Source: Styela clava (lineage: Eukaryota). Taken from it: 64,000 nt of DNA. Made by a program: the position numbers and the translations under genes. The stretch covers positions 13,640,001 through 13,704,000 of the forward strand of contig NC_135252.1 in NCBI RefSeq assembly GCF_964204865.1, written 5' to 3'. Below are positions 1-64,000 of the stretch, piece by piece (within the stretch, counting starts at the first letter, position 1; every line of letters begins with the position of its first letter). A model generated the notes under the pieces. That model was not told the DNA's origin and ran no database searches. It saw only the letters and a list, made by a program, of their open reading frames with translations.

Positions 1-56
1 AACTCTGACTTTAACTGTCTCAAGAAGAGATATCTGATACCATTATCTCATCTTAC

Positions 57-2566
57 CAACTTTTATCTTTTTTCCTATTTTGAAAGCGACAGATACTCTT
101 CTTGTGATCTGCTTTGTCGCCTCAACGTTGCATCTCGACACTGATGCGCTGAGAACTGTGCGTGGTTTTATCACTAGCTGTAGCTTCCTGGCAAAACATT
201 TAGGAGCGCTTGATATCTTTGGAACAAGAGGCCCGGATGGCAGAATTCTAGATGCCCCCGATGAAGATACTCGTATATTGAGCCGTCCACCAGATGCTTG
301 CTTCAATATATCTTTCAGACTTAGTGCTCGCTTTCCTCTTACAGGACTAACTGGTTTGGATTTGGTACTTGTTGGCGCGTTCTTTTTTGCGCATGTTGTT
401 ACATACGTTTTCGATCGATAATATGTAATTCTAAAATAAAATTCAAAAAAACGATTTTAACTAGCTTACATTAGTAGTGTAATATTAATAAGAACTATGT
501 TGGTCTTGGTGTCACAAATATAGATGACGGTTCGCAACGAAAGTTTTGAATCTCATAAATTTAAAAAATGTACGTTTCATTTTGTAGTGAGGTATTCTAC
601 TGTTAACTTTAATAACTCATTGTTAATCTTAGTATGACAGTCTATTTCAAGTATTTTTCAATTAATTTAATATTTAATCTAGTTTTTCTTAACTTATGAC
701 TTGATTTGACCTAATGATATTTTGGATACTGCATAGAATGTGATTAACAATACTCTCAATATTCAAACCTACCTGCAGTTTGATCTATGATTGGTTAAAA
801 ACGCTGAAAGATCGATGAAGTTATATTTGGGAGCGATAACCTCTTCTCCTGGTTTAGATGAAATAGTTCGAGTCATAGACAAAGCGGCTGATGTAAGACA
901 GACAACATATTGAGTCCTTGATATCGGACAAGAGCTCATTGTGGTAAACTTTTGAAAAATTTTAGGTCTGAATACTTCCGTCCCAACTTTTTCACAAGGT
1001 CTCGTAGTGTTGAGTGGATTGGCTGTTAAAATCAAATTATTCTTTATGAACAATGAATAAGTTGAAAAAAATGTTATATGGTTGAATGGTGTCTCCACAG
1101 ATTAACACACATTTCATACAATTTCTTAAACGCCAAACATAAAAATTGAGTTTCTGAGGCGGATGTTTTTGAAACTTGAACATATTTTGCATTTTCACGA
1201 GAATAAAGGTATAGGCTGTAAATTGAAGACGGCTAATTTAGAAAGTTTACTAAATTCAGGTTTATTCTTTTCTTACTCCAGCGGAATATTATAGCCTCTT
1301 TGATGAGTCAATTTCCCATTCCCTCTACCTGACTATGTCACTTTTTGCCACTTAACTTTTTTATTAACACCTAGTTTTTTCTATCGTCTGTTGTTGTTTT
1401 AACATAATTGTGAAGTTCAATGAATTCTTTGTACATTTGGCTAAAACTTATTGTTTATGTTGCGGATTTTCATAAAATGAAATGCTACAAATGAAAATAT
1501 ATTACAGCGAATAAAGAAAACCGATCAGATTCAAAACAAGATGGTCCACAATGACTAGGTCAATTTTGTTTTGATCTACATAAAATCTTTAGTCAAATCA
1601 TTCCAATTTTTGTTAATAGTTTGGTACAAATTCGGTGACATTTTGGTACAATCGCTCGAATCGACTACCTACCTGCATATTCGTTTATGCATTCTTTCAG
1701 TGGAATCAAGTAGCTCGACGTTGGCAAAAGGAAATGATTTGCTTGTTCTATCCAACAAGACTCATCTTTGTCTCTAAATTATCATTACAAAATGTTTTTT
1801 CAGTTTTGCATATTTGAAATTCTGATGAATTTGTGGATTATCCCAACTATCTTTACATTTTCAGTTCAATCTTACTCCGAACTTTGTAGGTACACCAGCA
1901 ACTGGATTTGGCGTAAGAGCTTACGTGATAGAAACGACCATCCTTACACGTTACATTGATGACATCTATGTCACAGCCATGCTTTAATAATTAGTTAAAT
2001 TGAGAAAAACCTCATTATGTACAATATCAATTTTCCACTATCATATTTATCGAATAAATTGGATATTTATAATTTCAAATGCACCAAAAACATTTTAATA
2101 AAATAAACATACTTGCAATAAAATTCGTCAGTTGCTGTAAACCATAAATCATCCCATACCACATAATCTACAATATATTTCCACGACTTTACAGCTCCTA
2201 ATTTTTCTTGCATGCATATCGTGAAAAAAGGTCTGATACTTCCCAAAATTCCCTCTTCTCGACATTTCTGTCTACATCCTGAAATTAGATAGTAAAACCA
2301 AAATAATGTGGAACGTTATATGGAATATTTTTCTTTACATAATCTGCTTCTCATTGAATTCCGCGATGCAGTAGCTGTAAAATCTGTATCTATGATACAC
2401 ATTTGCTTAGGTGATTTTATTGCGAAATTTCATCTGAAATATAATATTTATGCCTACTACGGAATTCAATTAAAAAGATTTTATATATAAATGAAATACC
2501 TTCAACATAGGTGAAAGTTTGGAAAATGAGTATCATCACAATCGTCAAATAAAATATATTCTTCAT
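57..2566 (-). CDS. Uncharacterised secreted Cys-containing protein, paralog 1 (5 exons in window, ~319 aa; probably continues past left edge)
   Basis: Exons 2566-2500, 2278-2113, 1773-1673, 1022-773, 430-57 all have GT/AG ends and matching phases (1,2,1,2,1), giving one open frame: signal-like MKNIFYLTIVMILIFQTFTYVEG, then CRQKCREEGILGSIRPFFTICMQEKLGAVKSWKYIVDYVVWDDLWF...CWIEQANHFLLPTSSYLIPLKECINEY...RGKRALSLKDIL.... Exon-by-exon similarity to the gene at 7625-12054. If the donor at 56 is not used, the frame stops at 43-45. Confidence 0.8.
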
Positions 2567-5500
2567 TTTCTTTTGCTGAACATCCACACATCCGACGAGC
2601 AGTGGTACATCCAAATCTTGAATTACAACTTATAGGTCAATCTTAACAACAGATTTCTCGATTATGTCGTCGAATATATGCATAAAAGATGTAAGAAAGT
2701 TTTTGCCCCCAGGGGTAGCGCTTGTGCTTCGTCATAGGGATTTGGTTTTTGTAAAATGCTTCGGAAAGATATTGAATAACACGATAAATATACTGTAAAA
2801 AATAATACGTTTTCGAGGTAATTCATGTTACAACTTTTTCAAACTACCAAATCAAACAATAAAGGCGACAACAATTTAGCATTGTGCTTTTCTATTTGAC
2901 CAAGAACTATATCGCTTTTCAATTAGCTATTACCCATTGATTGCCCTTACCCAAAAATGCCATTTATACTGCTGTTTAGAACACCATGCCAGAATAAATT
3001 TTTAACTTCTAAATTACTCTCATTATTTTCCATTTGCTAACAAAATGAGTTTCGTTGTCTATTTTTATGTCGATCTGACAAGACGTGATATTTGATACTG
3101 CGATTCGATTGACTCGGACACTCAAAACGTTCGTAAAAAAATGGTTCAATCACCGATATATACGGGTTCAACTTTTTAATTTGTCATAACTTGGTTAAAT
3201 TTATATCATAGATTTGAACCTTGAGTCCGTTTTTTTACTATTCATTTACGTCTAAATTTCCAAGTGACCGGCTGGTTTATTATTGTTATGACTGTCTATA
3301 TCTAGACACTGCACTCCGTAAATTGGTATTTGATGTGGTTTGTTGTGGTAAATTATCGCTGCGGAAGAAATTATTGTTTTCAGATATAACATCGAACACT
3401 TCCTGAAGTATAATTCATAATAATTCATTTACAGACACCGATTATGAGTTGCAAAAAAACACTACTCTCTTCAGTCAAGTGAATATAAGTGTACGGATAT
3501 AATAAAGGAAACTAAGATGCAGTATACTTGTAAAAAAATATATATCAACTATCTTCACATTTCTCAAACTTTCGATGGTGCTGCATTAAACCGCTGTAGG
3601 CCGCTAGAGAAGCGTGGATATAACGCCTGTATATTTAGCAAACTGTCATAACAAAATTCTACTGTCTATCTTGTCTTATATCAAAGCTATTTAAATGTAC
3701 CTGACGAAGTAACTGTTTATCTTTCTTTCAGAGGCTCCCGAAATTATCTTACTTGAATATGTTTCTTTTCGGATTCGATATCAATTGTGTAAAAATTGTT
3801 TATTCGGTTGAGTACGAACAGTTATCACCAACGGCGATCGGGAGTTTATAGAGAATTTTGACCGGGCCATATCAACGGCTCATGAGGCAATCAAGCAACA
3901 TCATCTGTCTTTGGCAGAATTGTATTTGACCATTATTCTTTTATCTTTTCAAAAGTCATATCGTTGCACGCGCGTTTAATTTTATTTTCAAACGTTGTTT
4001 TAAGCTCATTGTGATGAAGTTTTTGATGGAATATTTAGGAACCTCCAGTTCCTGAAGAATCGCACAAGGCATTTCCGTCAACCATTGAAGTTGAAAATAT
4101 CCTTGTGGGATTGTGAAAAAACTGTTGATAACATCACCAAAATTACCCACTTCTAGTCGGCCACTCCGCTGTGTCGTGAAACGATGCGCTTCATTGAGTT
4201 TTCAATTATGATTAAAGTTGATTTGAAACAGCCTTCTTGATATCATGCATTTGAAAAACAACGCTGGTGATTTAAGAATCCATTATCTTTCAAGGGAAGT
4301 ACACTTTGAAAATGTTTTTCTTTATAATTATGTCACATGTCACCATGCCTTGGGGATCATTTGCCACAATGCATTAACCTAGAATAATATCAGTCTTTAT
4401 ATTTTCGACCAAAAACTAGCAAGACTATTCTTTCGTTCTATATTTGTCTTAACAAGTTCATCGCAAATGCCGTTAACGCTAATGTTCTGTAAATTGCTTA
4501 CCTTATCGTAAATCGTACATGTATACAGTTTTTAACCACAAACAATTAAAGGAGTGTGCACAGGAGTAAATAAACAAATATACGACTTCGAGATTACGAG
4601 ATCTTTACAGTTATTAAAAATAATTTAACGATAGCGTACTGTATCATTAACACGGTATTAGTGAACCATATTCTTGACGTGCTTTAGTGGGTGGGGATGT
4701 AAATAGATATTTTCGAAATTTAAATTGTACATGAAAGTTAGAAAAAATGGATTATGAAATTGCATAAAACAGAGAGACCAAAACCTTCCTTCACAGTATT
4801 GAAACAATTTTGTTTTTCATATTTCAATCCAGAATGGAAGTGAAGAACTATTCTGAGTTTGCTATGGTTTATATATTGCAAATATTCATTGCATGCGTAC
4901 ATTTTTATTTATCAATTGTTGTATTTTATTTTCAGTTGCGCCTTTACGGGAAACTTTTTATTTCCAGCTTCAGGAACAAATTTCACAATTGAATGTCTTA
5001 TTGAAAGGCGACAAATTAAGAGATTCAGTGTTCGTTCTTACCGTTTTCTTCAGATTACCATCTTGCAAAATCATCAAAATTAAATAAAACCTGATGCGCT
5101 GCATTCCGCAAGTCCTTTATGAAAATAAAAAATTATTGCTAATGTCAAAGATTGTTGGCTTATATTGCACTTATCAATCAATACTTTCAATTTCATAAAC
5201 ATATGTTATGTATGTTTACATTAATTTTTTCTGTTTGTTTGTGTTTACTTTCTTGTAAGTATGTTTATGTTTCCGCGCCTTTGGGCTGCTTGTTGTAAGT
5301 TGAAATAGAGTTTGAAGTTCATTTGATCAGAGGATACATACAATGAAATTATTTATAAATATGATAGACTGTTTAATTTTCATGAATTTGGAAAATTCGG
5401 TTTCATGGTAACGGTATAATTAACAACAGCAAAAAATGACTGTTTTTTTACCTTCATCATAATGTTTTGTTTTTATTATTCACATATTTGATATCTCAGT

Positions 5501-7624
5501 TTTTATTGAAAATTCATGGAAAAAAAATCTCAAGTTTTATATTATGGGGTCGTTTTTTCATGTACTTTGTCTATTTGTACCAGACGTTTTTCTATATCAT
5601 CAGGTAATATTGTATGTTTTCCAACTGGTTTTCAATATTTTATTTGGAAAGTAAATATTATTTTTACCTTCAGCTTTGTATACAAAACTCTTTATTTGTG
5701 TTTACAAAAGATATCATAAAACGTTAACAATATATTCAAGGGCATTCATGGTGTGTATGCTTTAGATACATTCGTTTTTGTTTTCATTTACTTCGATTCT
5801 CAATTGTAAAACACTTGTTCACGCAAACAATGCGTATATGTAACTCCCTGAAGCGCTGAATTTTTTTTACATATTTATGAAATGTACTCGACAAGGTAAC
5901 AAGGTCTTAACCCCTGGTTCTAGAAAAATAAAACATTGATGAAACATTAAAAGCGATTGTCGTAATTGGAGGGCGTATCCGTAAAATCGACTGTAAACTG
6001 CACACGTCGTTGGTTAACTTGGTTAACTCATCTCAAATATTGATCTCATACTCAAAAACCATTTATAAAAGAAGTTCAAAGAAGCAGTTTGACACACATA
6101 TATATATATATATAGGTTTTTTCAGATCAACGCTCCACTTCATATATCTCAATGCTTATAAAAAAAAAGTCTTCTCTATATTGGCATTTTTACGTAGAAG
6201 CAGATTTTGTTTTGGATATGATTTTTCATTACAATATAGTTGGTTCGAATATCCCTGTAAATAAATGAATCATTAATACGATGAACTTATGAAGTTTCAT
6301 TTAAAGCTGGTATCACAATTTACTCTTAACAGAGATAGCAGAAGGTAAACCGTTTGGTATGTTAAGGTTGACATTTTTGCACGTGCGGAACACATTCTTT
6401 CTGTTTTGTCGTACATGTTGTTAAATTTTAGGTTTATTTACACGTCCATGCCTTCAAGGTGTGTGTCCAAATGTTAACTGATGTTTGTTTAATACAAGCT
6501 ATGCTGAAAAATTTAGATTTTTCATACCAGAAAAAAATTGGATTGCCGATATAAATCCATATTGGAAAAATAATGCAAGTTTTGATCGTATGTTTTAATA
6601 GAACTTTTATAACAAGCCTTCCGGTGAAATTTATTACAGAAAAATGATTTTCACCGCACAAAGTTGAGAGCCCCCGTCCTAAGATATATTGCGTATAGCG
6701 TGTACAAAAACTGCCTTTATCTACATGAAAATGTACAACTGCATTTTAATATTATTATTTTGTGGCGGACAATGTATTTTTTCAATTCAGACCAAGTCAT
6801 TTAAGATGTGATGGCTCAGATTAATTTTCGAGTATATTCTGTATGCAATTTGCATTTTTTTTTCATTATTTTGTCAATATTTTATCATGGAATATGTATG
6901 ATTTGAAGTGGTAGAAAAAGGTCTTCCGCATGTATTGGAAATCTATGATTTCTCTTTCTCAATGTCTGCAGAATTTTTTTCTTACTGGTCTACATTACAC
7001 ATTTAAGCACTATTATAAAATTTTCCATTTGAAAACATTTGTAGAAGACCAATACCTGACCACTGTCTAAACTTGTAAGACAAAACATTAAACACTTAAA
7101 TTGATAATTATCATAAATTGATTTATTAAATTGCATGGTAGAAATAAAGGGCAGCTCTAGATGCCTGTGTCAAATAATGGAAGTGAGAATAAGGAAGAAC
7201 AATAAAACATGAAACTTTGGAATAAATAAAATATTGGAAAATAATAATATATATAGCAATACACGGAACCTTTGAAGATGCCCATTTCCAATCCGGTTTA
7301 TAACGGCACACTTCATTAGGCACTTTAACCGCGGTGTTGGTCATTATTATGTTCGATATTGAATTGTTTATTATCAGAGCATAATATTTATGCTGGCTTA
7401 GTCTTGGACTATAAACAAGAACTTTTCACTGTATTACCAAAACAGTTTTGAACTAAATGCAAATACAGGTAAAAGTTGCAATGTTTTTTGGCGCTAAATA
7501 TACAAAAACGCCGAATCTTCGATTCTTCTCTTTGGCAGTTCCTCTACTGCAGTTTTTACTTCGACAATCGAAGTTCATTCATACTTTTTAGGCTTCAATA
7601 TATTTAATCTTATCATCATCGAAA

Positions 7625-10600
7625 TTACGAAGCACAAGACAATAAAATGCTTCTTAGACGAGAATCGTGTTTTACAAGTTGCAACATTACTGAAGGTATA
7701 CAGGATGATTGTTGTACAGAAGCGGCTTTGCATTTCCGTATTTTGATGTTTCCTTCAGTATCCTGTACAACCAACGACCTGTTGAAATACCATTGATGAT
7801 TATTATTTGAAATCAAATTTAATGAGTGTTTAAAAAAGTTTTATTTTGAAGTTGGTGTTGTAATCAATTTAATTACAATTTCGTAGCACCTATCGCTTTT
7901 ATACTATTGTCATATGGAAACTTTCCAAAGTAGAATCTTTCTCTTCGAGCTCAAAAAATTATCTGTTCTTAAAAATTGTATTCAATAGCCGTATTAAAGC
8001 TACTCATACCGAGCTTTTTATTGTAGATATTCACTTTATTTCCGAAAATAGTTACATGGAGTTGAAATACTCATTTCGACAGTCACTAAGTATTGAATTT
8101 GGTTTATTTTTATAGAGCGAAAAAACACTACTTACTGGCAAGATGAATGATTTTCTTCAAAAAATTTGACAACTGATTCCATATCTTCTTTAGATAGATA
8201 TTTTGCAGAAATAAATAAACTGCTTCTCTTCATTTCTTCAGTACTGACTTTTTCACCAACGCACTGAGTAAACCTTTCCGTCGCTTCTTCGTCACAGAAA
8301 TTGCTGGTTACTACACGTGGCATTACTGTAAAACAACGGTTTAATGTTATTTATTTTTCTTTGAGAAAAGAGACCAGCAAATAGTCTATCAAATACCAGA
8401 TGAAATGTAGTTTTTCATTCCAATCTTATTCTCTGAATTAGAAAACTCGCTTACCACTGTTTTTGCCCGGCTCGAGATTTTTCCGTTCATTTATCAATTG
8501 CAAAATATCTATTAATCCCATTGCTTTTTGGACTCCTGATGAAGTGGATGAAACGGGTAATGATGGAGTGCTTGTTTCATGATAACGGAGGAGGACATGA
8601 AACGGGTCAGCCGTCTCCACTCTCTTTGGTATTGCAGTAGTAGGCCGTGTATTCGTTTTGTGTGTTGGACGCCAAGAAGTGTGTTGGTGTGTTGAATCTT
8701 TTTTACTGTTGTGACTTGCTTCATTCGGTTTTGTATGAGCAAACTTTGGATTCATTGTCGTGGACCGGTAGCTCACTGGCCAAGCCGTACTGACAGGCAT
8801 TGGCGGATTGTTGTGACTTATTTTGGGACTGAAATGCATTGGTGAGTCCGGTCGCGAGTTGGCATCCGCATCGAAGGTTTTCTGGGGAACATGGTAATTA
8901 TTTGACACCAATGTGGGACCATTTACCTTTGGTGTTGGTACGTACATTTTTGGGATCGGTTGTTGATAAAATTGCGGCGAGACTGGTGCGGATACTGGTG
9001 GAATATTCATTGCAAGAGGCGGTGGAGTTTGTGGAACGAGTGATGGTGAACGTGCAGCAGCTGGTGCTGAAACTACAACAGGCGACGGTGAGTGTAAAAC
9101 GGGCAAAGGGGAACGGATATTGTTGTTCATATGCACTTGAGATAATCCAGATCTAGTTTGTTGCTGCATTTTTTGCCTCCACGTGGACATTAGCAAAACC
9201 AGGAAATCCTTGTATGAGATTGCACGTTTCGCTCGCCCAGATCGCACCACTGTAAATAGAACATAACAAATATTTGAATGTATTTTCATAGCATCTCGAT
9301 GATAAAATACTTTGAGATGAATTTGACCGATTTATTTTAATTTACTTGTGTATTTAAAAGGTTCGCTATTGCAGTTATGGCGAATGACCGAAAAAGTCTT
9401 CGTAATCCCATACGTTAGTGCCGCAGAGTCAACGAATGTTTCATTCAATTAGCAGTTATGTCAGAATTCGTATTTTGTTATAACTGACAATTATGGTTTT
9501 CTGTGAGCGAAAACTGGGAATGACAAACCTTGCAAATAGTCAGAGTCATCTTCCAGAATGTAATCGATTGATCGCATTTGTTCATCCGTATACTTTTTGA
9601 TACAATCTTTTAGAAAAAGTCCGTAAATAGATGATGGGTCAATAAGAAAGTCTACTTGACTTTTCCAGCAGTCATATGTGTCCTGTTTTTTACTGAAATT
9701 GAAAATAAATTGAATTTTTACATATTTTGAAAATAACTAATTATAATAACTACGATTGTAACTGGTTGTTTATAGGATGTAGGCCCAGGTATCGTCTTGC
9801 AACATTGTTGTTGTGGTCGAAATATCGCTTTTCTCCCCAACTAATAGGAAGATCGATTTGAATATTCAGTACTTAAAAGTGGAAACACTTGCAATTTAAA
9901 ATACAAAATTGTTTTGCCTAAATAAAAATATTCAAATGTTCAAGTCAAACAACACACTATACGGAATGATTAATATATTATACGCCAAATGTTAAATAAT
10001 TAAATGCGCTTTATCCCACTTACTGAAACACATAATATATATATTCAGTTTTATTTAACGATATTTTAACTTGTCATGAATTTGAATAAATTGTGATTTT
10101 GTTCGATTGGACTATATCCAAATTTGGTCAATAGCGTCAATATTTGACGCTTGTTAATTTTCGAAAACATGTTTCGATATTTTTAATTTTAATAACAATT
10201 TTAAATAAAATTATTTCAATTCTCAATATAATTGAATATAATTACTCCGCTTAATCTTTAGATATCAATGTATCGAACAGCAGCCTACAAACATTTCTCC
10301 ATTCAAAATTGTCCGTTACAAAAGTTTCAACGTCAATTGCCATAAGAATTCGATATAATTTGACCAGTAATTAATCCTCACCAAATAATTATTTAAGATC
10401 GAGCGTAGGAATCAGAAACCACATTCAAAGGTCATGTCATTCTCTCCGTAGATTTTGAAGTGGTTAATTGAAACTAAACGGTCGCTCTCACGAAATACGT
10501 AGGCGCGATTAATATTACCATTGTGATTTAACTGTGACAGATACTTTGATATCGATATTACGATCAAATATATTTCTAATCGACATTGATGAAATTGAAG

Positions 10601-12054
10601 AAAAAAACATAAAAATGAATGTTGCATTTTTTAAATATTATTTCAATTAATTTTCTGGACTTCTACATCTCAGTTTTCGTTGTTTGGGACACACCCTCAC
10701 CTGCAAAATTGATTTCCAGATGAAGGATACCATTCCGTGTCGTAGATTGAAAATCGCACAATTGCCTCCCATCTATACTTTGTTCCTGCCATCGAAGTCA
10801 TGCATTCTGAGAAATATCGAATTAATCGATCTTTGCTTTCGAACATCCTTCTTCGTTTGTGTCCAACATGACATCCTATAATATAAAACACTGGTTACTA
10901 TTTTGTTTAATATCTTGATGACAATAAGTTGCGATAGCTGTTATAAAACTTCCTTTTGGACAAAGTCATGACATTAATAATTTTTTTTTGGCTAAAAAAG
11001 AGCATAATATGCTGTATAATATCTGACATTTGTTGAATTCATATATGTCCATTATATAGAATTAAATTAGACAAGTGCGTACATGCAAGCCATAGTTACT
11101 GTGACAAGACGACTTTGCAAATTATTTTCAATTTTTTATATATAATTTAATTTGTAGTCATAAAATTAACAATACATACCGTGTGATGCTCCGATAAGAT
11201 ATAATAACGTTGAAGTGAATAAAATAAATCTCATATTTGTTGCCGATTTCATATTGACTATGTTGTATTTGCTGGGTATTTATTAATATTAAACTAAAAA
11301 TTGAATAATTATTAAAAGTAAATAAATTAGTGAAATATATTATATACAAATATTTTTATCAAATACCATGAAAATGTGTAACTTGCCTATGTCAGAAACT
11401 AAGAACAATGTGTACGATTTACGATTGAAGCCTGATATCTGAAATAGTTACGCTGTAAACCTGATCGTAACACTCGCTCTTTCCTTAAATAAAATTGCGC
11501 CACGGCACCTCACTGTTTCATTTGATTTCTGACTAGACAAACTCGTTTTTGCTAAATATATATATACAGCGTGGAAAAGCCGCCAACCCTTCTTTGTCAG
11601 GATTCATATTTAGTTAAATATATTTTTTGTTTTCATATATTCCTAAACCAACAGCGCCCTTTTTCTAATTATTTTAAATATTTATTTGATTTAGCCCGAT
11701 TGTAATTTATCAACAACTTTTTTCCATGTATCAGCCTGTCGAAATATAATTGTTTAAAACAAATTGTTTAAACAATGTTGGTAAAAAAAATTCGAAGAAA
11801 TATGAATTTATTCTCGAAATGTCTGATTTGTTTATTTTTTTAAAAATGCGGATCATAAACATCATCGATTGTGGTTAAACAGACTTACGTTTTTTAATTG
11901 AGTGCAAACTTAGAACACTTTAATTAGAAATATACTCATATTGGAAATAGGTTTTATCATAATATGACATTTACGAACAAACCTTTAAATGTCCATTTGC
12001 CTCCACAAATAAATATAAAAACTATGAGTACATGATAAAATAATGAATACGCAT
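7625..12054 (-). CDS. Uncharacterised Cys-containing protein with Pro/Ser/Thr-rich linker, paralog 2 (~516 aa if the signal exon is repaired; 482 aa from the ATG at 10846)
   Basis: Exons 10875-10701, 9692-9529, 9249-8455, 8325-8136, 7778-7625 are in phase and open to TAA at 7625. A putative signal-peptide exon (12054-11983) is 1 nt short of the needed phase. Shares the motifs F..CM....G....W..IV......D..W and CW..Q......P.S.Y...LK.CI..Y, plus RxKR-A[LI]SxKD, with paralog 1. Confidence 0.8.
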
Positions 12055-13996
12055 TTTTCCTTTATTTCCTTTGCGTATACACTTTGGAAAAAGTCTTTGT
12101 AACGTTGAATAACCTCAGCGTTCATGCAACATTCTGACTTGTACACCACTTGAACAATGAAGCTATATTTTTCTTCAACTATCAATTGCGTAAATATGAC
12201 CTGCAATATTTGTCTCATATTTTAATCATTAAGATGTCCAACCACTGTCCGAAAAAGCTTAACTAACCTTTTCAGCGACGAGTCCGTGTAATTTAGGGCA
12301 GTAATTATTTGACAAAAAAAGTTCAAATATTTGAAAAATGGCTTTAGGGCTAAGAACGGTGTGATTATCAATTAAATAGTTTATACAAAAAACAAGTTAC
12401 CTAGAATTTTTTTACCGATGACAATGAATCTTCGTTTCGAAATGAAATTGAAAAAATCGTTTTCAAAATTTGCATGCATGCTTTTTTCTAATGTTTTAAA
12501 GCTGTGCTTTATATAATTTACCACAAATTTTACTTTCAAATATAAATGCTAATTTACTCTTACACCGTGATGACCACGACTTCAAGTAGAACTAAAATTT
12601 TTTTCTTTATATTCTTCTAAACACTAAACTATAAAGTTATACCCAATGTCCAACAGCTTAACTGTACTACAATTCAAAAGTCGGTCAACTTCAGGTAGCA
12701 AAGAAATTTATAAATAATATGAAGCTCTTCAACAATTTACCAATGAACTGGCCCGTAGCAATCAGAACTGCACACGTATGTATTTCACTAGTTAAATAAC
12801 ATGTCTCTGTCACATATCAAATAACTTTTAACCCAATTTCTGCATTATCCTCTATTCCGTGCAAATAACAATGTACTTTTCTATGCAAATCCTGTATAGT
12901 AATGCACGTTTAAAATATTCACTCATTCCTAATGATGATATGACTTAAGATGTTGGCACTATGTAATGTCATTTTGAACTGATTTCTGATTAATAATCAT
13001 ATATTAAATATTTGTTCATTGTAAACTAATTTACACACGGATTAATAAATAATACGATCATGTCTGCACAAGTTTGATCCCTCACAATTCGATACCTTAC
13101 GCACGGTTTCGTGATTGCGTATACGTCAAAACGTAAGGGTTGTTTCCGGAAGAAATTAATGGCGCATCATGCGACGTCAGCTTTTCTTTTAAATTTATTA
13201 TTACATATTTTTAAAATTTGCATATTTTTATTCATACAAGCCTAAGATCAAAAGAAGCACCACTGACCAGAATATCACTAATTAAGATTATTTTGAGATA
13301 AAAGAATATTTTGAATAAAGCCCACATTCCATAAGGCATGAGTATTTGTATTAAGCGTTGATTGGGAATCTTTCATCACTCAGTCGGTTGAAATCAAATA
13401 TAATTCTGTATCACAAATATACAAATATAAATTCATAATTGAATATTTAATAGTAACGTACACTTATGTTCACTATGAGTGCATGGATAACCTTATGTAG
13501 AAAGCGTGGGTTTACTGCTAGTTCTACACGCCCAATTGGATCTAAAATGTAATCCGGCTTACCCAATCAAAATAAAGGAAATAAAATAAAAACAGTTCAG
13601 ATATGAAATTCTTGCATTCAGCTTATGGGTATGTCTGTTCTATCGAATACATCGCAATGGCTGTGCTCTTGTATAGTCTTTAGTGGTTGATTTCACGTAG
13701 GCGTTTATTAAGTTATGTGGTCGTCAACTGACAAATTACTTATTAATCTCCGGGTAGAATCATTCTTAAGGTAGAATAACAATTTAGTTGGTTTTTGTTT
13801 CCAAGAAATTGAAAGGATTAAAAGTTCATCGCTATATGCAGAAGACATAGTTTTTATGTTTCATCGCTAGGTAGTGATATTTATGTATTTACATTTTTTC
13901 AAATAAATACTCTTATCGGATGTCTAAATAATTGCCTCATTCCGAAGTATTATTGATACATTGTATACAATTTTTTTCATTTAGATGACACTGTAT

Positions 13997-14070
13997 CAGT
14001 GGTTCCAAACCTTTTTTTCAAGCGATAAATGTTTTTTAAAAAAATGAATTTTGTAAAATCTCGCGACCCA
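13997..14070 (+). mobile_element. Possible end of a hAT-type non-autonomous element (only one end seen)
   Basis: CAGTGGTTCCAAACC followed by TCGCGACCC resembles hAT/Charlie-type termini. No partner end or TSD found. Confidence 0.3.
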
Positions 14071-17000
14071 AGAATATACCGAAATACTAGGCGGTATGTA
14101 ATGCTTATGCCTTATATGATCACTAATATGAAACAACCATTTTTACATAAAATTTATTTTCCCAAAAAATCTACTTAAAGTGAGAGGGCTGAGCTCATCT
14201 GCCATAAGCGAATTTTTGATATTATGGCGTTGCTATAAGCAAAATAGATGCTGCCTCGTTTTTACGCTGTTATATTTTTCATATATGAAATTACTATTGA
14301 GCAACACTCACAACACACACAAATAGAGAACGAAAAATAAAATTTACTCGAAAAAAAAACAGTAAAAAAAGCGGCTCAAGAAAATTGCACCAGGCATCGT
14401 AATTCTGATGAAACACAGCCGATATCACCTCTATACAGCAAAATTTGTTAGATAATTTGGCTCAACTAATACTAAGTCATCACTACAAAATTTACTGCAG
14501 AATCTCATTAGCTCATTTTCGAAGCATTTCCACAAGGAGCACTTTCGTTAATTGAGACCTTCAATTTGCTTCACCTCAATTGCAGGTTTTGACTTCGTTC
14601 TGCACTTGAAAACCACAACCGCATTACCGGATACAAATCCTCAGATTAAAGCACCATATCAAAGCATACTATACAAATTTCAACTCCAATTTTGCAAATT
14701 AAAAGGCATTTGTTTGCTCGTTAGATGCTTTGCCTTCAAAGATCCGACCCGACAAACTTCGATTCTGTGCACGATCAACTTGGGGTGCTACATAATTCAG
14801 CATTTTCAATGCATTAAAAAAATCTGCTTTTACATGATTGATTACATTCAATTATATTAGGGGTAGGAATTTAATTAGTATAAATTCCACATAACGAATT
14901 TCAGTCTAACATATCGTCTTTGTTTTTTGGAGAAGTTCGTGACAATTTTTCACGTAATTATTTTTAAATGCTGCGGAACGTTCGTTATTAAAATACTTTA
15001 TCATGAACTTTTTTGAACTGTTGGACTTGACGCGCAAACTACAACTATTCAACGTTTATGTTTTCCATTTTTAATATAATCGAGTTATGATGCAGTCAAG
15101 CTCTACTGTATATGTGCGCGACAAATATATTCTTAATTTATTTCGTGGCAGCACTCAAGTTATCATTTCTCTTCCAGGAGTCCAGGCATCTAACGTCCTC
15201 GTTTTTATGGAATGCACAGTTTCATACCAGTAAGAGTTCATTAAATTACTTAATTTTTATCAGATAATTTTCTAGTTGTGACTTCTTTAAATTCAGGGCA
15301 TCAAAAAAAGGTTTCTCTAGTTTGAGTCTGTGTAGATGCCTCGTTTCCAATTGAGCTTGGAGAAATTCAATGAGTGTGTGTAAACAAATTTCATTAGATC
15401 AAAAATTTCCCATAAATTCGAGATAAGTGTCTCGGTAATTAACCGGTACATTGTATTTGCAAATTTCCATTTTTGGTTTTCTCTGGATCTTTCATTTCTG
15501 ATTATCCCATTAGCAGGTACTAATATAAACAATGTATGCCAAAATTTTAATAATAATTTTTATTATATTTAGTATGTAGCATTCCAATTTCCTACCGCTC
15601 GGGAGTATATGCAGAGAATAACCATTATCTCGAGCTTATTCTGCTAAACTAGTTGAAGTTTAATTTTAATGATTCTGGGAATATGAGGTCAAACATGCAT
15701 TCGTTTTAGCTCAACTACCAATTAGAAATGACCAAACCTGCTGCTTTTCACCTTTGTCACGAGATATCGTTCATATTAGTATGAAAATTCGGCGTAATTG
15801 CCTTGATGTGATAATTTGGCACTGATAAAGACAGACGTAAAGTCGCGCATTTGACCTTACGCCAACGCGATAAATGTAATAAATTTGTCATTTAGTGCAA
15901 TTAAAGTTAAGTTAAAATATAGGGGTTTATGTTAATGAAAGAAAAATCACACAAAGAATTCAGTACTGTCGTATTGGTAAATTCTTTGAACTAATTTAAT
16001 TTCAAATTCACCGTTCATTGATTTATTCAAACAAGAATTTTGAGACAAGATTATTACAGCGAAGTATCTTTCTAGTTGAAAATTGCCATTGCCAAGCAGA
16101 ATTTTAGACAATATATATTTATATACGTTAATCATAATTTATTGTAAGCCTAGAATATTAGGACAATATTGGCAATTTCTATTTTTAAACACAAGCAACC
16201 CAAACAATAGATTTTTCCTCGCAAAATACTAACGTAGAATGCAATGCAAAATATGTAACATTCTCATAATTTTAATAACATTGACTCATGAACTATGTTA
16301 TCGTATTATTTTAATCAAAATTTCCAAAAGTTTTATCTCGACAAACTCGACAAACAATGTAATAAAATAATATGTCCTGTTTATTGTTGTGAATGTAATT
16401 GCGATCATTCAATAGCATGTTAAAATTGAAATACTCAAAACGGGTTATTTTTCAGAAAAATCAGCCTAATTAAATAAAACATTGAACATTTAAATACTTT
16501 CGTTTAATTATCTACTACCCAAGTCCGAAAATTGTAGATGAAAGTATTTTAATTCTCAAATTTCAAATAATATTTTATTGCTTCAAGTTGCGTACATGAC
16601 TGCATTCCATATTTCAAATTTTGCTTAAACCGGTTCTTGGATGTGCTATTTCAGTATCAACCAATTTAAACCAGAATTAGCAATGAAATACTATAAATAA
16701 ATTACTAACTAGTACGACGACGTTAAATTGAAATACCAGTACTGTTCGGATATCAATGTGGTTTCGATATAACTCATACAAAAAGAACGGCCTTTGCCTG
16801 GCACAGTTTGTTTCACCGATGCCGAGTTTCCTACAGTGGATCAATTGGATAACTGAATGTTATGAGAAAATATTTTCTAGCATTTCGCGTATTAAATGAA
16901 ATAATGTATGGCATCATGAATTCTTTCCTACCCCACTTAAAATTTTGATTTTGAATGCGGCCTTGTGGTCAAAACTAGAATTTTTCAAACAGCTACTCAT

Positions 17001-20000
17001 AGGTAAATTATGAAGTATATTATGAGCGATGACTATGATTTTGTCACGACTTATAAACAGACTGGAACCGCAATGTCGCATTGTTCAAATGGATGGTATG
17101 AATCAAATTTGGGTCAAAATGTCAAATTTATATTTTGAACATAAAATTTACACATATTTTAGGGAATTAGCTTATTTGATGCACGAAACTAAAAAAAAGT
17201 ATCTGGTATGTTTATGGTTGGATATATTATATTTGCATATAGATTCAGATAACTGATGAACTCAACTGATGAAAATCGGTGTGAATTTACAAAATTCAAT
17301 TGATGGTATATTTTCAAACTTTTAATAGAGTATTCGTCATTCAATTTAGAAATGTTGGACTGATATTTAATGTTAAATTCCCCCACTGCAATAAGTCATT
17401 TGTAAATTAAAAAAACAAACACATCGCTCCAGAGTCTATAATTTTTCTAAATATAAAAATATTATACAATTAATTCAATTGTTCGCGAATTGCAAAAATA
17501 TTATTTTTACGGCTCCATACCCCTTGAAGTCGAGTTCATGTCGGGCAAAGTTCTCCTATTATTAACATGACAAGTTTATAATGAAAATCTAATTGTATTC
17601 AGTAGGGTCACGAGATTACCAATGAACTCATAATTATTAATTGAGCGTAGCACGCAAACACCCGTAACAATATCTCGCGTATGTTCGATTTAATATATTG
17701 AACTTGTGAAATGACTGTTTTACAAAAGATTTTCAAAAACCGCGCATTTGGGTATGTAATTTGTCACAGTAGACTGCCGGTACCGCCACCTTTATGACAT
17801 CTGACCGCGAAGGCGAAGCCGCTACAAGGTGCACAATTTTTAATATAGATGGCGTCATCGCACACAACAAACATATCCCGTAGAGTCCACAGAAAAATAA
17901 AAAAGTAAAGCCAGCTACTGAAACATACAATCTTTAATCACTAAAAATACCAATGCAATTGATCAAGTGGTTCAACAACAAGAATTATAACAATAAAAAC
18001 ATAATTACAAAACGATCTATCTGTATGATCACTCGGTGTCAAATAATTTAGTTGAAAGTTTCATTTGACAAGGGTGAGTGATAGCTGATTATGCATTATA
18101 GAAGCATTTATGGGTTTGAAAGACATGGAAAGACTTTAGCTGTGTCCTGGCAAACTAGTTTACTTTACAAGTGGAAAATACTCATCAAGTGTGATTTAAA
18201 AAGCTTGTGATTAGTTTAAGAACGCACCTGTCTCGTGTAGGTATGATCAATGTTAATCTGTTCCCGGGTTTGTTAGTACCGTCAATTCATCTGACTGATG
18301 TAATGATAAGATCTAATTTAATTAATCGGACACTTATGTTAATAACTGCTTTGTGGCGTCGTTACAAAAGGCCACAACGCTACTTCGCACGAACAAGAAG
18401 TTTCGTCTCTGGTAACTTAGTTCGTCAATACTTTTTGCTAACGTAAAATTACGATTATGGGATGCCTGGTTTGGTGGAATGATTTTAGAACCTCTTTAGC
18501 TTTTTGTCCATTGTTAATGTCCACAATGAGATACTACAACAGAGTAACAGTGTTATAGAAATCCAAAAACCATGTTTTGAACGAAACTTTGTTTACTAAT
18601 TTTAACTCATGCCCGAATCTGACCTAGAAAAAAATCGGCCGACTTCTAGCATTTGATAGTGTTTTTATTTCATCGCTTTTATAAAATTTGTAATGATCTT
18701 GAACTAGATATCATCTAGCTTTCCAAACACTCTAATAAAAAATGTCACGGTAATGAAATTACTTATTTAAACTGGGGTTATAATCATTTCTAACTGACAG
18801 AGTAATTGTGTGTACAAAGAGTAAATCAAAGCAAACTATGCATCTCTTACGGATTGTATAGCTGATAATATCTCTGCAAATGTGTATATTTTCATAAGGT
18901 TATAAAAGGGCAATAATTTTCCATTTTGTACACATGTTTTGGGGAGATATAAAACCGAAAAGACAGATAAACATGGTAATTTTTTTAATCAAATAACGAA
19001 TAATAGTATTTCAATCGATTTGAGCAAAGCAAAATGAAAGGTTATTGAACACAGCTATTGTATATTTTAATGAAGAGAAAAGCATTGAAAATTACACGAT
19101 AAATTCAGTTCAGTTTTGAACTATATCAAATTTGGTTTAGATAGCTATTTTTAATTATACTGGTCAAATACATTTGCTAGTTTTCACTTTAGATTGTACA
19201 ACAAAGCAGAGTAATTTTAGAGACCTAAAATAAGTGAAAAAAGGTTCGAAATTTTAAAATACTACTAAATAATATTTTTAATTGGTAGTCCAATCAATAT
19301 ATAATATTGCGCATGACAAAAATGTATATGCATAATATTATTTCTCTCAAACGATAGAGAATGGATATGGTCATCGAGTATGATTATAAAAACAAAATAA
19401 AGAACACAGAAAAAACATTAGAAGACCATCTTCTGCAAAGAAGCTCGTTTTCATTCCCTGTGCTATTATATCATTCTGACTTTACAAACAGCTCTATTTA
19501 AACAAGATAATGGTTACAGACTAATGTTGATTATTCTTAGAATAGAAGTAAGATTGTAAACCGAGGAGAGAAATGCATCAAAATTTCACGAAAGCATGTG
19601 GATTAAACCACCGACCCGCCCATAAACAAACAAATTAGACCAGTCTATGCCATAATTTCGATAATAGAAGGGATTAATTTGTGCGCATGTTAATCGTTTT
19701 ATAGACGATTAATTCAGAATTAGGTCATGTTAAATTTCACTCTGACCAAATTAAGAAGCTTAGTCGTGTGAGCAAAATAATTATCCATGCTACTACAGAT
19801 ATCGTGCACTACATAGAAGCCAAACAAACTTTAAATACAAGTATTTACTTACAGTAACACCATATATATACTCATGAGGTAATTGCTTGGGTCCTCCACT
19901 TTTTCATAATAATCGTGATTTAAAAAAAATTGTAATGCAATATATTGAAAAATATTTAAGACAATATTGCTTCGTTTTTTCATCTTGGATTTAACAATCG

Positions 20001-23000
20001 TAAAACCTATAATCAAGCTTTGTGAATAAAACTCTATTATATATATATATATGTAATTATGTCTTTTATTCATAATCAAAATAAATTTTGCTAAATAATT
20101 TCTTTTTTAATGAAGCAGATATGGTGTTTAATTATGTTCAGTATTGCGTAATAGTTGAAATATTAATTTATTCATTCATCTAATAATCGCTGAAAAAACA
20201 TTATTACTCGACTATAAGTAATACAGCCAGTCATAAACAAACGAATCATAAAAAATGACAAATCGTCTCGTCTATAAATTAGGCGTCTCTATCGGGTATA
20301 AAAAGTATTTGATTGAGTCGATAATATTACCCGAATTTTACATATGATTCCTCTGTGGTTAGACCATCTGGCAAAAATTGAAACTAGAGGTTTTTTAAAG
20401 ATAGAAGTTTGAAATGGAAATAAATAACATGTCTTCATTTCAGGCATCAGCAAAATATTGCAAATAATATGACAAGTTATCATACAATAAATTCATTATG
20501 ATCACACAAACATAACGAGTCAATTTAATTAGCAGAAAACTGTTAAAATAGTTTAAAGTTAGATGAAAATATTTTCTCCTTTCTAATCTGTTTTACAATT
20601 GGTCAAGTCAGGTTAAAAACGACACACCCCTCATAATAGAACCCTCAAACTTGAGACGCGGTTCTTCGACTCTCTGGGAAGGATAGGTTAGTCTAATGCT
20701 TGATGTGTTAGCGCAACTAACAGGATTTTGAGGATAGTTAAATCCATACATAAAAATAAAATATTTATACAATAAATCAAAACAGTCAATTTCTGAGTTA
20801 AATTTATTGTTCATTACCATTTAATTAGCAGTTTCTGGAACGTATATTTCGTAATATTGTATGTCAAATATTACCTAAAAATTGAATCGTTCAACATAAG
20901 ATTTTAAAAATCCAAAAAGAAATAACCGCAAGAATTTAATAAACAAAAGCCGCTTTCAACACGATTATGTGTGTAACGAATTTATTCTATAATCATTTAT
21001 CAGTGAGTTAGTGATACAGGTTCAACATCATTAGATAATATTTTAAAGAAAGTTTCATGTCGAAGCTATGAAATAACGAATTTCTGACATAGCAAGTTCA
21101 GAAAATTTTTGAATTTTTCATTCTAATTCTGATGTCTCACTCCATCTAACGACTCCGTTGGGTTTTAAGATACCACGATCAGTATTGTGGGCGGTATCAG
21201 ACAAATTTATGATGGACTGTGATCCAACTATCGCGAGTTTTAAATGCCGAACGTCTATCTCAAGTTTATTATTGTCAAATTATACATTTAAATACAAATA
21301 GCTATAGATCTTAACTACTGATACATGCGTTCTCGGAGTTACATATGATTCGAAATTAATGAGCATGAAATATGTGGTACGCTTAAAAAAGATAAAGTTA
21401 TAAGTTTATAGCCACAAAGGAGCAGATCTCATTCTACATTATACCTGACGCAGCTAGACGATGATCCAAAAAAAGCTTGGAAAAACTTAGAACGAAATTG
21501 TGTTTTTCTGTGGATTTTCATTCTGATCTTCTGAATTATTCAAAACACTAACACGCTGATATGATAAAATAAATGAATATTAATTATTGTTTACTTTTTT
21601 TATGTAAAGTATTAATAATAATCACGTCGGAACATAGTACATGTTTCAAACTTTCTCCGCTTCCTGGTGCAATTAATCTATATGTCAACCTTTCCAGACG
21701 ACAATTTTACGATGATAAATTACCATTCGACTAATCTGTCAATATAATTGAGCCATTAATTTCTGGACAAAATGTCATCTTGCCTGCAAGAACCAGTTGA
21801 CGCATTCACCACAGTCTAGACTCAATGCAGGTGAGACAAACCCTGCATAATCCATTAAGAATATTTTACATTCTGTAAGAATTCATATCAGTAATGTCGC
21901 AAACAAATATTACGATTACACCTAACGAGATTTTCTGGCAATCAAATTGATCACTTTTTCAAGAACCTCGGAGATATTGTCGTGTTTTATATCTCCACGG
22001 AAATGTAATTTCTGCTACAATTTCTAAGATATAAAGAAACTAATGTCACGTGTAAGAAACTAGGTCAAAGCTTAATCAGGGCAAATTTCTTAACGTAATG
22101 ACGGTGAACATTCGAGGAAGAAATTAGGAAATTGCAAAATATTACACAAACTCGAAACTTCATACAAGAACGCGACGCGAAAATCCATCATGATATCTCA
22201 ATAAATACATTTTATTACCCTAGATATTGTCTAAATTTTCGACCTCACCCGTATTGTATTTTTCTGCATTGGCAAATTCTCGCCCGTATTCGAGTTTTAA
22301 TGACTAATTTTTTGCCGACAAATAGAGAACAAAACTGGTTTTACATCATCAATTACGTCAAATACGCGAAACTAATCACTTAAAACAATATATATTTTAA
22401 TGTCGCATATTAAAAAAGTATTACCTGCGCAAACAAAACCGAATCGAAATAATATTGCCGTAAAAGGGAAATATTAGTTCCAACCATAACATTGCGTTAT
22501 CATGGGACAAAGTTTCGCCGAAAATCACTACGTGACAGTTATTAGGGAAGAGAAGCCAAATTTGGCACTGTCGTGAGCTGGCCATTCCAAAAGCTCATCT
22601 GTTATGGCCAATGAACTGAAGGACGGCAGTCGACACTGCTGCATAAAGGTGTAAAATAATTGATATTTAGTCAACTCTCTGCATTCCAATAAAAAGAGAT
22701 TTTAAAATTTAAATGAATGTTTTATGAATCAGACCAACAATAATTCTTAAAGCTGAAAAGTAAATAGCATTTGAAACGATTTTACACTAAAATAATTGAG
22801 AAACTAAACAAGTTCTCGAAATATTTTTGCATTTACTAAAACTTGCTTTGCTGGATTCCAGAATCGGAATCAAACCAGGCATTTAAAGATATTATATATC
22901 TATTCGGTTGTGTAATTTCTTTTTCTGTGATCAAAAAAAGGTTTAACAATTTTTTTTTAAATTTGGAAATGGTAATTTGGAAGTATAATGTCAGTATACA

Positions 23001-26000
23001 AACATGGAAGCCGTTTCGAATTATTGTTTGTCATACGTAATGTATTTTGAGCAAATGTATATGCCGATATTTGGTGCAAGCAGTCGATTGTTTCGTCATA
23101 CACAAGATTCGTCATACAAACGTCACCAAAAATATAGAACATACTTGTTAACGTAAGCAAAACAAACTAAATCAATCACTTGAATAAATGTATTTCTACT
23201 ATTTATTTATACATAAGATTCGAATAACATTTTGTACCTAAATAATAAACCATAAATATACGCTTTGCGTGAGTTATCGTTAGATATTGGTAAAAGTAAA
23301 CATTTTGTAATTTGATGATATACGTAATGTGTTCTGCTCGATATATATTGCGTAAACTACGTAAACGTTACGCAAATGAATGCTGAAACATTTATAGCAA
23401 AACTATGCCCGTTTCCGAACGACTATTTCGAAATTTACTATTTTCGATTCATTCGAAACTACGCTTCAGAAATTCCGTTGTGTAATTTTGAATTGATGGA
23501 CAGTGATTTGCTGGTTTCGTACAATCATGTATGTGAAAATGAAAAAGTTAATTATTTTAATAAAATTGTTTAGTGCTAATCTGACAACTGTTGTATTTTT
23601 TTTGTTTTACGTAACCTAGGATTAAAGGTAGGTTTTGGTATCGATGGTAAAACACTTCCAATCTAATGAGCCATTATTCAAATTGACAACCGCGACAACT
23701 CCAACTTTACTCCGAAAAAATCTATTGTTTCCGTGTTGTTCTCTCCCATGAGTCTGATTGCAGAACATATGGCGAAATGACTGGAAACCAAGGTGTTTAA
23801 CAGGCAATTTAAAAGTAATCATGACTTCCATGTCATTTTTTGTAACAAGCAAATATGTATCGAATGATGCTCTGCATTCTCAAAATTATAAATATACATT
23901 CCTGTTCGGGACCAAAAAAGATGATAATGTCATTATGATGAAATCTTATTCAAATACTTACTTTCTTTTGATTAATACCTCTTTTATTTTTTAAAAAACA
24001 CAAGTTCGGCGATTGCAAATATGGGTTGCCATTTTGAAACTCATTTTTATGATGCAGTTCATCAAAATTTTAAGCAAAAAGCTTTTCAATTTTTCTATCT
24101 TCTCGTAAGTTCACTTTTGTCATGTTTTAGTCGAGATTTTTTTGGTGAGCAATGTGAGCGCGGACGGAACCTCTATAAAAATACATTGTTGCCGTTGATT
24201 CGTGAAAATTTGGCAAAAATTTAATTAAAACACATCAGTGTTGATAACTTAGACTTTTGTTATTGGATTAAATGGAACTGGTCAAACTTGTGGAAATGAC
24301 GTTATTTTGTATATAAATTTGACTATGACATTTCACATGCGTACCATTTAAAATAATGATTTTTCGTCTCAAATAAAAATATTACATGCATGCATTACAT
24401 GAGACACTTGTTTGATTAATGACGATAATAAAATATAAATTATCATTTTCAACACGTTGTAAACATTTTAATTCCTAGTATATATATTAAGGTCGCCTCC
24501 TACAGACATATTATGTGAAATCTGGCTGGACATTGTCATTTTTATTTAATCGAAGATAATTGATTGAACTGTGGAACGGCCCAGACGGTTTATTGAATGC
24601 GTCTGCCTGTGCGTGATAAATGATACTGTGCGTTGTTTGTGAAACTAATCATGTAAACGTTTTATATCTTAAAGAAAAAAAGACTAGACCAAAATGGACC
24701 GCGTAAGACGGGCGCTACGATAAAGCAATAATAACGAAAACAGAATCTAAGCATTGTTTTATATTAATCCGTATTAGTTTGTGAAACGTCGATGAATTTC
24801 GAATTTGATTGTCAATTTCTTTGAATCATATTTCATTTTGGAAAAGTGGACTGGAAGAGGAAGCTTTCACGGTCGGCATTCAATATAAGTGTGTTGGAAA
24901 ACAATGTCGCAATATTCTTTACAGAACTGGTGCAATATCCAGTAAAATAAATGGTATTTATGGACATATTTCTCTATCAACCCATACTTATCTTTCCTGA
25001 CTGTCGTTTTGCCAATATTCTAAAATAGAAATGCCATTAAAGCTTTCTTTTAGCGATCTAATACAAAGAAATCATGGTACGACTTTCTTGCATTAGAATA
25101 TTTTTTATATGATATATAAATATTTGTTACTCAGTAGTCCCAGAATATTACTTGGGGTACATATTACGGTAGCATTGTGCTAGATTTCGAGTATTAGTCT
25201 ACATCAGAAGACTCCTAAAAGCTGATAACTGAAACCCAAAATTGAAGCCGATCATGGAAAAGATAAAACAATTCAGCTTTTCACTGCATTGTTCGGCAAA
25301 ATTTGAATAAAAGTTCTGATTAGTTTATGAGCCTTGTACAATGTGAAGAATAAATCAAAAATGAATATTATTGATCTCACTGTTTTGAAATTGAACCCAA
25401 CGTACCCATTTGCCATTATGGTGCATGAATCACGTATTGCGTGGACATAAATAATATTGTGCGTCAAAGACGTATAAATCAAATCACAACTGTGCTAATG
25501 CTGGCCATTACATCGACCGTTCCGATGTATTTATAAATCCCTATATTTCCTGCTTGGCATGTTCTATCGAGACAAAGACACATTTAGAAAATACTTGATG
25601 CATGAAAATACATACAATGAACAAATTGCACAATCTAATTCAAATACCAACTTATATATTTTGTTTTGAAGGTCGCGGTATTTGATACATAATTCTAGAC
25701 AATTTATCACTTGAGCGTGATTCAAACTGGACATTTTGGCTAAATTTAAATGGAAGTTCAATTAATTTTTTTATATAAATATACACCAAAGAGTATGGAT
25801 GGTAACAAATGATATAAATAAAAAAGTGTTCAACGTTATCACAGTCAGTTTTTTCCAGAAAATGGGTGTACAAGTTGGCCAATACTTCCCCTTTTACACT
25901 TTAAATTTCTTAGTATTATGCCTCAAACAACCTATAACCCATTTTTGCTGTTTGATAAAAACACAAATAACTGGAAATGTTCTATAATTTATAAGAAAAG

Positions 26001-27149
26001 TCTCGCATAAACGTGTCAATTTTCACGCGCTTATTTTATAAACGTCGTGAGTGACCCGAAGAGATTTTACCAGATGTTTGTAAGCATTGATTTATGAAAT
26101 AGCTAACATGAAATTTAATTAATGATCTATCTGTCATGTTCCGAACACGTTTTTGTAAAGTATATTCTATTATATGCACTCGCTTTTTTACCAAATATTT
26201 GTAAAAATGATAATTAAAACTAATTTTGGTGGAGCCATCTTTTACCGAAGTTTACTTGCGTGGTTGAGTTGAGGCGATAATTTCATTTTCATTTTGCAAC
26301 ACCCAAAGTGCAATAATACCTGACACTGCTAAAAGTAAGATAAATGTTAAAAATAAGGACGACTGCACTGTGTTGAAGAAATTCAACATAGATTTAATAA
26401 ACAGTTTTATTGGTTTTCAGCTTACATATTATTCGCATCCAAATAAATCATTTTTAAATAACAAAATATGGAAAGCTGTGTCCTAAATTCTGGAAAAGGG
26501 GAATGCATGATATTTCCTCACATAATACAAGCTTTCCAAAAAGAAAAGGTTGTATCCGTCCACCACTATTGTAGGACCAGATAATGCACTCACAATATTA
26601 CTTTTTCAAGTCATTGCATCAATTAATAATTAATTACATTCTACTTCTAACAAACAAATCAATGTTTCATTCATTTGCTACTCATTTTTCTGAGAAACGA
26701 AAAGAAGGTTTCGCAGAAGTGATGATGCATAAACAAAAACACAGGAAGTTTAAAAATAGTCGCCATCATTTCGGGCTCATTTTAATCTGCGTATAATTTG
26801 ACAAAATATAAATTCACGGTATTTACCAAACTCAATTGAAATATATTTATTCTTTTATTAGTGTTGAACCACCAACTTATTTTATGAGGTCGTCTGCAAT
26901 TGCCAAAGACAACAATGTATAAACGAAGGCATAGTTAAAATACACTACGCACTAAAGAGAAAGGATAAGGCTCCAAAAAATTGTTGTTTGAGATATTATT
27001 ATTTGTAACAGGTCCGCAACCCTAAAAATATGGTCACAGCCACCATATGCATGGCATACTATGGATCTCGTGCTCAGCGAAGGCCGCAAGTTTTTTGGGG
27101 CACGGTAGACTACGATATCGGTACTGTAAAAATATTTGATAATACAGTT

Positions 27150-27324
27150 GTGACTCGGATCATTTGTTATTACAATTCACGTTTAGACTGAAAGCGTGAA
27201 TCATCATCGTCACAGGACCTGGAAAAGCTAACTCGGATACTCGTGACTCGGATCATTTGTTATTACAATTCACGTTTAGACTGAAAGCGTGAATCATCAT
27301 CGTCACAGGACCTGGAAAAGCTAA
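27150..27324. repeat. Tandem duplication of 82 bp
   Basis: GTGACTCGGATCATTTG...GGAAAAGCTAA at 27150-27231 and 27243-27324, identical by eye, separated by CTCGGATACTC. Confidence 0.95.
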
Positions 27325-28859
27325 GAAAAGGGTTATGAGCCTGATACATGTCTGGTAAGTTACCTAATTGTTCCACAGTTACATATTTGTTTAGGGTATG
27401 ATTTTGGGGGTAATTGTGGATAAATAAAAATTGTTTTGGTCTTCGTGTCCATATATTTGAGCATTTTTTTTGTATTTTAAATTATTTTCAATGTCTGTTA
27501 AAAATTCAGCTGCTCGATTTGTGTATGATTATGCATACTCGCATCTGAAAATCGTACTCTGCACTAATATAACCTTGTGAAATTAACGTTTTCATTGAAG
27601 CTTGTGGTTTGCATGAATTTTATGGAGAAAAATGGAAATTATGTGAAAGTAATACATACGTCAAACGATCAAATTTTATGTGTTATGTCTAGCGTTAGTC
27701 GAATGGACCGACCACCTGCATTTTCAATTTCGTATCATAACTGTACATCACATATAGTACGCATTTACTACACCTAACAATGACAGAAGCGAAATATCTA
27801 TAATGAAAGCTTAAATGTCAATTCTATATGCTTGTCTATCCAGATGCGAAACTAACATTAGACGTGTCATGTTTGCACCTGAGACGACTGGCATCGAAAA
27901 TGATATATCCTTTCTATTTATTGTATCGTCAACCTTAATTGTTCCAACAAAAAACAGATTTGACTATAATTGAACCATTTTGTCACGTCGTTATGCGAAC
28001 AGTTAAAAAGAAATAAATTATCGAAAACTCCAATCCCAATATTGTTGTTTCGTTGTAGTATTGTAATACGCTTGGTCCCATTTTTTTTATACCATTCTAA
28101 GCAGAACTCAGTAGATGTTAGATGAGTTGCAAATTTTATTATTAACTGAGAAACTGCTTCCAAACCTCGAGTGTTGAGTATTGATCGAAAATTTGAAATA
28201 CTAAAGTACTGGAGCTTAATCTTCTACTGGTGAAATGTGTTACATATATATATTGACCGATTAGTCCAAAAATTACATCCGATGCAAATAGTACATTTAG
28301 CGTTATTCTATTTTAATCAAATGCAATGGCAAAATTTGTCTTCGTAGTTCAATACGTATAACGGGTTAGCTTTTTTCATGATGATACTAAATAACTGACT
28401 ATAATCAATGGTCTAGTTTCCCCGTTCAGCATTAGCCTATAGTTAACGTTTTCATTCTTTATAGGAAATTTAGTAAATACAAACAAATAATAGCAGCTCC
28501 GATTATATATACTTGAATGACGTATTGATTTTGCTCATATTTTTGACTGCCATTTGTAGCCAAAAGTAACGTGTGAAGCTTTGAAATAGGACACTCCGAT
28601 TTGTGATCCACACTCGCTTTTAAGCACGGACGCAATGGAAATAAATCAAGGAATAACGATACGAACCCAGACAGACACGTGAAAACGCAATTTAATGCAT
28701 TAAAGTGAGCCGAGCAAATTTAGATAAAAACTGCCTGTTAATGGAACAATAGCGGTGCTGAAGTAAGAGTCATATTTGCGAGCGACTTGTTTCCTTCACT
28801 GGTGCAAATTTCATAATTATTGGTTACCTCCGTACACCACTTTTCACGTGCCTCCGTTT

Positions 28860-29025
28860 CATGATTGCGTCATCTTTCTCGGACTGACCGACGTAATAGT
28901 TCTATGCTATGGCTTTCCTTCTATCGTCTGCTCAATCCAAGTCTTGTTGCAGTAGACTACAATGACCTTCTCATCAAATTGCCGAAGTCATTGTGTGGAT
29001 TGGCAGTTCATGAAAGCTTATAACT
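28860..29025 (+). repeat. Dispersed repeat, inverted partner of 34120-34273
   Basis: CAATCCAAGTCTTGTTGC...CATCAAATTGCCGAAGTCATTGTGTGGATTGGCAG matches the reverse complement of 34120-34230. Confidence 0.8.
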
Positions 29026-29455
29026 TCGCGAGAGTAATCTTCGCGAAATCGTACTGTTGTACCAGACTTCCGTGCAGATTGAGCAGTACTGTTATAATGG
29101 ACTATAGGCTACATACCAAAACCGTTCAGCTATATTGTAGGTAATAAACGGTGCTATCATCTAACTATGATGTGGAGTGATATCATGTGATCCAATGTGC
29201 GGTAACACCGGAATTACTTGAAAAGCCCGATCCCAAATAGTTCATCCAACATTTGTTGCTTTGATTTTATTGCATTATCGCAGTAGTAATGAACATCGAT
29301 GAGTCAGTTTATTCCAGTTATTACACACAATTTAATCTAATTTATGATCATCACTCCAAATGTTAGCTAAATAAATAAAAACACACATGAAAAATACGAC
29401 TTACAAATTGACAAATACCCGAGCTTAATTAAGGAACAGAGGCGCGCTCACTAAA

Positions 29456-29690
29456 TAGTCCGGCAGAATCGGGCCTTAACATTGTTTTGGGACATAAAGT
29501 TTTTTTTTATTGTTTAGATATAATGTATATGACATATATAATGATACCCAGGTGGGTGTGGAGTATATAATGTTGAGCAATTTTTTTTAAGTGGATTTAA
29601 AGTATTCGGCCCAAGATGACGCACATCCTGAACCCTAACTTGGTAAACATACAATGTTCAGGTTGTGCGCCATCTTGGTACGAATACTTC
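29456..29690 (+). mobile_element. MITE-like repeat with internal hairpin, inverted partner of 32040-32300
   Basis: Begins TAGTCCGGCAGA. Internal inverted repeat AAGTATTCG..CCAAGATGACGCACATCCTGAAC / GTTCAGGTTGTGCGCCATCTTGG..CGAATACTT. Blocks GACATAAAGTTTTTTTT, TGGGTGTGGAGT and TTGAGCAATTTTTT recur reversed at 32040-32300. Confidence 0.75.
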
Positions 29691-32039
29691 AGAAGCGCCT
29701 TTTTGTTAAAAACAATTATTTCATAACTACATGGTTTAGTTTTGCATACATGGCAACATTGAATCTCCTTACAATGTCAGAAATTTAATTTTAGTAGAAT
29801 AAATGGTGGTTTATTTCACTAATACAAGCCAAGATCCATCGACAGCATCTAGCAACTTTCTATTGCGCTCTGCAAACTACATTTGCGTTGCCGCGCGCAT
29901 TTCGTTTTCCTAGTTTAAGCTTAGGAACTTGGGAAATATTTTATTAGTTGAAATGAATTGGAATATTTGACCTCGTCTTTCACTCCGAACAAGGCCATGT
30001 AAAACCATCCACTGGTATCTAAAGATGTGTAACGAGTTTTCTTTTGGAAGAACCGCAACCTTTCAGTGCTGCATTGACTTTGGCAAAATTAATATATCCT
30101 TGTGGAGATAGAAGGTATGCGTATGCGAAACCGAGATGTGCACTTGTTATGCCAACACAGTTGAGTCAAAGTTTTGAATACTAGTACATCACACACATCT
30201 TCCTGCGTGCTTCGGTTGTACGTAGTAACGCGCACATTTTTGCGCACATGTATCAAATTCCACTTGATTATTGAGCTATAGGTTTTTGACGAGCTTTTGT
30301 GTATGATTTCATTCCATAGAATTTGTATGCTGTTCTAAAAAATACTAGTTTCAGCTTTTTCATTCATTCAAACCTCGTGTTAAAAGTAAGTTTTGTAATA
30401 TTGCGTGTTGGTTTCCAATATTCTTAAATCGGTGATGCCAGTAAATCTTAAATACAAAAAGATCAGTAACATCTGCAATAAAAACAGCAGTACCCTCTCA
30501 AATGACAGTTGGGGGATGGATACTCTTAGTATCTGCTCCATCGCGTGCCTCTTACAGTCTTACCAGTTTACATGCGTGTCAATTGGTATCTAAGCTCAGC
30601 CAGAGACAAAAAGTTTCGGACTGCAGTTGGCGTGACGAAATGTTTTTAAATATATATTCTACAATAAGATTATTTGATTGTATACTAATGAAAGTTCCGC
30701 CTTATATGTCTTTTCCCATTGCACTATTCCTTTACTGATATTCGATAATATGAAGCTCACTGACATAGTTCTTAAAGTGTGTAGATGGGTATAATCTTTT
30801 CCACGCTGTTCAGGTGGGAATGCGCGAATATATATAAGAATTGCTAATATTGGTTTGCAATGCGATGAAATCCCATCTTGGCATTTCTGCCTCTCGCAAT
30901 TGCTGCGTATACTTATCGGGGAAGTTCTGTGGCGTGGTTATCAAATGAAAAAAAAAACATGGGAGTATTTTTTCTACTTCTCTACTACTATCAAACCTTG
31001 ACATTTTGTGAAAACTTTTTTCCATGCAACCTTTTTATAAAACATCCCCAACAACCACAATTAATTCTGTTATTAAACTTCCGAAACAAACACATCATCA
31101 ACAGATGCATATATCACCAAGTAGATATTGCTGAATTGATCTTTATTTCACCATTTTTCATGTAATTCTTTTTGGTAAACCTATTATCTATCGCAAATAC
31201 AGCACATTTGACAATGTTGTAGTGTGCCACTGCTTTTTTTGGCCTCACATATTTGATATTTGTAGTTAGAGCTCTTGGGGCTCTGTCAAACAAAGTTACA
31301 TACAAAATATTAGTTGTAAATTGCAAAACATGATCATGTTGTTGGAATAACTTGGCATTTTACCACCCGTATATCATTCATTGTTGAGAATATTAATAAA
31401 ATCATAAAATTTAAAAATCCGTTCTTGTGAAATTTTTGTTGTAGCTAAATTCCAGGGACAGCATGACAACAGGCAAGAGAAGCACGGTCGCCTCTTTTAG
31501 TTTATGACAGGGTTTCTTAAAAGGGGACCCCGTCCTCCTTGGAGGCCGCTGATCGGTTATCTGGGAGCACGAACAAACAGATGGAAATGCGAATATACAA
31601 TTACAATGTATTTTTATAGAAGAGAAGAAGCAAAAGTGTTGAGAGTCTTTGGTAGTTTGAAAAGCATTGGCATGGAACATAAGAATGAACTACATTCTTT
31701 CCCAGGGATATACTATGAAATGTAGCAATTTTCTCATGCTTGTTCTCGTGATATCATTATCTTTCACTGTGTCGTCGTGATCATCCCGCTGCCTAACAAT
31801 TCTCGCTAACAAATAATTGACTGTTCTCCACTGGGTGTATATCCACTTGAACCACTGGCATTAGCAGGCTTGTATTGTTAATTGCAACAAAAACGGGTAT
31901 TTTGAAATAGTACTCTTTATTTTACGCGCATGTTTCGACAGTATTTCCATATACTTAATATGGGTCGCGAGCCAAACTGGGCTCAACAAATACCTAAAAG
32001 TGATTGATTTTATTTCCTAGTAAATTTGGTGCTTGCGTA

Positions 32040-32300
32040 GTTTGTGCACCAAGATTGCGCACAACCTGAACATAGTATTGTAACAGGTTATGGTTCAGGT
32101 TGTGCGTCATTATGATGCACAGGTTTGACGAAAAACACTAATACAAATATCGAGCCGTAAAAAAAATTGCTCAAGGCTGCAAACTCCACACCCATGTATA
32201 AATGATGGGCAATGACCCCAAGATGAATAATCACAAATAAAAAAAACTTTATGTCTGAAATCAAACTTGGGCCAAAAAGGTCCCCTTATCTGCCGGACTA
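32040..32300 (-). mobile_element. MITE-like repeat with internal hairpin, same family as 29456-29690
   Basis: Ends TCTGCCGGACTA. Internal hairpin GCGCACAACCTGAAC...GTTCAGGTTGTGCG. Confidence 0.75.
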
Positions 32301-32976
32301 AAAACCACGAAAAGAAGAGAGCGGCGTGCGAGAGGATTCACAGATGCCAGATTCTTGGTCAGAATATACAGCCAAGTTGGCTCAAGAAAATATATATTTG
32401 GGACTCCTCATGTATTAACCATGGGAATAATACATGAAATTAATTATTAGTTTCAAATAAAATCACTCCATTGAACCGAGTATGATAGTACTACGCTCAT
32501 AAAATTGAACGATCATCGCAAGACTAGAGATATTCGCAAGATATTGCGAAACACTTTTCTGAAACACAACCTAGTGCCTATATTTAAAATGAGGGAACAT
32601 TTCTTACTACATATATAGTTTGAACGCATCAATTCTCTCTGCAAGTCGATCGCATAATATTGGGAAAACAATGGCTCCTAAAAGTTTTCAATTTAGTAAG
32701 AAATAAAAAATGATTTGTCAACGCCCGGTAACGTTAGGTACTCTGATAAAGTAGTCAGTCGGTTGCATATATGTTGAATGGTTGTCAAGCCAGCATTCAT
32801 CTTTTAAGTATATGTATATTTACTTCTTCTCGCCATTTGCTCAATTATTACCTGCTGTTTATCAAGTTTAATTTATTTTTTGATTAAAAATATCTCTTTT
32901 TAGGCTGTTCGACTAAAAATGCTATGCGCTGCGTGTCTCTGTATTTACTGTTGGATTTGTATCGCGTAATATCAAC

Positions 32977-33109
32977 ATGATCAAAGCCCATTCACCGGAA
33001 TTAAAGAAGTTTATGTATATATTAGAGATTGGATTTAAAGTTAAATGGTGGACGATATGTTACGGGTGTCTTGAGAGGTTTCGATTTCTTTATGAATCTA
33101 GTTGTGGAT
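32977..33109 (+). pseudogene. SNRPG: Processed, frameshifted, 3'-truncated snRNP SmG pseudogene
   Basis: MIKAHSPELKKFM, then after a +1-frame (about 4-nt) insertion RLDLKLNGGRYVTGVLRGFDFFMNLVVD, matching SmG [43 protein letters not shown]. No intron, and similarity ends before the Sm2 motif. Confidence 0.85.
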
Positions 33110-34119
33110 GCCATCATCCACAGACAACAGAGCGCAGGAAAGAATTCAAATAGAATTCAATATTTCAGCTTTCAATCAGGACTTCCACATTTCATGAATT
33201 TTGACTCAACAATTTCGCCAGCATTTGTTGTTTTTAACTAGAGACATTGAGGCGGAAAAATTAGGCTCACATAGTGCAGTGAAAAATCTTATTTAATCAC
33301 GTATTTTCATACACACACATAACAGTGAGCTAGTTACAAACAGGTATTTCGAGTAAATAGCACAAGAGGTAAATATTTCTAGGAAGATATTAGTAACTAA
33401 CGCTACGTCCGCAATTTGATGGACAACTATAACAAATGCTGGACACATTCGGCGTTGGTACCAGCATATCTGAATAATAACATGGCTGTTGTATCATTAA
33501 CGTTTCCTGGAATGAAATTGAACAGCCACAAACCGATGCGCAAGGCTGAAAGTAATACAAAACGACATCCCATTTACGGATTTCCCTGTCGAACTGGTAG
33601 CCTATTTGTGGCATTGTATTTGAGCATCTGGAATTCTTCCAGGTTGAATGAACTACAGTTGCAATGCTTGATTCGAAAATGCTCTTTTTATAAAAAAAAA
33701 TCGAAATAGCTCAATATGTAAGTGGCGAGACCGAGTATAAAGTTTTCACTTTTGAACAATCTCGGGAAAATCAAATCATCATTCTTTCAATTGAATTCTA
33801 CAAGTATATTTTTCTAGCGGATTTCATCCAGAAAATCATTTTTTCACGTGGTTTGTCAACTTTTTGTTAATTCAAAATAAAGTTCGAATATGGCTTACCG
33901 TTGTTGTTTCATTATGATACCTCGAGGCATAAATATAAACCTCAGCTATCTTTGCAAAAATTAGTGGTAGACGTTAAGATGTTATTCAATCATCGGTATG
34001 GTACTTTCAATGAGTCAGAAACAGGTATTACAGGTTACTAATACAAGAAGTAAGCTTCTCCTTATATTATGCGATCAACATGCAGAGAGAATTAAGGCGT
34101 TTAAACTGTACAGCTGATA

Positions 34120-34273
34120 GGTTAGGAGTTTTCATGTCCTGCCGATCCACACAATGATTTCGACAATTTGATGATCCCGGTAAAAAAATTCATTGTACAG
34201 CAACAAGACTTGGATTGGGCATACAATAGGAGTAATCTTCCATAAGTTGGAAACTTTTGATGATGCAATGACC
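34120..34273 (-). repeat. Dispersed repeat, inverted partner of 28860-29025
   Basis: CTGCCGATCCACACAATGATTTCGACAATTTGATG...GCAACAAGACTTGGATTG is the reverse complement of the 28.9 kb segment, with mismatches and indels. Confidence 0.8.
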
Positions 34274-35109
34274 ATTTTTATATTTACAAGTACCGTGGGA
34301 AATTAGAATTGTTATAACAACATTCTAGAATTTGCTCTGTGAAAGATCAGAAATACATTATCTACAGATTTCGTCAACACATTCGTATAAACATGTGTCT
34401 ACACAGTTACATCAATCCTATTACCTAGAACTTCAGTTGTGGATTATTTATTGAAAATTACATCTTGCAAAATTATCAGGAACATTTCCCAGAATGTCGT
34501 GGTACTTAACTATATTAGTTTATAATATGGTCTGTAACGTACAGCCGTTAACTTATACAGCCCGTAGGCGTGACCACAAAAAAAAATCATGTTAAACTAA
34601 ACTATAAATGATGTTGATTGTTAAAACACGCCCATTCGATGATGCTCTAGTATTAAGCGCAATTACATTTGAGGCACTTGCTATATGAAGATATTCTATA
34701 GAATAGATGGAGAGTTTGTATCAGAGAAAGTATTCCACATCTATAAAGACAAAATTCGTGACTTGCGTCAACAGATAACTAACGGTCTTTTAGTCCTAAA
34801 TAAAACGAAAAAACATACAAACAAATTATCGACAAAACAATTTGAACTGCCCCTAGTAACATAAATATATCAAAATATCTCGGTGATACTGAATAGCAGG
34901 AGACGGTCTAGAATTTGGAATCATTTTCATTGCAACCTGTGTGCTAGTGACATCATTTTACGAAATTTTAAAAATACCAATCAGATACATATTTAAGTGA
35001 AAATGACTTCTTAGCAGAAAGCAAAGTGACTTGGCACTAAATTTTATATTGGATGTGGCAACAATTTAAAATAAGAATAAATAGATATTAACACAAAAGC
35101 ATCAAGATA

Positions 35110-38100
35110 ATGGTGAAAGAATTTGTCTTCAAGATTTGCATTTTTCTGTGGACTGTTCAAGTCATTCAATCAGGCAATTTCTCGCCCAAGCAAGATGACC
35201 CGAGTAAGTCAAACTTTACGTACTGTAAAACATATCACATATGTGGGCTATAGTTTCCGTGTACCGGTACCGATCTTCAAAAACTTCAAAAGATTCGTTT
35301 TTTATGTGTCAGAATAAATAGCGACACCTTGTGACGTGTTTCATATATTTAGCATAGCTCTCTTGTTATAAAGTGTTGTGTTTCTACAAGATTTACTATA
35401 TCTGATGTTCTTCATAATCGCACATAGTCAAACACTTCTAATTGTAACCACGTTAATGGCTTCAAAATTCCCCAAGCATTTTCCACGACAGGACGGTCTT
35501 ACTTTAAGTAATCCGGTCGAAACGGGAAATGACTCATTATTTTAGTGATCTCATGGCTCTTCAATACAATCTTTAATAATTATCTAATAAAACATGTTAG
35601 TTGGATAACTCGACAAAACCGTACGGTGCTCTTCTACAATAACAGTAGTTTCGCAACTAAAACTACCGATCTTTTCAATGAGGTATCAGAACCTTGGATG
35701 TCGCTGCCAGATAAACAACTTTGGTTCCTCGAGGTTTCCCTTTTCCATTAGAACTGTATGATTGTATGACTGATTTTTGAGTGTATGGAAAAATAAAATT
35801 GACTTGACTATTAGGAGATTGAATTTATATTCTGTTTACAATTTTTTTAACAGTTGCCTGCAAAGAAGGAGATTTCAGATGTTTGGATGGGAAAAAGTGC
35901 ATCCCTTTTCATATTTTTTGCGACGAAAGAGCTCACTGCGAGTAAGTACATTTCTGAATTTGGAAACAAGATTAGCTCATACTAAAATTGGTATGGTTAT
36001 ATTTATTGGACACGTCAGTGGACATAACGATCGTTTTGCATTTCATGGTGGCACTCTTCTTCTTGTTGTTGTTCTTTGTCACAGAGAAAAAACGATTTTC
36101 TCTTTGATTACTGAACCAATCTCTTTAAAAATGTCAGTGCTTGAAGATTAAATTTTTCGCTAGAAGGCTATTGCTTTTATTTCAAATACTCCGAGAGATG
36201 GAAGCGACGGAATACCGTACTGGCAATCATAAGATATAATGTACCGAAGTATTGTGCATTCGTCTAAATACTCTAAGTAGTTTCAGATGCTGTTCAACGT
36301 CTATAAATTCTCTATACCCATAGCTGTTGCACTGAGCGGCATTAAAAAGTGCATATTTTAGTATATTTTAAGATGGTCAATACCTATTTCATATTTGCTG
36401 GTGTATTATCACAGTGATGGAAGCGATGAAGTTTTGTACAATGCTTCTATTCACACCGCCGATGATGGTGTTCCATGCCGAGGTTATGAGGATTTGACAA
36501 GAGTTTGTTTACTTCACAATTCTGTTGCAGAAAGAGAAGAACACATATGCAATAAAAGTAAAGGGTTTGAATGTTTTGAAAATATTCATTATTTTACCAT
36601 TTTGTTGAATTAAGGATTATAATCAAATAACGATTGAATAAATATAAGTCGAGTGAAATCAATTACTAGCGAAATTGAATTTGACCTGATCGCGTTATTA
36701 TATAGCCTTTTACTCACTAGAGCTGAATTAATAAAAACCTTGCCTAGACATCTAAACCAGATGTATAAAAACATAATAGGCCTACTGCCATGACAATATA
36801 ACATTGAAATTATTTACGTCTTGGGTACGTTCAGAACGTGAGTGTCTAGGTGGATTCTTCACGTGTTCCGATAAATCAAGATGTGTGGATAAAGAACGTT
36901 ACTGCGATGGAAACCCAGACTGTAGGTATGTAGTATGACTTCTTACCTTGATGCGGCGCTAACAAACAAACTCTAAGATTGAATTCATTCTCTGCAGTGA
37001 TGGAAGCGACGAAATTGTGTACAATGCCTCAATTCATACAGAGGAAGATGGTTATTCTTGCTACATGGATGAATGGCAATATCCAAACTGTCTACTTCCC
37101 GTAGGAGGACATCCAAATCCGCATGATTGGTGTGATCCCGGTGGGCATGCCTCATTGTTACAAATTCACGTTATGTTCAAGGCATTGAAATGGTAATGTT
37201 GTCTGGTGTGAGTTTCGATCAAACTATGCCGTGTACTAGATGTCTCATATGAAGAGATACAGTTTCGAACGCCGTAGTTTTTAAGGGATTAAGGTGATAT
37301 TGAACATTACCCGGTTGCTTCCTGTACTTTGGCTACAAGTTACAACGTGCTTTTAATTGTGCTTAATGGGTGCATTATTCAAATATTCAAGCCCTCATTT
37401 TACCTAACCTGGTCCATATTTATGTAATTATATTTTCGAATAAAAAGTTTTCAAATCCTTCCGACATTGCAGAAGTAAACTGTAGTCCAGATGAGTTTTT
37501 ATGCGAGGATGGAAAGCAGTGTATTCCCAAGACACGATATTGCAACTTAGAAAAAGACTGCAGGTATACATCTAATTTACAACAAATCAACTTATTCTGG
37601 TACTAACTGAATGTGTTAGTAGACATCATCTGTGTTTACATGATCTTAGAAAAATTATCCGTCTATGTTGCAAACTGTAACGCTTTTCGTAAACATCAGC
37701 ATATGACGCGTACCCATTCATCAGCGATTTTCCACGGAGAAATGACCACCTATCTTGTTAAATGACTAATCAATTTGTCAGTTATTACCATTGGCCATAA
37801 AAGCGATTACATCTCTCAAAATTTTTAAAATGAATACTGTCGTTAGAAGTGGAATGAATCAGTACACGGATTTAAAATACAGTCAGTTTTTACAAATATT
37901 TTTACAAGGGATGGAAGCGATGAAATTGTCTACGATTCGTCGATATTAAAACCAAATGACCACAGAGTTAAATGTAGAAGTTTTGCAAAAGTAGATCACT
38001 TCTGCTTACTGGGAGGAAAATTTGTTTTTGATGAAGAGGATTACTGCAATTTAAACGACACACCACCTGTTCAAGGTAACCAGAATTTATTAGGATTTCA

Positions 38101-41100
38101 TAATAAGTGAAGATTCGCATGTAATTGAAGCATTTTCATGCCACTAGAATGCAATAACAATCTTCTTACAATTTTCCAACAGTTGCCTGCAAAGAAGGGT
38201 ATTTCAGATGTTTGGATGGAAAAAAGTGCATAAATTTTTTTGATTTTTGCGACGAAAGAGTTCACTGCGAGTAAGTTCATTAACAAATTAAAAATAAAAT
38301 TGAAATTTATGTTTGTGCATTTCCGTATTTTATTTTGTCATCCTGCTTATTCTGATTTAGAGACGGAAGTGATGAGATATTGTTCGACTCAGCGATTCAT
38401 ACACCAGACAACGGAGTGTCGTGTCAAAATAAATTTAGAGACAGATTCTGTCTTCTACCACCCGATTATGATTCTTCAAAGCATTGTTTTTCTATCGAAT
38501 TTGATTGTCTTCCTGAATGGTTTATCTGTGCTAGTGGAACTCAGTGCGTTTATAAAGAATCATTTTGTGACGGGAATTCATATTGTCGGTAGGTTGTCCC
38601 TTAGATGGAAATTTTATAATCGCTTCGTTAACACTCAAAAGCAGCAAAAAGTGGCAATTATTAGATATAAAGTATCGAAGTTTTGTGCACTCGTCTAAAG
38701 TTTCAGATGCTCTGCACCTTCTATATACTTATAATACTTATATCTGTTTCATTGATCACTGAGCGACAGCAAAAGGTGACTATTTTAGTATATTTTGAAG
38801 TGGTACTTGCTATTTCGTTTTTGCTAGTCATATTCATCACTCAGATGAATAGATGGCCATTTCAATATCACATTTGAAATGCCAAATGCGTGTACAAAAT
38901 CATAGATATAAGTGTATTATCACAGTGATGGAAGCGATGAAGTTTTATACAATATTTCTATTCACACCGCCGATGATGGTGTTCCATGCCGAGGTTATGA
39001 AGATTTGACAAGAGTTTGTTTACTTCACAATTCTGTTGCAGACAGAGAACAACACATATGTAATAAAGGTAAATAAATAGTACGAATGTTTTGAAAATAT
39101 TCATTATCTTACCATTTTGAGTAATTTAAGATATATATATAATCAATGATTGGGCTGAATGATTGACTGAATATAAGCTTTGTAAAATCAATTACTGGCG
39201 AAATTGAATTTGATATTTATTTGACCTGATCGAGTTAATATATTGCTTTTTACTCATTAGAGATGGATAAATAGAACCATTGCCTGGCCATCTAAACCTT
39301 ATGTATAAAAGCATAAAATACCTACTCTCATAACAATATAACACTGAATTTGTTACGTCTTATGAATGTCAAAATGTGAATATTTATATACTTGGATATG
39401 TTCAGAACGTGAGTGTCTAGTTGGATACTTCAGGTGTTCTGATAAATCAAAATGTGTTGATAAAGAACGTTACTGCGACAGATACCCAGATTGTAGGTAT
39501 GTTGGGTAATTTCCTACCTTGATTCGGGCGCTAACAAACTAACTCTAAAATTGAGTTCATTCTATGTAGTGATGGAAGCGACGAAATTGTGTACAATGCC
39601 TCGATTCATACAGAGGAAGATGGTTATTCTTGCTACATGGATGAATGGCAATATCCAAATTGTCTACTTCCCGTAGGAGGACATCCGAATCCGCATAATT
39701 TTTGTGATCCCGGTGAGCATGCGTCATTGCTACAAATCCATGTTATGTTTAGTACATTGAAATGATAATGTTGCCTGGTGAGAGTTATGATCAAAGTATT
39801 CCGTGTATCGATATGTCTCCTATGAAGAATAACAGTTTCTACTGCCGTAATTATTAGGGGATTAAGGTGATATTGAAAATTATCCGGTTGCTTTCTGTAC
39901 TTTGGCTACAACGTGCTATGAATTGTGCTTAATGGGTGCATTTTGCTCACATATTCAAGCCCTCATTTTTTTTACCTAACCTGGTCCATGTTTATGTAAA
40001 TATATTTTCGAATTGAAAGTTTTTTAAATCTATCGGGCATTACAGAAGCACATTGTGGTTCAGATGGGTTCTTATGCGAGGATGGAAAGCAGTGTATTCC
40101 AAAGACACAATATTGCAATTTGGAAAAAGACTGCAGGTATACATCTAATTGGGGTATCAACTAAATGTGTTAATCGACACGAGCTGTATTTACGTGTTCT
40201 TAGAAGAATTATTGTATGTCTATGCTGCTTACTATAACGCTTTTCATAAACATCAGCATATTGCCGTTTCCCATTCATCAGCTATTTCTCTTGGGCAACT
40301 GACCACATATCTGGTTAAATGAATAATCAATTTGTCAGGTTTTATTTTTGGTCATAAAAGGCATGATGATTATTAAATGATTATTGTGGTTAGAAGTGAA
40401 AAAAATTAGTACACAGATATTTGGTCAGTTCCTACAAATATTTTTATAAGGGATGGAAGCGATGAAATTGTCTACGATTCGTCGATATTAAAACCAAATG
40501 ATCACAGAGTTAAATGTAGAAGTTTTGCAAAAGTAGATCACTTCTGCTCATTAGGAGGGAAATTTGTTTTTGATGAAGAGAATTACTGCAATTTAAAGGA
40601 CACACCGCCTATTCAAGGTAAGCAGGGTTTATTGGAATTTTGTTAGAAGTTAAGATTCGCATGTAATTGAACATTTTACATATCACGATACCCGGAGAAA
40701 GTATTTACAATGCTCTTACAACTTTTCAACAGTTGCCTGCAAAGAAGGGTATTTCAGATGTTGGGATGGAAAAAAGTGCATTCATTTTCATAATTTTTGC
40801 GACGAAAGAGTTCACTGCGAGTAAGTTCTTTGATAAAATAAAAATTTGGAAATTGAATGGAAATTTTTGTGTATCTCCTTATTTTATGCTGTCATGCTAT
40901 TTATTCTTGCTTATTCTGATTCAGTGACCGAAGTGATGAAATATTGTTCGACTCAGAGATTCACACACCAGACAATGGAGTGTCGTGTCAAAACAAATAT
41001 AGAGACAGATTCTGTTTTCTACCTCACGAATATGATTCTTCAAAGTATTGTTTCTCTATCGAATTTGATTGTCGTCCTGAATGGTTTGTCTGTGCCAGTG

Positions 41101-44100
41101 GAACTCAGTGTGTTCATAAAGAAGCATTTTGTGACGGACAACCCTATTGTCGGTAGGTTGTTCCTTTTGTGAAGTTTTTAATGTTTGTTCTACTGAAAGA
41201 TAGAGGGAAATATTTATATCTTCATTTGTTGGTCATTGACTTCTCAGGTTTTCAATAATGTGTATCATTTGTTATACTTTTATTTCCCCTAGATTGACTG
41301 TCGTTGGCTGACGTCTGCAACAGTACTTTTCGGAGCAATTAATACTGTTTGCCATCTATACTATTTTTTTATACTTCTAACTGCTAGGCATTGACCATAT
41401 ATATGGTCATTATAAGGGTGCTATCAAAAGACTCTCATACCTGTTTAATTTTGTTTGATTGCTAGTCATATTTATCAGATAAATGAACGTTCATTTCAAC
41501 GCCTAGATTGAAATTCAAAATTACTGAATTAAACTATAATATAAATGCATTATTTCAGTGATGGAAGTGATGAAGTTTTGTACAATGATTCTATTCACAC
41601 CGCCGATGATGGCGTTCCATGTCGAGGTTACCGAGATTTGACAAGAGTTTGTTTACTTCATAATTCTGTTGTTGACAGAGAAGAACACATATGTAATAAA
41701 GGTAGAGAGTTGAAATATTTTGAAAATATTCAATTTCTGAAATTTCAGATATACTCAAAGATGAGATAAGTGATTAAATAAAAAATATAAGCTGAATAAA
41801 TTTTTGGCAAAATTGAAATTGATATTTTTTAAATCAGACAGAATTATTATATTTACTCAGTAGAAGAATATTTATGAAAAATCTTGCATTTCAATCTAGA
41901 CGTCTAAATGTATATATTAAAAATATTATTGTCATTTAAATACAATATTGACATTAATATGCATCTTTTTATTGACAAAATGTATTTTTTTTTGTATCTT
42001 TGGATATGTTCAGAACGTGAGTGTCTAGTTGGAAACTTCAGGTGTTCCGATAAATCAGAATGTGTGAATAAAGAACGCTATTGCGACAGAAACCCAGATT
42101 GTAGGTATGTTGCAAAATTTTCTACACTGTAAAAATGTATACATTTTGCGGTTTCGACGTTATTTATCATTGAATTTATTCTCTGCAGCGATGGAAGTGA
42201 CGAAATTGTATACGATGCCTCAATTCATACAGAGGAAGATGGGTATTCTTGTTACATAGGTGAATGGCAATATCCAAATTGTCTACTTCCCGTAGGAGGA
42301 CATCCGAAACCGCATCATTTTTGTGACCCCGGTAAGCAGGCCTCATTGTTATAAATTCAATTCGAGTTTGGTGCTTTGATAAAATTTTAATGGATGTTGA
42401 TAGATACGATCAATAATTTTCGTGCACTATATGTGTCTTCTAAGCTAAAAGAATTTAAATCGACGCAATTATCATGGGGTTAAATTAATATAGTAGTACC
42501 CAGGAGCATTCTGTACTTGGCCACTAGTAGTGAAAGCATTTTGCTCGAATGTATGTCCCGATCTTAGCAATGTTATCCATTCTTATTTACACCTAATCGA
42601 ATCCAAATTCAATTTCTACTATTAATTCATTTGTTATTACAGAAGTGGAATGTCCCTATGGATTCTTATGTGAGGATGGAAAGCAATGTATTCCAAAAAC
42701 ACAGTATTGCAATTTGGAGAGAGACTGCAGGTACTAACTTAGTTTACTATAATACAGCTTTGAGTGGTAACTGAATATTTTAGCATAGTTTTAAAAATTT
42801 CTTCTTGTCTACGCTGCTAATCAAAATTTTCTCCAAACATCGGACTTTGACGGTATACTGTCCACCAAATTTCACCCTTTGTGAACAAGTGCGATTTTAC
42901 GTTGATAAATATTCTGAAATTGTTTAACCTCATTATACACTTAAAATTATTATGTAATGATGCTAAGCTCATTACTATAAGTTTTTTTTCTCTCAAGGGA
43001 TGGAAGCGATGAAATTGTCTACAATTCGTCAATATTAAAACCAAATGATCACAGAGTAAAATGTAGAAGTTTTGCAAAATTCGATCACTTCTGCTTATTA
43101 GGAGGAAAATTTGTTTTTGATGAAGAGGATTACTGCAATTTAAACGACACACCGCCTATTCAAGGTAACCAGAATTTATTAGAATTTTATTTAAAGTGGA
43201 GATTTGCATGTAATTGAACATTTTACAAACCACGATACCTGGAGAATGCATTAACAATCTTCTTACAATTTTTCAACAGTTGCCTGCAAAGAAGGGTATT
43301 TCAGATGTTGGGATGGGAAAAAGTGCATCGATTTTCATAATTTTTGCGACGAAAGAGTTCACTGCGAGTAAGTTCTTCAATAAGATAGAAATTAAAAGTT
43401 TGAAAAATAAAATTGAAATTTTTGTGTATCTCCTCATTTTATTTTGCCATCCTATTTATTCTTGTCTATTCTGATTCAGTGACGGAAGTGATGAAATATT
43501 GTTCGACTCAGATATTCACACACCAGACAACGGAGTGTCGTGTCAAAACAAATATAGAGACAGATTCTGTTTTCTACCTCACGAATATGATTCTTCAAAG
43601 TATTGTTTCTCTATCGAATTTGATTGTCGTCCTGAATGGTTTGTCTGTGCCAGTGGAACTCAGTGTGTTTATAAAGAAGTATTTTGTGATGGATATTCCA
43701 ATTGTCGGTAGGTTGTTTCTTTTGTGAAGTTTTTAATGTTTGTTCTACTGAAAGATAGAGCGAAATATTTATGTCTCCATTTGTTGGTCATTGACTTCTT
43801 AGGTATTCAATAATGTGTATCACTTGTTATACCTTTATCTCCTCTAGATTAACTGTCGTTGGCTGATGTCTGCAACAGTATTTTTCGGAGCAATTGATAC
43901 TGTTTGCCATCTATACTATTTTTTTATACTTCTAACTGCCAGGCAATGATCATATGGTCGGTAAAAGGGTGCTATCAAGAGTCTCATACCTGTTAAATTT
44001 TGTTTGATTGCTATTCATAGATAAGAACGTCCATTTTTCAACGTCTAGATTGAAATTTGAAATTACACAATTAAATTATAATATAAATGCATTATTTCAG

Positions 44101-47084
44101 TGATGGAAGTGATGAAGTTTTGTACAAAGATTCAATTCACACCGCTGGTGTACCATGTCGAGGTTATCAAGATTTGACAAGAGTTTGTTTACTTCATAAT
44201 TCTGTTGTTGGCAGAGAAGAACACATATGTAATAAAGGTAGAAGATTGAAACATTTGGAAAAGATTTGATTTCTGTAATTTCAGATATACTCAAAGATGA
44301 GATAAATGATTAAATAAATATAGTTAAAAAATTTTGGCGACATTGAGTTTGATATATTTCTTAAATCAGACTGAATTATTATATTTACTCACTAGAAGTA
44401 GATTTATGAAAAATCTTACATCTTCATCGAATTCTAAACCTAATGTATAAAACAAATATTATCATTTAAATACAGCAATATTTAAATTAGTATGCACCTG
44501 ATTAATGGCAAAATGTAATTATTTTATATTTGGATATGTTCAGATCGAGAGTGTCCAGTTGGATACTTCATATGTTCTGATAAATCAAGATGTGTGGAAA
44601 AAGAACGCTTTTGCGACAGAAACCCTGATTGTAGGTATGTTGCACACTTTTCTACACTGTAACAATGTATACAATGGTGCGGTTTCGAGGTTATTTATCA
44701 TTGAATTCATTCTCTGCAGCGATGGAAGCGACGAAATCGTATACAATGCATCCAGATTCATTCAGATGAAGATGGGTATTCTTGTTACATGGGAGAATGG
44801 CAATATCCAAATTGTCTACTTCCCGTAGGAGGACATCGGAAACCGCTTCAGTTTTGAGACCCCGGTAAGCATGCCTCATTGTTACAAATTCAAGTCAAGT
44901 TTGGTGCTTTGATAAAAAGATAATGAATGATGATAGATACGATCAATAATTTCCGTGCATTACATGTGTCTTCTAAAGTAAAACAATTTGAAACAACGCA
45001 GTTTTCATGGGGTTTAATTAATATAGTAGTACCCTAGAACTGCCCTGGCTACTTGTAGTGAAAGCATTTTGCTCGAATGTATGCTCCAATCTTAACAATG
45101 TTATTCATTCTTAAGTACATCTAATATAAGCCGAATTAAATTTCTACGATTAAGTTCCCCTGTTATTGCAGAAGTGGAATGTCCCTATGGATTCTTATGT
45201 GAGGATGGGAAGCAATGTATTCCAAAAACACAGTATTGCAATTTAGAAAGAGACTGCAGGTACTAATTTAGTTTACAACAAAACAGCTCCGAGCGTAACT
45301 GAATATTTAGCAAGTTTTTAATTGCTAATTGAAATTTTTACTCAACATCGGACTATGATGGTATATCGTCCACCAAATTTCACCCTTTGTGAAAAAATGT
45401 TTTTACGTTGATATATTATCTGGAATTATTTAAAATTATTATGTAATGATGCCAAGTCTATTCCTATAAGTTTTTTTCTCTCTCAAGGGATGGAAGCGAT
45501 GAAATTGTCTACGATTTATTGACATTGGAACCTAATGACCACAGAGTCAAATGTAGAAGTTTTGCAAAAGTCGATCACTTCTGCTTACTAGGAGGAAGAT
45601 TCACTTTTGATGAAGGGGATTTCTGTAATTTAGGCAAGCTAATTCACTTGTTATAGTAGTATAAGAAAAATGTTTAGTGAATTCTCCATTATATACTATA
45701 TATTATATAGGAAGTGACATGGCTAGAACTCACAAAAGGTTTAACTTTATTTCTGATTCAGCAATATAAATTATACCTTGAAAATAGATTCTGAATGAGA
45801 AGTTGTAGAATTCTGCATATCGACGAATCAGCAAATAAAACAAAAGATTTTTTTGTTATTTTTAGAATGTTCTGATGACAGTTTCATGTGCGACGACAAA
45901 TCAAAATGTATTGAACGCCATCGATTTTGTGACGGGATAAAAGACTGCGCGTAAGTCATTCCCGATGCAACATTACTTTTTTCCCAAAAATTGAACACGC
46001 TGTCTGTACTAAAAGAATATATTTCTACTATTTTACTTCTCAGCAATATCGAGCTGTGACTTTTTAATCCTGTACTTTTGAATTTGTATGCGATCTGTGT
46101 AATTATTTTCAGTGATGAAAGTGACGAAAGAAGATTTAATGAATACAAAGACAAAATTAAGGGTGTTGGATGCAGAAGTTGGACTCTGTTGAGTCGTATT
46201 TGCTTGTTGCCCACTGATCAGGCTAATAAAAGAAAGAACATTTGTAACGTTGGTTAGTTTGAATTATTGTTTCGTAGGACTAAATTGTATTATAAGGGCT
46301 TTGAAAGTACTCAAATAGTTGATATTAGTATTAATCAAGTTACAATTACAATTGTAAATAAATTCTACACTAATATATATCGATATAAACATTATAAAGC
46401 CTATAAATGTACTTGTTCTGAATATGATTCTTAGCAAAATTGGGGTGCGTTGCTAATACCTTTATTTTTGCATCTTCGTAATGGTAACCAGAGACGGTAA
46501 TTTGTTAATCGGAAAACTCCAGTGAGCTCCTTACACTTTAAGCTATTATCTGTATTACGATACAATTCCTGGTTGAATAATTCTGTTTCTACACCGCGAA
46601 AGTCGTGCCCAGACAAAAATGAGGGAGTGTGTTTCTGACGAATCTAAAGAAAAAGAATGATAAACACCACCACAACCCATACGCTTAATGCGACTAACTT
46701 CGTCATCTACTATTATTTTAGCACCTCGTAGGTGCGATGCAGGGTTTTTCAGATGCTTGTCAGGAATGAAATGCATTCCGAAAGAAAAATTTTGCGATGG
46801 AAGACGAGATTGCAGGTGATGAAATTTACCATTATGTTCAACTAGGAAAGACTAAATAATTTTACGCCAAGTATTTTTTGAAATCACGTCGATAGTCATT
46901 GTCGAAATCGCATTGAAGTTGTAAAAATATATGAGAATCATTTTTTTGCAGGGATGATGAAATAGAATATGACGAGGCAATCCATAGTCCAGATATTGGA
47001 GTTCCATGCCAGGGAAGAAATGGAAAGATCTGTCTCCTCCCTTCAAAATTCAAATCTAACAATCACACTAACATCTGTACATGA
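35110..47084 (+). CDS. Secreted multi-LDL-receptor-class-A-like repeat protein (17 modules, 32 exons, ~1362 aa ancestral frame); exon 44720-44864 disrupted
   Basis: Signal exon 35110-35203 (MVKEFVFKICIFLWTVQVIQSG...). Then exons 35854-35941, 36415-36557, 36835-36925, 36998-37140, 37473-37563, 37909-38075 | 38183-38270, 38361-38588, 38926-39068, 39406-39496, 39570-39712, 40046-40136, 40451-40617 | 40733-40820, 40925-41152, 41559-41701, 42014-42104, 42189-42331, 42643-42730, 42998-43164 | 43280-43367, 43480-43707, 44101-44237, 44544-44634, 44720-44864 (broken), 45172-45259, 45488-45633 | 45866-45950, 46113-46252, 46722-46815, 46952-47084 (TGA). Phases are consistent. Repeated CxxxxFxCxDxxxCIxxxxxCDxxxDCxDGSDE motif, no C-terminal TM segment, AATAAA at ~47275. 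Confidence 0.85.
35820..45640 (+). repeat. Four tandem genomic units (~2.3-2.55 kb) including introns
   Basis: The exon starting TTGCCTGCAAAGAAGG recurs at 35854, 38183, 40733 and 43280. Neighbouring exons and much intron sequence repeat in the same order. Confidence 0.95.
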
Positions 47085-47634
47085 AACGAAGATGTGGACA
47101 GTGCATGAGTTGAGCTATGTTGTTGTTAATATGTTTTATGGCGCTCAAAACATCTGTGGTTATTTGAGTCTAGCTTATAAGTGAAATCGCAATTTCAGAA
47201 TCTGACAAATGCGGATTTTTGTTGTAGCTGTGCGTATCGGTGTTATTTGCAAAAATGTAATGGGTGAAAATTGCAATAAAAATATTATATCGACTCCTAT
47301 GGTAATGCATGTATAACATATGAAACGATGTCTTTAATGTTCTCTGTTCAGAGATCTACACAAAACAAGTCAGCAAGTCCGAACGCGACCCAAACCAGAC
47401 CTTAGATGAAATAGTTGACTTCAAAATTCTGTAACAAAATGATATATTAATGCTGCAAATATGCTTAAGTGTAGAAATTATTATTATTATTAATGTACCA
47501 GGAGATGACAAGCTTGAGCAAACATTACGATGAAGTTTAATTATTGAATAACAGTTCACTCTTCACTGAATGACTTTTCAAAACGGCCAGTTACTCATGT
47601 CCCTCGTCATTATCGCTTTTCATTGTCACCAGGT

Positions 47635-49345
47635 TTAAGCATTCATCCAATCAGGATACATTTTCTCCCAGTCATTTGTAATATTCATCAAATGTGGCCA
47701 CAACACCTTTGACACAAGTTGATTTCCTTTTTCCGAGAAATGTAAACCGTCTTTTAACAACTCTCCTAAATCTAATTCCGAATTCATAAATTCTTCCCAT
47801 AAATTTACGAATCCACATAACTTTGTTGAAGCCACCTGAAAGGAAACAGCATAACCAGAAGTTCATTAAAAAAAATTGTAATATATACTCAATTGTTTCT
47901 AAACACCCTTAAATACATGGGAAGTTTTTGATTGATTTTTTTTATAAACAAAAAATTACAGGCATGTATATAATATGGTATAGATATGAAAAAAATCACT
48001 ATAAATATCGATTGTACCGATCACATAATTATGTATTTAGTCACATTAATTTCCAGATATAAATAGTGTGAAATCAACGATTTTTATATATACTGGTATA
48101 TAACGTGTGTCCACATAACTGATTAAGAGTGGCTCCGTCAGTTAGTAGTAAACGTCTTCAACGAAATATCTTTCTTCAAACTAGTAACTAAATACCTTTC
48201 CACAAGTATCAGCATACAATTTAACAAAATCATTATCTTTATTGCAAACGATGCCGCTTTTTCCATCTTTTAAAAATTTTGTCCACATCTAAATGTAAGC
48301 GCAGTGTTAAAAAAAATGAACGTCTTGTGAACACATCGCGGAAATTCATGCAATTTCTTATCTCCTAATCTTAACACACAAATAGATACTTGCTGTGTGT
48401 TTAATTTCCTTTTACCATTTTTGACATTCTTTGTGTCTTTCTTATCTGTGGAGTTTTCTGAAAACATATATATTATATATATATATTATTAAAAAATGAC
48501 CTAAATTATTACCTCGGGTTCTGTCGCTGGAGGAGACACCACAATGATCTGAGATGCAGGCAGTCCTAGTAGCTGAATGAAGTGTTCGATAAGTTTATGA
48601 AGATTGCTCTCAAATTCTTGTATCGGAACATGCTGCGAGAATCCGGGAAGGAATGAGTCGTTTGCTCCGAAAAATATAACGACAACATCCGATGGCTGTT
48701 ATAAAATGGAATTACGTAATGATCAAACAATTATTCATTAGTCTGTCTGAATTTGAATGAACTAACATCAGATCTGTACAACGATCAATACAGGTTAGAG
48801 GTTCAACGGACAGCACTTCTGAATTTGAAACCGCCGGTATGCTGTTAACGTTCAACACAAAATAGCCTCAAATATTTATACTGCTGTACTAATAATTGTT
48901 GTCTTCTCTTCGATGTCTAACTCAACAATCATTTTTCAAGCAGTGGGCCACAAAATATAGGCCTACGTACGCCAACTGATCCACTAGGAAACATATCATT
49001 TAGCCGGCCCACTGCATTTTTAGTTCAATACCCTTCAAATACCTCTTAATATATATTTATATATATATTGTAGGCTACTAATAAATGTTGTCTTCTCGTT
49101 GGTGTCTAACTCAACAATCATTTCCCAAGCGTGCCACATAATATACTTACGCCAACTGATCCACTAGGAAACAAATCATTTAGCAGGTTCACTGCATTTT
49201 TCGTGCAATACCCTTCAAAACCTCTGTTCAAGACATCTGCTTTTCTCTGTAATTGATCAGCTATAGCTGAACCAAATCCTTGCGGCTGAAACGAGTACTG
49301 GGTCAACGAATCTCCGAAGAAAATCAGTTTCCGCCACGTTGGCAT
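47635..49345 (-). CDS. IAH1: Isoamyl acetate-hydrolyzing esterase 1-like SGNH/GDSL hydrolase, copy A (223 aa)
   Basis: Exons 49345-49151, 48695-48513, 48288-48196, 47835-47635 (all phase 0). Motifs FGDSLTQ, NRGFEGY, FFGANDS, QHVP and DGLHFSEKGN are typical of IAH1. Confidence 0.9.
48887..49046 (-). repeat. Degenerate tandem copy of the IAH1-A exon1/intron1 junction
   Basis: Aligns with ~49075-49226 (CGCCAACTGATCCACTAGGAAAC...CCCTTCAAA), with substitutions and small indels. Confidence 0.9.
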
Positions 49346-50229
49346 GATTGTATACTATATATAACAAAATTACAGTGCTGAAATACTACCTTATGTTGCC
49401 GATATTAGGCCAATGCAAACAAGGTAAATCGGGCAGTATGTTTGTCTATCGGTGGTATGTATACTGCCGTCAGTTGGGAACCAGCGTTTGCCTTATTTTG
49501 ACCAAATAGCATAACGAGCACGTTCCAATCCCAAACAAATATAGTACGGTTCCGTGAAGTCAAAATTTTGTTGTAATGGCAGAAAAACCGTAAATAATGA
49601 TAGGGTAACTGCTAAACTAGTTTTATATGCATAATAATATATACTTGAGTATCATCCAGGTAGTTTTATTGAAATGTGTGAACACGAATAACCCATGCTC
49701 AGTAATACAGCATTAGTTACAGGTACAATTAGTTAGCGAAAAAACGCAGACTTATAGCTAAATATATATATATAATTGGTGTCTACATATGCCGTAAGAA
49801 TGAACTTAATAGCTCTTACCTTGTCATTGGTAGTTTGCGACTATTTCATTCAATGTTCTTTCTAATCTTTTTCGACATAGCGTGCAAAACAGCCTGAGAA
49901 ACAACGCAGTTTCGCTGTCTATATATACCCTAAGGAGAAATAACGATCAGGCGAAGAAAGCAATATAAGAACTTCTTTTCTGGGGCTGTTTCAACATTGA
50001 TTTGCTATCGAAGCCTAATTAATAGCTACCACGTGAAAGCAAACAGCGGAATGCTATATGCGGATCGAGAACGGAAAGATTTGGTTGCATTACATACATT
50101 CAGCCAGGCTGGCGATTCTTTAGGGTATTATGCAATAAGAAGAATCAAAAGATCAACAAAGTACACCATTCAACAAAATTATAAATTGTATTGCGTAATC
50201 CAAATTATCAAGCTTTGCAACTAGTGTCT

Positions 50230-50365
50230 AGTGATCTCCAAACGGTAAACTCTGTTCTTCACGGTACATTTTAAAGTAATCTTAGTTATTCACTCATAAG
50301 TACGCAACCCCATCAATTGAGGTTGTAATGCCACCACGAATAGCTTCCAAGTTTGAGAAACCACT
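50230..50365. mobile_element. Degenerate short hAT-like MITE
   Basis: AGTGATCTCCAAAC ... GTTTGAGAAACCACT form imperfect terminal inverted repeats. No convincing TSD. Confidence 0.35.
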
Positions 50366-50433
50366 TCCATGGAAAACATCATTTATTTCCTCACAATAAA
50401 TTACCTAATGTCTTATTCACCAAAACTCATTTA

Positions 50434-52574
50434 TTATAAATCATAAAACGTTTGCCATTCTGCATAATTCATTTCCCACTCTTCAGACATCTTAAGTATA
50501 TGCGGAAGAATTAGCTTCGTAACTAATCGATTTCCTTCCTCTGAAAAATGAAGTCCATCGTTCAGTAACTTGTTATACTCTTCCTCTCGCATAAAACTCT
50601 CCCACAAGTTTACAAACGGACAAGACATATCCGACGCAATCTGTTATGGAATATTAGCATTATTTAGCCGCCCTTATTTCGAATAATCAATAAAGTAATG
50701 AATGTATACCCGTGAGCAGGCTTCGGCATATTTTTTTGTATTTTCGTTGTCTCTGTCAACCTCTGTTCCTTTGTTCTCTGATATTAAGTGTGCCAACCAT
50801 TTCTGTGTGTGAGATATAAGAATTACAATCAGTTTGCCTGTACAGACCCTTGTTTGGAGCGCCGAAGGTAAATGGTATAAATATATTTCCATATGAAAGC
50901 ATATGAAATAAGCTCTTTAAACGATATGATATTGCAATGAATGAGCTGTGGACTTATATGCGATGGCTATTCGTGGAGACGAATGCAGCAAAATCGATGT
51001 AGTCTAAATTCATAATCTGGTATTATTAATTACGATAAATAACAAGAGAGCTATGCTCAAATATATGGACACGTAGCGCCACCTGATGGCAAAAAAATTG
51101 ATGACGTCATAGCAACAAAAAAAGTAATAGCTTTCTGAAGAAAATTTTTATCTTTAACCATTGAAAATTTCAAAGCAATTGGTCCAGTAATCAAAGAAAT
51201 AAGCGACTTTTTAAAAACGTGTCAAAGAACAAGAACAACAACATAATATTGAAACGATCGCTATGTCCACTATGTGTCCAAAAACACAGCAGTCCCAATA
51301 AATGAGAAACCTACAATACCTCTGTATCAACTACTGGGGGAGATATGATGAGTATTCGCGATGATGGCAATCCAAGTCCTGTAAGGTGGTTGATAATTTT
51401 GCGACAGTTGGATTCATATCTTTGTATAGGAACGTGCTGATGAAAGCCGCTTAGTACAGAATCGTTTGCCCCGAAGCAAACTGTGATGGCATCCTCGGCC
51501 TAAGAAACGAAATACGGACATTGGCGATACAATTACTAAAAATTAACTGGTAAATTTAAAATCATCTGAATAGGTATACTAATCCCAATTAATAAACTAA
51601 AGCAGTGGTCTCGGATAATTTCCTTCCACACTATGCTACTATAAATATATTTGTATGATCTTTAATGGGTCCTAAGTTAATTTTATGCCTAACTTACACT
51701 CTGGCTTTTGCACCTTAGAGTAATTTATAATGTTTGCATAAATATGTATTATAATAATGAAGAATACAAGTAATACTGCAGCAAATACAATGCGAAATTT
51801 CTCCAAGGAATCAACAAAATTGCTCTGTGACAAGGAATTCCTCCTCGGTATGGAAACATGGAAATAAAGTCTTTAAACTGGTTGGATAAACTTGTTTTGC
51901 GTTCACCATGCAAGATAGTGATATACTTTTGAATTACAATTTTCACGGGCAACTATTCAAAAGTATTGTGGTGATAATTCACACAAGCAACTACTGCTAG
52001 TGTGAGGTGTTCAACCACTCAATCGATCTGAACGAGCCGAAAAACAATGCCAGAATGCCTAGTATGGGTCACTACTCACTATGATGTCGCTTTCTCTCCA
52101 AGCTACGTTCTGTACACATGATTACCATAACATGGCCGACCGTATCCATGTGTGAGTTCGCTCCATAGTACTCTCAGTATATACAGTAATAATGAACTAT
52201 TTGAACTTCGGTACGATATCTGCGGACAACATGGTTCTCGTAGTTTTCCGAGACAACCATTCACAGAGCCGATATTATTGACTGTATTCCCTCGGGTGAA
52301 AGCGGGAAGTATACATCTTATTCAATTTATGAAACAGGGAAGTGGAACTACTGTGGCTTCGAGTCGACACCTTTCTTACCTTGAGAGAGCCAGTGGGAAA
52401 TACGCCGTGCAACATTGCAACTGCATTGTCTGTGTTGTAACCTGAAAATCCTCGGTTAATTACGTCCGCCTTTCTCTGTAGTTCATTTGCGATTGCTGAA
52501 CCGAATCCTTGAGGCTGGAAGGAATATTGCGTCAACGAATCGCCGAACAAAATCATTTTTTTCCAAGCAGCCAT
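50434..52574 (-). CDS. IAH1: Isoamyl acetate-hydrolyzing esterase 1-like SGNH/GDSL hydrolase, copy B (224 aa)
   Basis: Exons 52574-52380, 51499-51320, 50802-50710, 50640-50434 (all phase 0), with the same intron positions as copy A. Motifs FGDSLTQ, NRGFSGYNT, FGANDS and DGLHFSEEGN. Confidence 0.9.
51041..51282. mobile_element. Short non-autonomous repeat (Helentron/DINE-like architecture) in an IAH1-B intron
   Basis: Begins AACAAG (CTTGTT end on the minus strand). Subterminal inverted repeats TGGACACGTAG (51066-51076) / CTATGTGTCCA (51270-51280) and an internal AAC-rich simple tract. Confidence 0.5.
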
Positions 52575-54394
52575 AGCCTACCTGTTACTACAAAGGACGG
52601 TACCACGCTGAACTACGGTACTTCCGTAAGCCACTTTCATTATGCTTGGGGTCTTGAATAATGTATTGAGTTTGGGCTTTGCGTTATCAAAAATGTACAA
52701 CTCGCAGACAAAGTAAATAACAATACGCATTCAAGCCAGTGCCAAGCGCGCCTCACTGCCTTCTGCGAAATTGAATTCCGCGGAAACCATCGCTGCGTAG
52801 ATTCCGACAACAGGGTTAAAATAAACTTATCATTTTTTTCTGGTTGGAAAAAATAAACTTGACCTGACTTGACGCTCATGATATAGTATGCTGGCTGCTT
52901 TTGGGTGTACTAATACAATGGTATTCGCGTTATTTATAATATTTATTTTAAGCTTCGCCATGGTACAAAAATGAAAAATCTATAATTGGACTTTTAAGCT
53001 TTAACAATACATACCTGCGTCATATTGCCAGTAGCAGTGGAAATACAAACGATGAAGCGATAATCTTAAACTCAAAATTACACATGGTCTGGACACAAAT
53101 AAATTATTTTTTCGTGCTATTTAGTTTTTCATTATTGCCCGTGTATTTTCGAGGATGACGGATGGAACTGCTTTCAAGACCGTTTTTTTTCAAAATTATA
53201 ATGATTTAGGCTAGTTACCTGTAACATGGTTTACGCGACTCAGAATACGAATTAGTGTAAACAACGACTGATCTTTGTTTTCCTGTTTCCAGTGTTTCGC
53301 AGGTTAGTGATAAACTTCGATAGCCCGCGTTAAGCTGTTTGTTTATTACGTGTTCAAATCATCGTAATCGGTGTGAAGACAGATGCTGCAAGTGCTGAAG
53401 TGGGAGAAATCAACTTACCAATTTGCGAATAAACAAACAAAATGTTATCATGTCGCTCAAATTAGCGAATTGGCCTAGTTTTGCGTTTGACTTGCTCAGT
53501 TTTTTACGAGAAAGTCATTTGCGGTAATAATGTTTGGTCGTAAAAGGGCATTACAAAGATTGATAGCTAAAGAAAGAAATTGGTTAATTTCAGTAATTTA
53601 GAGTTTAGCTGCAAGAATTGTTATGTCCGTATGGCGGCTTCGTGAATCGACGAATTCGTACGCAAAATCAAAAATATGATAGCAAGAGGATGGACAAGCA
53701 GGTGAAGTGTTAATTTCATTACAAAATATAGACTATGTAATTTATATGGCAGAATAGCAGACACACTTTCAGGCACTTGTGGGTCTGAGGACGAGGTCAG
53801 ACCATGTAGCTGGACACGGAATACTGGAATAGGTGTATAAGACATCTGTTCTTATCTTCTAACAACTAATTGGCCAGGTTGAATAAACTGTTGGCTAAAA
53901 TCGCTTTATTTCATACAGTCATATCTCAGATTTAGTTAAACAGCGATAAACTGGATATTGGTAAGACATGATTATAAATACAGAATCAGATGACATAAAC
54001 CTGTAAAAAGATATTATACTGTAGTAGTTTGAGAATGTATAAACTCTATATTATACACAATAACCACTCGAATAAACAAAAATAATTATCATAATTAATA
54101 CTATTTATTGATTGAAACTTTTATTTTGATACTATTTTATGTTTATGACCCCATTTTAGGTAATTTTGAGATTTTTGTTATGGGATAAACTGGAGAAAAT
54201 CCAACTGGTCTCTAAAGCAGTGAATCTCGTGAAAGTCAAACTATCAGTAAGTAGGGTGTAGCTCAAATGAATATGATTTTTTGGATTCGATCAGTAAATC
54301 TAATAATGTTATTCAAAATATGAAGTACTGTACATTCATATAAATAAATTTCATTGTCTTGCAGAATTTTTTGTTACGAAATTTTTCTGTAGCA

Positions 54395-55489
54395 ATGGGT
54401 GTTGTCCACAAACTGCTATACAGAGTTACCAATGCTAAATTGTACTTGTGCATTGGAATCGTATTATGTACAATGACAATGGGATTTACAACATACTTTC
54501 TGAGGCATGGATTAGATTCCAATTACAACCGTGTGATCAAAAGTGAAGGTTTCCAAGGAAAAAGATCATTTGATATTGAAAACGAATTATTCGCTGAGGC
54601 AGAGTTGATGTCAAAAAGTAGTCTTTCTACGGCAACAGTGGTTGGTAAAGTTTTTGCTCCACCAACAGTGAGGACGAAAAATTATATGGATAAAATTATT
54701 TACAACCGTGTTGGAAAATGTGGCAGTCGATCAATGTTGTCTTTGATCACAAGGCTTTCTAGCCGGAACAACTTTCTGTTTTATGCTTCACCTGTGTCAA
54801 ATCGAACAAGAGTTCCTCTTCCAGAATCGATCAAAGAAGTTCAAGTTATAAATAATCTACCTTCCCCTAGCATTTATTCTAGACATATTCACTATCTCGA
54901 TTTATTCAAATATGGTATTTCTGGAGTTGTTTATATAAACATGATAAGAGATCCTATTGAAAGATTCTCTTCCCAGTATCATTTTTTACGATATGGTGAT
55001 GGTATTAAGGCACAAGGAAGACGCTATGAACCGTGGGAGGGAGGTGATAAAGATATGGACATAAACGACTGTATTCTGAAAAACCATCAACTGTGTACTG
55101 CTGGCAGATTATTTTATGTAGTGCCATATTTTTGTGGTCAAGATTTTTTGTGCCATCGTCCATCAAAGGAAAGTTTGTACAGAGCTAAAGTTCATGTCAT
55201 GGAAAATTACTTGGTTGTTGGATACTTGGAGGATTTCACAGGCATGCTCCAAGTCCTTGAGAAATTACTACCACAATTTTTTACCGGTTCTTTAAAACTT
55301 TGGAAAGATATTTCAGCAGACACAATGATTAATACATCAACATTAAAGAAACAGAAAATAAATGAGACTGCATATGCTGTGCTAAGGGAAAGAATGGAAA
55401 TTGAATATGATTTCTATAATTTTGTCAAAACTCGTTTTAGGATTATCAAAAAACAAATGGAGATTTTTGACGATGACGAAGCCTTGTAA
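54395..55489 (+). CDS. UST: Uronyl 2-O-sulfotransferase-like Golgi type II membrane protein (364 aa, single coding exon)
   Basis: N-terminal TM segment (LYLCIGIVLCTMTMGFTTYFL). 5'-PSB motif YNRVGKCGSRS is UST-type rather than HS2ST (NRVPKTAS). 3'-PB motif YINMIRDPIERFSSQYHFLRYGD and RLFYVVPYFCGQ. Splice acceptor ttgcag at 54364 lies upstream of the ATG. Confidence 0.9.
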   Translation: MGVVHKLLYRVTNAKLYLCIGIVLCTMTMGFTTYFLRHGLDSNYNRVIKSEGFQGKRSFDIENELFAEAELMSKSSLSTATVVGKVFAPPTVRTKNYMDKIIYNRVGKCGSRSMLSLITRLSSRNNFLFYASPVSNRTRVPLPESIKEVQVINNLPSPSIYSRHIHYLDLFKYGISGVVYINMIRDPIERFSSQYHFLRYGDGIKAQGRRYEPWEGGDKDMDINDCILKNHQLCTAGRLFYVVPYFCGQDFLCHRPSKESLYRAKVHVMENYLVVGYLEDFTGMLQVLEKLLPQFFTGSLKLWKDISADTMINTSTLKKQKINETAYAVLRERMEIEYDFYNFVKTRFRIIKKQMEIFDDDEAL

Positions 55490-57009
55490 AATATTATTCG
55501 ACATGCCAATCAACCCCACACTATTGGAATAATCACTTTATCTATATTTATTCTTCAAATATTGATGTCATTCATTTAGTTAAAATCCTGCCTAAGATTG
55601 TTATTGTTTATCCCATTGTTATTGTCTTCTTATTGAGATGTGGTATGAAGTACAGTTTTGCATCATTGAAATCATTTTTCACATATTAATATGCTGTGAT
55701 ATATAAAAATTCCCCCATGATGTGGATTTATATGTTAAACAGAATTTTGTAAAACAATTTTTCAGAAATTCAAGATATTCATTTTGAAAGACATTTTGAC
55801 TATTTGTTGAAACAATTATTGTATGACCCCATATTTGTTCCTCATTTTTCTTCAGTACAGCAAGTGAGTAATATTTGATTTTCTCATTTTACACCACTGT
55901 CATAAAATTTCGATTGGTTTTCACTGGATCTACCGTAATTTTTTTACTTGCTAAAATCTTCAAGGACTTTTTTTGTCATGTGTACTCATCTTCATTCCAT
56001 TTGCTAAGAAATTACTATTTTATACATTTTTTTACATGAAATCTTACCATTGCAGTATTTTTGCTAATTTTTTTGCAATATACTTTGCCAAAGAAACGAA
56101 GCGGTGGAGATGATACAGATATTGCTTTAAAAAATTATAAATGGCTCTAATGCTTGCTGCTATCTTTCTTTTGAGAATTTGGGGAAATATAGGTTTAAGA
56201 ATAGTGGAAGATTATATTATTATTATTACATATATCTTGATCTGTTTTTAATCCTAGATCAACATGTCATGAGTTTTTTTTAAATTTTCATTCGTTTATA
56301 TATATATTGATTACTCTAATCATATAATGAATTGTACTATGTACAATTGCTATGTTCTCTATGAGAAGATGAGACTGTTTTTACATTTCTATTTTGATTT
56401 AATGACTACCAATGCTAGACTAGGACTCGTCTTCGAGTATTGTTGATGCATAAAATTCGAAATTGAGATTTCATTGAATTTTTAAAACTGAGATCCAGTT
56501 TAAAATGTTTTCTTATATGAGATTTACCCTCAAATCATAGTCACAAGCTTCTTGGTATATTCTAGTATTTAGATTTGATGAGCACATGTTTACACTCGCT
56601 GAATATTTTGCATTGTATTTGTCTGTAATCATAGTCAGTATTTTATACACTTTTTTACTTTATCAGAAACTACTTTCTACCTTTTGTCTTCAAGTTTTTC
56701 TGCTTTGAAGCATATTTTCTCACTTTTTTCATGCATTCATCAAACTGTGGTGCTGAAGCATGATGGCTTACTAAATAACAAATTACGTGAACACAATTTA
56801 TGCCTCAATATTTTCATTTGTTTTCTCTATCAAGCATAGGACTAAAATGGATTATTATATGTATGCTTTTTTTTTAATATTTTTACTATGTAAAATTTTT
56901 ACTAGCTTGTTTCAAGCCCTACTATACAGCATTAAAGTGAACTTATTATAGCTCAAATATTTTGCATTTGTATGTACTTGTATGAATATCTACTTTTGTA
57001 AGCATTTAG

Positions 57010-57215
57010 TTGTTAGAGTGGTTCATCCACCAATAATTCCGTGCGTATGAAACAAATAAATGGATTACTAATCCCATACCCGACATGGACTGGTATAGCT
57101 GACGAGAGGCCGTTGTTCGCCATATGACCAATCCGTCTTATCAGGCTATGGCTTCACGTTATGTTGGTCAGTTACAGATCCAATAGGGGTTAATTCACTC
57201 GCCCCTGGGGAGAAA
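57010..57215. mobile_element. Probable SINE-like repeat fragment
   Basis: GC-richer island (CTAATCCCATACCCGACATGGACTGG...GAGAGGCCG..GTTCGCCATATG) in AT-rich intergenic DNA that looks like a dispersed-repeat body. No second copy in the window, so unverified. Confidence 0.35.
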
Positions 57216-57358
57216 AATTTACAAGTATCGTTGAGCACATATTACCACGGCTTAATTATCCTGCGAGTATTTCAAGTGACATTCAACGCGAACGAAACTT
57301 ACAATCTTGGTAGTCGAGGTTGGAATGCTTTCGAAAACTTCATAGTTCGAGAATATCG

Positions 57359-57387
57359 ATAGCAATATCTGTAACAGATATTGCTAT
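57359..57387. repeat. Perfect 14-bp inverted repeat with 1-nt spacer
   Basis: ATAGCAATATCTGT-A-ACAGATATTGCTAT. Confidence 0.95.
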
Positions 57388-58930
57388 AAAATGTATGTTC
57401 GTAATTCCTGAACAAAACATTGTCCTTCATCTTACCATCTCGGAAAGTTTGTCAGGGGTCAATGACACGGAGAAATAAAATGATCCCTTACCCCTATGAG
57501 AATAAATGAAAAAGACCGTCATTTTCTCTTCTATTGTTAGATATTATATTTCTTCACATAAACCAGATTATCATATAGAATAGAATAGTGAACCAGAATC
57601 GGACAATGTCTAAATCAAGTATTATCTTGATTTTTGTGGTGTTATGTCATGGATGAAAGTAATTCACCATTCCGGAGGTTATGCCCAGGACTCGAACAAA
57701 ATAAAACGTCCTATAATAAAGTCAATGTAATGACAAACCTTTATTAATTAATGAAACAATAGCCCAACCAACGCTTCACACAATAAGCTAAAACGTATCG
57801 TTTGTCACATGTTGAAAAGGTATCGTAGAGACTCGACCTTTTTGACATCGCGACAGAACAGACACAGCCTGCCTACGACCCAGGTCGCGTTGAGGCTGGG
57901 AAATTTATTGTATTAATATGGTTACATAGTGAGTATCAGACATTTGTTTCGTTGTATTTGAAGTAAGACTAATTTTTAATGTTGGCAACATAACTCCGGG
58001 GAAGCCATCTGAGCTGTAATTAATTCAGTTCATCTGCTTATACCACTCGGTCGACGATCTTTAAAAATTACAGGAATTTACGATACGACTCCCAATGAGG
58101 CATAATTGTAGGTTCTCGAGCAGTTATAGGTCTATAGACAGACATTTACAAAAACGGGATTATTCGTCGCGATCCACTGTAAGTCAGTATTAGAAAAACG
58201 CTTTGTTATATTGTCACATTGCGCTAGTACGAGAACGTATAACATTGTCAAATTATCAAAAAAACATACCTCTACAATAAGGAATGATATATGTATACAA
58301 TTTTACTTTCCATTTCTTTATCGCGATTGCTCTTCCAGTTCGACGTCCAACAATATTAAATTTTATACAAAAAAAGGTAAATTTGCTGAAAGTTAGCCTG
58401 ATATCATTTTTCTTAATTCAGTGGTCAGTAAGATGAGTAACTTCGGTGTGAGAGAGAGAGGGGTAGCCTATAGTTAGTCGATAATAGTATTCCATACTTA
58501 TTCTCGGAATGTGTTCGTCCTACGTCTATATAAAAAAAGAGATATTGAGCAACTACGCGCATTGCAATTGTACCTTTTTTATTTGAATTTTTTCAAGTTT
58601 TGATTCTTTATACTATGGTACGCTTATTAATTTTTAGCCACCGAAGAAACGCATTGGACACAGGGTGATGATTTGTAGAAATCAGCTACTAAATGAAGTA
58701 CCGACAATATATTTGTAAAGTTGGAAAGAATACATTATTGCTTTCTCTATTTTCATAGAATGGTTCATTCAAATACGCTGGACCGTTTGTCACTCAACAC
58801 TGATATCTTGAACATACGCGCCCATACCTATAAATAAATTCGATTTTGATCTTCTTTTATTAACAACTAATTCTCACAGAGCCAATGATAATGTAAATCA
58901 CGTTTTCATCTTACACAAACCTCCAACACG

Positions 58931-61900
58931 ATGACTTTGAAGTGTAGAGTATTTCTTTTGGATGTATCTGAAGTACAATTTGAGGTGAAGAAGAAGGACA
59001 AAGGTGCGGTATTGATGCAAAGGGTGTTCCGTCATTTGAACTTAGTCGAAGAAGACTATTTCGGATTGATTATCAAAGGAACTGACTTACAAAAAGTATG
59101 GCTAGATTCGGAAAAGAAAATAAAGAATCAGATAAGCAAGTAAGAGAGTGAAGTAAATGTGCAAATTTGTGAATGGGTTAAACACAGTTGGTATTTGATT
59201 ATCTATTCCGGATGTTACAATTACCATGAGCATTTATTTTGCACTTTTGATACAGATAAGCTCACTATATTTGCATACTTTGTTATTGTTCGTTGCACCT
59301 CTGTAGAAGTAAGCATCCAACTCACAGAAATACAAATATATATAAATATACCTATATAGATAATGCAAGCAAGTGATCACGCCGAATATTTTGCTTGTTA
59401 CAGACGATCATGAGTTAGGAGAAGATTGAATGAGCAACTTCCCAAAATCATGTGGAGTAATTTGGCGCCGTTAATTTCATACATAACGATTTAATGTTAA
59501 GGAAAAATTTGTTTGGTTTGCATAAAAAAAAACATCCACATTATTCCAACCTGGTTTTTAATTAATTGGATTTTTTTTTTTTTTGTTTTTTGATTGAGTT
59601 TCTCTTAGGCTAAGTTTCTAACACTGTGGCAATAACCTAACTTAGCCAGAGTAAGTCGTGGGGAGATAACAGGATAGTACCACTGGCTCAAATAATATAT
59701 TTGTTATATTGCTAGTTCACGCTGGATAGATTACAAAAAACGCAAAGTTTACCATCTGACATTGACGCTTATAGGCAGGTAAATTAACGGACACTGATTT
59801 TGTCTCATTATTGACGGTTGGAATTTTTCTTTTGCCTATTTGGCATTTCCTTTCTTCATTTAATTACTCTCTTTCGCTCGTGATTGCTGCTACGTGATAT
59901 TAGGTTTGATGCAAAGCTCGTCGAATTTTAACGATGATTTTAGACAAATTCATATTCTTGCTATATACTACATTTTACTTGTAGTTTTTGAATATTCTCT
60001 TTCTCTCTACTTCCATTTCTACGGCTTTGTAGTTTCATTTACTATCAGAGAAATAAAATATATTAATATTTTGATTCTTTTGTCATGAAAGTTTGCAAAG
60101 TATTATTGGATGTTCGTCCGACCAATCGACAGCAAGGGCAATTATACCAAGGTATCATTCCACTTTTCAATAACATTACTGACATTATTTTGATACACTA
60201 ATCGACTTTCAGGTCGAGATAAAATTTTTAAATCGATGATTGGAGCCTAAGTCGGTGCACCCTCATTGCCAAAATGGCGTTGGATGTACGAACCTAAAAA
60301 TGCAACATTTTTCGTTCTGTCCCGTAAATGTAAACCATTCTAAGAGTGGTAAGATTGACGAGTTTGAAAGTCATTGGATGGGGCCGATAGTAAAACGGGT
60401 AAGAAACCCCGGTATAAGTCAATTAAAGTATATTATACCCTTTTAGTTCAATAATTTATCTTTATGTAGGCTTACCATACGTCCCGCTTTAGGCGGGACA
60501 GTCCCGCTTTTTAGCGTCTTGTCCCGCCGTCCCGACAAGTCAGCAAAAAGATGGCGTTCAGCCATCCTTCATAATACACGAACATGTTCTCGTTACTGTT
60601 GCTGCTGTGTAGCGCAACGCTAGCCTACTTACTGAAGGTGAATGCGGTATTTTGTTCGTTTCCCGCTAACATTGTTAGCGAACGTATCACATTGGAAGTC
60701 AATTCTAATTGGTCCTGTTCGGACGTTCACGTGAATGCAACCTTGAACAACGTCGTTTTGAAATTGTTATCTAGAAAAAAGCATGCTTGGGCGAATAAGT
60801 AAATTTTCAATGCCTGAAAACGGCAGACTATTTCATTATTCCTCATTCCTTTTGCTGCACATAAAAAATCTTAATTCGGATCATTTGTATCGTTAGCGTC
60901 TATTCCTTTCTATTTTTCGAACTGAACCCGATATTTAGACATAGAATATGCGCATGAACTCTCGATGACAATATGGTCAATGGACAGCCGAGATGGCTTT
61001 AAATGTATATAGGACTATCCCTACGTAGTAAAATCGGAAACTGTAAAGTTACAGGATCACAGCTAAGGGGTCGTGTCTTTGGAGGAGTCCCGCTTTGAAG
61101 TAAAAAAAAAATATGGTGACCCTATATTTATGTTCATTATTCTATTCCAGAAGTGGAAAGCTGGAATTTCAATTTGCCGTCAAGTACTATCCGACAACTC
61201 CTACAAATCTGAAAGAGGACATCACCAGGTAGGTAACGGCTGCATTAGAACTGATACAGTGCAATGTCCGAAAAAATTATGTACTATTGTTGTATCTCTG
61301 AAGTTATTACAGGTCAGTGGGTGCCTGTGCATATCAAATGTATCTATTCAAGCATTTGCTCTTTTATATTAATGTTTCCAAATTATTCCTAATGCAAGTT
61401 AAGTATTGTGTTTATAAGACAAATTTGAACTTTACCTGCGGTAGTGTTTTGCTGAAATGTAAAAACTGACTTTGAAGAAATTTGAGATCATACTGGTCCA
61501 AGCATAGACATAGCATAGATGATATGTATTTCTGCATTTTGTATAAGCAATAAATATTTCATTTGGAATATTCGTGGTATTCACCATAGCTAACATGTTG
61601 ATACGCGCAATGGTAATTCAGTAATATGACATGTGTTTTTTGTGGTAATTAGATGGATTTAATCTATTGTAAATCTTTATTTTGTTGTTTTGATTTCATT
61701 CGAAATAACGCGTAACAGAACACCGATATCAGCGTACATAAACACGTGATCACTGTTCGAAAATAAAACTAGTAATTTTGTATTCATTTGTTATGCCTAT
61801 GAAACAAAAGACCGAATTCCTTTTAACATTTTACGCGTGTCACATCATTGTGCAGAATAATAGAAATCTGCTATACCTAACTGGCATCCAACAGTAATCG

Positions 61901-64000
61901 AATTAAATAATTCTGAAAATTTACTAACATGGTTCTCTCTAACGTGCGCAACTGCGCAGTACCACCGTTTCATTTGCGCAGTAAAATGTCATTGTCGCGC
62001 ACTTGCAACGTTTCCAAAGCGTGGCACATCATATTTTCTAAAGCCTAATAATCAATCAGCTACATATCAAGATCCAGCCATCAACATGGACAAAGTGTAT
62101 AAACATTGGGAAAGCACGGAAACAGGGAGAAGCTATTATAACTAAATGTTTAATTTATTCTAATCCTGATAATATATTATACTATTTGTAAATAATTTGG
62201 GACTAAACCTTGAAAAAAATCATACTCACTAAAGCAAACATGTGCTCCGCGTAAAATTTTCTCAAAGGGAACACTGTTTACTAGCGTATGGCCATCAACT
62301 CCACAAATACCGAAGTAACACAGAACACTGGAATTCATCAAATTTTTATGCAGGGAATTCTTGAATCAAACATTTGCCTTCGACTTAATATGCGATACGA
62401 GCGCATAATTTTGGTCAACATAATTTTTTATCGATGGGGTTCGTGGTCGTCCGGCTTTTTCTTATTCGTTCACGACCAAAGTATGTCTTTTGTGGTCATT
62501 GGAACTTTATTATTCATGATTTTTAGGTATCAGCTCTGCCTTCAGTTAAGAAAAGACCTTGCTACAGATTTGTCATGTTCATTGGATGACCTTGCTGATA
62601 TATTGTCTTACTGGCTCCAGTCAGAATATCAAGGAAGCGAAGACAATGCACAAACTGTTAAAGACTGTCTCAAAGAGTTTGAAAGTCTCCCATCTGAAGT
62701 ATCAACAAAAGAATTCACTGACAAGGTTCTATCTTTATATCGTAAAAGGCGTGATATGTCATCTGCAGAAGCAGATGTGCAATTTCTTCTTAAAACGTCC
62801 GGCTTAGCAATGTATGGAATTCATTTCTTCGAAGGAAAAAACACAGCAGGAGCCAAAATACGTGTTGGAATAGGAGCGAAGGGAGTCATAGAAAAACTCG
62901 GCGACAGATCCACAATATCCCATCCGTGGAATCGAATAAAAAACGTTGTATACAAAGACAATAAATTTAAAATAAAACTTTTACGACCGCCATCTAACGG
63001 TGATCCGCGATTAAAGAAATCGTTCATCTTCGACTCGGAAAAACAAGTTTATTTAATTTGGAGAAATGCTGTTGATCATCATGTGTTCTTCCGAATAGGG
63101 GAGAAAGATAAGAAGCCCAAACCGACTGCCGGGAGTGGAAAGAAGCCCAAGTAAGAACACAGAAGAGTGTTTCGTAGCATGCCGGCTTTCTTTGTCCAGT
63201 AGAAAAACAGAGAATTAAGGAATTTTCGAATTTAAATTTTATTCAATCTTGGCGTTATATATATATCGCAAATTTTAATATTTAGCCACATGATCATATC
63301 TTTTTCCAATTGGTATTTGGTGAAAAAGAATCGTTCAATCAAGGGCAAAAAAAATATTTAGAAAGCCAAACTTGATCACTAAAATTGTAATAACGCAAAA
63401 GATTATTAGTGATTGCAACATATTTCCGTCACTGCCAACTCAAGGTTTAATGTCTTTCCTACATTTAAAAGGTGCCCATACAACACTAATCCAAACACGT
63501 TAAAATATCTTTTACCTTTCGTTTCAACTTGCAGGAAACGACCATCATTGCTCAGAAGACTCAGTTCTAAAAAGAAAAAAACAAAAACTGAATCTGATGT
63601 ACAAGAAGAAAGTGATAACATAAAACGACTTCAACCTACGGTGGTAAAGAATGTTTCATTTGTGATTAAACATTTATGAAAGTGCAGTGTCATTTAAACG
63701 ATACTTTTTTCATGATATACTCACAAAACATATTGAGTTCTACACGGCAAAAGCTATTTCAATTCTAACTTTTTCAATTCTAAATTTTTCAGACTCGCCA
63801 AGGCACATTGCGTGGTCGCCCCCTTAGTCAGCTAAGTACATCTCAATCATCAGTTTCTACTGAACTTCCAGCCGAAGCAACATATACTATATCTCAAGAA
63901 CCCCAAGCGGAGTCCGACGCTTCTTCAATTCCCGATGAAACAAAGCCCCATGTAATCGATTTCGGGGAAAAGAGTGACGTTCCGCGTGAAAATGCCGACA
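58931..64000 (+). CDS. FERM-domain (band 4.1-like) protein, 5' part; continues beyond window
   Basis: Exons 58931-59139, 61151-61228, 62527-63150, 63535-~63643, 63793->64000 are in phase. FERM motifs CRVFLLD, HLNLVEEDYFGL, WLDSEKKIKNQI, FAVKYYP..P..LKEDITRYQLCLQLRKDL, MYGIHF and WRNAVDHHVFFR, followed by a low-complexity tail. Confidence 0.9.
60467..61124. mobile_element. hAT-type non-autonomous DNA transposon (658 bp)
   Basis: Termini TAGGCTTACCATA / TATGGTGACCCTA (inverted), repeated subterminal GTCCCGC motifs, and 8-bp flanks TCTTTATG / TATTTATG (7/8 TSD). Confidence 0.8.
61928..62276. mobile_element. hAT-type MITE (349 bp)
   Basis: Termini CATGGTTCTCTCTAA / TCAAAGGGAACACTG (imperfect TIR), subterminal TGCGCA motifs, and 8-bp flanks TTTACTAA / TTTACTAG (7/8 TSD). 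Confidence 0.7.

What the first reader, a model, noticed from the sequence alone, without database searches (positions are those of the whole stretch)
57..12054. Tandem pair of an unrecognised secreted Cys-domain protein family
Seen: the two minus-strand genes have the same exon phases and aligned motifs. Exon 2: IRPFFTICMQEKLGAVKSWKYIVDYVVWDDLWFTATDEFYC vs LIRYFSECMTSMAGTKYRWEAIVRFSIYDTEWYPSSGNQFC. Exon 3: CWIEQANHFLLPTSSYLIPLKECINEY vs CWKSQVDFLIDPSSIYGLFLKDCIKKY. Identity is low but Cys/Trp positions are fixed. I recognise no named domain. Inference: a fast-evolving, lineage-restricted secreted family (tunic/ECM, gamete or immune role possible). The ORF track hides it because most exons are short.
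Basis: partly seen in the sequence, partly recalled or inferred. Interest (0 to 1): 0.75.

Follow-up and report, generated by a model that had tools for sequence, protein, structure and literature searches.

The report
Ascidian-only twin four-cysteine head domain
Two neighbouring sea-squirt (Styela clava) genes encode secreted proteins with a duplicated, cysteine-stabilised head domain that was found only in ascidians and is missing from domain and structure databases; the genes are already annotated, but only as 'uncharacterized'.

Summary
All four quoted motifs lie on the minus strand. Both genes have GT-AG introns with matching phases. Spliced contigs from four runs confirm all five gene B introns.

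The genome is Styela clava. Gene B is LOC120342784 (516 aa) and gene A is LOC120342798 (420 aa), both 'uncharacterized' in RefSeq. Gene A runs past the left edge of the window and ends in a known Mucin2_WxxW domain.

The shared domain is real (A vs B E 4e-12). It has no Pfam or PDB sequence match. An exon-2 profile found 47 proteins among 1.84 billion, always at the N-terminus. All 23 named ones of 30 looked up are ascidian. S. clava has at least 17 loci.

New here:
- The ~230-aa module is an internal duplication of a four-Cys unit (hhalign E 2.6e-8; controls E >= 0.032).
- It sits between phase-1 introns and is fused to TSP1, WxxW, ZP, EGF, CUB and other domains.
- Furin-type sites flank repeat 1 in most members.

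'Fast-evolving' is not supported. Function is inferred only.

The parts
2500..2566 (-). Gene A (LOC120342798) exon 1: start codon and hydrophobic leader, ends in phase 1. The 5' UTR was not determined.
   Evidence: identical to residues 1-22 of P0049
2113..2278 (-). Gene A exon 2: N-terminal Cys and the first half of repeat 1 (FFTIC...W...W...C). Phase 1 in, phase 2 out.
1673..1773 (-). Gene A exon 3: second half of repeat 1 (CW...C.NEY). Phase 2 in, phase 1 out.
773..1022 (-). Gene A exon 4: first half of repeat 2. Phase 1 in, phase 2 out.
57..430 (-). Gene A exon 5: second half of repeat 2, with an inserted loop that holds RGKR. The donor GT is at 56-55, phase 1. The last exon (Mucin2_WxxW domain) lies 114-443 bases left of window position 1 (L023:7557-7886, minus strand).
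11180..11294 (-). Gene B (LOC120342784) exon 1: start codon at 11252 and hydrophobic leader. Contigs reach 11294.
10701..10875 (-). Gene B exon 2: GCHVGH, KRRR and the first half of repeat 1.
9529..9692 (-). Gene B exon 3: second half of repeat 1 plus an acidic tail.
8455..9249 (-). Gene B exon 4: a phase 1-1 exon that starts with RAKR. It is a 264-aa Cys-free linker with 34% Pro+Ser+Thr and no tandem repeat.
8136..8325 (-). Gene B exon 5: first half of repeat 2.
7142..7778 (-). Gene B exon 6: second half of repeat 2, stop codon at 7625-7627, then about 480 nt of 3' UTR covered by contigs.

Best explanation
Genes A and B are two old paralogues of an ascidian-restricted family of secreted, modular extracellular proteins. 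The family is defined by an N-terminal head of about 230 residues. The head follows a leader peptide whose last residue is always small (G, A or S), so the mature chain probably begins with Cys, usually Cys-His. Then comes a basic furin-type site, then two tandem copies of a unit of about 80-100 residues with four Cys. The unit pattern is [FY]xxC, a hydrophobic stretch, C, then CWxxR[LF]xxL...SxL...C. The spacing of hydrophobic residues suggests helices held by two disulfides. Each repeat is coded by two exons, and phase-1 introns bound the head on both sides. That makes it a class 1-1 module that can be shuffled, which fits its fusion to TSP1, WxxW, ZP, EGF/LDLR, CUB, sushi, trefoil and Ly6 domains in different members. 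Gene A is head plus a mucin-type WxxW (CysD) domain. Gene B is the head alone, with a Pro/Ser/Thr-rich linker between the two repeats. I infer that both are matrix- or mucus-type glycoproteins cut by proprotein convertases in the secretory pathway: B at KRRR and RAKR, A at RGKR. I infer that the head acts as an assembly or binding domain. Shown here: the gene structures, expression of B, homology, the internal duplication, the taxonomic range among named hits, the partner domains, and conservation of the basic sites. Inferred only: secretion, cleavage, helical fold, disulfide pattern, and the matrix or mucus role.
For: Gene models and splicing. Identity of the genes and species. Homology of A and B: E 4e-12. 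Family: 47 proteins at E <= 1e-3 among 1.84 billion, each matching at about residues 5-130, and 17 loci in this genome. Internal duplication: hhalign of the repeat 1 profile against the repeat 2 profile gives probability 95.2%, E 2.6e-8, score 45.0 over 72 columns. The reversed control scores 8.3 and the best of 30 column shuffles scores 13.1 (E 0.032). A repeat 2 profile built without gene B finds P0009 residues 418-515 at E 1.5e-11. Partner domains among 38 members: TSP_1 in 10, Mucin2_WxxW in 6, ZP in 3, EGF in 3, CUB in 2, plus LDL-receptor class B, sushi and trefoil, and Ly6/uPAR-like in P0018. Residue before the first Cys is small in 38 of 38; Cys-His in 32 of 38; strict RX[KR]R before repeat 1 in 30 of 38 (any dibasic pair in 35 of 38); strict RX[KR]R after repeat 1 in 20 of 37. 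A's RGKR is kept as RSKR in its 50%-identical orthologue. Gene A's WxxW domain: PF13330, E 1.5e-22, 80.5 bits against a cut-off of 22.4.
Against: There is no direct evidence of secretion, cleavage, glycosylation or tissue of expression. Runs X1-X4 are coded and carry no tissue label. Gene A and its orthologue lack the basic site before repeat 1 and carry an extra Cys there. So convertase processing at that position is not universal. The linker of B has only 34% Pro+Ser+Thr and no tandem repeats, so 'mucin-like' is weak. The helical fold is read from residue spacing only. The Atlas's own models of two relatives are poor (pLDDT 0.52 and 0.40).
Confidence: 0.55

Rival explanations
1. Precursors of a released factor. 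Repeat 1 (about 90-100 aa, four Cys) lies between two convertase sites and would be cut out as a soluble hormone- or cytokine-like ligand. The rest of the protein would be a carrier or a second product.
For: Strict RX[KR]R before repeat 1 in 30 of 38 and after it in 20 of 37. Gene B has both (KRRR, RAKR).
Against: The head is fused to structural matrix domains in most members, which is unusual for hormone precursors. Gene A lacks both flanking sites. The RxKR-A[LI]S motif sits at non-equivalent places: in A inside a loop of repeat 2, in B between the repeats. As a local match it is not significant (E 0.11). An odd Cys at the N-terminus could keep the pieces linked after cleavage.
Confidence: 0.15
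2. Rapidly diversifying recognition proteins for gamete coat, allorecognition or immunity.
For: Lineage-restricted family with many paralogues in tandem clusters. ZP-domain, TSP1, C-type-lectin-named and sushi partners occur. Identity between paralogues is low.
Against: A and B are deep paralogues, each with a closer relative elsewhere. A's head is as conserved as its WxxW domain between orthologues, 54% against 54%. No dN/dS or population data were obtainable. No tissue information.
Confidence: 0.15
3. The repeat is a diverged copy of an already known small disulfide-rich helical fold, for example saposin-like, that sequence methods miss. If so it is not a new domain class.
For: Four Cys in about 80 residues with helix-like hydrophobic spacing. 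Sequence methods often fail on such small domains.
Against: No Pfam hit in any of 38 members at E <= 0.001 or in 10 members at E <= 0.1. No PDB sequence hit to the head. No Atlas look-alike for two relatives. The Cys spacing differs from the saposin pattern as I recall it, which comes from no call.
Confidence: 0.3
4. Annotation or reading artefact: chance ORFs or pseudogenes.
Against: Spliced contigs of 1,228-1,879 nt cover gene B in four runs. All reading frames are intact. There is a 50%-identical orthologue of A on a transcript-sized contig, and 47 relatives.
Confidence: 0.02

Closest known systems
Mucin-2 WxxW / CysD-domain proteins (Pfam PF13330)
   Same: Gene A and 5 other members of the 38 scanned end in one or more WxxW domains. 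Like these proteins they are secreted-type and Cys-rich.
   Different: The WxxW domain is only the C-terminal partner, and for gene A it lies outside the window. The shared head of A and B is unrelated to it. There are no VWD, C8 or TIL domains. Gene B has no WxxW domain.
Furin-cleaved N-terminal propeptides of polymer-forming glycoproteins (von Willebrand factor, gel-forming mucins). This is a works-like comparison from general knowledge; PMC7599080 was seen in a search listing only.
   Same: An N-terminal Cys-rich region follows the leader, is set off by RX[KR]R sites, and precedes matrix or mucus domains.
   Different: No sequence relation. The head here is about 230 aa made of two four-Cys repeats, not D assemblies. 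Cleavage and any assembly role are untested.
Class 1-1 mobile modules of animal extracellular proteins (exon shuffling; recalled general knowledge, from no call)
   Same: Phase-1 introns lie after the leader, between the repeats and after repeat 2. The head is combined with many other modules.
   Different: Among named hits this module is confined to ascidians and always takes the N-terminal position.
Oikosins, the lineage-specific house proteins of the appendicularian Oikopleura (PMC3390340; search listing and start of abstract only)
   Same: Tunicate extracellular proteins with little likeness to proteins of other animals.
   Different: No sequence comparison was made. No oikosin appeared among the 23 named hits.

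Membership tests
Ascidian twin four-Cys head family (unnamed; defined in this report) | Repeat 1: [FY]FxxC ... W ... W[FY] ... C, then CW ... C..[EK]Y, at the N-terminus | tested here: met
   A and B both carry it. Profile hits P0009 at E 3.7e-13 and P0011 at E 4.6e-12, but both genes were in the query profile. A profile built without B gives E 2.3e-24.
Ascidian twin four-Cys head family (unnamed; defined in this report) | Repeat 2, homologous to repeat 1 | tested here: met
   hhalign E 2.6e-8 with controls. B residues 418-515 match at E 1.5e-11 with a profile that excludes B. A was itself in the profile. Its orthologue P0078, which was left out, matches at E 1.2e-7.
Ascidian twin four-Cys head family (unnamed; defined in this report) | Small residue then Cys directly after the hydrophobic leader | tested here: met
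   38 of 38, including A (G-C) and B (G-C). The signal-peptidase site itself is inferred; no predictor was available.
Ascidian twin four-Cys head family (unnamed; defined in this report) | RX[KR]R between the first Cys and repeat 1 | tested here: inconclusive
   Strict motif in 30 of 38. B has KRRR (dibasic but not the strict motif). A and its orthologue have none.
Mucin2_WxxW (PF13330) | Pfam model above the gathering score | tested here: met
   Gene A protein P0049 residues 333-416, 80.5 bits against 22.4. The exon lies outside the window. Gene B has no hit.
Gel-forming mucins / von Willebrand factor | VWD, C8 and TIL assemblies | tested here: not met
   No such Pfam hit in P0009, P0049 or any other of the 38 members.
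Gel-forming mucins / von Willebrand factor | Long Pro/Thr/Ser tandem-repeat domain | tested here: not met
   B exon 4 has 34% P+S+T and no tandem repeat in 1-12100 beyond four short AT-rich arrays outside the exon.
Proprotein-convertase substrates | Entry into the secretory pathway and an exposed RX[KR]R site | tested here: met
   The motif is present: B RAKR, A RGKR. A's is conserved in its orthologue. Secretion is inferred from the leader.
Proprotein-convertase substrates | Actual cleavage | not testable with these tools
   Needs protein chemistry.
Saposin-like (SapB) domains | Pfam SapB models or a saposin fold | tested here: inconclusive
   No Pfam hit.
Hedgehog/Spitz-type N-terminally lipidated ligands | Mature N-terminal Cys that is acylated, followed by a basic cluster | not testable with these tools
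   Only the sequence arrangement is seen. No Hedgehog-family Pfam hit. Acylation needs an experiment.

The most novel reading that the evidence does not exclude
The head is a new, ascidian-born mobile protein module. It arose by duplication of a two-exon four-Cys unit and spread by phase-1 exon shuffling onto at least eight kinds of matrix domains. Its near-invariant start (signal cleavage, then Cys-His, then a furin site) marks a shared maturation switch. For example, an N-terminal Cys that is lipidated, metal-bound or disulfide-tethered could hold the protein until a convertase releases it. That would be one regulatory device governing a whole set of ascidian extracellular proteins.
Probability: 0.15. 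Interest if true: 0.65.

Novelty: new variant of a known kind. Interest (0 to 1): 0.42.

Why it matters
Tunicates build unusual extracellular structures (tunic, mucus feeding net, egg coats), and many of their matrix proteins have no counterpart elsewhere. This is a family-wide N-terminal module absent from Pfam and from solved structures. It has a clear origin by internal duplication, the exon phases expected of a shuffled module, and a conserved Cys-His plus furin-site start. That gives a concrete handle on how ascidians invented and spread a new extracellular domain. It also offers a simple testable idea about how a set of their matrix proteins matures. At minimum it would justify a new domain family entry and would put a name on dozens of 'uncharacterized' or misleadingly named models (cubilin-like, SCO-spondin-like, properdin-like, fibrillin-1-like).

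Tried and rejected
Pfam on the nine exon translations gave only two chance hits below cut-off: AGA2 at E 0.27 and IRK at E 0.085.

The word-index search with the exon-2 alignment found nothing. With the full-length alignment it was swamped: 8,000 candidates were scored and 3 hit. With gene B it found only gene B itself. These blanks say little because of the length window and the word filter.

Own-genome searches with A4 and A5 alone found no paralogue. Repeat 2 is too diverged for single-sequence search and needed profiles.

The PDB profile search matched only the TSP1 columns of the alignment. The exon-2 profile gave one chance hit at E 1.7.

The Atlas search for P0018 returned only Ly6/uPAR look-alikes of its C-terminal domain. 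For P0027 it returned no usable hit.

Literature:
- No paper holds the LOC or XP identifiers of genes A and B or of the Ciona relative.
- Four topic searches gave nothing relevant.
- The S. clava thyroglobulin-like paper (PMC12992692, passages found by term search only) concerns Tg1-domain proteins, not this family.
- The S. clava endostyle atlases (PMC10980280, PMC9953650; search listing only) may list these genes in supplements. Supplements are closed and I did not open them.

I rejected the idea that the RxKR-A[LI]SxKD[IF]L peptide is a positionally conserved product, because it lies at different places in the two proteins. I rejected a recent tandem duplication.
Full report
WHAT IS IN THE SEQUENCE

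Reading the three minus frames, I built both genes exon by exon.
- Gene A: 2500-2566, 2113-2278, 1673-1773, 773-1022, 57-430.
- Gene B: 11180-11252, 10701-10875, 9529-9692, 8455-9249, 8136-8325, 7625-7778 (stop).
- All introns are GT-AG.
- Intron phases are 1, 2, 1, 2, 1 in A and 1, 2, 1, 1, 2 in B.
- B's extra exon 4 is a symmetric 1-1 exon.

I never joined exons. All searches with my own models were done exon by exon, and the joined step was left out.

EXPRESSION

Four runs (X1-X4, one study, 2020, kind guessed as RNA) hold about a fifth of the sampled words of 1500-11300. That is what gene B's mRNA alone would give.

Their contigs, laid on 6100-12054, are spliced records of 1,228-1,879 nt. 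The joints match my five gene B introns:
- 7778/8136 in 4 of 4 runs
- 8325/8455 in 2 of 4 runs, plus a one-letter variant in a third
- 9249/9529 in 4 of 4 runs
- 9692/10701 in 4 of 4 runs
- 10875/11180 in 3 of 4 runs

All read CT..AC on the plus strand. The transcript covers about 7142-11294. Contigs cannot show ends or expression level.

Gene A was not tested with reads because the only read-laying run was used on B.

IDENTITY OF THE GENES

A profile of exon 2 was built from nine loci of this genome. Run against 1.84 billion representative proteins, it returned 47 hits at E <= 1e-3.

Among the hits:
- P0009 (516 aa) contains my six B exon translations in order. It is XP_039267694.2, 'uncharacterized protein LOC120342784 [Styela clava]'.
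- P0049 (420 aa, XP_039267712.2, LOC120342798) contains my A exons 1-4 whole and the first 124 residues of exon 5.

A's exon 5 therefore ends at window position 57 with a phase-1 donor. The final exon lies 114-443 bases left of the window (L023:7557-7886, minus strand). That exon is a Mucin2_WxxW domain (PF13330, E 1.5e-22).

So the gene models are not new, and gene A is incomplete in the window.

THE SHARED DOMAIN

A and B align at 27% identity over 112 residues, E 4e-12.

Exon 2 occurs at 17 places in the S. clava genome at E <= 0.01 (a lower bound, and nine of them built the profile). Several are in tandem groups: C3 13.131/13.140 Mb, C3 13.627/13.642/13.651 Mb, C17 11.858/11.866 Mb, C8 22.588/22.593 Mb.

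Seven further loci were examined in detail.
- Exon 2 has the same acceptor phase (1) and donor phase (2) in 7 of 7.
- tblastn found a collinear exon 3 in 6 of 7.

The gene just left of the window (P0002, plus strand, convergent with A) is a third member of the local cluster.

In all 47 database hits the match lies at the N-terminus. Of 30 hits looked up, 23 carry names and all 23 are ascidian:
- Styela clava: 5
- Clavelina lepadiformis: 13
- Ciona intestinalis: 3
- Ciona savignyi: 1
- Phallusia mammillata: 1

Seven carry no name, and 17 of the 47 were not looked up.

NO KNOWN FAMILY

- No Pfam model matches the head in the nine exon translations, in ten full proteins at E <= 0.1, or in 38 members at E <= 0.001.
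- A profile of the 38 proteins hits the PDB only through its TSP1 columns.
- The exon-2 profile hits nothing in the PDB.
- The Atlas holds poor models of two relatives. It gave only Ly6-type look-alikes for the C-terminal domain of one and nothing usable for the other.
- No paper in the library names these genes.

NEW ANATOMY

The family alignment shows that the conserved region is about 230 residues, not about 100. Its second half looks like its first half.

I cut the two halves from the alignment and compared them as profiles.
- Real comparison: probability 95.2%, E 2.6e-8, score 45.0 over 72 columns.
- Reversed control: score 8.3.
- Best of 30 column shuffles: score 13.1, E 0.032.

A repeat 2 profile that excludes gene B finds residues 418-515 of P0009 (exons B5-B6) at E 1.5e-11.

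The head is therefore a tandem duplication of a four-Cys unit. Each copy is coded by two exons with phases 1-2 and 2-1. In gene B a 264-residue Cys-free exon separates the two copies. It has 34% Pro+Ser+Thr and no tandem repeat.

Phase-1 introns bound the leader, repeat 1 and repeat 2. From general knowledge of exon shuffling, this is the arrangement expected of a mobile extracellular module.

In line with that, the 38 members scanned carry these partners: TSP1 repeats (10), WxxW (6), ZP (3), EGF (3), CUB (2), LDL-receptor class B, sushi and trefoil. One member has a Ly6-like end.

CONSERVED START AND BASIC SITES

- The residue before the first Cys is G, A or S in 38 of 38. This fits signal-peptidase cleavage right before the Cys; that is an inference, since no predictor was available.
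- Cys-His occurs in 32 of 38.
- A strict RX[KR]R lies between this Cys and repeat 1 in 30 of 38, and some dibasic pair in 35 of 38.
- A strict RX[KR]R follows repeat 1 in 20 of 37.

Gene B has KRRR and RAKR at these two places. Gene A and its orthologue have neither. They carry an extra Cys near the start, and RGKR/RSKR inside a loop of repeat 2.

In A it is conserved in the orthologue.

AGE AND RATE

In a tree of 39 N-terminal regions, A groups with P0078. P0078 is a 419-aa protein on a 1,670-nt contig, 50% identical over the full length, and the support is 99. B groups with the neighbouring gene P0002 at support 92, which is not starred. A and B are not sisters.

Ten of 49 candidate rows were left out of that tree: a near-duplicate of A, and short or anchor-less fragments.

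Between A and its orthologue the identities are:
- repeat 1: 54%
- repeat 2 core: 45%
- inserted loop: 39%
- WxxW domain: 54%

The head is thus no faster than the known domain. 'Fast-evolving' is not supported. Low identity between A and B reflects an old split.

MOST LIKELY FUNCTION

Shown: these are expressed (B), intact, leader-bearing, Cys-rich modular proteins whose partners are matrix and mucus domains.

Inferred: they are secreted glycoproteins of an ascidian extracellular structure. They are cut by proprotein convertases at the conserved basic sites. The twin head acts as an assembly or binding domain, loosely like the furin-cleaved propeptides of von Willebrand factor and mucins (a works-like comparison only; the defining D assemblies are absent).

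Rivals are a released repeat 1 factor, a recognition family, and a diverged known fold. None is excluded.

The boldest reading still open is that the invariant 'signal cleavage, then Cys-His, then furin site' start is a common maturation switch, such as a lipid, metal or disulfide tether released by cleavage.

VERDICT

What is new is the definition of an ascidian-restricted, internally duplicated, shuffled N-terminal module with a conserved processing signature. Interest is moderate. Function remains open.

Noticed in passing
L018:4193-10000 and L023:1-2666 (C3:13626193-13634666, plus strand), just left of the window: A third family member (P0002, 466 aa, head plus WxxW) lies convergent to gene A. 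The 'pair' is therefore a three-gene cluster, and P0002 is gene B's nearest relative in the tree.
   Followed up: partly
window 7247 and 7347-7348: In gene B's 3' UTR the RNA contigs differ from the reference. There is a 9-letter plus 1-letter insertion in X1, X3 and X4, and a 4-letter deletion in X1. These are probably alleles.
   Followed up: no
window 8759, 8881, 9015, 9057: Four single-letter differences from the reference in all four RNA runs, inside gene B's linker exon. They look like polymorphism between the sequenced individuals. I did not check whether they change residues.
   Followed up: no
window 7749-8163, 10464-10679, 10905-11087: Low-depth contigs (depth 2-6) lie inside gene B introns, consistent with a little unspliced RNA or DNA in the libraries.
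   Followed up: no
window 8325/8456: Run X4 shows the exon 4/5 joint shifted by one base with one other letter between. This is more likely a variant at the exon's first base than an alternative acceptor.
   Followed up: no
window 80-421, plus strand: A 113-aa ORF runs antisense to gene A's exon 5. Nothing supports it as a gene. It is probably a by-product of the coding strand's composition.
   Followed up: no
database names of relatives: Family members are named after their C-terminal partners only (cubilin-like, SCO-spondin-like, properdin-like, fibrillin-1-like, mucin-5AC-like, vitellogenin receptor-like). These names hide the shared head.
   Followed up: partly
G000 C17:11858202-11866374 and C8:22587648-22592800: There are further tandem pairs of exon-2-like loci of the family. 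I did not examine them beyond the profile hit.
   Followed up: no

What the first reader, a model, noticed from the sequence alone, without database searches (positions are those of the whole stretch)
35854..46815. Half-module exons are phase-interchangeable: potential combinatorial splicing
Seen: every module is split at the same point (C-x|DGSDE). All N-half exons (85-94 nt) run phase 1->2 and all C-half exons (137-167 nt) run phase 2->1. The 228-nt exons are fused C+N halves (2->2). Any N-half can therefore join any downstream C-half in frame, and any adjacent pair can be skipped. Inference: a substrate for isoform diversity with hybrid binding modules and variable valency, and for frame-safe repeat gain or loss.
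Basis: partly seen in the sequence, partly recalled or inferred. Interest (0 to 1): 0.7.

Follow-up and report, generated by a model that had tools for sequence, protein, structure and literature searches.

The report
Copy-number-variable secreted sea-squirt repeat protein
A sea-squirt gene for a predicted secreted chain of binding modules does have exons that could be swapped without breaking the reading frame, but three related receptor genes share that layout, the RNA seen shows no in-frame swap, and the module number differs between two database versions of the gene, likely through uneven crossing-over of the DNA.

Summary
The phase pattern is real but not universal: 14 of 14 N-half exons run 1->2, 12 of 13 internal C-halves run 2->1, and 3 of 3 fused exons run 2->2. 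One C-half (44720-44864) is frameshifted, and only 23 of 29 adjacent pairs can be skipped in frame. The gene is Styela clava LOC120342772: a signal peptide, 17 eight-cysteine LDLa-plus-tail modules and no membrane segment. Three LDLa-array GPCR paralogues have the same split at 25 of 25 half-exons found, so the symmetry is inherited. Spliced contigs show 13 next-type joints, one frame-breaking skip and no in-frame hybrid among 14 exon joints displayed (low depth, 14 rows hidden). The diversity is seen at DNA level. An older RefSeq model has at least 18 modules (about 23 if its missing front is colinear) in another order, with the dead exon intact. Unit 1 has lost its fused exon, leaving a hard-wired hybrid module. 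Units are under purifying selection (dN/dS 0.19-0.33). It works like the LPA kringle copy-number array, not like Dscam. Frame-safe gain and loss is supported; combinatorial splicing is not, though rare isoforms are not excluded. No earlier scan note covers it.

The parts
35110..35203 (+). First coding exon, predicted signal peptide, phase 1 out
   Evidence: only hydrophobic window of the protein, KD 1.61; start of XP_077966781.1
35854..38075 (+). Unit 1 (6 exons, 3 modules): NA 35854-35941, CB 36415-36557, NC 36835-36925, CC 36998-37140, ND 37473-37563, CD 37909-38075; lacks the fused exon, so NA joins CB as a hybrid module
   Evidence: joint CB->NC in spliced contig; the NA->CB joint itself was not among the rows shown
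36003..36183 (.). Dispersed ~180-nt repeat inserted where the fused exon of unit 1 would be
   Evidence: 41 matches listed from 40 scored of 3032 candidates in the genome; loose ends
36196..36214 (+). Probable remnant of the lost fused exon: AG followed by codons for DGSD, no donor; sequence after it aligns with the intron behind the fused exon of unit 2
   Evidence: remnant status is inference
38183..40617 (+). Unit 2 (7 exons, 4 modules): NA 38183-38270, fused 38361-38588, CB 38926-39068, NC 39406-39496, CC 39570-39712, ND 40046-40136, CD 40451-40617
   Evidence: four neighbour joints in spliced contigs
40733..43164 (+). Unit 3 (7 exons): NA 40733-40820, fused 40925-41152, CB 41559-41701, NC 42014-42104, CC 42189-42331, ND 42643-42730, CD 42998-43164
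   Evidence: joints fused->CB, CB->NC, CD->NA
43280..45633 (+). Unit 4 (7 exons): NA 43280-43367, fused 43480-43707, CB 44101-44237, NC 44544-44634, CC 44720-44864 (broken), ND 45172-45259, CD 45488-45633 (GC donor)
   Evidence: ND->CD and CD->NE in spliced contigs
44720..44864 (+). Broken C-half exon: 2-nt insertion (frameshift) and a TGA at the last Cys codon; splice sites intact
   Evidence: alignment with CC3; insertion matched without gap by a 540-nt contig of run X1, which reads TGT at 44857; exon intact in XP_039267677.1
45866..47084 (+). Two terminal modules: NE 45866-45950, CE 46113-46252, NG 46722-46815, CG 46952-47084 ending in TGA just after the last Cys; no membrane segment follows
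   Evidence: no 7TM match in the window; joints CE->NG and NG->CG, contigs run on past the stop; RefSeq now files NG+CG as a separate 86-aa model XP_077966783.1

Best explanation
This is a gene for a predicted secreted chain of 17 LDL-receptor-type modules, each cut into two exons at the same place as in three related G-protein-coupled receptor genes, and the chain likely grows, shrinks and recombines by uneven crossing-over of the DNA while splicing is likely mostly linear. Shown: exon layout, shared phases in paralogues, absence of a membrane segment, four ~2.6-kb units, purifying selection, a different module number and order in a second RefSeq model, an in-frame loss of one fused exon and a real frameshift allele. 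Inferred: the array arose by repeated duplication of a phase 1-2-1 two-exon module, then of a four-module unit; only duplications and deletions that keep the frame survive, so phase compatibility is the result of that history and not evidence of a splicing programme. Inferred with less support (about 0.4): the protein is a detached receptor ectodomain that binds the same kind of ligand with high avidity, as a soluble scavenger or decoy whose valency differs between alleles.
For: Same cut and phases at 13 of 13 N-halves and 12 of 12 C-halves in paralogues on C4, C6, C9, all three with 7TM exons (Pfam 7tm_1 on P0004). Units 1-2 and 3-4 are closest (dS 0.175), introns 71-92% alike, dN/dS 0.19-0.33 in 6 of 6 unit pairs with the broken exon left out. 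XP_039267677.1 follows the window order to NA3 and a fused-3-like exon, jumps back to unit-1/2-like exons, has a CD->NC junction, then resumes at unit 3: the form expected of unequal crossing-over. 13 of 14 exon joints shown are next-type and 0 are in-frame skips; one search adds only next-type joints and loose ends, apart from one row of unknown middle. LPA KIV-2 has the same arithmetic (160 + 182 nt), and a donor mutation in one repeat gave a null allele (PMC4378929, passages).
Against: The copy-number claim rests on one 5'-incomplete gene model whose DNA I could not see; mis-assembly or modelled skipping could contribute. RNA evidence is four low-depth contig sets (depth about 2-8) from one study; 14 of 29 joint rows were hidden and 10 of the 13 next-type rows are flagged 'between: not known'. 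One contig does skip an exon (CB->CC), so splicing is not perfectly linear. Intron pairs scoring >=36 number 6 against 2.3 +/- 1.2 in shuffles. The direction receptor -> secreted form was not resolved by the trees. No ligand, tissue or protein evidence exists.
Confidence: 0.75

Rival explanations
1. Combinatorial splicing: one allele gives many in-frame chains with hybrid modules, and pair skipping also rescues the frameshift allele.
For: 214 of 435 non-neighbour joints are phase-matched. Skipping the broken exon with either neighbour restores a 1285-1286-aa frame to the natural stop. The frameshift looks homozygous in run X1 by depth. A hybrid module (NA1+CB1) is tolerated in the genome. Some donors are weak (GC at 45633, gtgggc at 37140).
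Against: 0 in-frame skips among 14 exon joints shown; the one skip seen breaks the frame. In X9 the exon before an exact ND4 match is a CC-type end, not CB, though that animal's allele is unknown. Exons after the frameshift differ from the intact model at 5 of 227 residues against 1 of 384 before it (Fisher p 0.027), including DGSDE->DESDE, which fits decay rather than rescue. Best intron pairing is reached by 4 of 40 shuffles. Introns are short (72-650 nt, median 277).
Confidence: 0.12
2. The frameshift allele is not null: it makes a shorter secreted protein (13 whole modules) that is still under selection, so truncation is a second way to set valency.
For: Sequence before the frameshift is conserved between the two models and sequence after it is not (1 of 384 vs 5 of 227). 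The allele is in the assembly and apparently on both chromosomes of another animal. A secreted chain needs no C-terminal anchor. The exon skip seen in X7 falls into the same frame and stops at the matching codon.
Against: The stop lies six junctions before the last exon, a likely target of nonsense-mediated decay (recalled rule). The difference could come from local haplotype depth, since no synonymous data exist for the other model. Small counts, and the test was chosen after seeing the data. No RNA contig spans the insertion.
Confidence: 0.2
3. Function rival: the protein is a structural, calcium-dependent matrix or egg-coat cross-linker and has nothing to do with the receptors' ligands.
For: Long secreted cysteine-rich arrays under purifying selection suit a matrix role. 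Sea-urchin fertilization-envelope proteins are recalled as LDLa arrays (one search gave listings only; not verified).
Against: Only 3 of 13 whole modules in P0001 keep all four acidic calcium ligands (ligand positions recalled). Closest named relatives are receptor ectodomains. Contig depth was low in the four RNA runs, whose tissues are unknown.
Confidence: 0.3

Closest known systems
Ascidian LDLRR-GPCRs (Ciona; Kamesh et al. 2008, PMC2396169, passages read); Styela LOC120346100 / XP_039271686.2
   Same: Tandem LDLa repeats without LRRs. The Styela paralogues carry the same extended eight-cysteine module with the same exon cut.
   Different: The window gene has no 7TM part and 17 or more modules against 4-5 in the paralogues, from recent unit duplications.
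LPA kringle IV type 2 copy-number array (PMC4378929, passages read)
   Same: Secreted protein; each module in two exons of 3n+1 and 3n+2 nt; variable copy number; inactivating changes in a single repeat.
   Different: Different domain. The repeat unit here holds four different modules and a fused exon, copies are 80-97% alike, and population size range is unknown.
Dscam1-type mutually exclusive exon clusters (PMC6071210, abstract read)
   Same: Duplicated exons that encode part of a domain and share phase (the half-domain layout of Dscam is recalled).
   Different: Here halves alternate N,C,N,C and neighbours are spliced together; no array of alternatives, no clear docking/selector pairing, no in-frame alternative joint seen.
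LDL receptor class A module (Pfam PF00057)
   Same: 14 matching stretches in P0001 and 17 in P0138; five Cys and the DxSDE motif kept.
   Different: The next Cys lies 13-16 residues after DE, within a three-Cys tail with no Pfam or PDB match of note.

Membership tests
Dscam1-type combinatorial exon cluster | Tandem array of alternative versions of the same exon | tested here: not met
   Exons alternate N-half, C-half; no two exons of the same class are adjacent.
Dscam1-type combinatorial exon cluster | Alternative in-frame joints in mRNA | tested here: inconclusive
   0 of 14 exon joints shown and none; contigs drop rare forms and 14 rows were hidden.
Dscam1-type combinatorial exon cluster | Docking site complementary to several selector sequences | tested here: inconclusive
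   Best intron-intron helix (42) reached by 4 of 40 shuffles; 6 pairs >=36 vs 2.3 +/- 1.2, two of them copies of one element. No cross-species test was possible.
LDLRR-GPCR | Tandem LDLa repeats, no LRR | tested here: met
   Pfam on P0001 and P0138 gives PF00057 and no LRR family.
LDLRR-GPCR | Relaxin-receptor-like 7TM region | tested here: not met
   No hydrophobic window beyond the signal peptide; no 7TM match in the window, while C4 and C6 have one; full-length model ends at the same stop.
LDLa module (PF00057) | Profile match | tested here: met
   E 1.9e-102, 14 stretches, profile positions 2-34 of 37.
LDLa module (PF00057) | Sixth Cys close behind DxSDE (canonical spacing recalled) | tested here: not met
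   13-16 residues to the next Cys in 13 of 13 modules of P0001.
LDLa module (PF00057) | Four acidic calcium ligands (positions recalled) | tested here: inconclusive
   All four in 3 of 13 modules of P0001 and 5 of 17 of P0138; calcium binding not testable.
LPA KIV-2-type coding copy-number array (works-like test) | Two-exon module, 3n+1 then 3n+2 nt | tested here: met
   LPA lengths 160 and 182 from PMC4378929.
LPA KIV-2-type coding copy-number array (works-like test) | Module number differs between haplotypes | tested here: met
   17 in the window, at least 18 in another order in XP_039267677.1; rests on a gene model, not on its DNA.
LPA KIV-2-type coding copy-number array (works-like test) | Protein size isoforms that follow genotype | not testable with these tools
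   Needs protein blots of genotyped animals.

The most novel reading that the evidence does not exclude
A hypervariable secreted recognition protein of ascidians, detached from a GPCR ectodomain, whose valency and module make-up are diversified at three levels: unequal crossing-over between units, common truncating alleles that remain functional, and low-level pair skipping that builds hybrid modules.
Probability: 0.12. Interest if true: 0.65.

Novelty: new variant of a known kind. Interest (0 to 1): 0.3.

Why it matters
As it stands it is a clear invertebrate-chordate example of a coding copy-number array. It also carries an eight-cysteine LDLa variant whose tail has no Pfam or PDB match, shared with orphan ascidian GPCRs, so the soluble form could be a handle on their ligands. 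It is a caution too: phase-compatible exons in a repeat gene follow from duplication and do not show a splicing programme. If long reads found abundant hybrid chains, it would be a splicing-based diversifier in a close relative of vertebrates.

Tried and rejected
AlphaFold2 of the first two modules with 11 sequences gave mean pLDDT 53.7 and pTM 0.34: too weak to use, so no fold search was run and the disulfide pattern and the fold of hybrids stay open. Tail profile against PDB: 0 matches at E<=10. ESM Atlas: generic LDLa clusters only, best 0.88. Trees of half-modules group the window types but leave their relation to the paralogues open; the C tree is the quick one. Search for shorter relatives: 6 hits, none from this gene. 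No listed run is on record as RNA; four are shown to be spliced by their GT..AG joints. Lack of RNA cover on NC4/CC4 is not used as evidence. Hi-C run X10 laid only 7 reads and is uninformative. The syn/nonsyn split of contig variants (12:4 before, 3:5 after the frameshift; p 0.10) is confounded by paralogous units and not relied on. The joint 44837->45486 in X7 (middle unknown) has the depth of the CC2->ND2 contig; if it were a true skip it would break the frame. The X1 joint 44240->44525 is read as a sister unit's intron, not a deletion. Assembly error as cause of the frameshift is rejected. A passage on secreted RXFP1 decoys was sought and not found. No paper on this gene or module turned up; subscription journals are not covered. 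The supplement of PMC2396169 with Ciona domain layouts was not read and may show whether Ciona receptors have the extended module. Earlier scan notes: none relevant.
Full report
What it is. The window is G000:C3:13640001-13704000 of a 377-Mb genome. The 228-nt exon at 38361 matches one database protein at 100%: Styela clava LOC120342772, XP_077966781.1, 1122 aa. I built 32 exons from 35110 to 47084; their linear translation equals that model up to its stop. The gene encodes a predicted signal peptide and 17 modules. Each module is an LDLa core with five Cys and DxSDE (PF00057) plus a three-Cys tail that matches nothing of note in Pfam or PDB. There is no membrane segment and no 7TM exon in the 17 kb of window downstream.

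The observation. 14 of 14 N-halves run phase 1->2, 3 of 3 fused exons 2->2, and 12 of 13 internal C-halves 2->1. The exception, 44720-44864, has a 2-nt insertion and a TGA at its last Cys codon. 23 of 29 adjacent pairs can be skipped in frame, 214 of 435 non-neighbour joints are phase-matched, and 3 of 30 single-exon skips are safe. Splitting each module therefore makes simple skipping less safe than one exon per module would.

The phases are inherited. Searches of the genome found the module on C4, C6 and C9. All three loci continue into 7TM exons; the C9 gene is LOC120346100, with Pfam 7tm_1. They fit the LDLRR-GPCRs described in Ciona (PMC2396169, passages). In them, 13 of 13 N-halves found by motif have a GT two bases after the fifth Cys and a phase-1 acceptor, and 12 of 12 C-halves have an AG one base before the Asp and a phase-1 GT candidate. 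Two unnamed proteins carry further arrays, and two more carry the fused exon in another sequence context.

The array is a duplication series. A seven-exon, four-module unit of about 2.6 kb occurs four times. Introns are 71-92% alike, units 1-2 and 3-4 are closest (dS 0.175), and dN/dS is 0.19-0.33 in 6 of 6 pairs with the broken exon left out, so there is no sign of diversifying selection. Unit 1 lacks the fused exon; in its place are a dispersed repeat and a probable remnant. Its closest unit has the exon, so loss is the simpler reading. This leaves one hybrid module, made in the DNA.

Copy number differs. An older RefSeq model of the same gene, XP_039267677.1 (1366 aa, front missing), turned up as a cluster member. 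It has 17 whole modules plus a partial one. It follows the window through ND2, CD2 and NA3 (0, 1, 0 mismatches), passes a fused-3-like exon, returns to unit-1/2-like exons, has a CD->NC junction without NA, fused and CB, then resumes at unit 3 and runs to the same stop. That is at least 18 modules, or about 23 if the missing front is colinear. I saw only the protein, not its DNA.

The frameshift is real and polymorphic. A 540-nt contig of run X1 matches 44285-44824 with no difference at depth 45.2. Neighbouring single-copy contigs have 41.6-51.4 and a bubble has 31.2 and 24.3, so the insertion is likely on both chromosomes. That run reads TGT at 44857 at full depth, so it is likely another animal and the TGA is secondary. 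The older model has the exon intact. Residues after the frameshift differ from it at 5 of 227, before it at 1 of 384 (p 0.027, post hoc). This fits decay of the 3' part on this allele and argues against rescue by skipping; it leaves open a working truncated product.

RNA. Four contig sets from one study were laid on the array. Of 29 joints 15 were shown, 14 of them between exons. 13 join an exon to the next exon type (10 flagged 'between: not known'; two of them map back to another unit's copy). One, in X7 at depth 6, joins CB to CC without NC and breaks the frame. None is an in-frame skip. On unit 4 the RNA rows were CB->NC, CC->ND, ND->CD and one of unknown middle; loose ends gave NC->CC, CC->ND4 and CD4->NE. 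Depth was about 2-8 and contigs drop rare forms, so this shows the main chain is linear and does not exclude minor ones. Whole-unit skips would be invisible.

No clear pairing signal. Docking and selector pairing defines structure-guided mutually exclusive clusters (PMC6071210, abstract). The best intron-intron helix is reached by 4 of 40 shuffles; pairs scoring 36 or more number 6 against 2.3 +/- 1.2, two of them copies of one element that would loop out a single exon.

Mechanism and comparison. The best reading is a linear, predicted secreted repeat protein whose length and make-up vary by unequal crossing-over. The closest working analogue is LPA KIV-2: two exons of 160 and 182 nt per module, 1 to over 40 copies, and a null allele from one donor mutation (PMC4378929, passages). 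Symmetric phases around domains are a known general pattern of debated cause (PMC2926785, passages). Function is inferred only: I favour a soluble multivalent binder detached from the receptor ectodomain (about 0.4) over a matrix cross-linker (about 0.3). The LDLa module of RXFP1 is described as needed for activation (PMC12687439, passage). The structure prediction was too weak to help.

Verdict. Observation partly confirmed; frame-safe gain and loss supported; combinatorial splicing unsupported (about 0.12). No paper on this gene or module was found (listings seen), and no earlier scan note bears on it. New variant of a known kind; interest 0.3.

Noticed in passing
window 36003-36183: A dispersed ~180-nt repeat with 3032 candidate places in the genome, abundant in the RNA contigs; class not determined.
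   Followed up: partly
window 47600-51510, minus strand: Two neighbouring GDSL-esterase-like genes; first exon of one has a weak Lipase_GDSL match (E 0.003, under the cut-off), and the exons looked at are open in both.
   Followed up: partly
G000:C4 13.08-13.10 Mb, C6 15.81-15.85 Mb, C9 14.63-14.65 Mb (L007-L012, L035-L041): Three LDLa-array GPCR genes with 4-5 extended modules; C4 and C6 modules pair up in the trees.
   Followed up: partly
window 45633/45634: A GC donor is used: contigs join CD4 to NE in the RNA runs.
   Followed up: yes
P0004 residues ~380-410 and the window C-halves: In the GPCR paralogue the last tail runs on into a further LDLa-like ending, which suggests that the three-Cys tail is a cut-down second LDLa; by eye only.
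   Followed up: no
window 41701 -> 39570: One RNA contig skips an N-half alone; the product stops at the codon matching the stop of the genomic frameshift, in the same shifted frame.
   Followed up: partly
P0129, P0130: Unnamed proteins with the fused C+N exon; in P0129 it is followed by a C-half resembling CE, so the fusion appears older than the four-unit expansion.
   Followed up: no
window 48887-49225 and 27150-27324: Short direct duplications outside the array (160 nt at 86%; 82 nt at 100%).
   Followed up: no

What the first reader, a model, noticed from the sequence alone, without database searches (positions are those of the whole stretch)
35110..47084. Secreted 17-module array of an atypical 8-Cys LDLa-like repeat
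Seen: each module has LDLa Cys1-5 and the acidic DGSDE motif, but the sixth Cys, canonically 2-3 residues after DE, is absent. Instead there is a ~40-aa extension [IV][LV][YF][DN]xxIHxxDxGxxC-x8-9-CLL-x8-13-C, giving 8 Cys per module. The protein has a signal peptide, no EGF/YWTD/LRR/TM parts, and ends ...NICT*. Established: LDLa modules bind ligands through a Ca2+ cage. Inference: a soluble multivalent binding or scaffold protein made only of a variant module (e.g. egg coat, allorecognition or pathogen/ligand decoy). The extension reminds me of spacers in tunicate multi-LDLa GPCR ectodomains (unverified recollection).
Basis: partly seen in the sequence, partly recalled or inferred. Interest (0 to 1): 0.8.

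Follow-up and report, generated by a model that had tools for sequence, protein, structure and literature searches.

The report
Secreted array of 8-cysteine LDLa-like modules
A sea-squirt gene encodes a secreted protein built only from repeats of an unusual eight-cysteine version of the LDL-receptor binding module, a version otherwise seen here only at the tips of orphan sea-squirt signalling receptors.

Summary
Window 35110-47084 (+) is a 32-exon gene of Styela clava (LOC120342772). It encodes a signal peptide and 17 modules. Each module has an LDLa part (Cys1-5 and an acidic SDE loop) and a roughly 40-residue, 3-Cys extension. No Pfam family, PDB sequence or solved fold matched the extension. 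In this assembly the second exon of module 14 carries a 2-nt insertion and a stop. An older public protein model has that exon intact and has six more modules.

cDNA-like contigs from two studies show 10 of the 15 introns laid, including one GC-AG intron. They also show the signal-exon junction and read unspliced through the stop codon. The array grew by tandem duplication of a 2.55-kb, four-module block. Exons are 86-92% identical between copies, against 55-83% for introns, and dN/dS is 0.15-0.29.

A profile of the extension found only 20 proteins among 1.84 billion. The named ones are all S. clava, and they include LRR-less multi-LDLa GPCRs of the "LDLRR-GPCR" type described in Ciona.

My best reading is a soluble, TM-less relative of that receptor ectodomain acting as a multivalent binder or decoy. 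The function is inferred, not shown. It is a new variant of a known kind. Other notes of this scan flag LDLa-GPCR clusters elsewhere in this genome.

The parts
35110..35203 (+). Exon 1: start codon and signal peptide (MVKEFVFKICIFLWTVQVIQS...), donor GTAAGT at 35204
   Evidence: The loose end of the X2 contig equals window 35174-35203 joined to an a-type LDLa exon. The only window with KD>=1.6 in P0001 is residues 1-19.
35854..35941 (+). Exon A1 (module 1, Cys1-5)
36415..36557 (+). Exon B1 (DGSDE + extension, Cys6-8)
36835..36925 (+). Exon A2
36998..37140 (+). Exon B2
37473..37563 (+). Exon A3 (acceptor cagaag, alternative +3 site)
37909..38075 (+). Exon B3
38183..38270 (+). Exon A4
38361..38588 (+). 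Fused exon B4+A5 (228 nt, phase 2-2)
38926..39068 (+). Exon B5
39406..39496 (+). Exon A6
39570..39712 (+). Exon B6
40046..40136 (+). Exon A7
40451..40617 (+). Exon B7
40733..40820 (+). Exon A8
40925..41152 (+). Fused exon B8+A9
41559..41701 (+). Exon B9
   Evidence: Joint B9->A10 in contigs of 3 runs.
42014..42104 (+). Exon A10
42189..42331 (+). Exon B10
   Evidence: Joint B10->A11 in X3.
42643..42730 (+). Exon A11
42998..43164 (+). Exon B11
   Evidence: Joint B11->A12 in X1, X2 and X5.
43280..43367 (+). Exon A12
   Evidence: Joint A12->B12 in all 4 runs.
43480..43707 (+). Fused exon B12+A13
   Evidence: Joint to B13 in X3.
44101..44237 (+). Exon B13 (6 nt shorter than its paralogs)
   Evidence: X5 record 22 joins it to A14.
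44544..44634 (+). Exon A14
   Evidence: X5 record 22.
44720..44864 (+). Exon B14, broken in this assembly: 2-nt insertion near 44754-44755 and TGA at 44855-44857 in place of the Cys8 codon
   Evidence: Intact in the older public model P0023. No contig of the 4 runs lies on it.
45172..45259 (+). Exon A15
   Evidence: X5 joint A15->B15.
45488..45633 (+). Exon B15, with a GC donor at 45634 (GC-AG intron)
   Evidence: Joint 45628->45861 with 5 ambiguous letters, in X2 and X3.
45866..45950 (+). Exon A16
46113..46252 (+). Exon B16 (DESDE)
   Evidence: Joint B16->A17 in X1, X2 and X3.
46722..46815 (+). Exon A17
   Evidence: Joint A17->B17 in X1 and X3.
46952..47084 (+). Exon B17 (shortened acidic loop RDDE), ends ...NICT + TGA. 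Transcript contig continues unspliced to at least 47302.
   Evidence: X2 record 14 spans 46944-47302.
38183..45865 (+). Three full copies of the ~2.55-kb, four-module genomic unit (38183-40732, 40733-43279, 43280-45865). A three-module copy lacking the fused exon lies at 35854-38182.

Best explanation
SHOWN. The locus is one transcribed, canonically spliced 32-exon gene of the ascidian Styela clava. It encodes a signal peptide followed only by tandem copies of an 8-Cys module. Each module is an LDLa domain up to its acidic SDE loop (Cys1-5) plus a ~40-residue extension (Cys6-8). AlphaFold predicts the extension as a beta-hairpin carrying Cys6 and Cys7, followed by a helix ending at Cys8. There is no transmembrane segment and no other domain. 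The array arose by tandem duplication of a four-module block, is kept under purifying selection, and differs in module number between the two public assemblies. The same module opens the ectodomains of LRR-less multi-LDLa rhodopsin-type GPCRs of the same genome.

INFERRED. The protein is a soluble relative of the distal ectodomain of these orphan receptors. It works as an acidic (pI about 4.8), multivalent and at least partly Ca2+-dependent binder of the same, still unknown, class of ligand. It could act as a decoy or buffer, or as a carrier that presents ligand. The haplotype in this window would make a product cut off inside module 14 unless the module-14 exon pair is skipped.
For: Gene model and expression: consensus splice sites with complementary phases. 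Spliced contigs from 2 studies show 10 of the 15 introns in the laid stretch, the exon 1 junction, and read-through of the stop codon.

Module: Cys counts are 17/17 for the LDLa halves and 16/16 for the intact extensions. LDLa matches are truncated before Cys6. In the AlphaFold model the LDLa part has pLDDT 86-88 and superposes on solved LDLa modules at 0.8-1.4 A over 33-38 columns. The extension folded alone has pLDDT 78.4, with strands 19-22 and 30-33 and a helix 35-45.

No TM or other domain.

Constraint: exon identity between unit copies is 86-92% against 55-83% for introns. dN/dS is 0.15-0.29.

Kinship with receptors: the extension profile finds 20 proteins in 1.84 billion. They include P0003, which has 5 variant modules, canonical LDLa repeats and 7tm_1. 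P0028 has the same architecture. The paralog loci share the A|B split-exon structure. Of 242 fetched proteins, 9 have two or more variant modules by my regex. All 9 are S. clava or unnamed transcript contigs, and the only other regex hits are single modules in 5 further S. clava or unnamed Logan proteins, none of them an LRP/VLDLR-type protein.

Kamesh 2008 describes such LRR-less LDL-A GPCRs as orphan, with EST hits mostly from blood and haemocytes.
Against: No binding, localisation or tissue data exist. The runs are coded, and their label as RNA is the tool's guess, although spliced joints show that cDNA is present.

The acidic pair flanking Cys4 and Cys5 that (from memory) helps cage Ca2+ in canonical LDLa is complete (D/D) in only 6 of 17 modules. 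It is N/D in 4, D/H in 4, D/Y in 2 and D/N in 1. Many modules may therefore not bind in the classical way.

Exon 14B is broken in this assembly, and NCBI's current model stops there at 1122 aa.

The module tree does not resolve whether the array derives from a receptor gene or the reverse.

Disulfide pairing is unknown. The AlphaFold confidence for the extension inside the whole module is only 71-76.
Confidence: 0.6

Rival explanations
1. It is a structural extracellular protein (tunic, egg-coat or other matrix scaffold). The disulfide-rich modules would serve as rigid spacers rather than as ligand traps related to receptor signalling.
For: The protein is a long, uniform, acidic, Cys-rich array (110 Cys in 1122 aa, pI 4.76). 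An N-glycosylation sequon recurs at the same extension position in 6 of 16 modules. The flanking acidic ligand positions are non-canonical in 11 of 17 modules. Copy number varies, which repeat scaffolds tolerate. LDLa modules do occur in secreted scaffold proteins among the structural matches, namely the erythrocruorin linker chains 2gtl_M and 4u8u_M.
Against: The module is shared specifically with receptor ectodomains. The four module types are each kept distinct under purifying selection, which fits specific binding surfaces better than bulk material. No matrix-type domains are present.
Confidence: 0.2
2. It is a decaying gene. The array is a lineage-specific expansion that is now being lost, and the broken exon 14B marks a non-functional allele.
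For: Exon 14B has two lesions. NCBI's current annotation splits the locus into a truncated 1122-aa model and an 86-aa fragment. No contig from the 4 runs lies on exon 14B.
Against: dN/dS is 0.15-0.29, and exons are far better kept than introns. The 31 other exons are open and have consensus splice sites. Exon 14B is intact in P0023 from the older assembly. An X5 contig specific to exon A15 is preceded by letters that carry the Cys codon, not the stop. Skipping the A14+B14 pair would keep the frame. Transcripts are present in two studies.
Confidence: 0.1
3. It is a polymorphic self/non-self or pathogen-recognition molecule whose repeat number and sequence are diversified.
For: The module number differs between the two public assemblies, with six extra modules in P0023. 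EST hits of the related Ciona receptors came mostly from blood and haemocytes.
Against: There is no excess of non-synonymous change between copies. The variants listed in the contigs cannot be told from paralog mis-mapping. S. clava is a solitary ascidian without colony fusion (recalled, not tested).
Confidence: 0.07
4. It is the 5' part of a longer LDLRR-GPCR gene whose 7TM exons lie outside the window.
For: All named relatives with several variant modules, other than this gene, are GPCRs or fragments of them.
Against: The in-frame stop lies inside the last exon, and a transcript contig runs 220 nt past it unspliced. The ORFs immediately downstream (47356-52574) lie on the opposite strand. 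Nothing of P0003 beyond its residue 357 matches the window. The array also lacks the canonical LDLa repeats that precede the 7TM in the paralogs.
Confidence: 0.03

Closest known systems
LDL-receptor class A module (Pfam PF00057), as in LDLR, VLDLR, LRP2, CD320
   Same: Cys1-5 spacing, the conserved aromatic residue, and the D-x-S-D-E acidic loop. Pfam score 335.6 bits over 14 stretches in P0001. The predicted fold of this part superposes on solved modules at 0.8-1.4 A.
   Different: There is no Cys 2-3 residues after SDE. Instead there are 15-16 residues to the next Cys (12-13 in modules 13 and 17) and a further two Cys, giving 8 in ~78 residues. Profile matches stop at position 35 of 40 in 14 of 14 modules. 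None of the LRP/VLDLR-type proteins among the 242 fetched shows the pattern. The flanking acidic positions are often substituted.
LDLRR-GPCRs (LRR-less, multi-LDL-A, relaxin-receptor-like orphan GPCRs of Ciona; Kamesh et al. 2008, PMC2396169). S. clava examples are P0003 (LOC120346100) and P0028 (LOC120327042).
   Same: The N-terminal 4-5 modules of the S. clava receptors are the same 8-Cys module with the same intron before DGSDE. P0001 is the best non-self hit of the P0003 ectodomain (E 2.4e-165, 33% identity).
   Different: The window gene has no canonical LDLa repeats, no 7TM domain and no partial-LDLa junction module. It has 17 modules rather than 4-5. The main-text parts of the 2008 paper that I saw describe the repeats as mostly classical six-Cys LDL-A and do not mention an 8-Cys variant. 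Its supplements were not seen.
Secreted or soluble LDLa-bearing proteins: annelid erythrocruorin linker chains (2gtl_M, 4u8u_M) and C. elegans NRAP-1 (8v14_B). Also, from memory, the secreted LDLa-only splice variant of the relaxin receptor reported to antagonise signalling.
   Same: LDLa modules used outside a membrane receptor, as scaffold or modulator (structure titles; the roles are recalled).
   Different: Those proteins carry one or a few canonical six-Cys modules combined with other domains. Here the whole protein is an array of the variant module.

Membership tests
LDLa domain (PF00057) | Sequence match above Pfam's gathering score | tested here: met
   P0001 scores 335.6 bits over 14 stretches and P0023 scores 402.7 bits over 17 stretches. 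Single LDLa-half exons score 24.3, 24.3, 32.6 and 29.3 bits against a cut-off of 24.1; the fused exon scores 16.2.
LDLa domain (PF00057) | Six Cys at fixed spacing, with the sixth 2-3 residues after SDE | tested here: not met
   No Cys lies within 12 residues after SDE in any of the 16 intact modules. Profile matches end at position 29-31 of 37 or 35 of 40.
LDLa domain (PF00057) | Acidic Ca2+-binding loop (D after Cys4, D before Cys5, D-E of SDE; ligand positions recalled from the LDLR LR5 structure) | tested here: inconclusive
   SDE is present in 16 of 17 modules. The two flanking positions are D/D in 6 of 17, N/D in 4, D/H in 4, D/Y in 2 and D/N in 1. Metal binding itself cannot be tested here.
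LDLa domain (PF00057) | LDLa fold | tested here: met
   For the Cys1-SDE part only: pLDDT 86-88, Foldseek rmsd 0.8-1.4 A over 33-38 columns with probability 0.96-0.99, and VIA Z up to 4.4.
LDLRR-GPCR (Kamesh 2008) | Rhodopsin-type 7TM domain | tested here: not met
   No 7tm_1 in P0001 or P0023. No hydrophobic segment beyond the leader. No tblastn match to the 7TM of P0003 in the window. The stop lies in the terminal exon.
LDLRR-GPCR (Kamesh 2008) | Tandem LDL-A repeats at the N-terminus without LRRs | tested here: met
LDLR/LRP/vitellogenin-receptor family (the names NCBI gave the models) | EGF and YWTD beta-propeller domains, a single TM, and a cytoplasmic NPxY tail | tested here: not met
   Pfam finds only Ldl_recept_a and there is no TM. 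The automatic names 'LRP-like' and 'vitellogenin receptor Yl-like' reflect the LDLa match alone.

The most novel reading that the evidence does not exclude
The 8-Cys unit is a distinct domain class. So far it has been seen only in S. clava and in a few unnamed transcriptome contigs. In it the canonical Cys4-Cys6 staple of LDLa is re-wired onto a hairpin-helix appendage, which may itself be the eroded remnant of a second LDLa. The secreted 17- to 23-module array is then a soluble, copy-number-variable decoy or ligand buffer for the orphan LDLRR-GPCRs. That would give the first experimental handle for de-orphanising that receptor family.
Probability: 0.15. Interest if true: 0.7.

Novelty: new variant of a known kind. 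Interest (0 to 1): 0.5.

Why it matters
LRR-less multi-LDLa GPCRs were described as a lineage-specific expansion in Ciona. In the 2008 paper (section 14 read whole) they are orphan: no ligand, and only EST hints of blood-cell expression. A soluble protein made only of the distal ectodomain module of such receptors is a natural bait. If it binds the same partners, pull-downs with it could identify the ligands, and its presence would imply a decoy layer of regulation.

The module also shows how a very well-studied binding domain (LDLa) can lose its closing disulfide position and gain a three-Cys appendage while keeping its core. That matters for domain annotation, because current models score these modules as truncated LDLa and name the protein "LRP-like" or "vitellogenin receptor-like".

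The locus is also a clean example of exon-phase-compatible block duplication, with apparent copy-number difference between assemblies.

Tried and rejected
- **Tandem Repeats Finder** found nothing, because the period of ~2.55 kb exceeds its limit. The repeat finder gave the unit.
- **Extension as a known domain.** There were no Pfam hits at E<=1 apart from one chance DUF6885 row at E 0.32. There were no PDB sequence hits at E<=10. Foldseek gave nothing at E<=0.001, best E 4. VIA wide gave no chain with Z>=2, though at 47 residues the model is too small for a blank to mean a new fold. The ESM Atlas gave only generic LDLa clusters scoring under 0.9.
- **Extension as a degenerate LDLa half.** hhalign of the extension profile against the LDLa-half profile gave probability 0.6%. 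My own canonical LDLa profile gave only insignificant pieces on 6 extension exons (i-E 0.13-7.9). I rejected this as a demonstrated relationship but kept it as an idea. In the receptor paralogs the last variant module's 'C-L-L-P' aligns as Cys3 of a partial LDLa (profile positions 13-39, i-E 1.2e-5 in P0003 and 3.3e-5 in P0028).
- **Mixed alignments of LDLa-half and extension exons.** These were mis-registered three times by MAFFT (A2, A3, A4) and were discarded. A5 was checked by eye before folding.
- **Disulfide pairing.** It could not be read, because no tool returns model coordinates. Two structural rows spanning model residues 67/70 to 131/132 hint that the 'CLL' Cys may sit where canonical Cys6 does. 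I do not claim this.
- **Taxonomic range.** P0011 found 3 proteins. The P0003 ectodomain and P0006 found mostly generic LDLa proteins, and no named non-Styela protein with the variant module.
- **Module tree.** It is unresolved at depth, with 18 of 30 inner branches open.
- **Literature.** Five searches and the passages I read found no description of an 8-Cys LDLa variant or of this gene. Supplements of PMC2396169 (domain architectures, EST table) were not seen and may bear on whether Ciona receptors carry the same module.
- **Joints discounted as artefacts.** The joint 42728->45486 and the 'goes back' joints I take as paralog mis-placement, not isoforms. A11 and A15 differ at only 3 of 88 bases.

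Full report
**What is there.** The window is AT-rich (GC 0.29-0.39) and lies at G000:C3:13640001-13704000 of a 377-Mb genome. Exact-sequence look-ups name that genome Styela clava.

Six-frame translation of 33-49 kb shows, on the + strand, a regular alternation of two kinds of open segment. 'A' segments read C-x6-C-x5-C-x6-C-x5-C. 'B' segments begin DGSDE and carry three more Cys. With splice-site and phase rules they give a 32-exon model:
- exon 1 (35110-35203);
- 14 separate A exons, which start in phase 1 and end in phase 2;
- 14 separate B exons, which start in phase 2 and end in phase 1;
- three fused B+A exons of 228 nt (38361-38588, 40925-41152, 43480-43707).

All searches of the window's gene were made exon by exon. 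The public proteins that correspond to spliced products were used only as the tools returned them.

**Check of the observation.** All 17 A halves hold 5 Cys and all 16 intact B halves hold 3. Four of the five exon translations containing an A half pass Pfam's cut-off for Ldl_recept_a, always over profile positions 2 to 29-31 of 37. None of the B-only exons matches any Pfam family at E<=0.1.

A canonical LDLa profile that I built from 400 repeats of fetched LRP/VLDLR-type proteins matches 14 of 14 modules of the public model P0001 only up to position 35 of 40. That is just short of the sixth Cys.

The acidic motif is DGSDE in 14 modules, DRSDE in module 8, DESDE in module 16 and a two-residue-shorter RDDE in module 17. 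By eye it is exact in only 6 of 16 intact modules on alignment A1.

The leader MVKEFVFKICIFLWTVQVIQS is the only stretch of P0001 reaching mean hydropathy 1.6 over 19 residues. The receptor paralogs have six or seven such stretches. The frame ends ...NICT, TGA at 47082-47084.

The exception is exon 14B (44720-44864). Compared with its paralogs and with the older public protein P0023, it has two extra bases near 44754-44755. These shift the frame into a TAG at 44826-44828. It also has TGA at 44855-44857 where the others have the last Cys codon. NCBI's current model XP_077966781.1 (P0001, 1122 aa) stops there. A separate 86-aa model (P0008, named 'vitellogenin receptor Yl-like') covers module 17. 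The same lesion is the subject of another first-stage note (s1-807503).

**Expression and gene limits.** Five runs guessed to be RNA hold 8-16% of the sampled words of 41200-47200. I laid contigs of four of them, from two studies, on 41400-47399. They contain GT..AG joints at exactly the predicted boundaries for 10 of the 15 introns in that stretch:
- B9|A10, B10|A11, B11|A12, A12|B12, B12A13|B13;
- B13|A14 (from record 22);
- A15|B15, B15|A16, B16|A17, A17|B17.

The other five were not seen among the rows shown; three further joints were not listed. The B15|A16 joint can only be placed with a GC donor at 45634, so that intron is GC-AG. It is seen in two runs.

A loose end in X2 equals window 35174-35203, the end of exon 1, joined to an a-type A exon. 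X2 record 14 runs from 46944 to 47302 without a joint. That is 220 nt past the stop, so the stop lies in the terminal exon.

The ORFs immediately downstream lie on the minus strand from about 47356. tblastn with the receptor paralog P0003 finds nothing in the window beyond its residue 357. Low-depth contigs also lie in introns of the 46.3-46.9 kb region, so some unspliced RNA or DNA is present in these libraries.

No contig lies on exon 14B. One X5 contig matches A15 with no mismatch, whereas A11 differs from A15 at 3 of 88 bases. That contig is preceded by 11 letters that carry TGT rather than TGA. Those letters equal the end of exon B10 and differ by one letter from the window's B14. This could be an intact B14 allele or a B10-to-A15 splice, and I cannot tell which.

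**How the array was built.** Direct repeats recur every 2.33-2.63 kb. Four module types (by B exon: alpha, beta, gamma, delta) cycle in the order a/delta, b/alpha, c/beta, d/gamma. They give units at 38183-40732, 40733-43279 and 43280-45865. A first unit at 35854-38182 lacks the fused exon and so has three modules. Two divergent modules, 16 and 17, follow.

Between units, exon columns are 86-92% identical and intron columns 55-83%. Nei-Gojobori dS is 0.19-0.49 and dN/dS is 0.15-0.29 over 375-882 sites per pair. The copies are therefore not recent and have been kept under purifying selection.

Each of the four B types forms a starred clade, except alpha (94/96). Deeper branches are unresolved.

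P0023 (XP_039267677.1, 1366 aa, N-terminally partial, from the earlier assembly) is collinear with the window from B9 to B17 at 96-100% identity, including an intact B14. Upstream of that it carries six more modules than the window does. Module number therefore differs between the two assemblies, either as real haplotype variation or through mis-assembly of one of them.

**What the extension is.** A profile of the 16 intact B exons (A1) found nothing among PDB sequences at E<=10. In 1.84 billion representative proteins it found only 20 at E<=0.001. By sequence, P0005 and P0017 are low-complexity repeat proteins that I regard as spurious.

The named hits are all S. clava: this gene (P0001, P0008), P0003 (LOC120346100) and P0004 (a mis-fused older model of the same locus). 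The rest are unnamed Logan contigs.

In the genome itself the profile finds the 16 intact B exons, a weaker partial match (E 2.8e-7) at the broken exon 14B, and 10 further exons at four other places. At three of those places I read the same A-exon/intron/B-exon structure; at C4:20.66 Mb I found only a single B-type match.

P0003 has a leader, five variant modules, further LDLa-like repeats and a 7tm_1 domain. P0028 (LOC120327042, at C4:13.09 Mb) has the same build. The C6 locus is 64-73% identical to the N-terminal part of P0028.

All nine are S. clava or unnamed contigs. It never occurs in the LRP/VLDLR-type proteins.

**Structure predictions.** AlphaFold on a 156-residue public fragment (P0011) used a hand-checked alignment of A and B exons (A5). 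It gave pLDDT 86-88 for the LDLa part and 71-76 for the following extension. The LDLa part superposes on solved modules at 0.8-1.4 A over 33-38 columns, and nothing else matched.

The B1 exon folded alone with 33 rows gave mean pLDDT 78.4. It shows a hairpin (strands 19-22 and 30-33, holding Cys6 and Cys7) and a helix 35-45 ending at Cys8. There was no Foldseek match better than E 4 and no VIA match with Z>=2. At 47 residues, that blank does not establish a new fold.

Profile-profile comparison does not relate the extension to the LDLa half. One hint about origin remains. In the receptors, the last variant module's C-L-L-P is read by the canonical profile as Cys3 of a partial LDLa running to Cys6 (i-E 1.2e-5 to 3e-3 in P0003, P0028, P0002, P0141 and P0238). 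The extension may therefore be the remnant of a second repeat.

Which Cys pairs with which could not be determined.

**Comparison with what is known.** Kamesh et al. 2008 (PMC2396169) defined LDLRR-GPCRs in Ciona. I read passages by term search and section 14 in full. These are relaxin-receptor-like 7TM regions preceded by 1-10 LDL-A repeats and no LRR. There are 14 confirmed members, they are orphan, and their EST hits come mostly from blood and haemocytes. The paper states that most repeats conform to the classical six-Cys structure. The terms 'linker' and 'spacer' do not occur in it. Its supplements were not available to me.

The amphioxus GPCR paper mentions LDLa only in adhesion GPCRs (passages). 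Two further papers that I opened were not relevant (passages).

Five literature searches turned up no description of an 8-Cys LDLa variant or of this gene.

Other first-stage notes of this scan report clusters of LRR-less LDLa-GPCRs and a family of LDLa-only secreted proteins elsewhere in this genome. I confirmed only the two receptors named above.

**Reading.** It is shown that this is a real, expressed, constrained gene for a secreted protein made only of the variant module, and that the module is shared with receptor ectodomains.

The mechanism is inferred. By analogy with LDLa arrays, the acidic loops would bind basic residues of a partner, and multivalency would give avidity. As a TM-less relative of the receptor's distal ectodomain, it would compete for or carry the receptors' ligand.

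Several points weigh against a simple classical mechanism. The two flanking ligand positions are D/D in only 6 of 17 modules. No tissue or binding data exist. This haplotype is interrupted in module 14.

**Verdict.** This is a new variant of a known kind, of moderate interest.

Noticed in passing
window 37473/37476, 40046/40049, 42643/42646, 45172/45175: All four d-type LDLa exons have tandem acceptors (cagaag) 3 nt apart and in the same phase. Use of the second site would drop one residue before Cys1.
   Followed up: no
window 41558-41701 joined to 42190-42305: One X3 contig (record 15) links exon B9 directly to exon B10 with one extra T between them, skipping exon A10. Counted by phase, the product would stay in frame. 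It has 4 and 7 mismatches, so it may come from another copy or be a contig chimera. This bears on the separate note about combinatorial splicing (s1-807479).
   Followed up: partly
P0003 residues 385-412, P0028 311-339, P0002 548-573 (paralog proteins); loci L013, L012, L015: In the receptor paralogs the last variant module runs straight into a partial LDLa that starts at its 'C-L-L-P' (canonical profile positions 13-39). This suggests a composite junction module.
   Followed up: partly
window 47356-52574, minus strand: ORFs at 47635-47835 and 52275-52574 look by eye like exons of a GDSL-type esterase (motif FGDSLTQ), convergent with the array gene. I did not search them.
   Followed up: no
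window 54359-55489, plus strand: A single open frame of 376 aa with an N-terminal hydrophobic anchor. By recollection it resembles a heparan-sulfate/uronyl 2-O-sulfotransferase. I did not search it.
   Followed up: no
window 8438-9289, minus strand: A 283-aa Pro/Ser/Thr-rich open frame inside the region that other first-stage notes describe as a tandem pair of secreted Cys-domain genes.
   Followed up: no
window 46300-46950: Low-depth contigs of run X1 lie on introns between exons B16, A17 and B17. The libraries therefore contain unspliced RNA or some genomic DNA.
   Followed up: no
G000:C6 (96-aa public protein P0025): A 96-aa S. clava model named 'low-density lipoprotein receptor-like' consists of a leader plus exactly one 8-Cys module with a shorter extension. 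It may be a fragmentary model or a one-module secreted relative.
   Followed up: no
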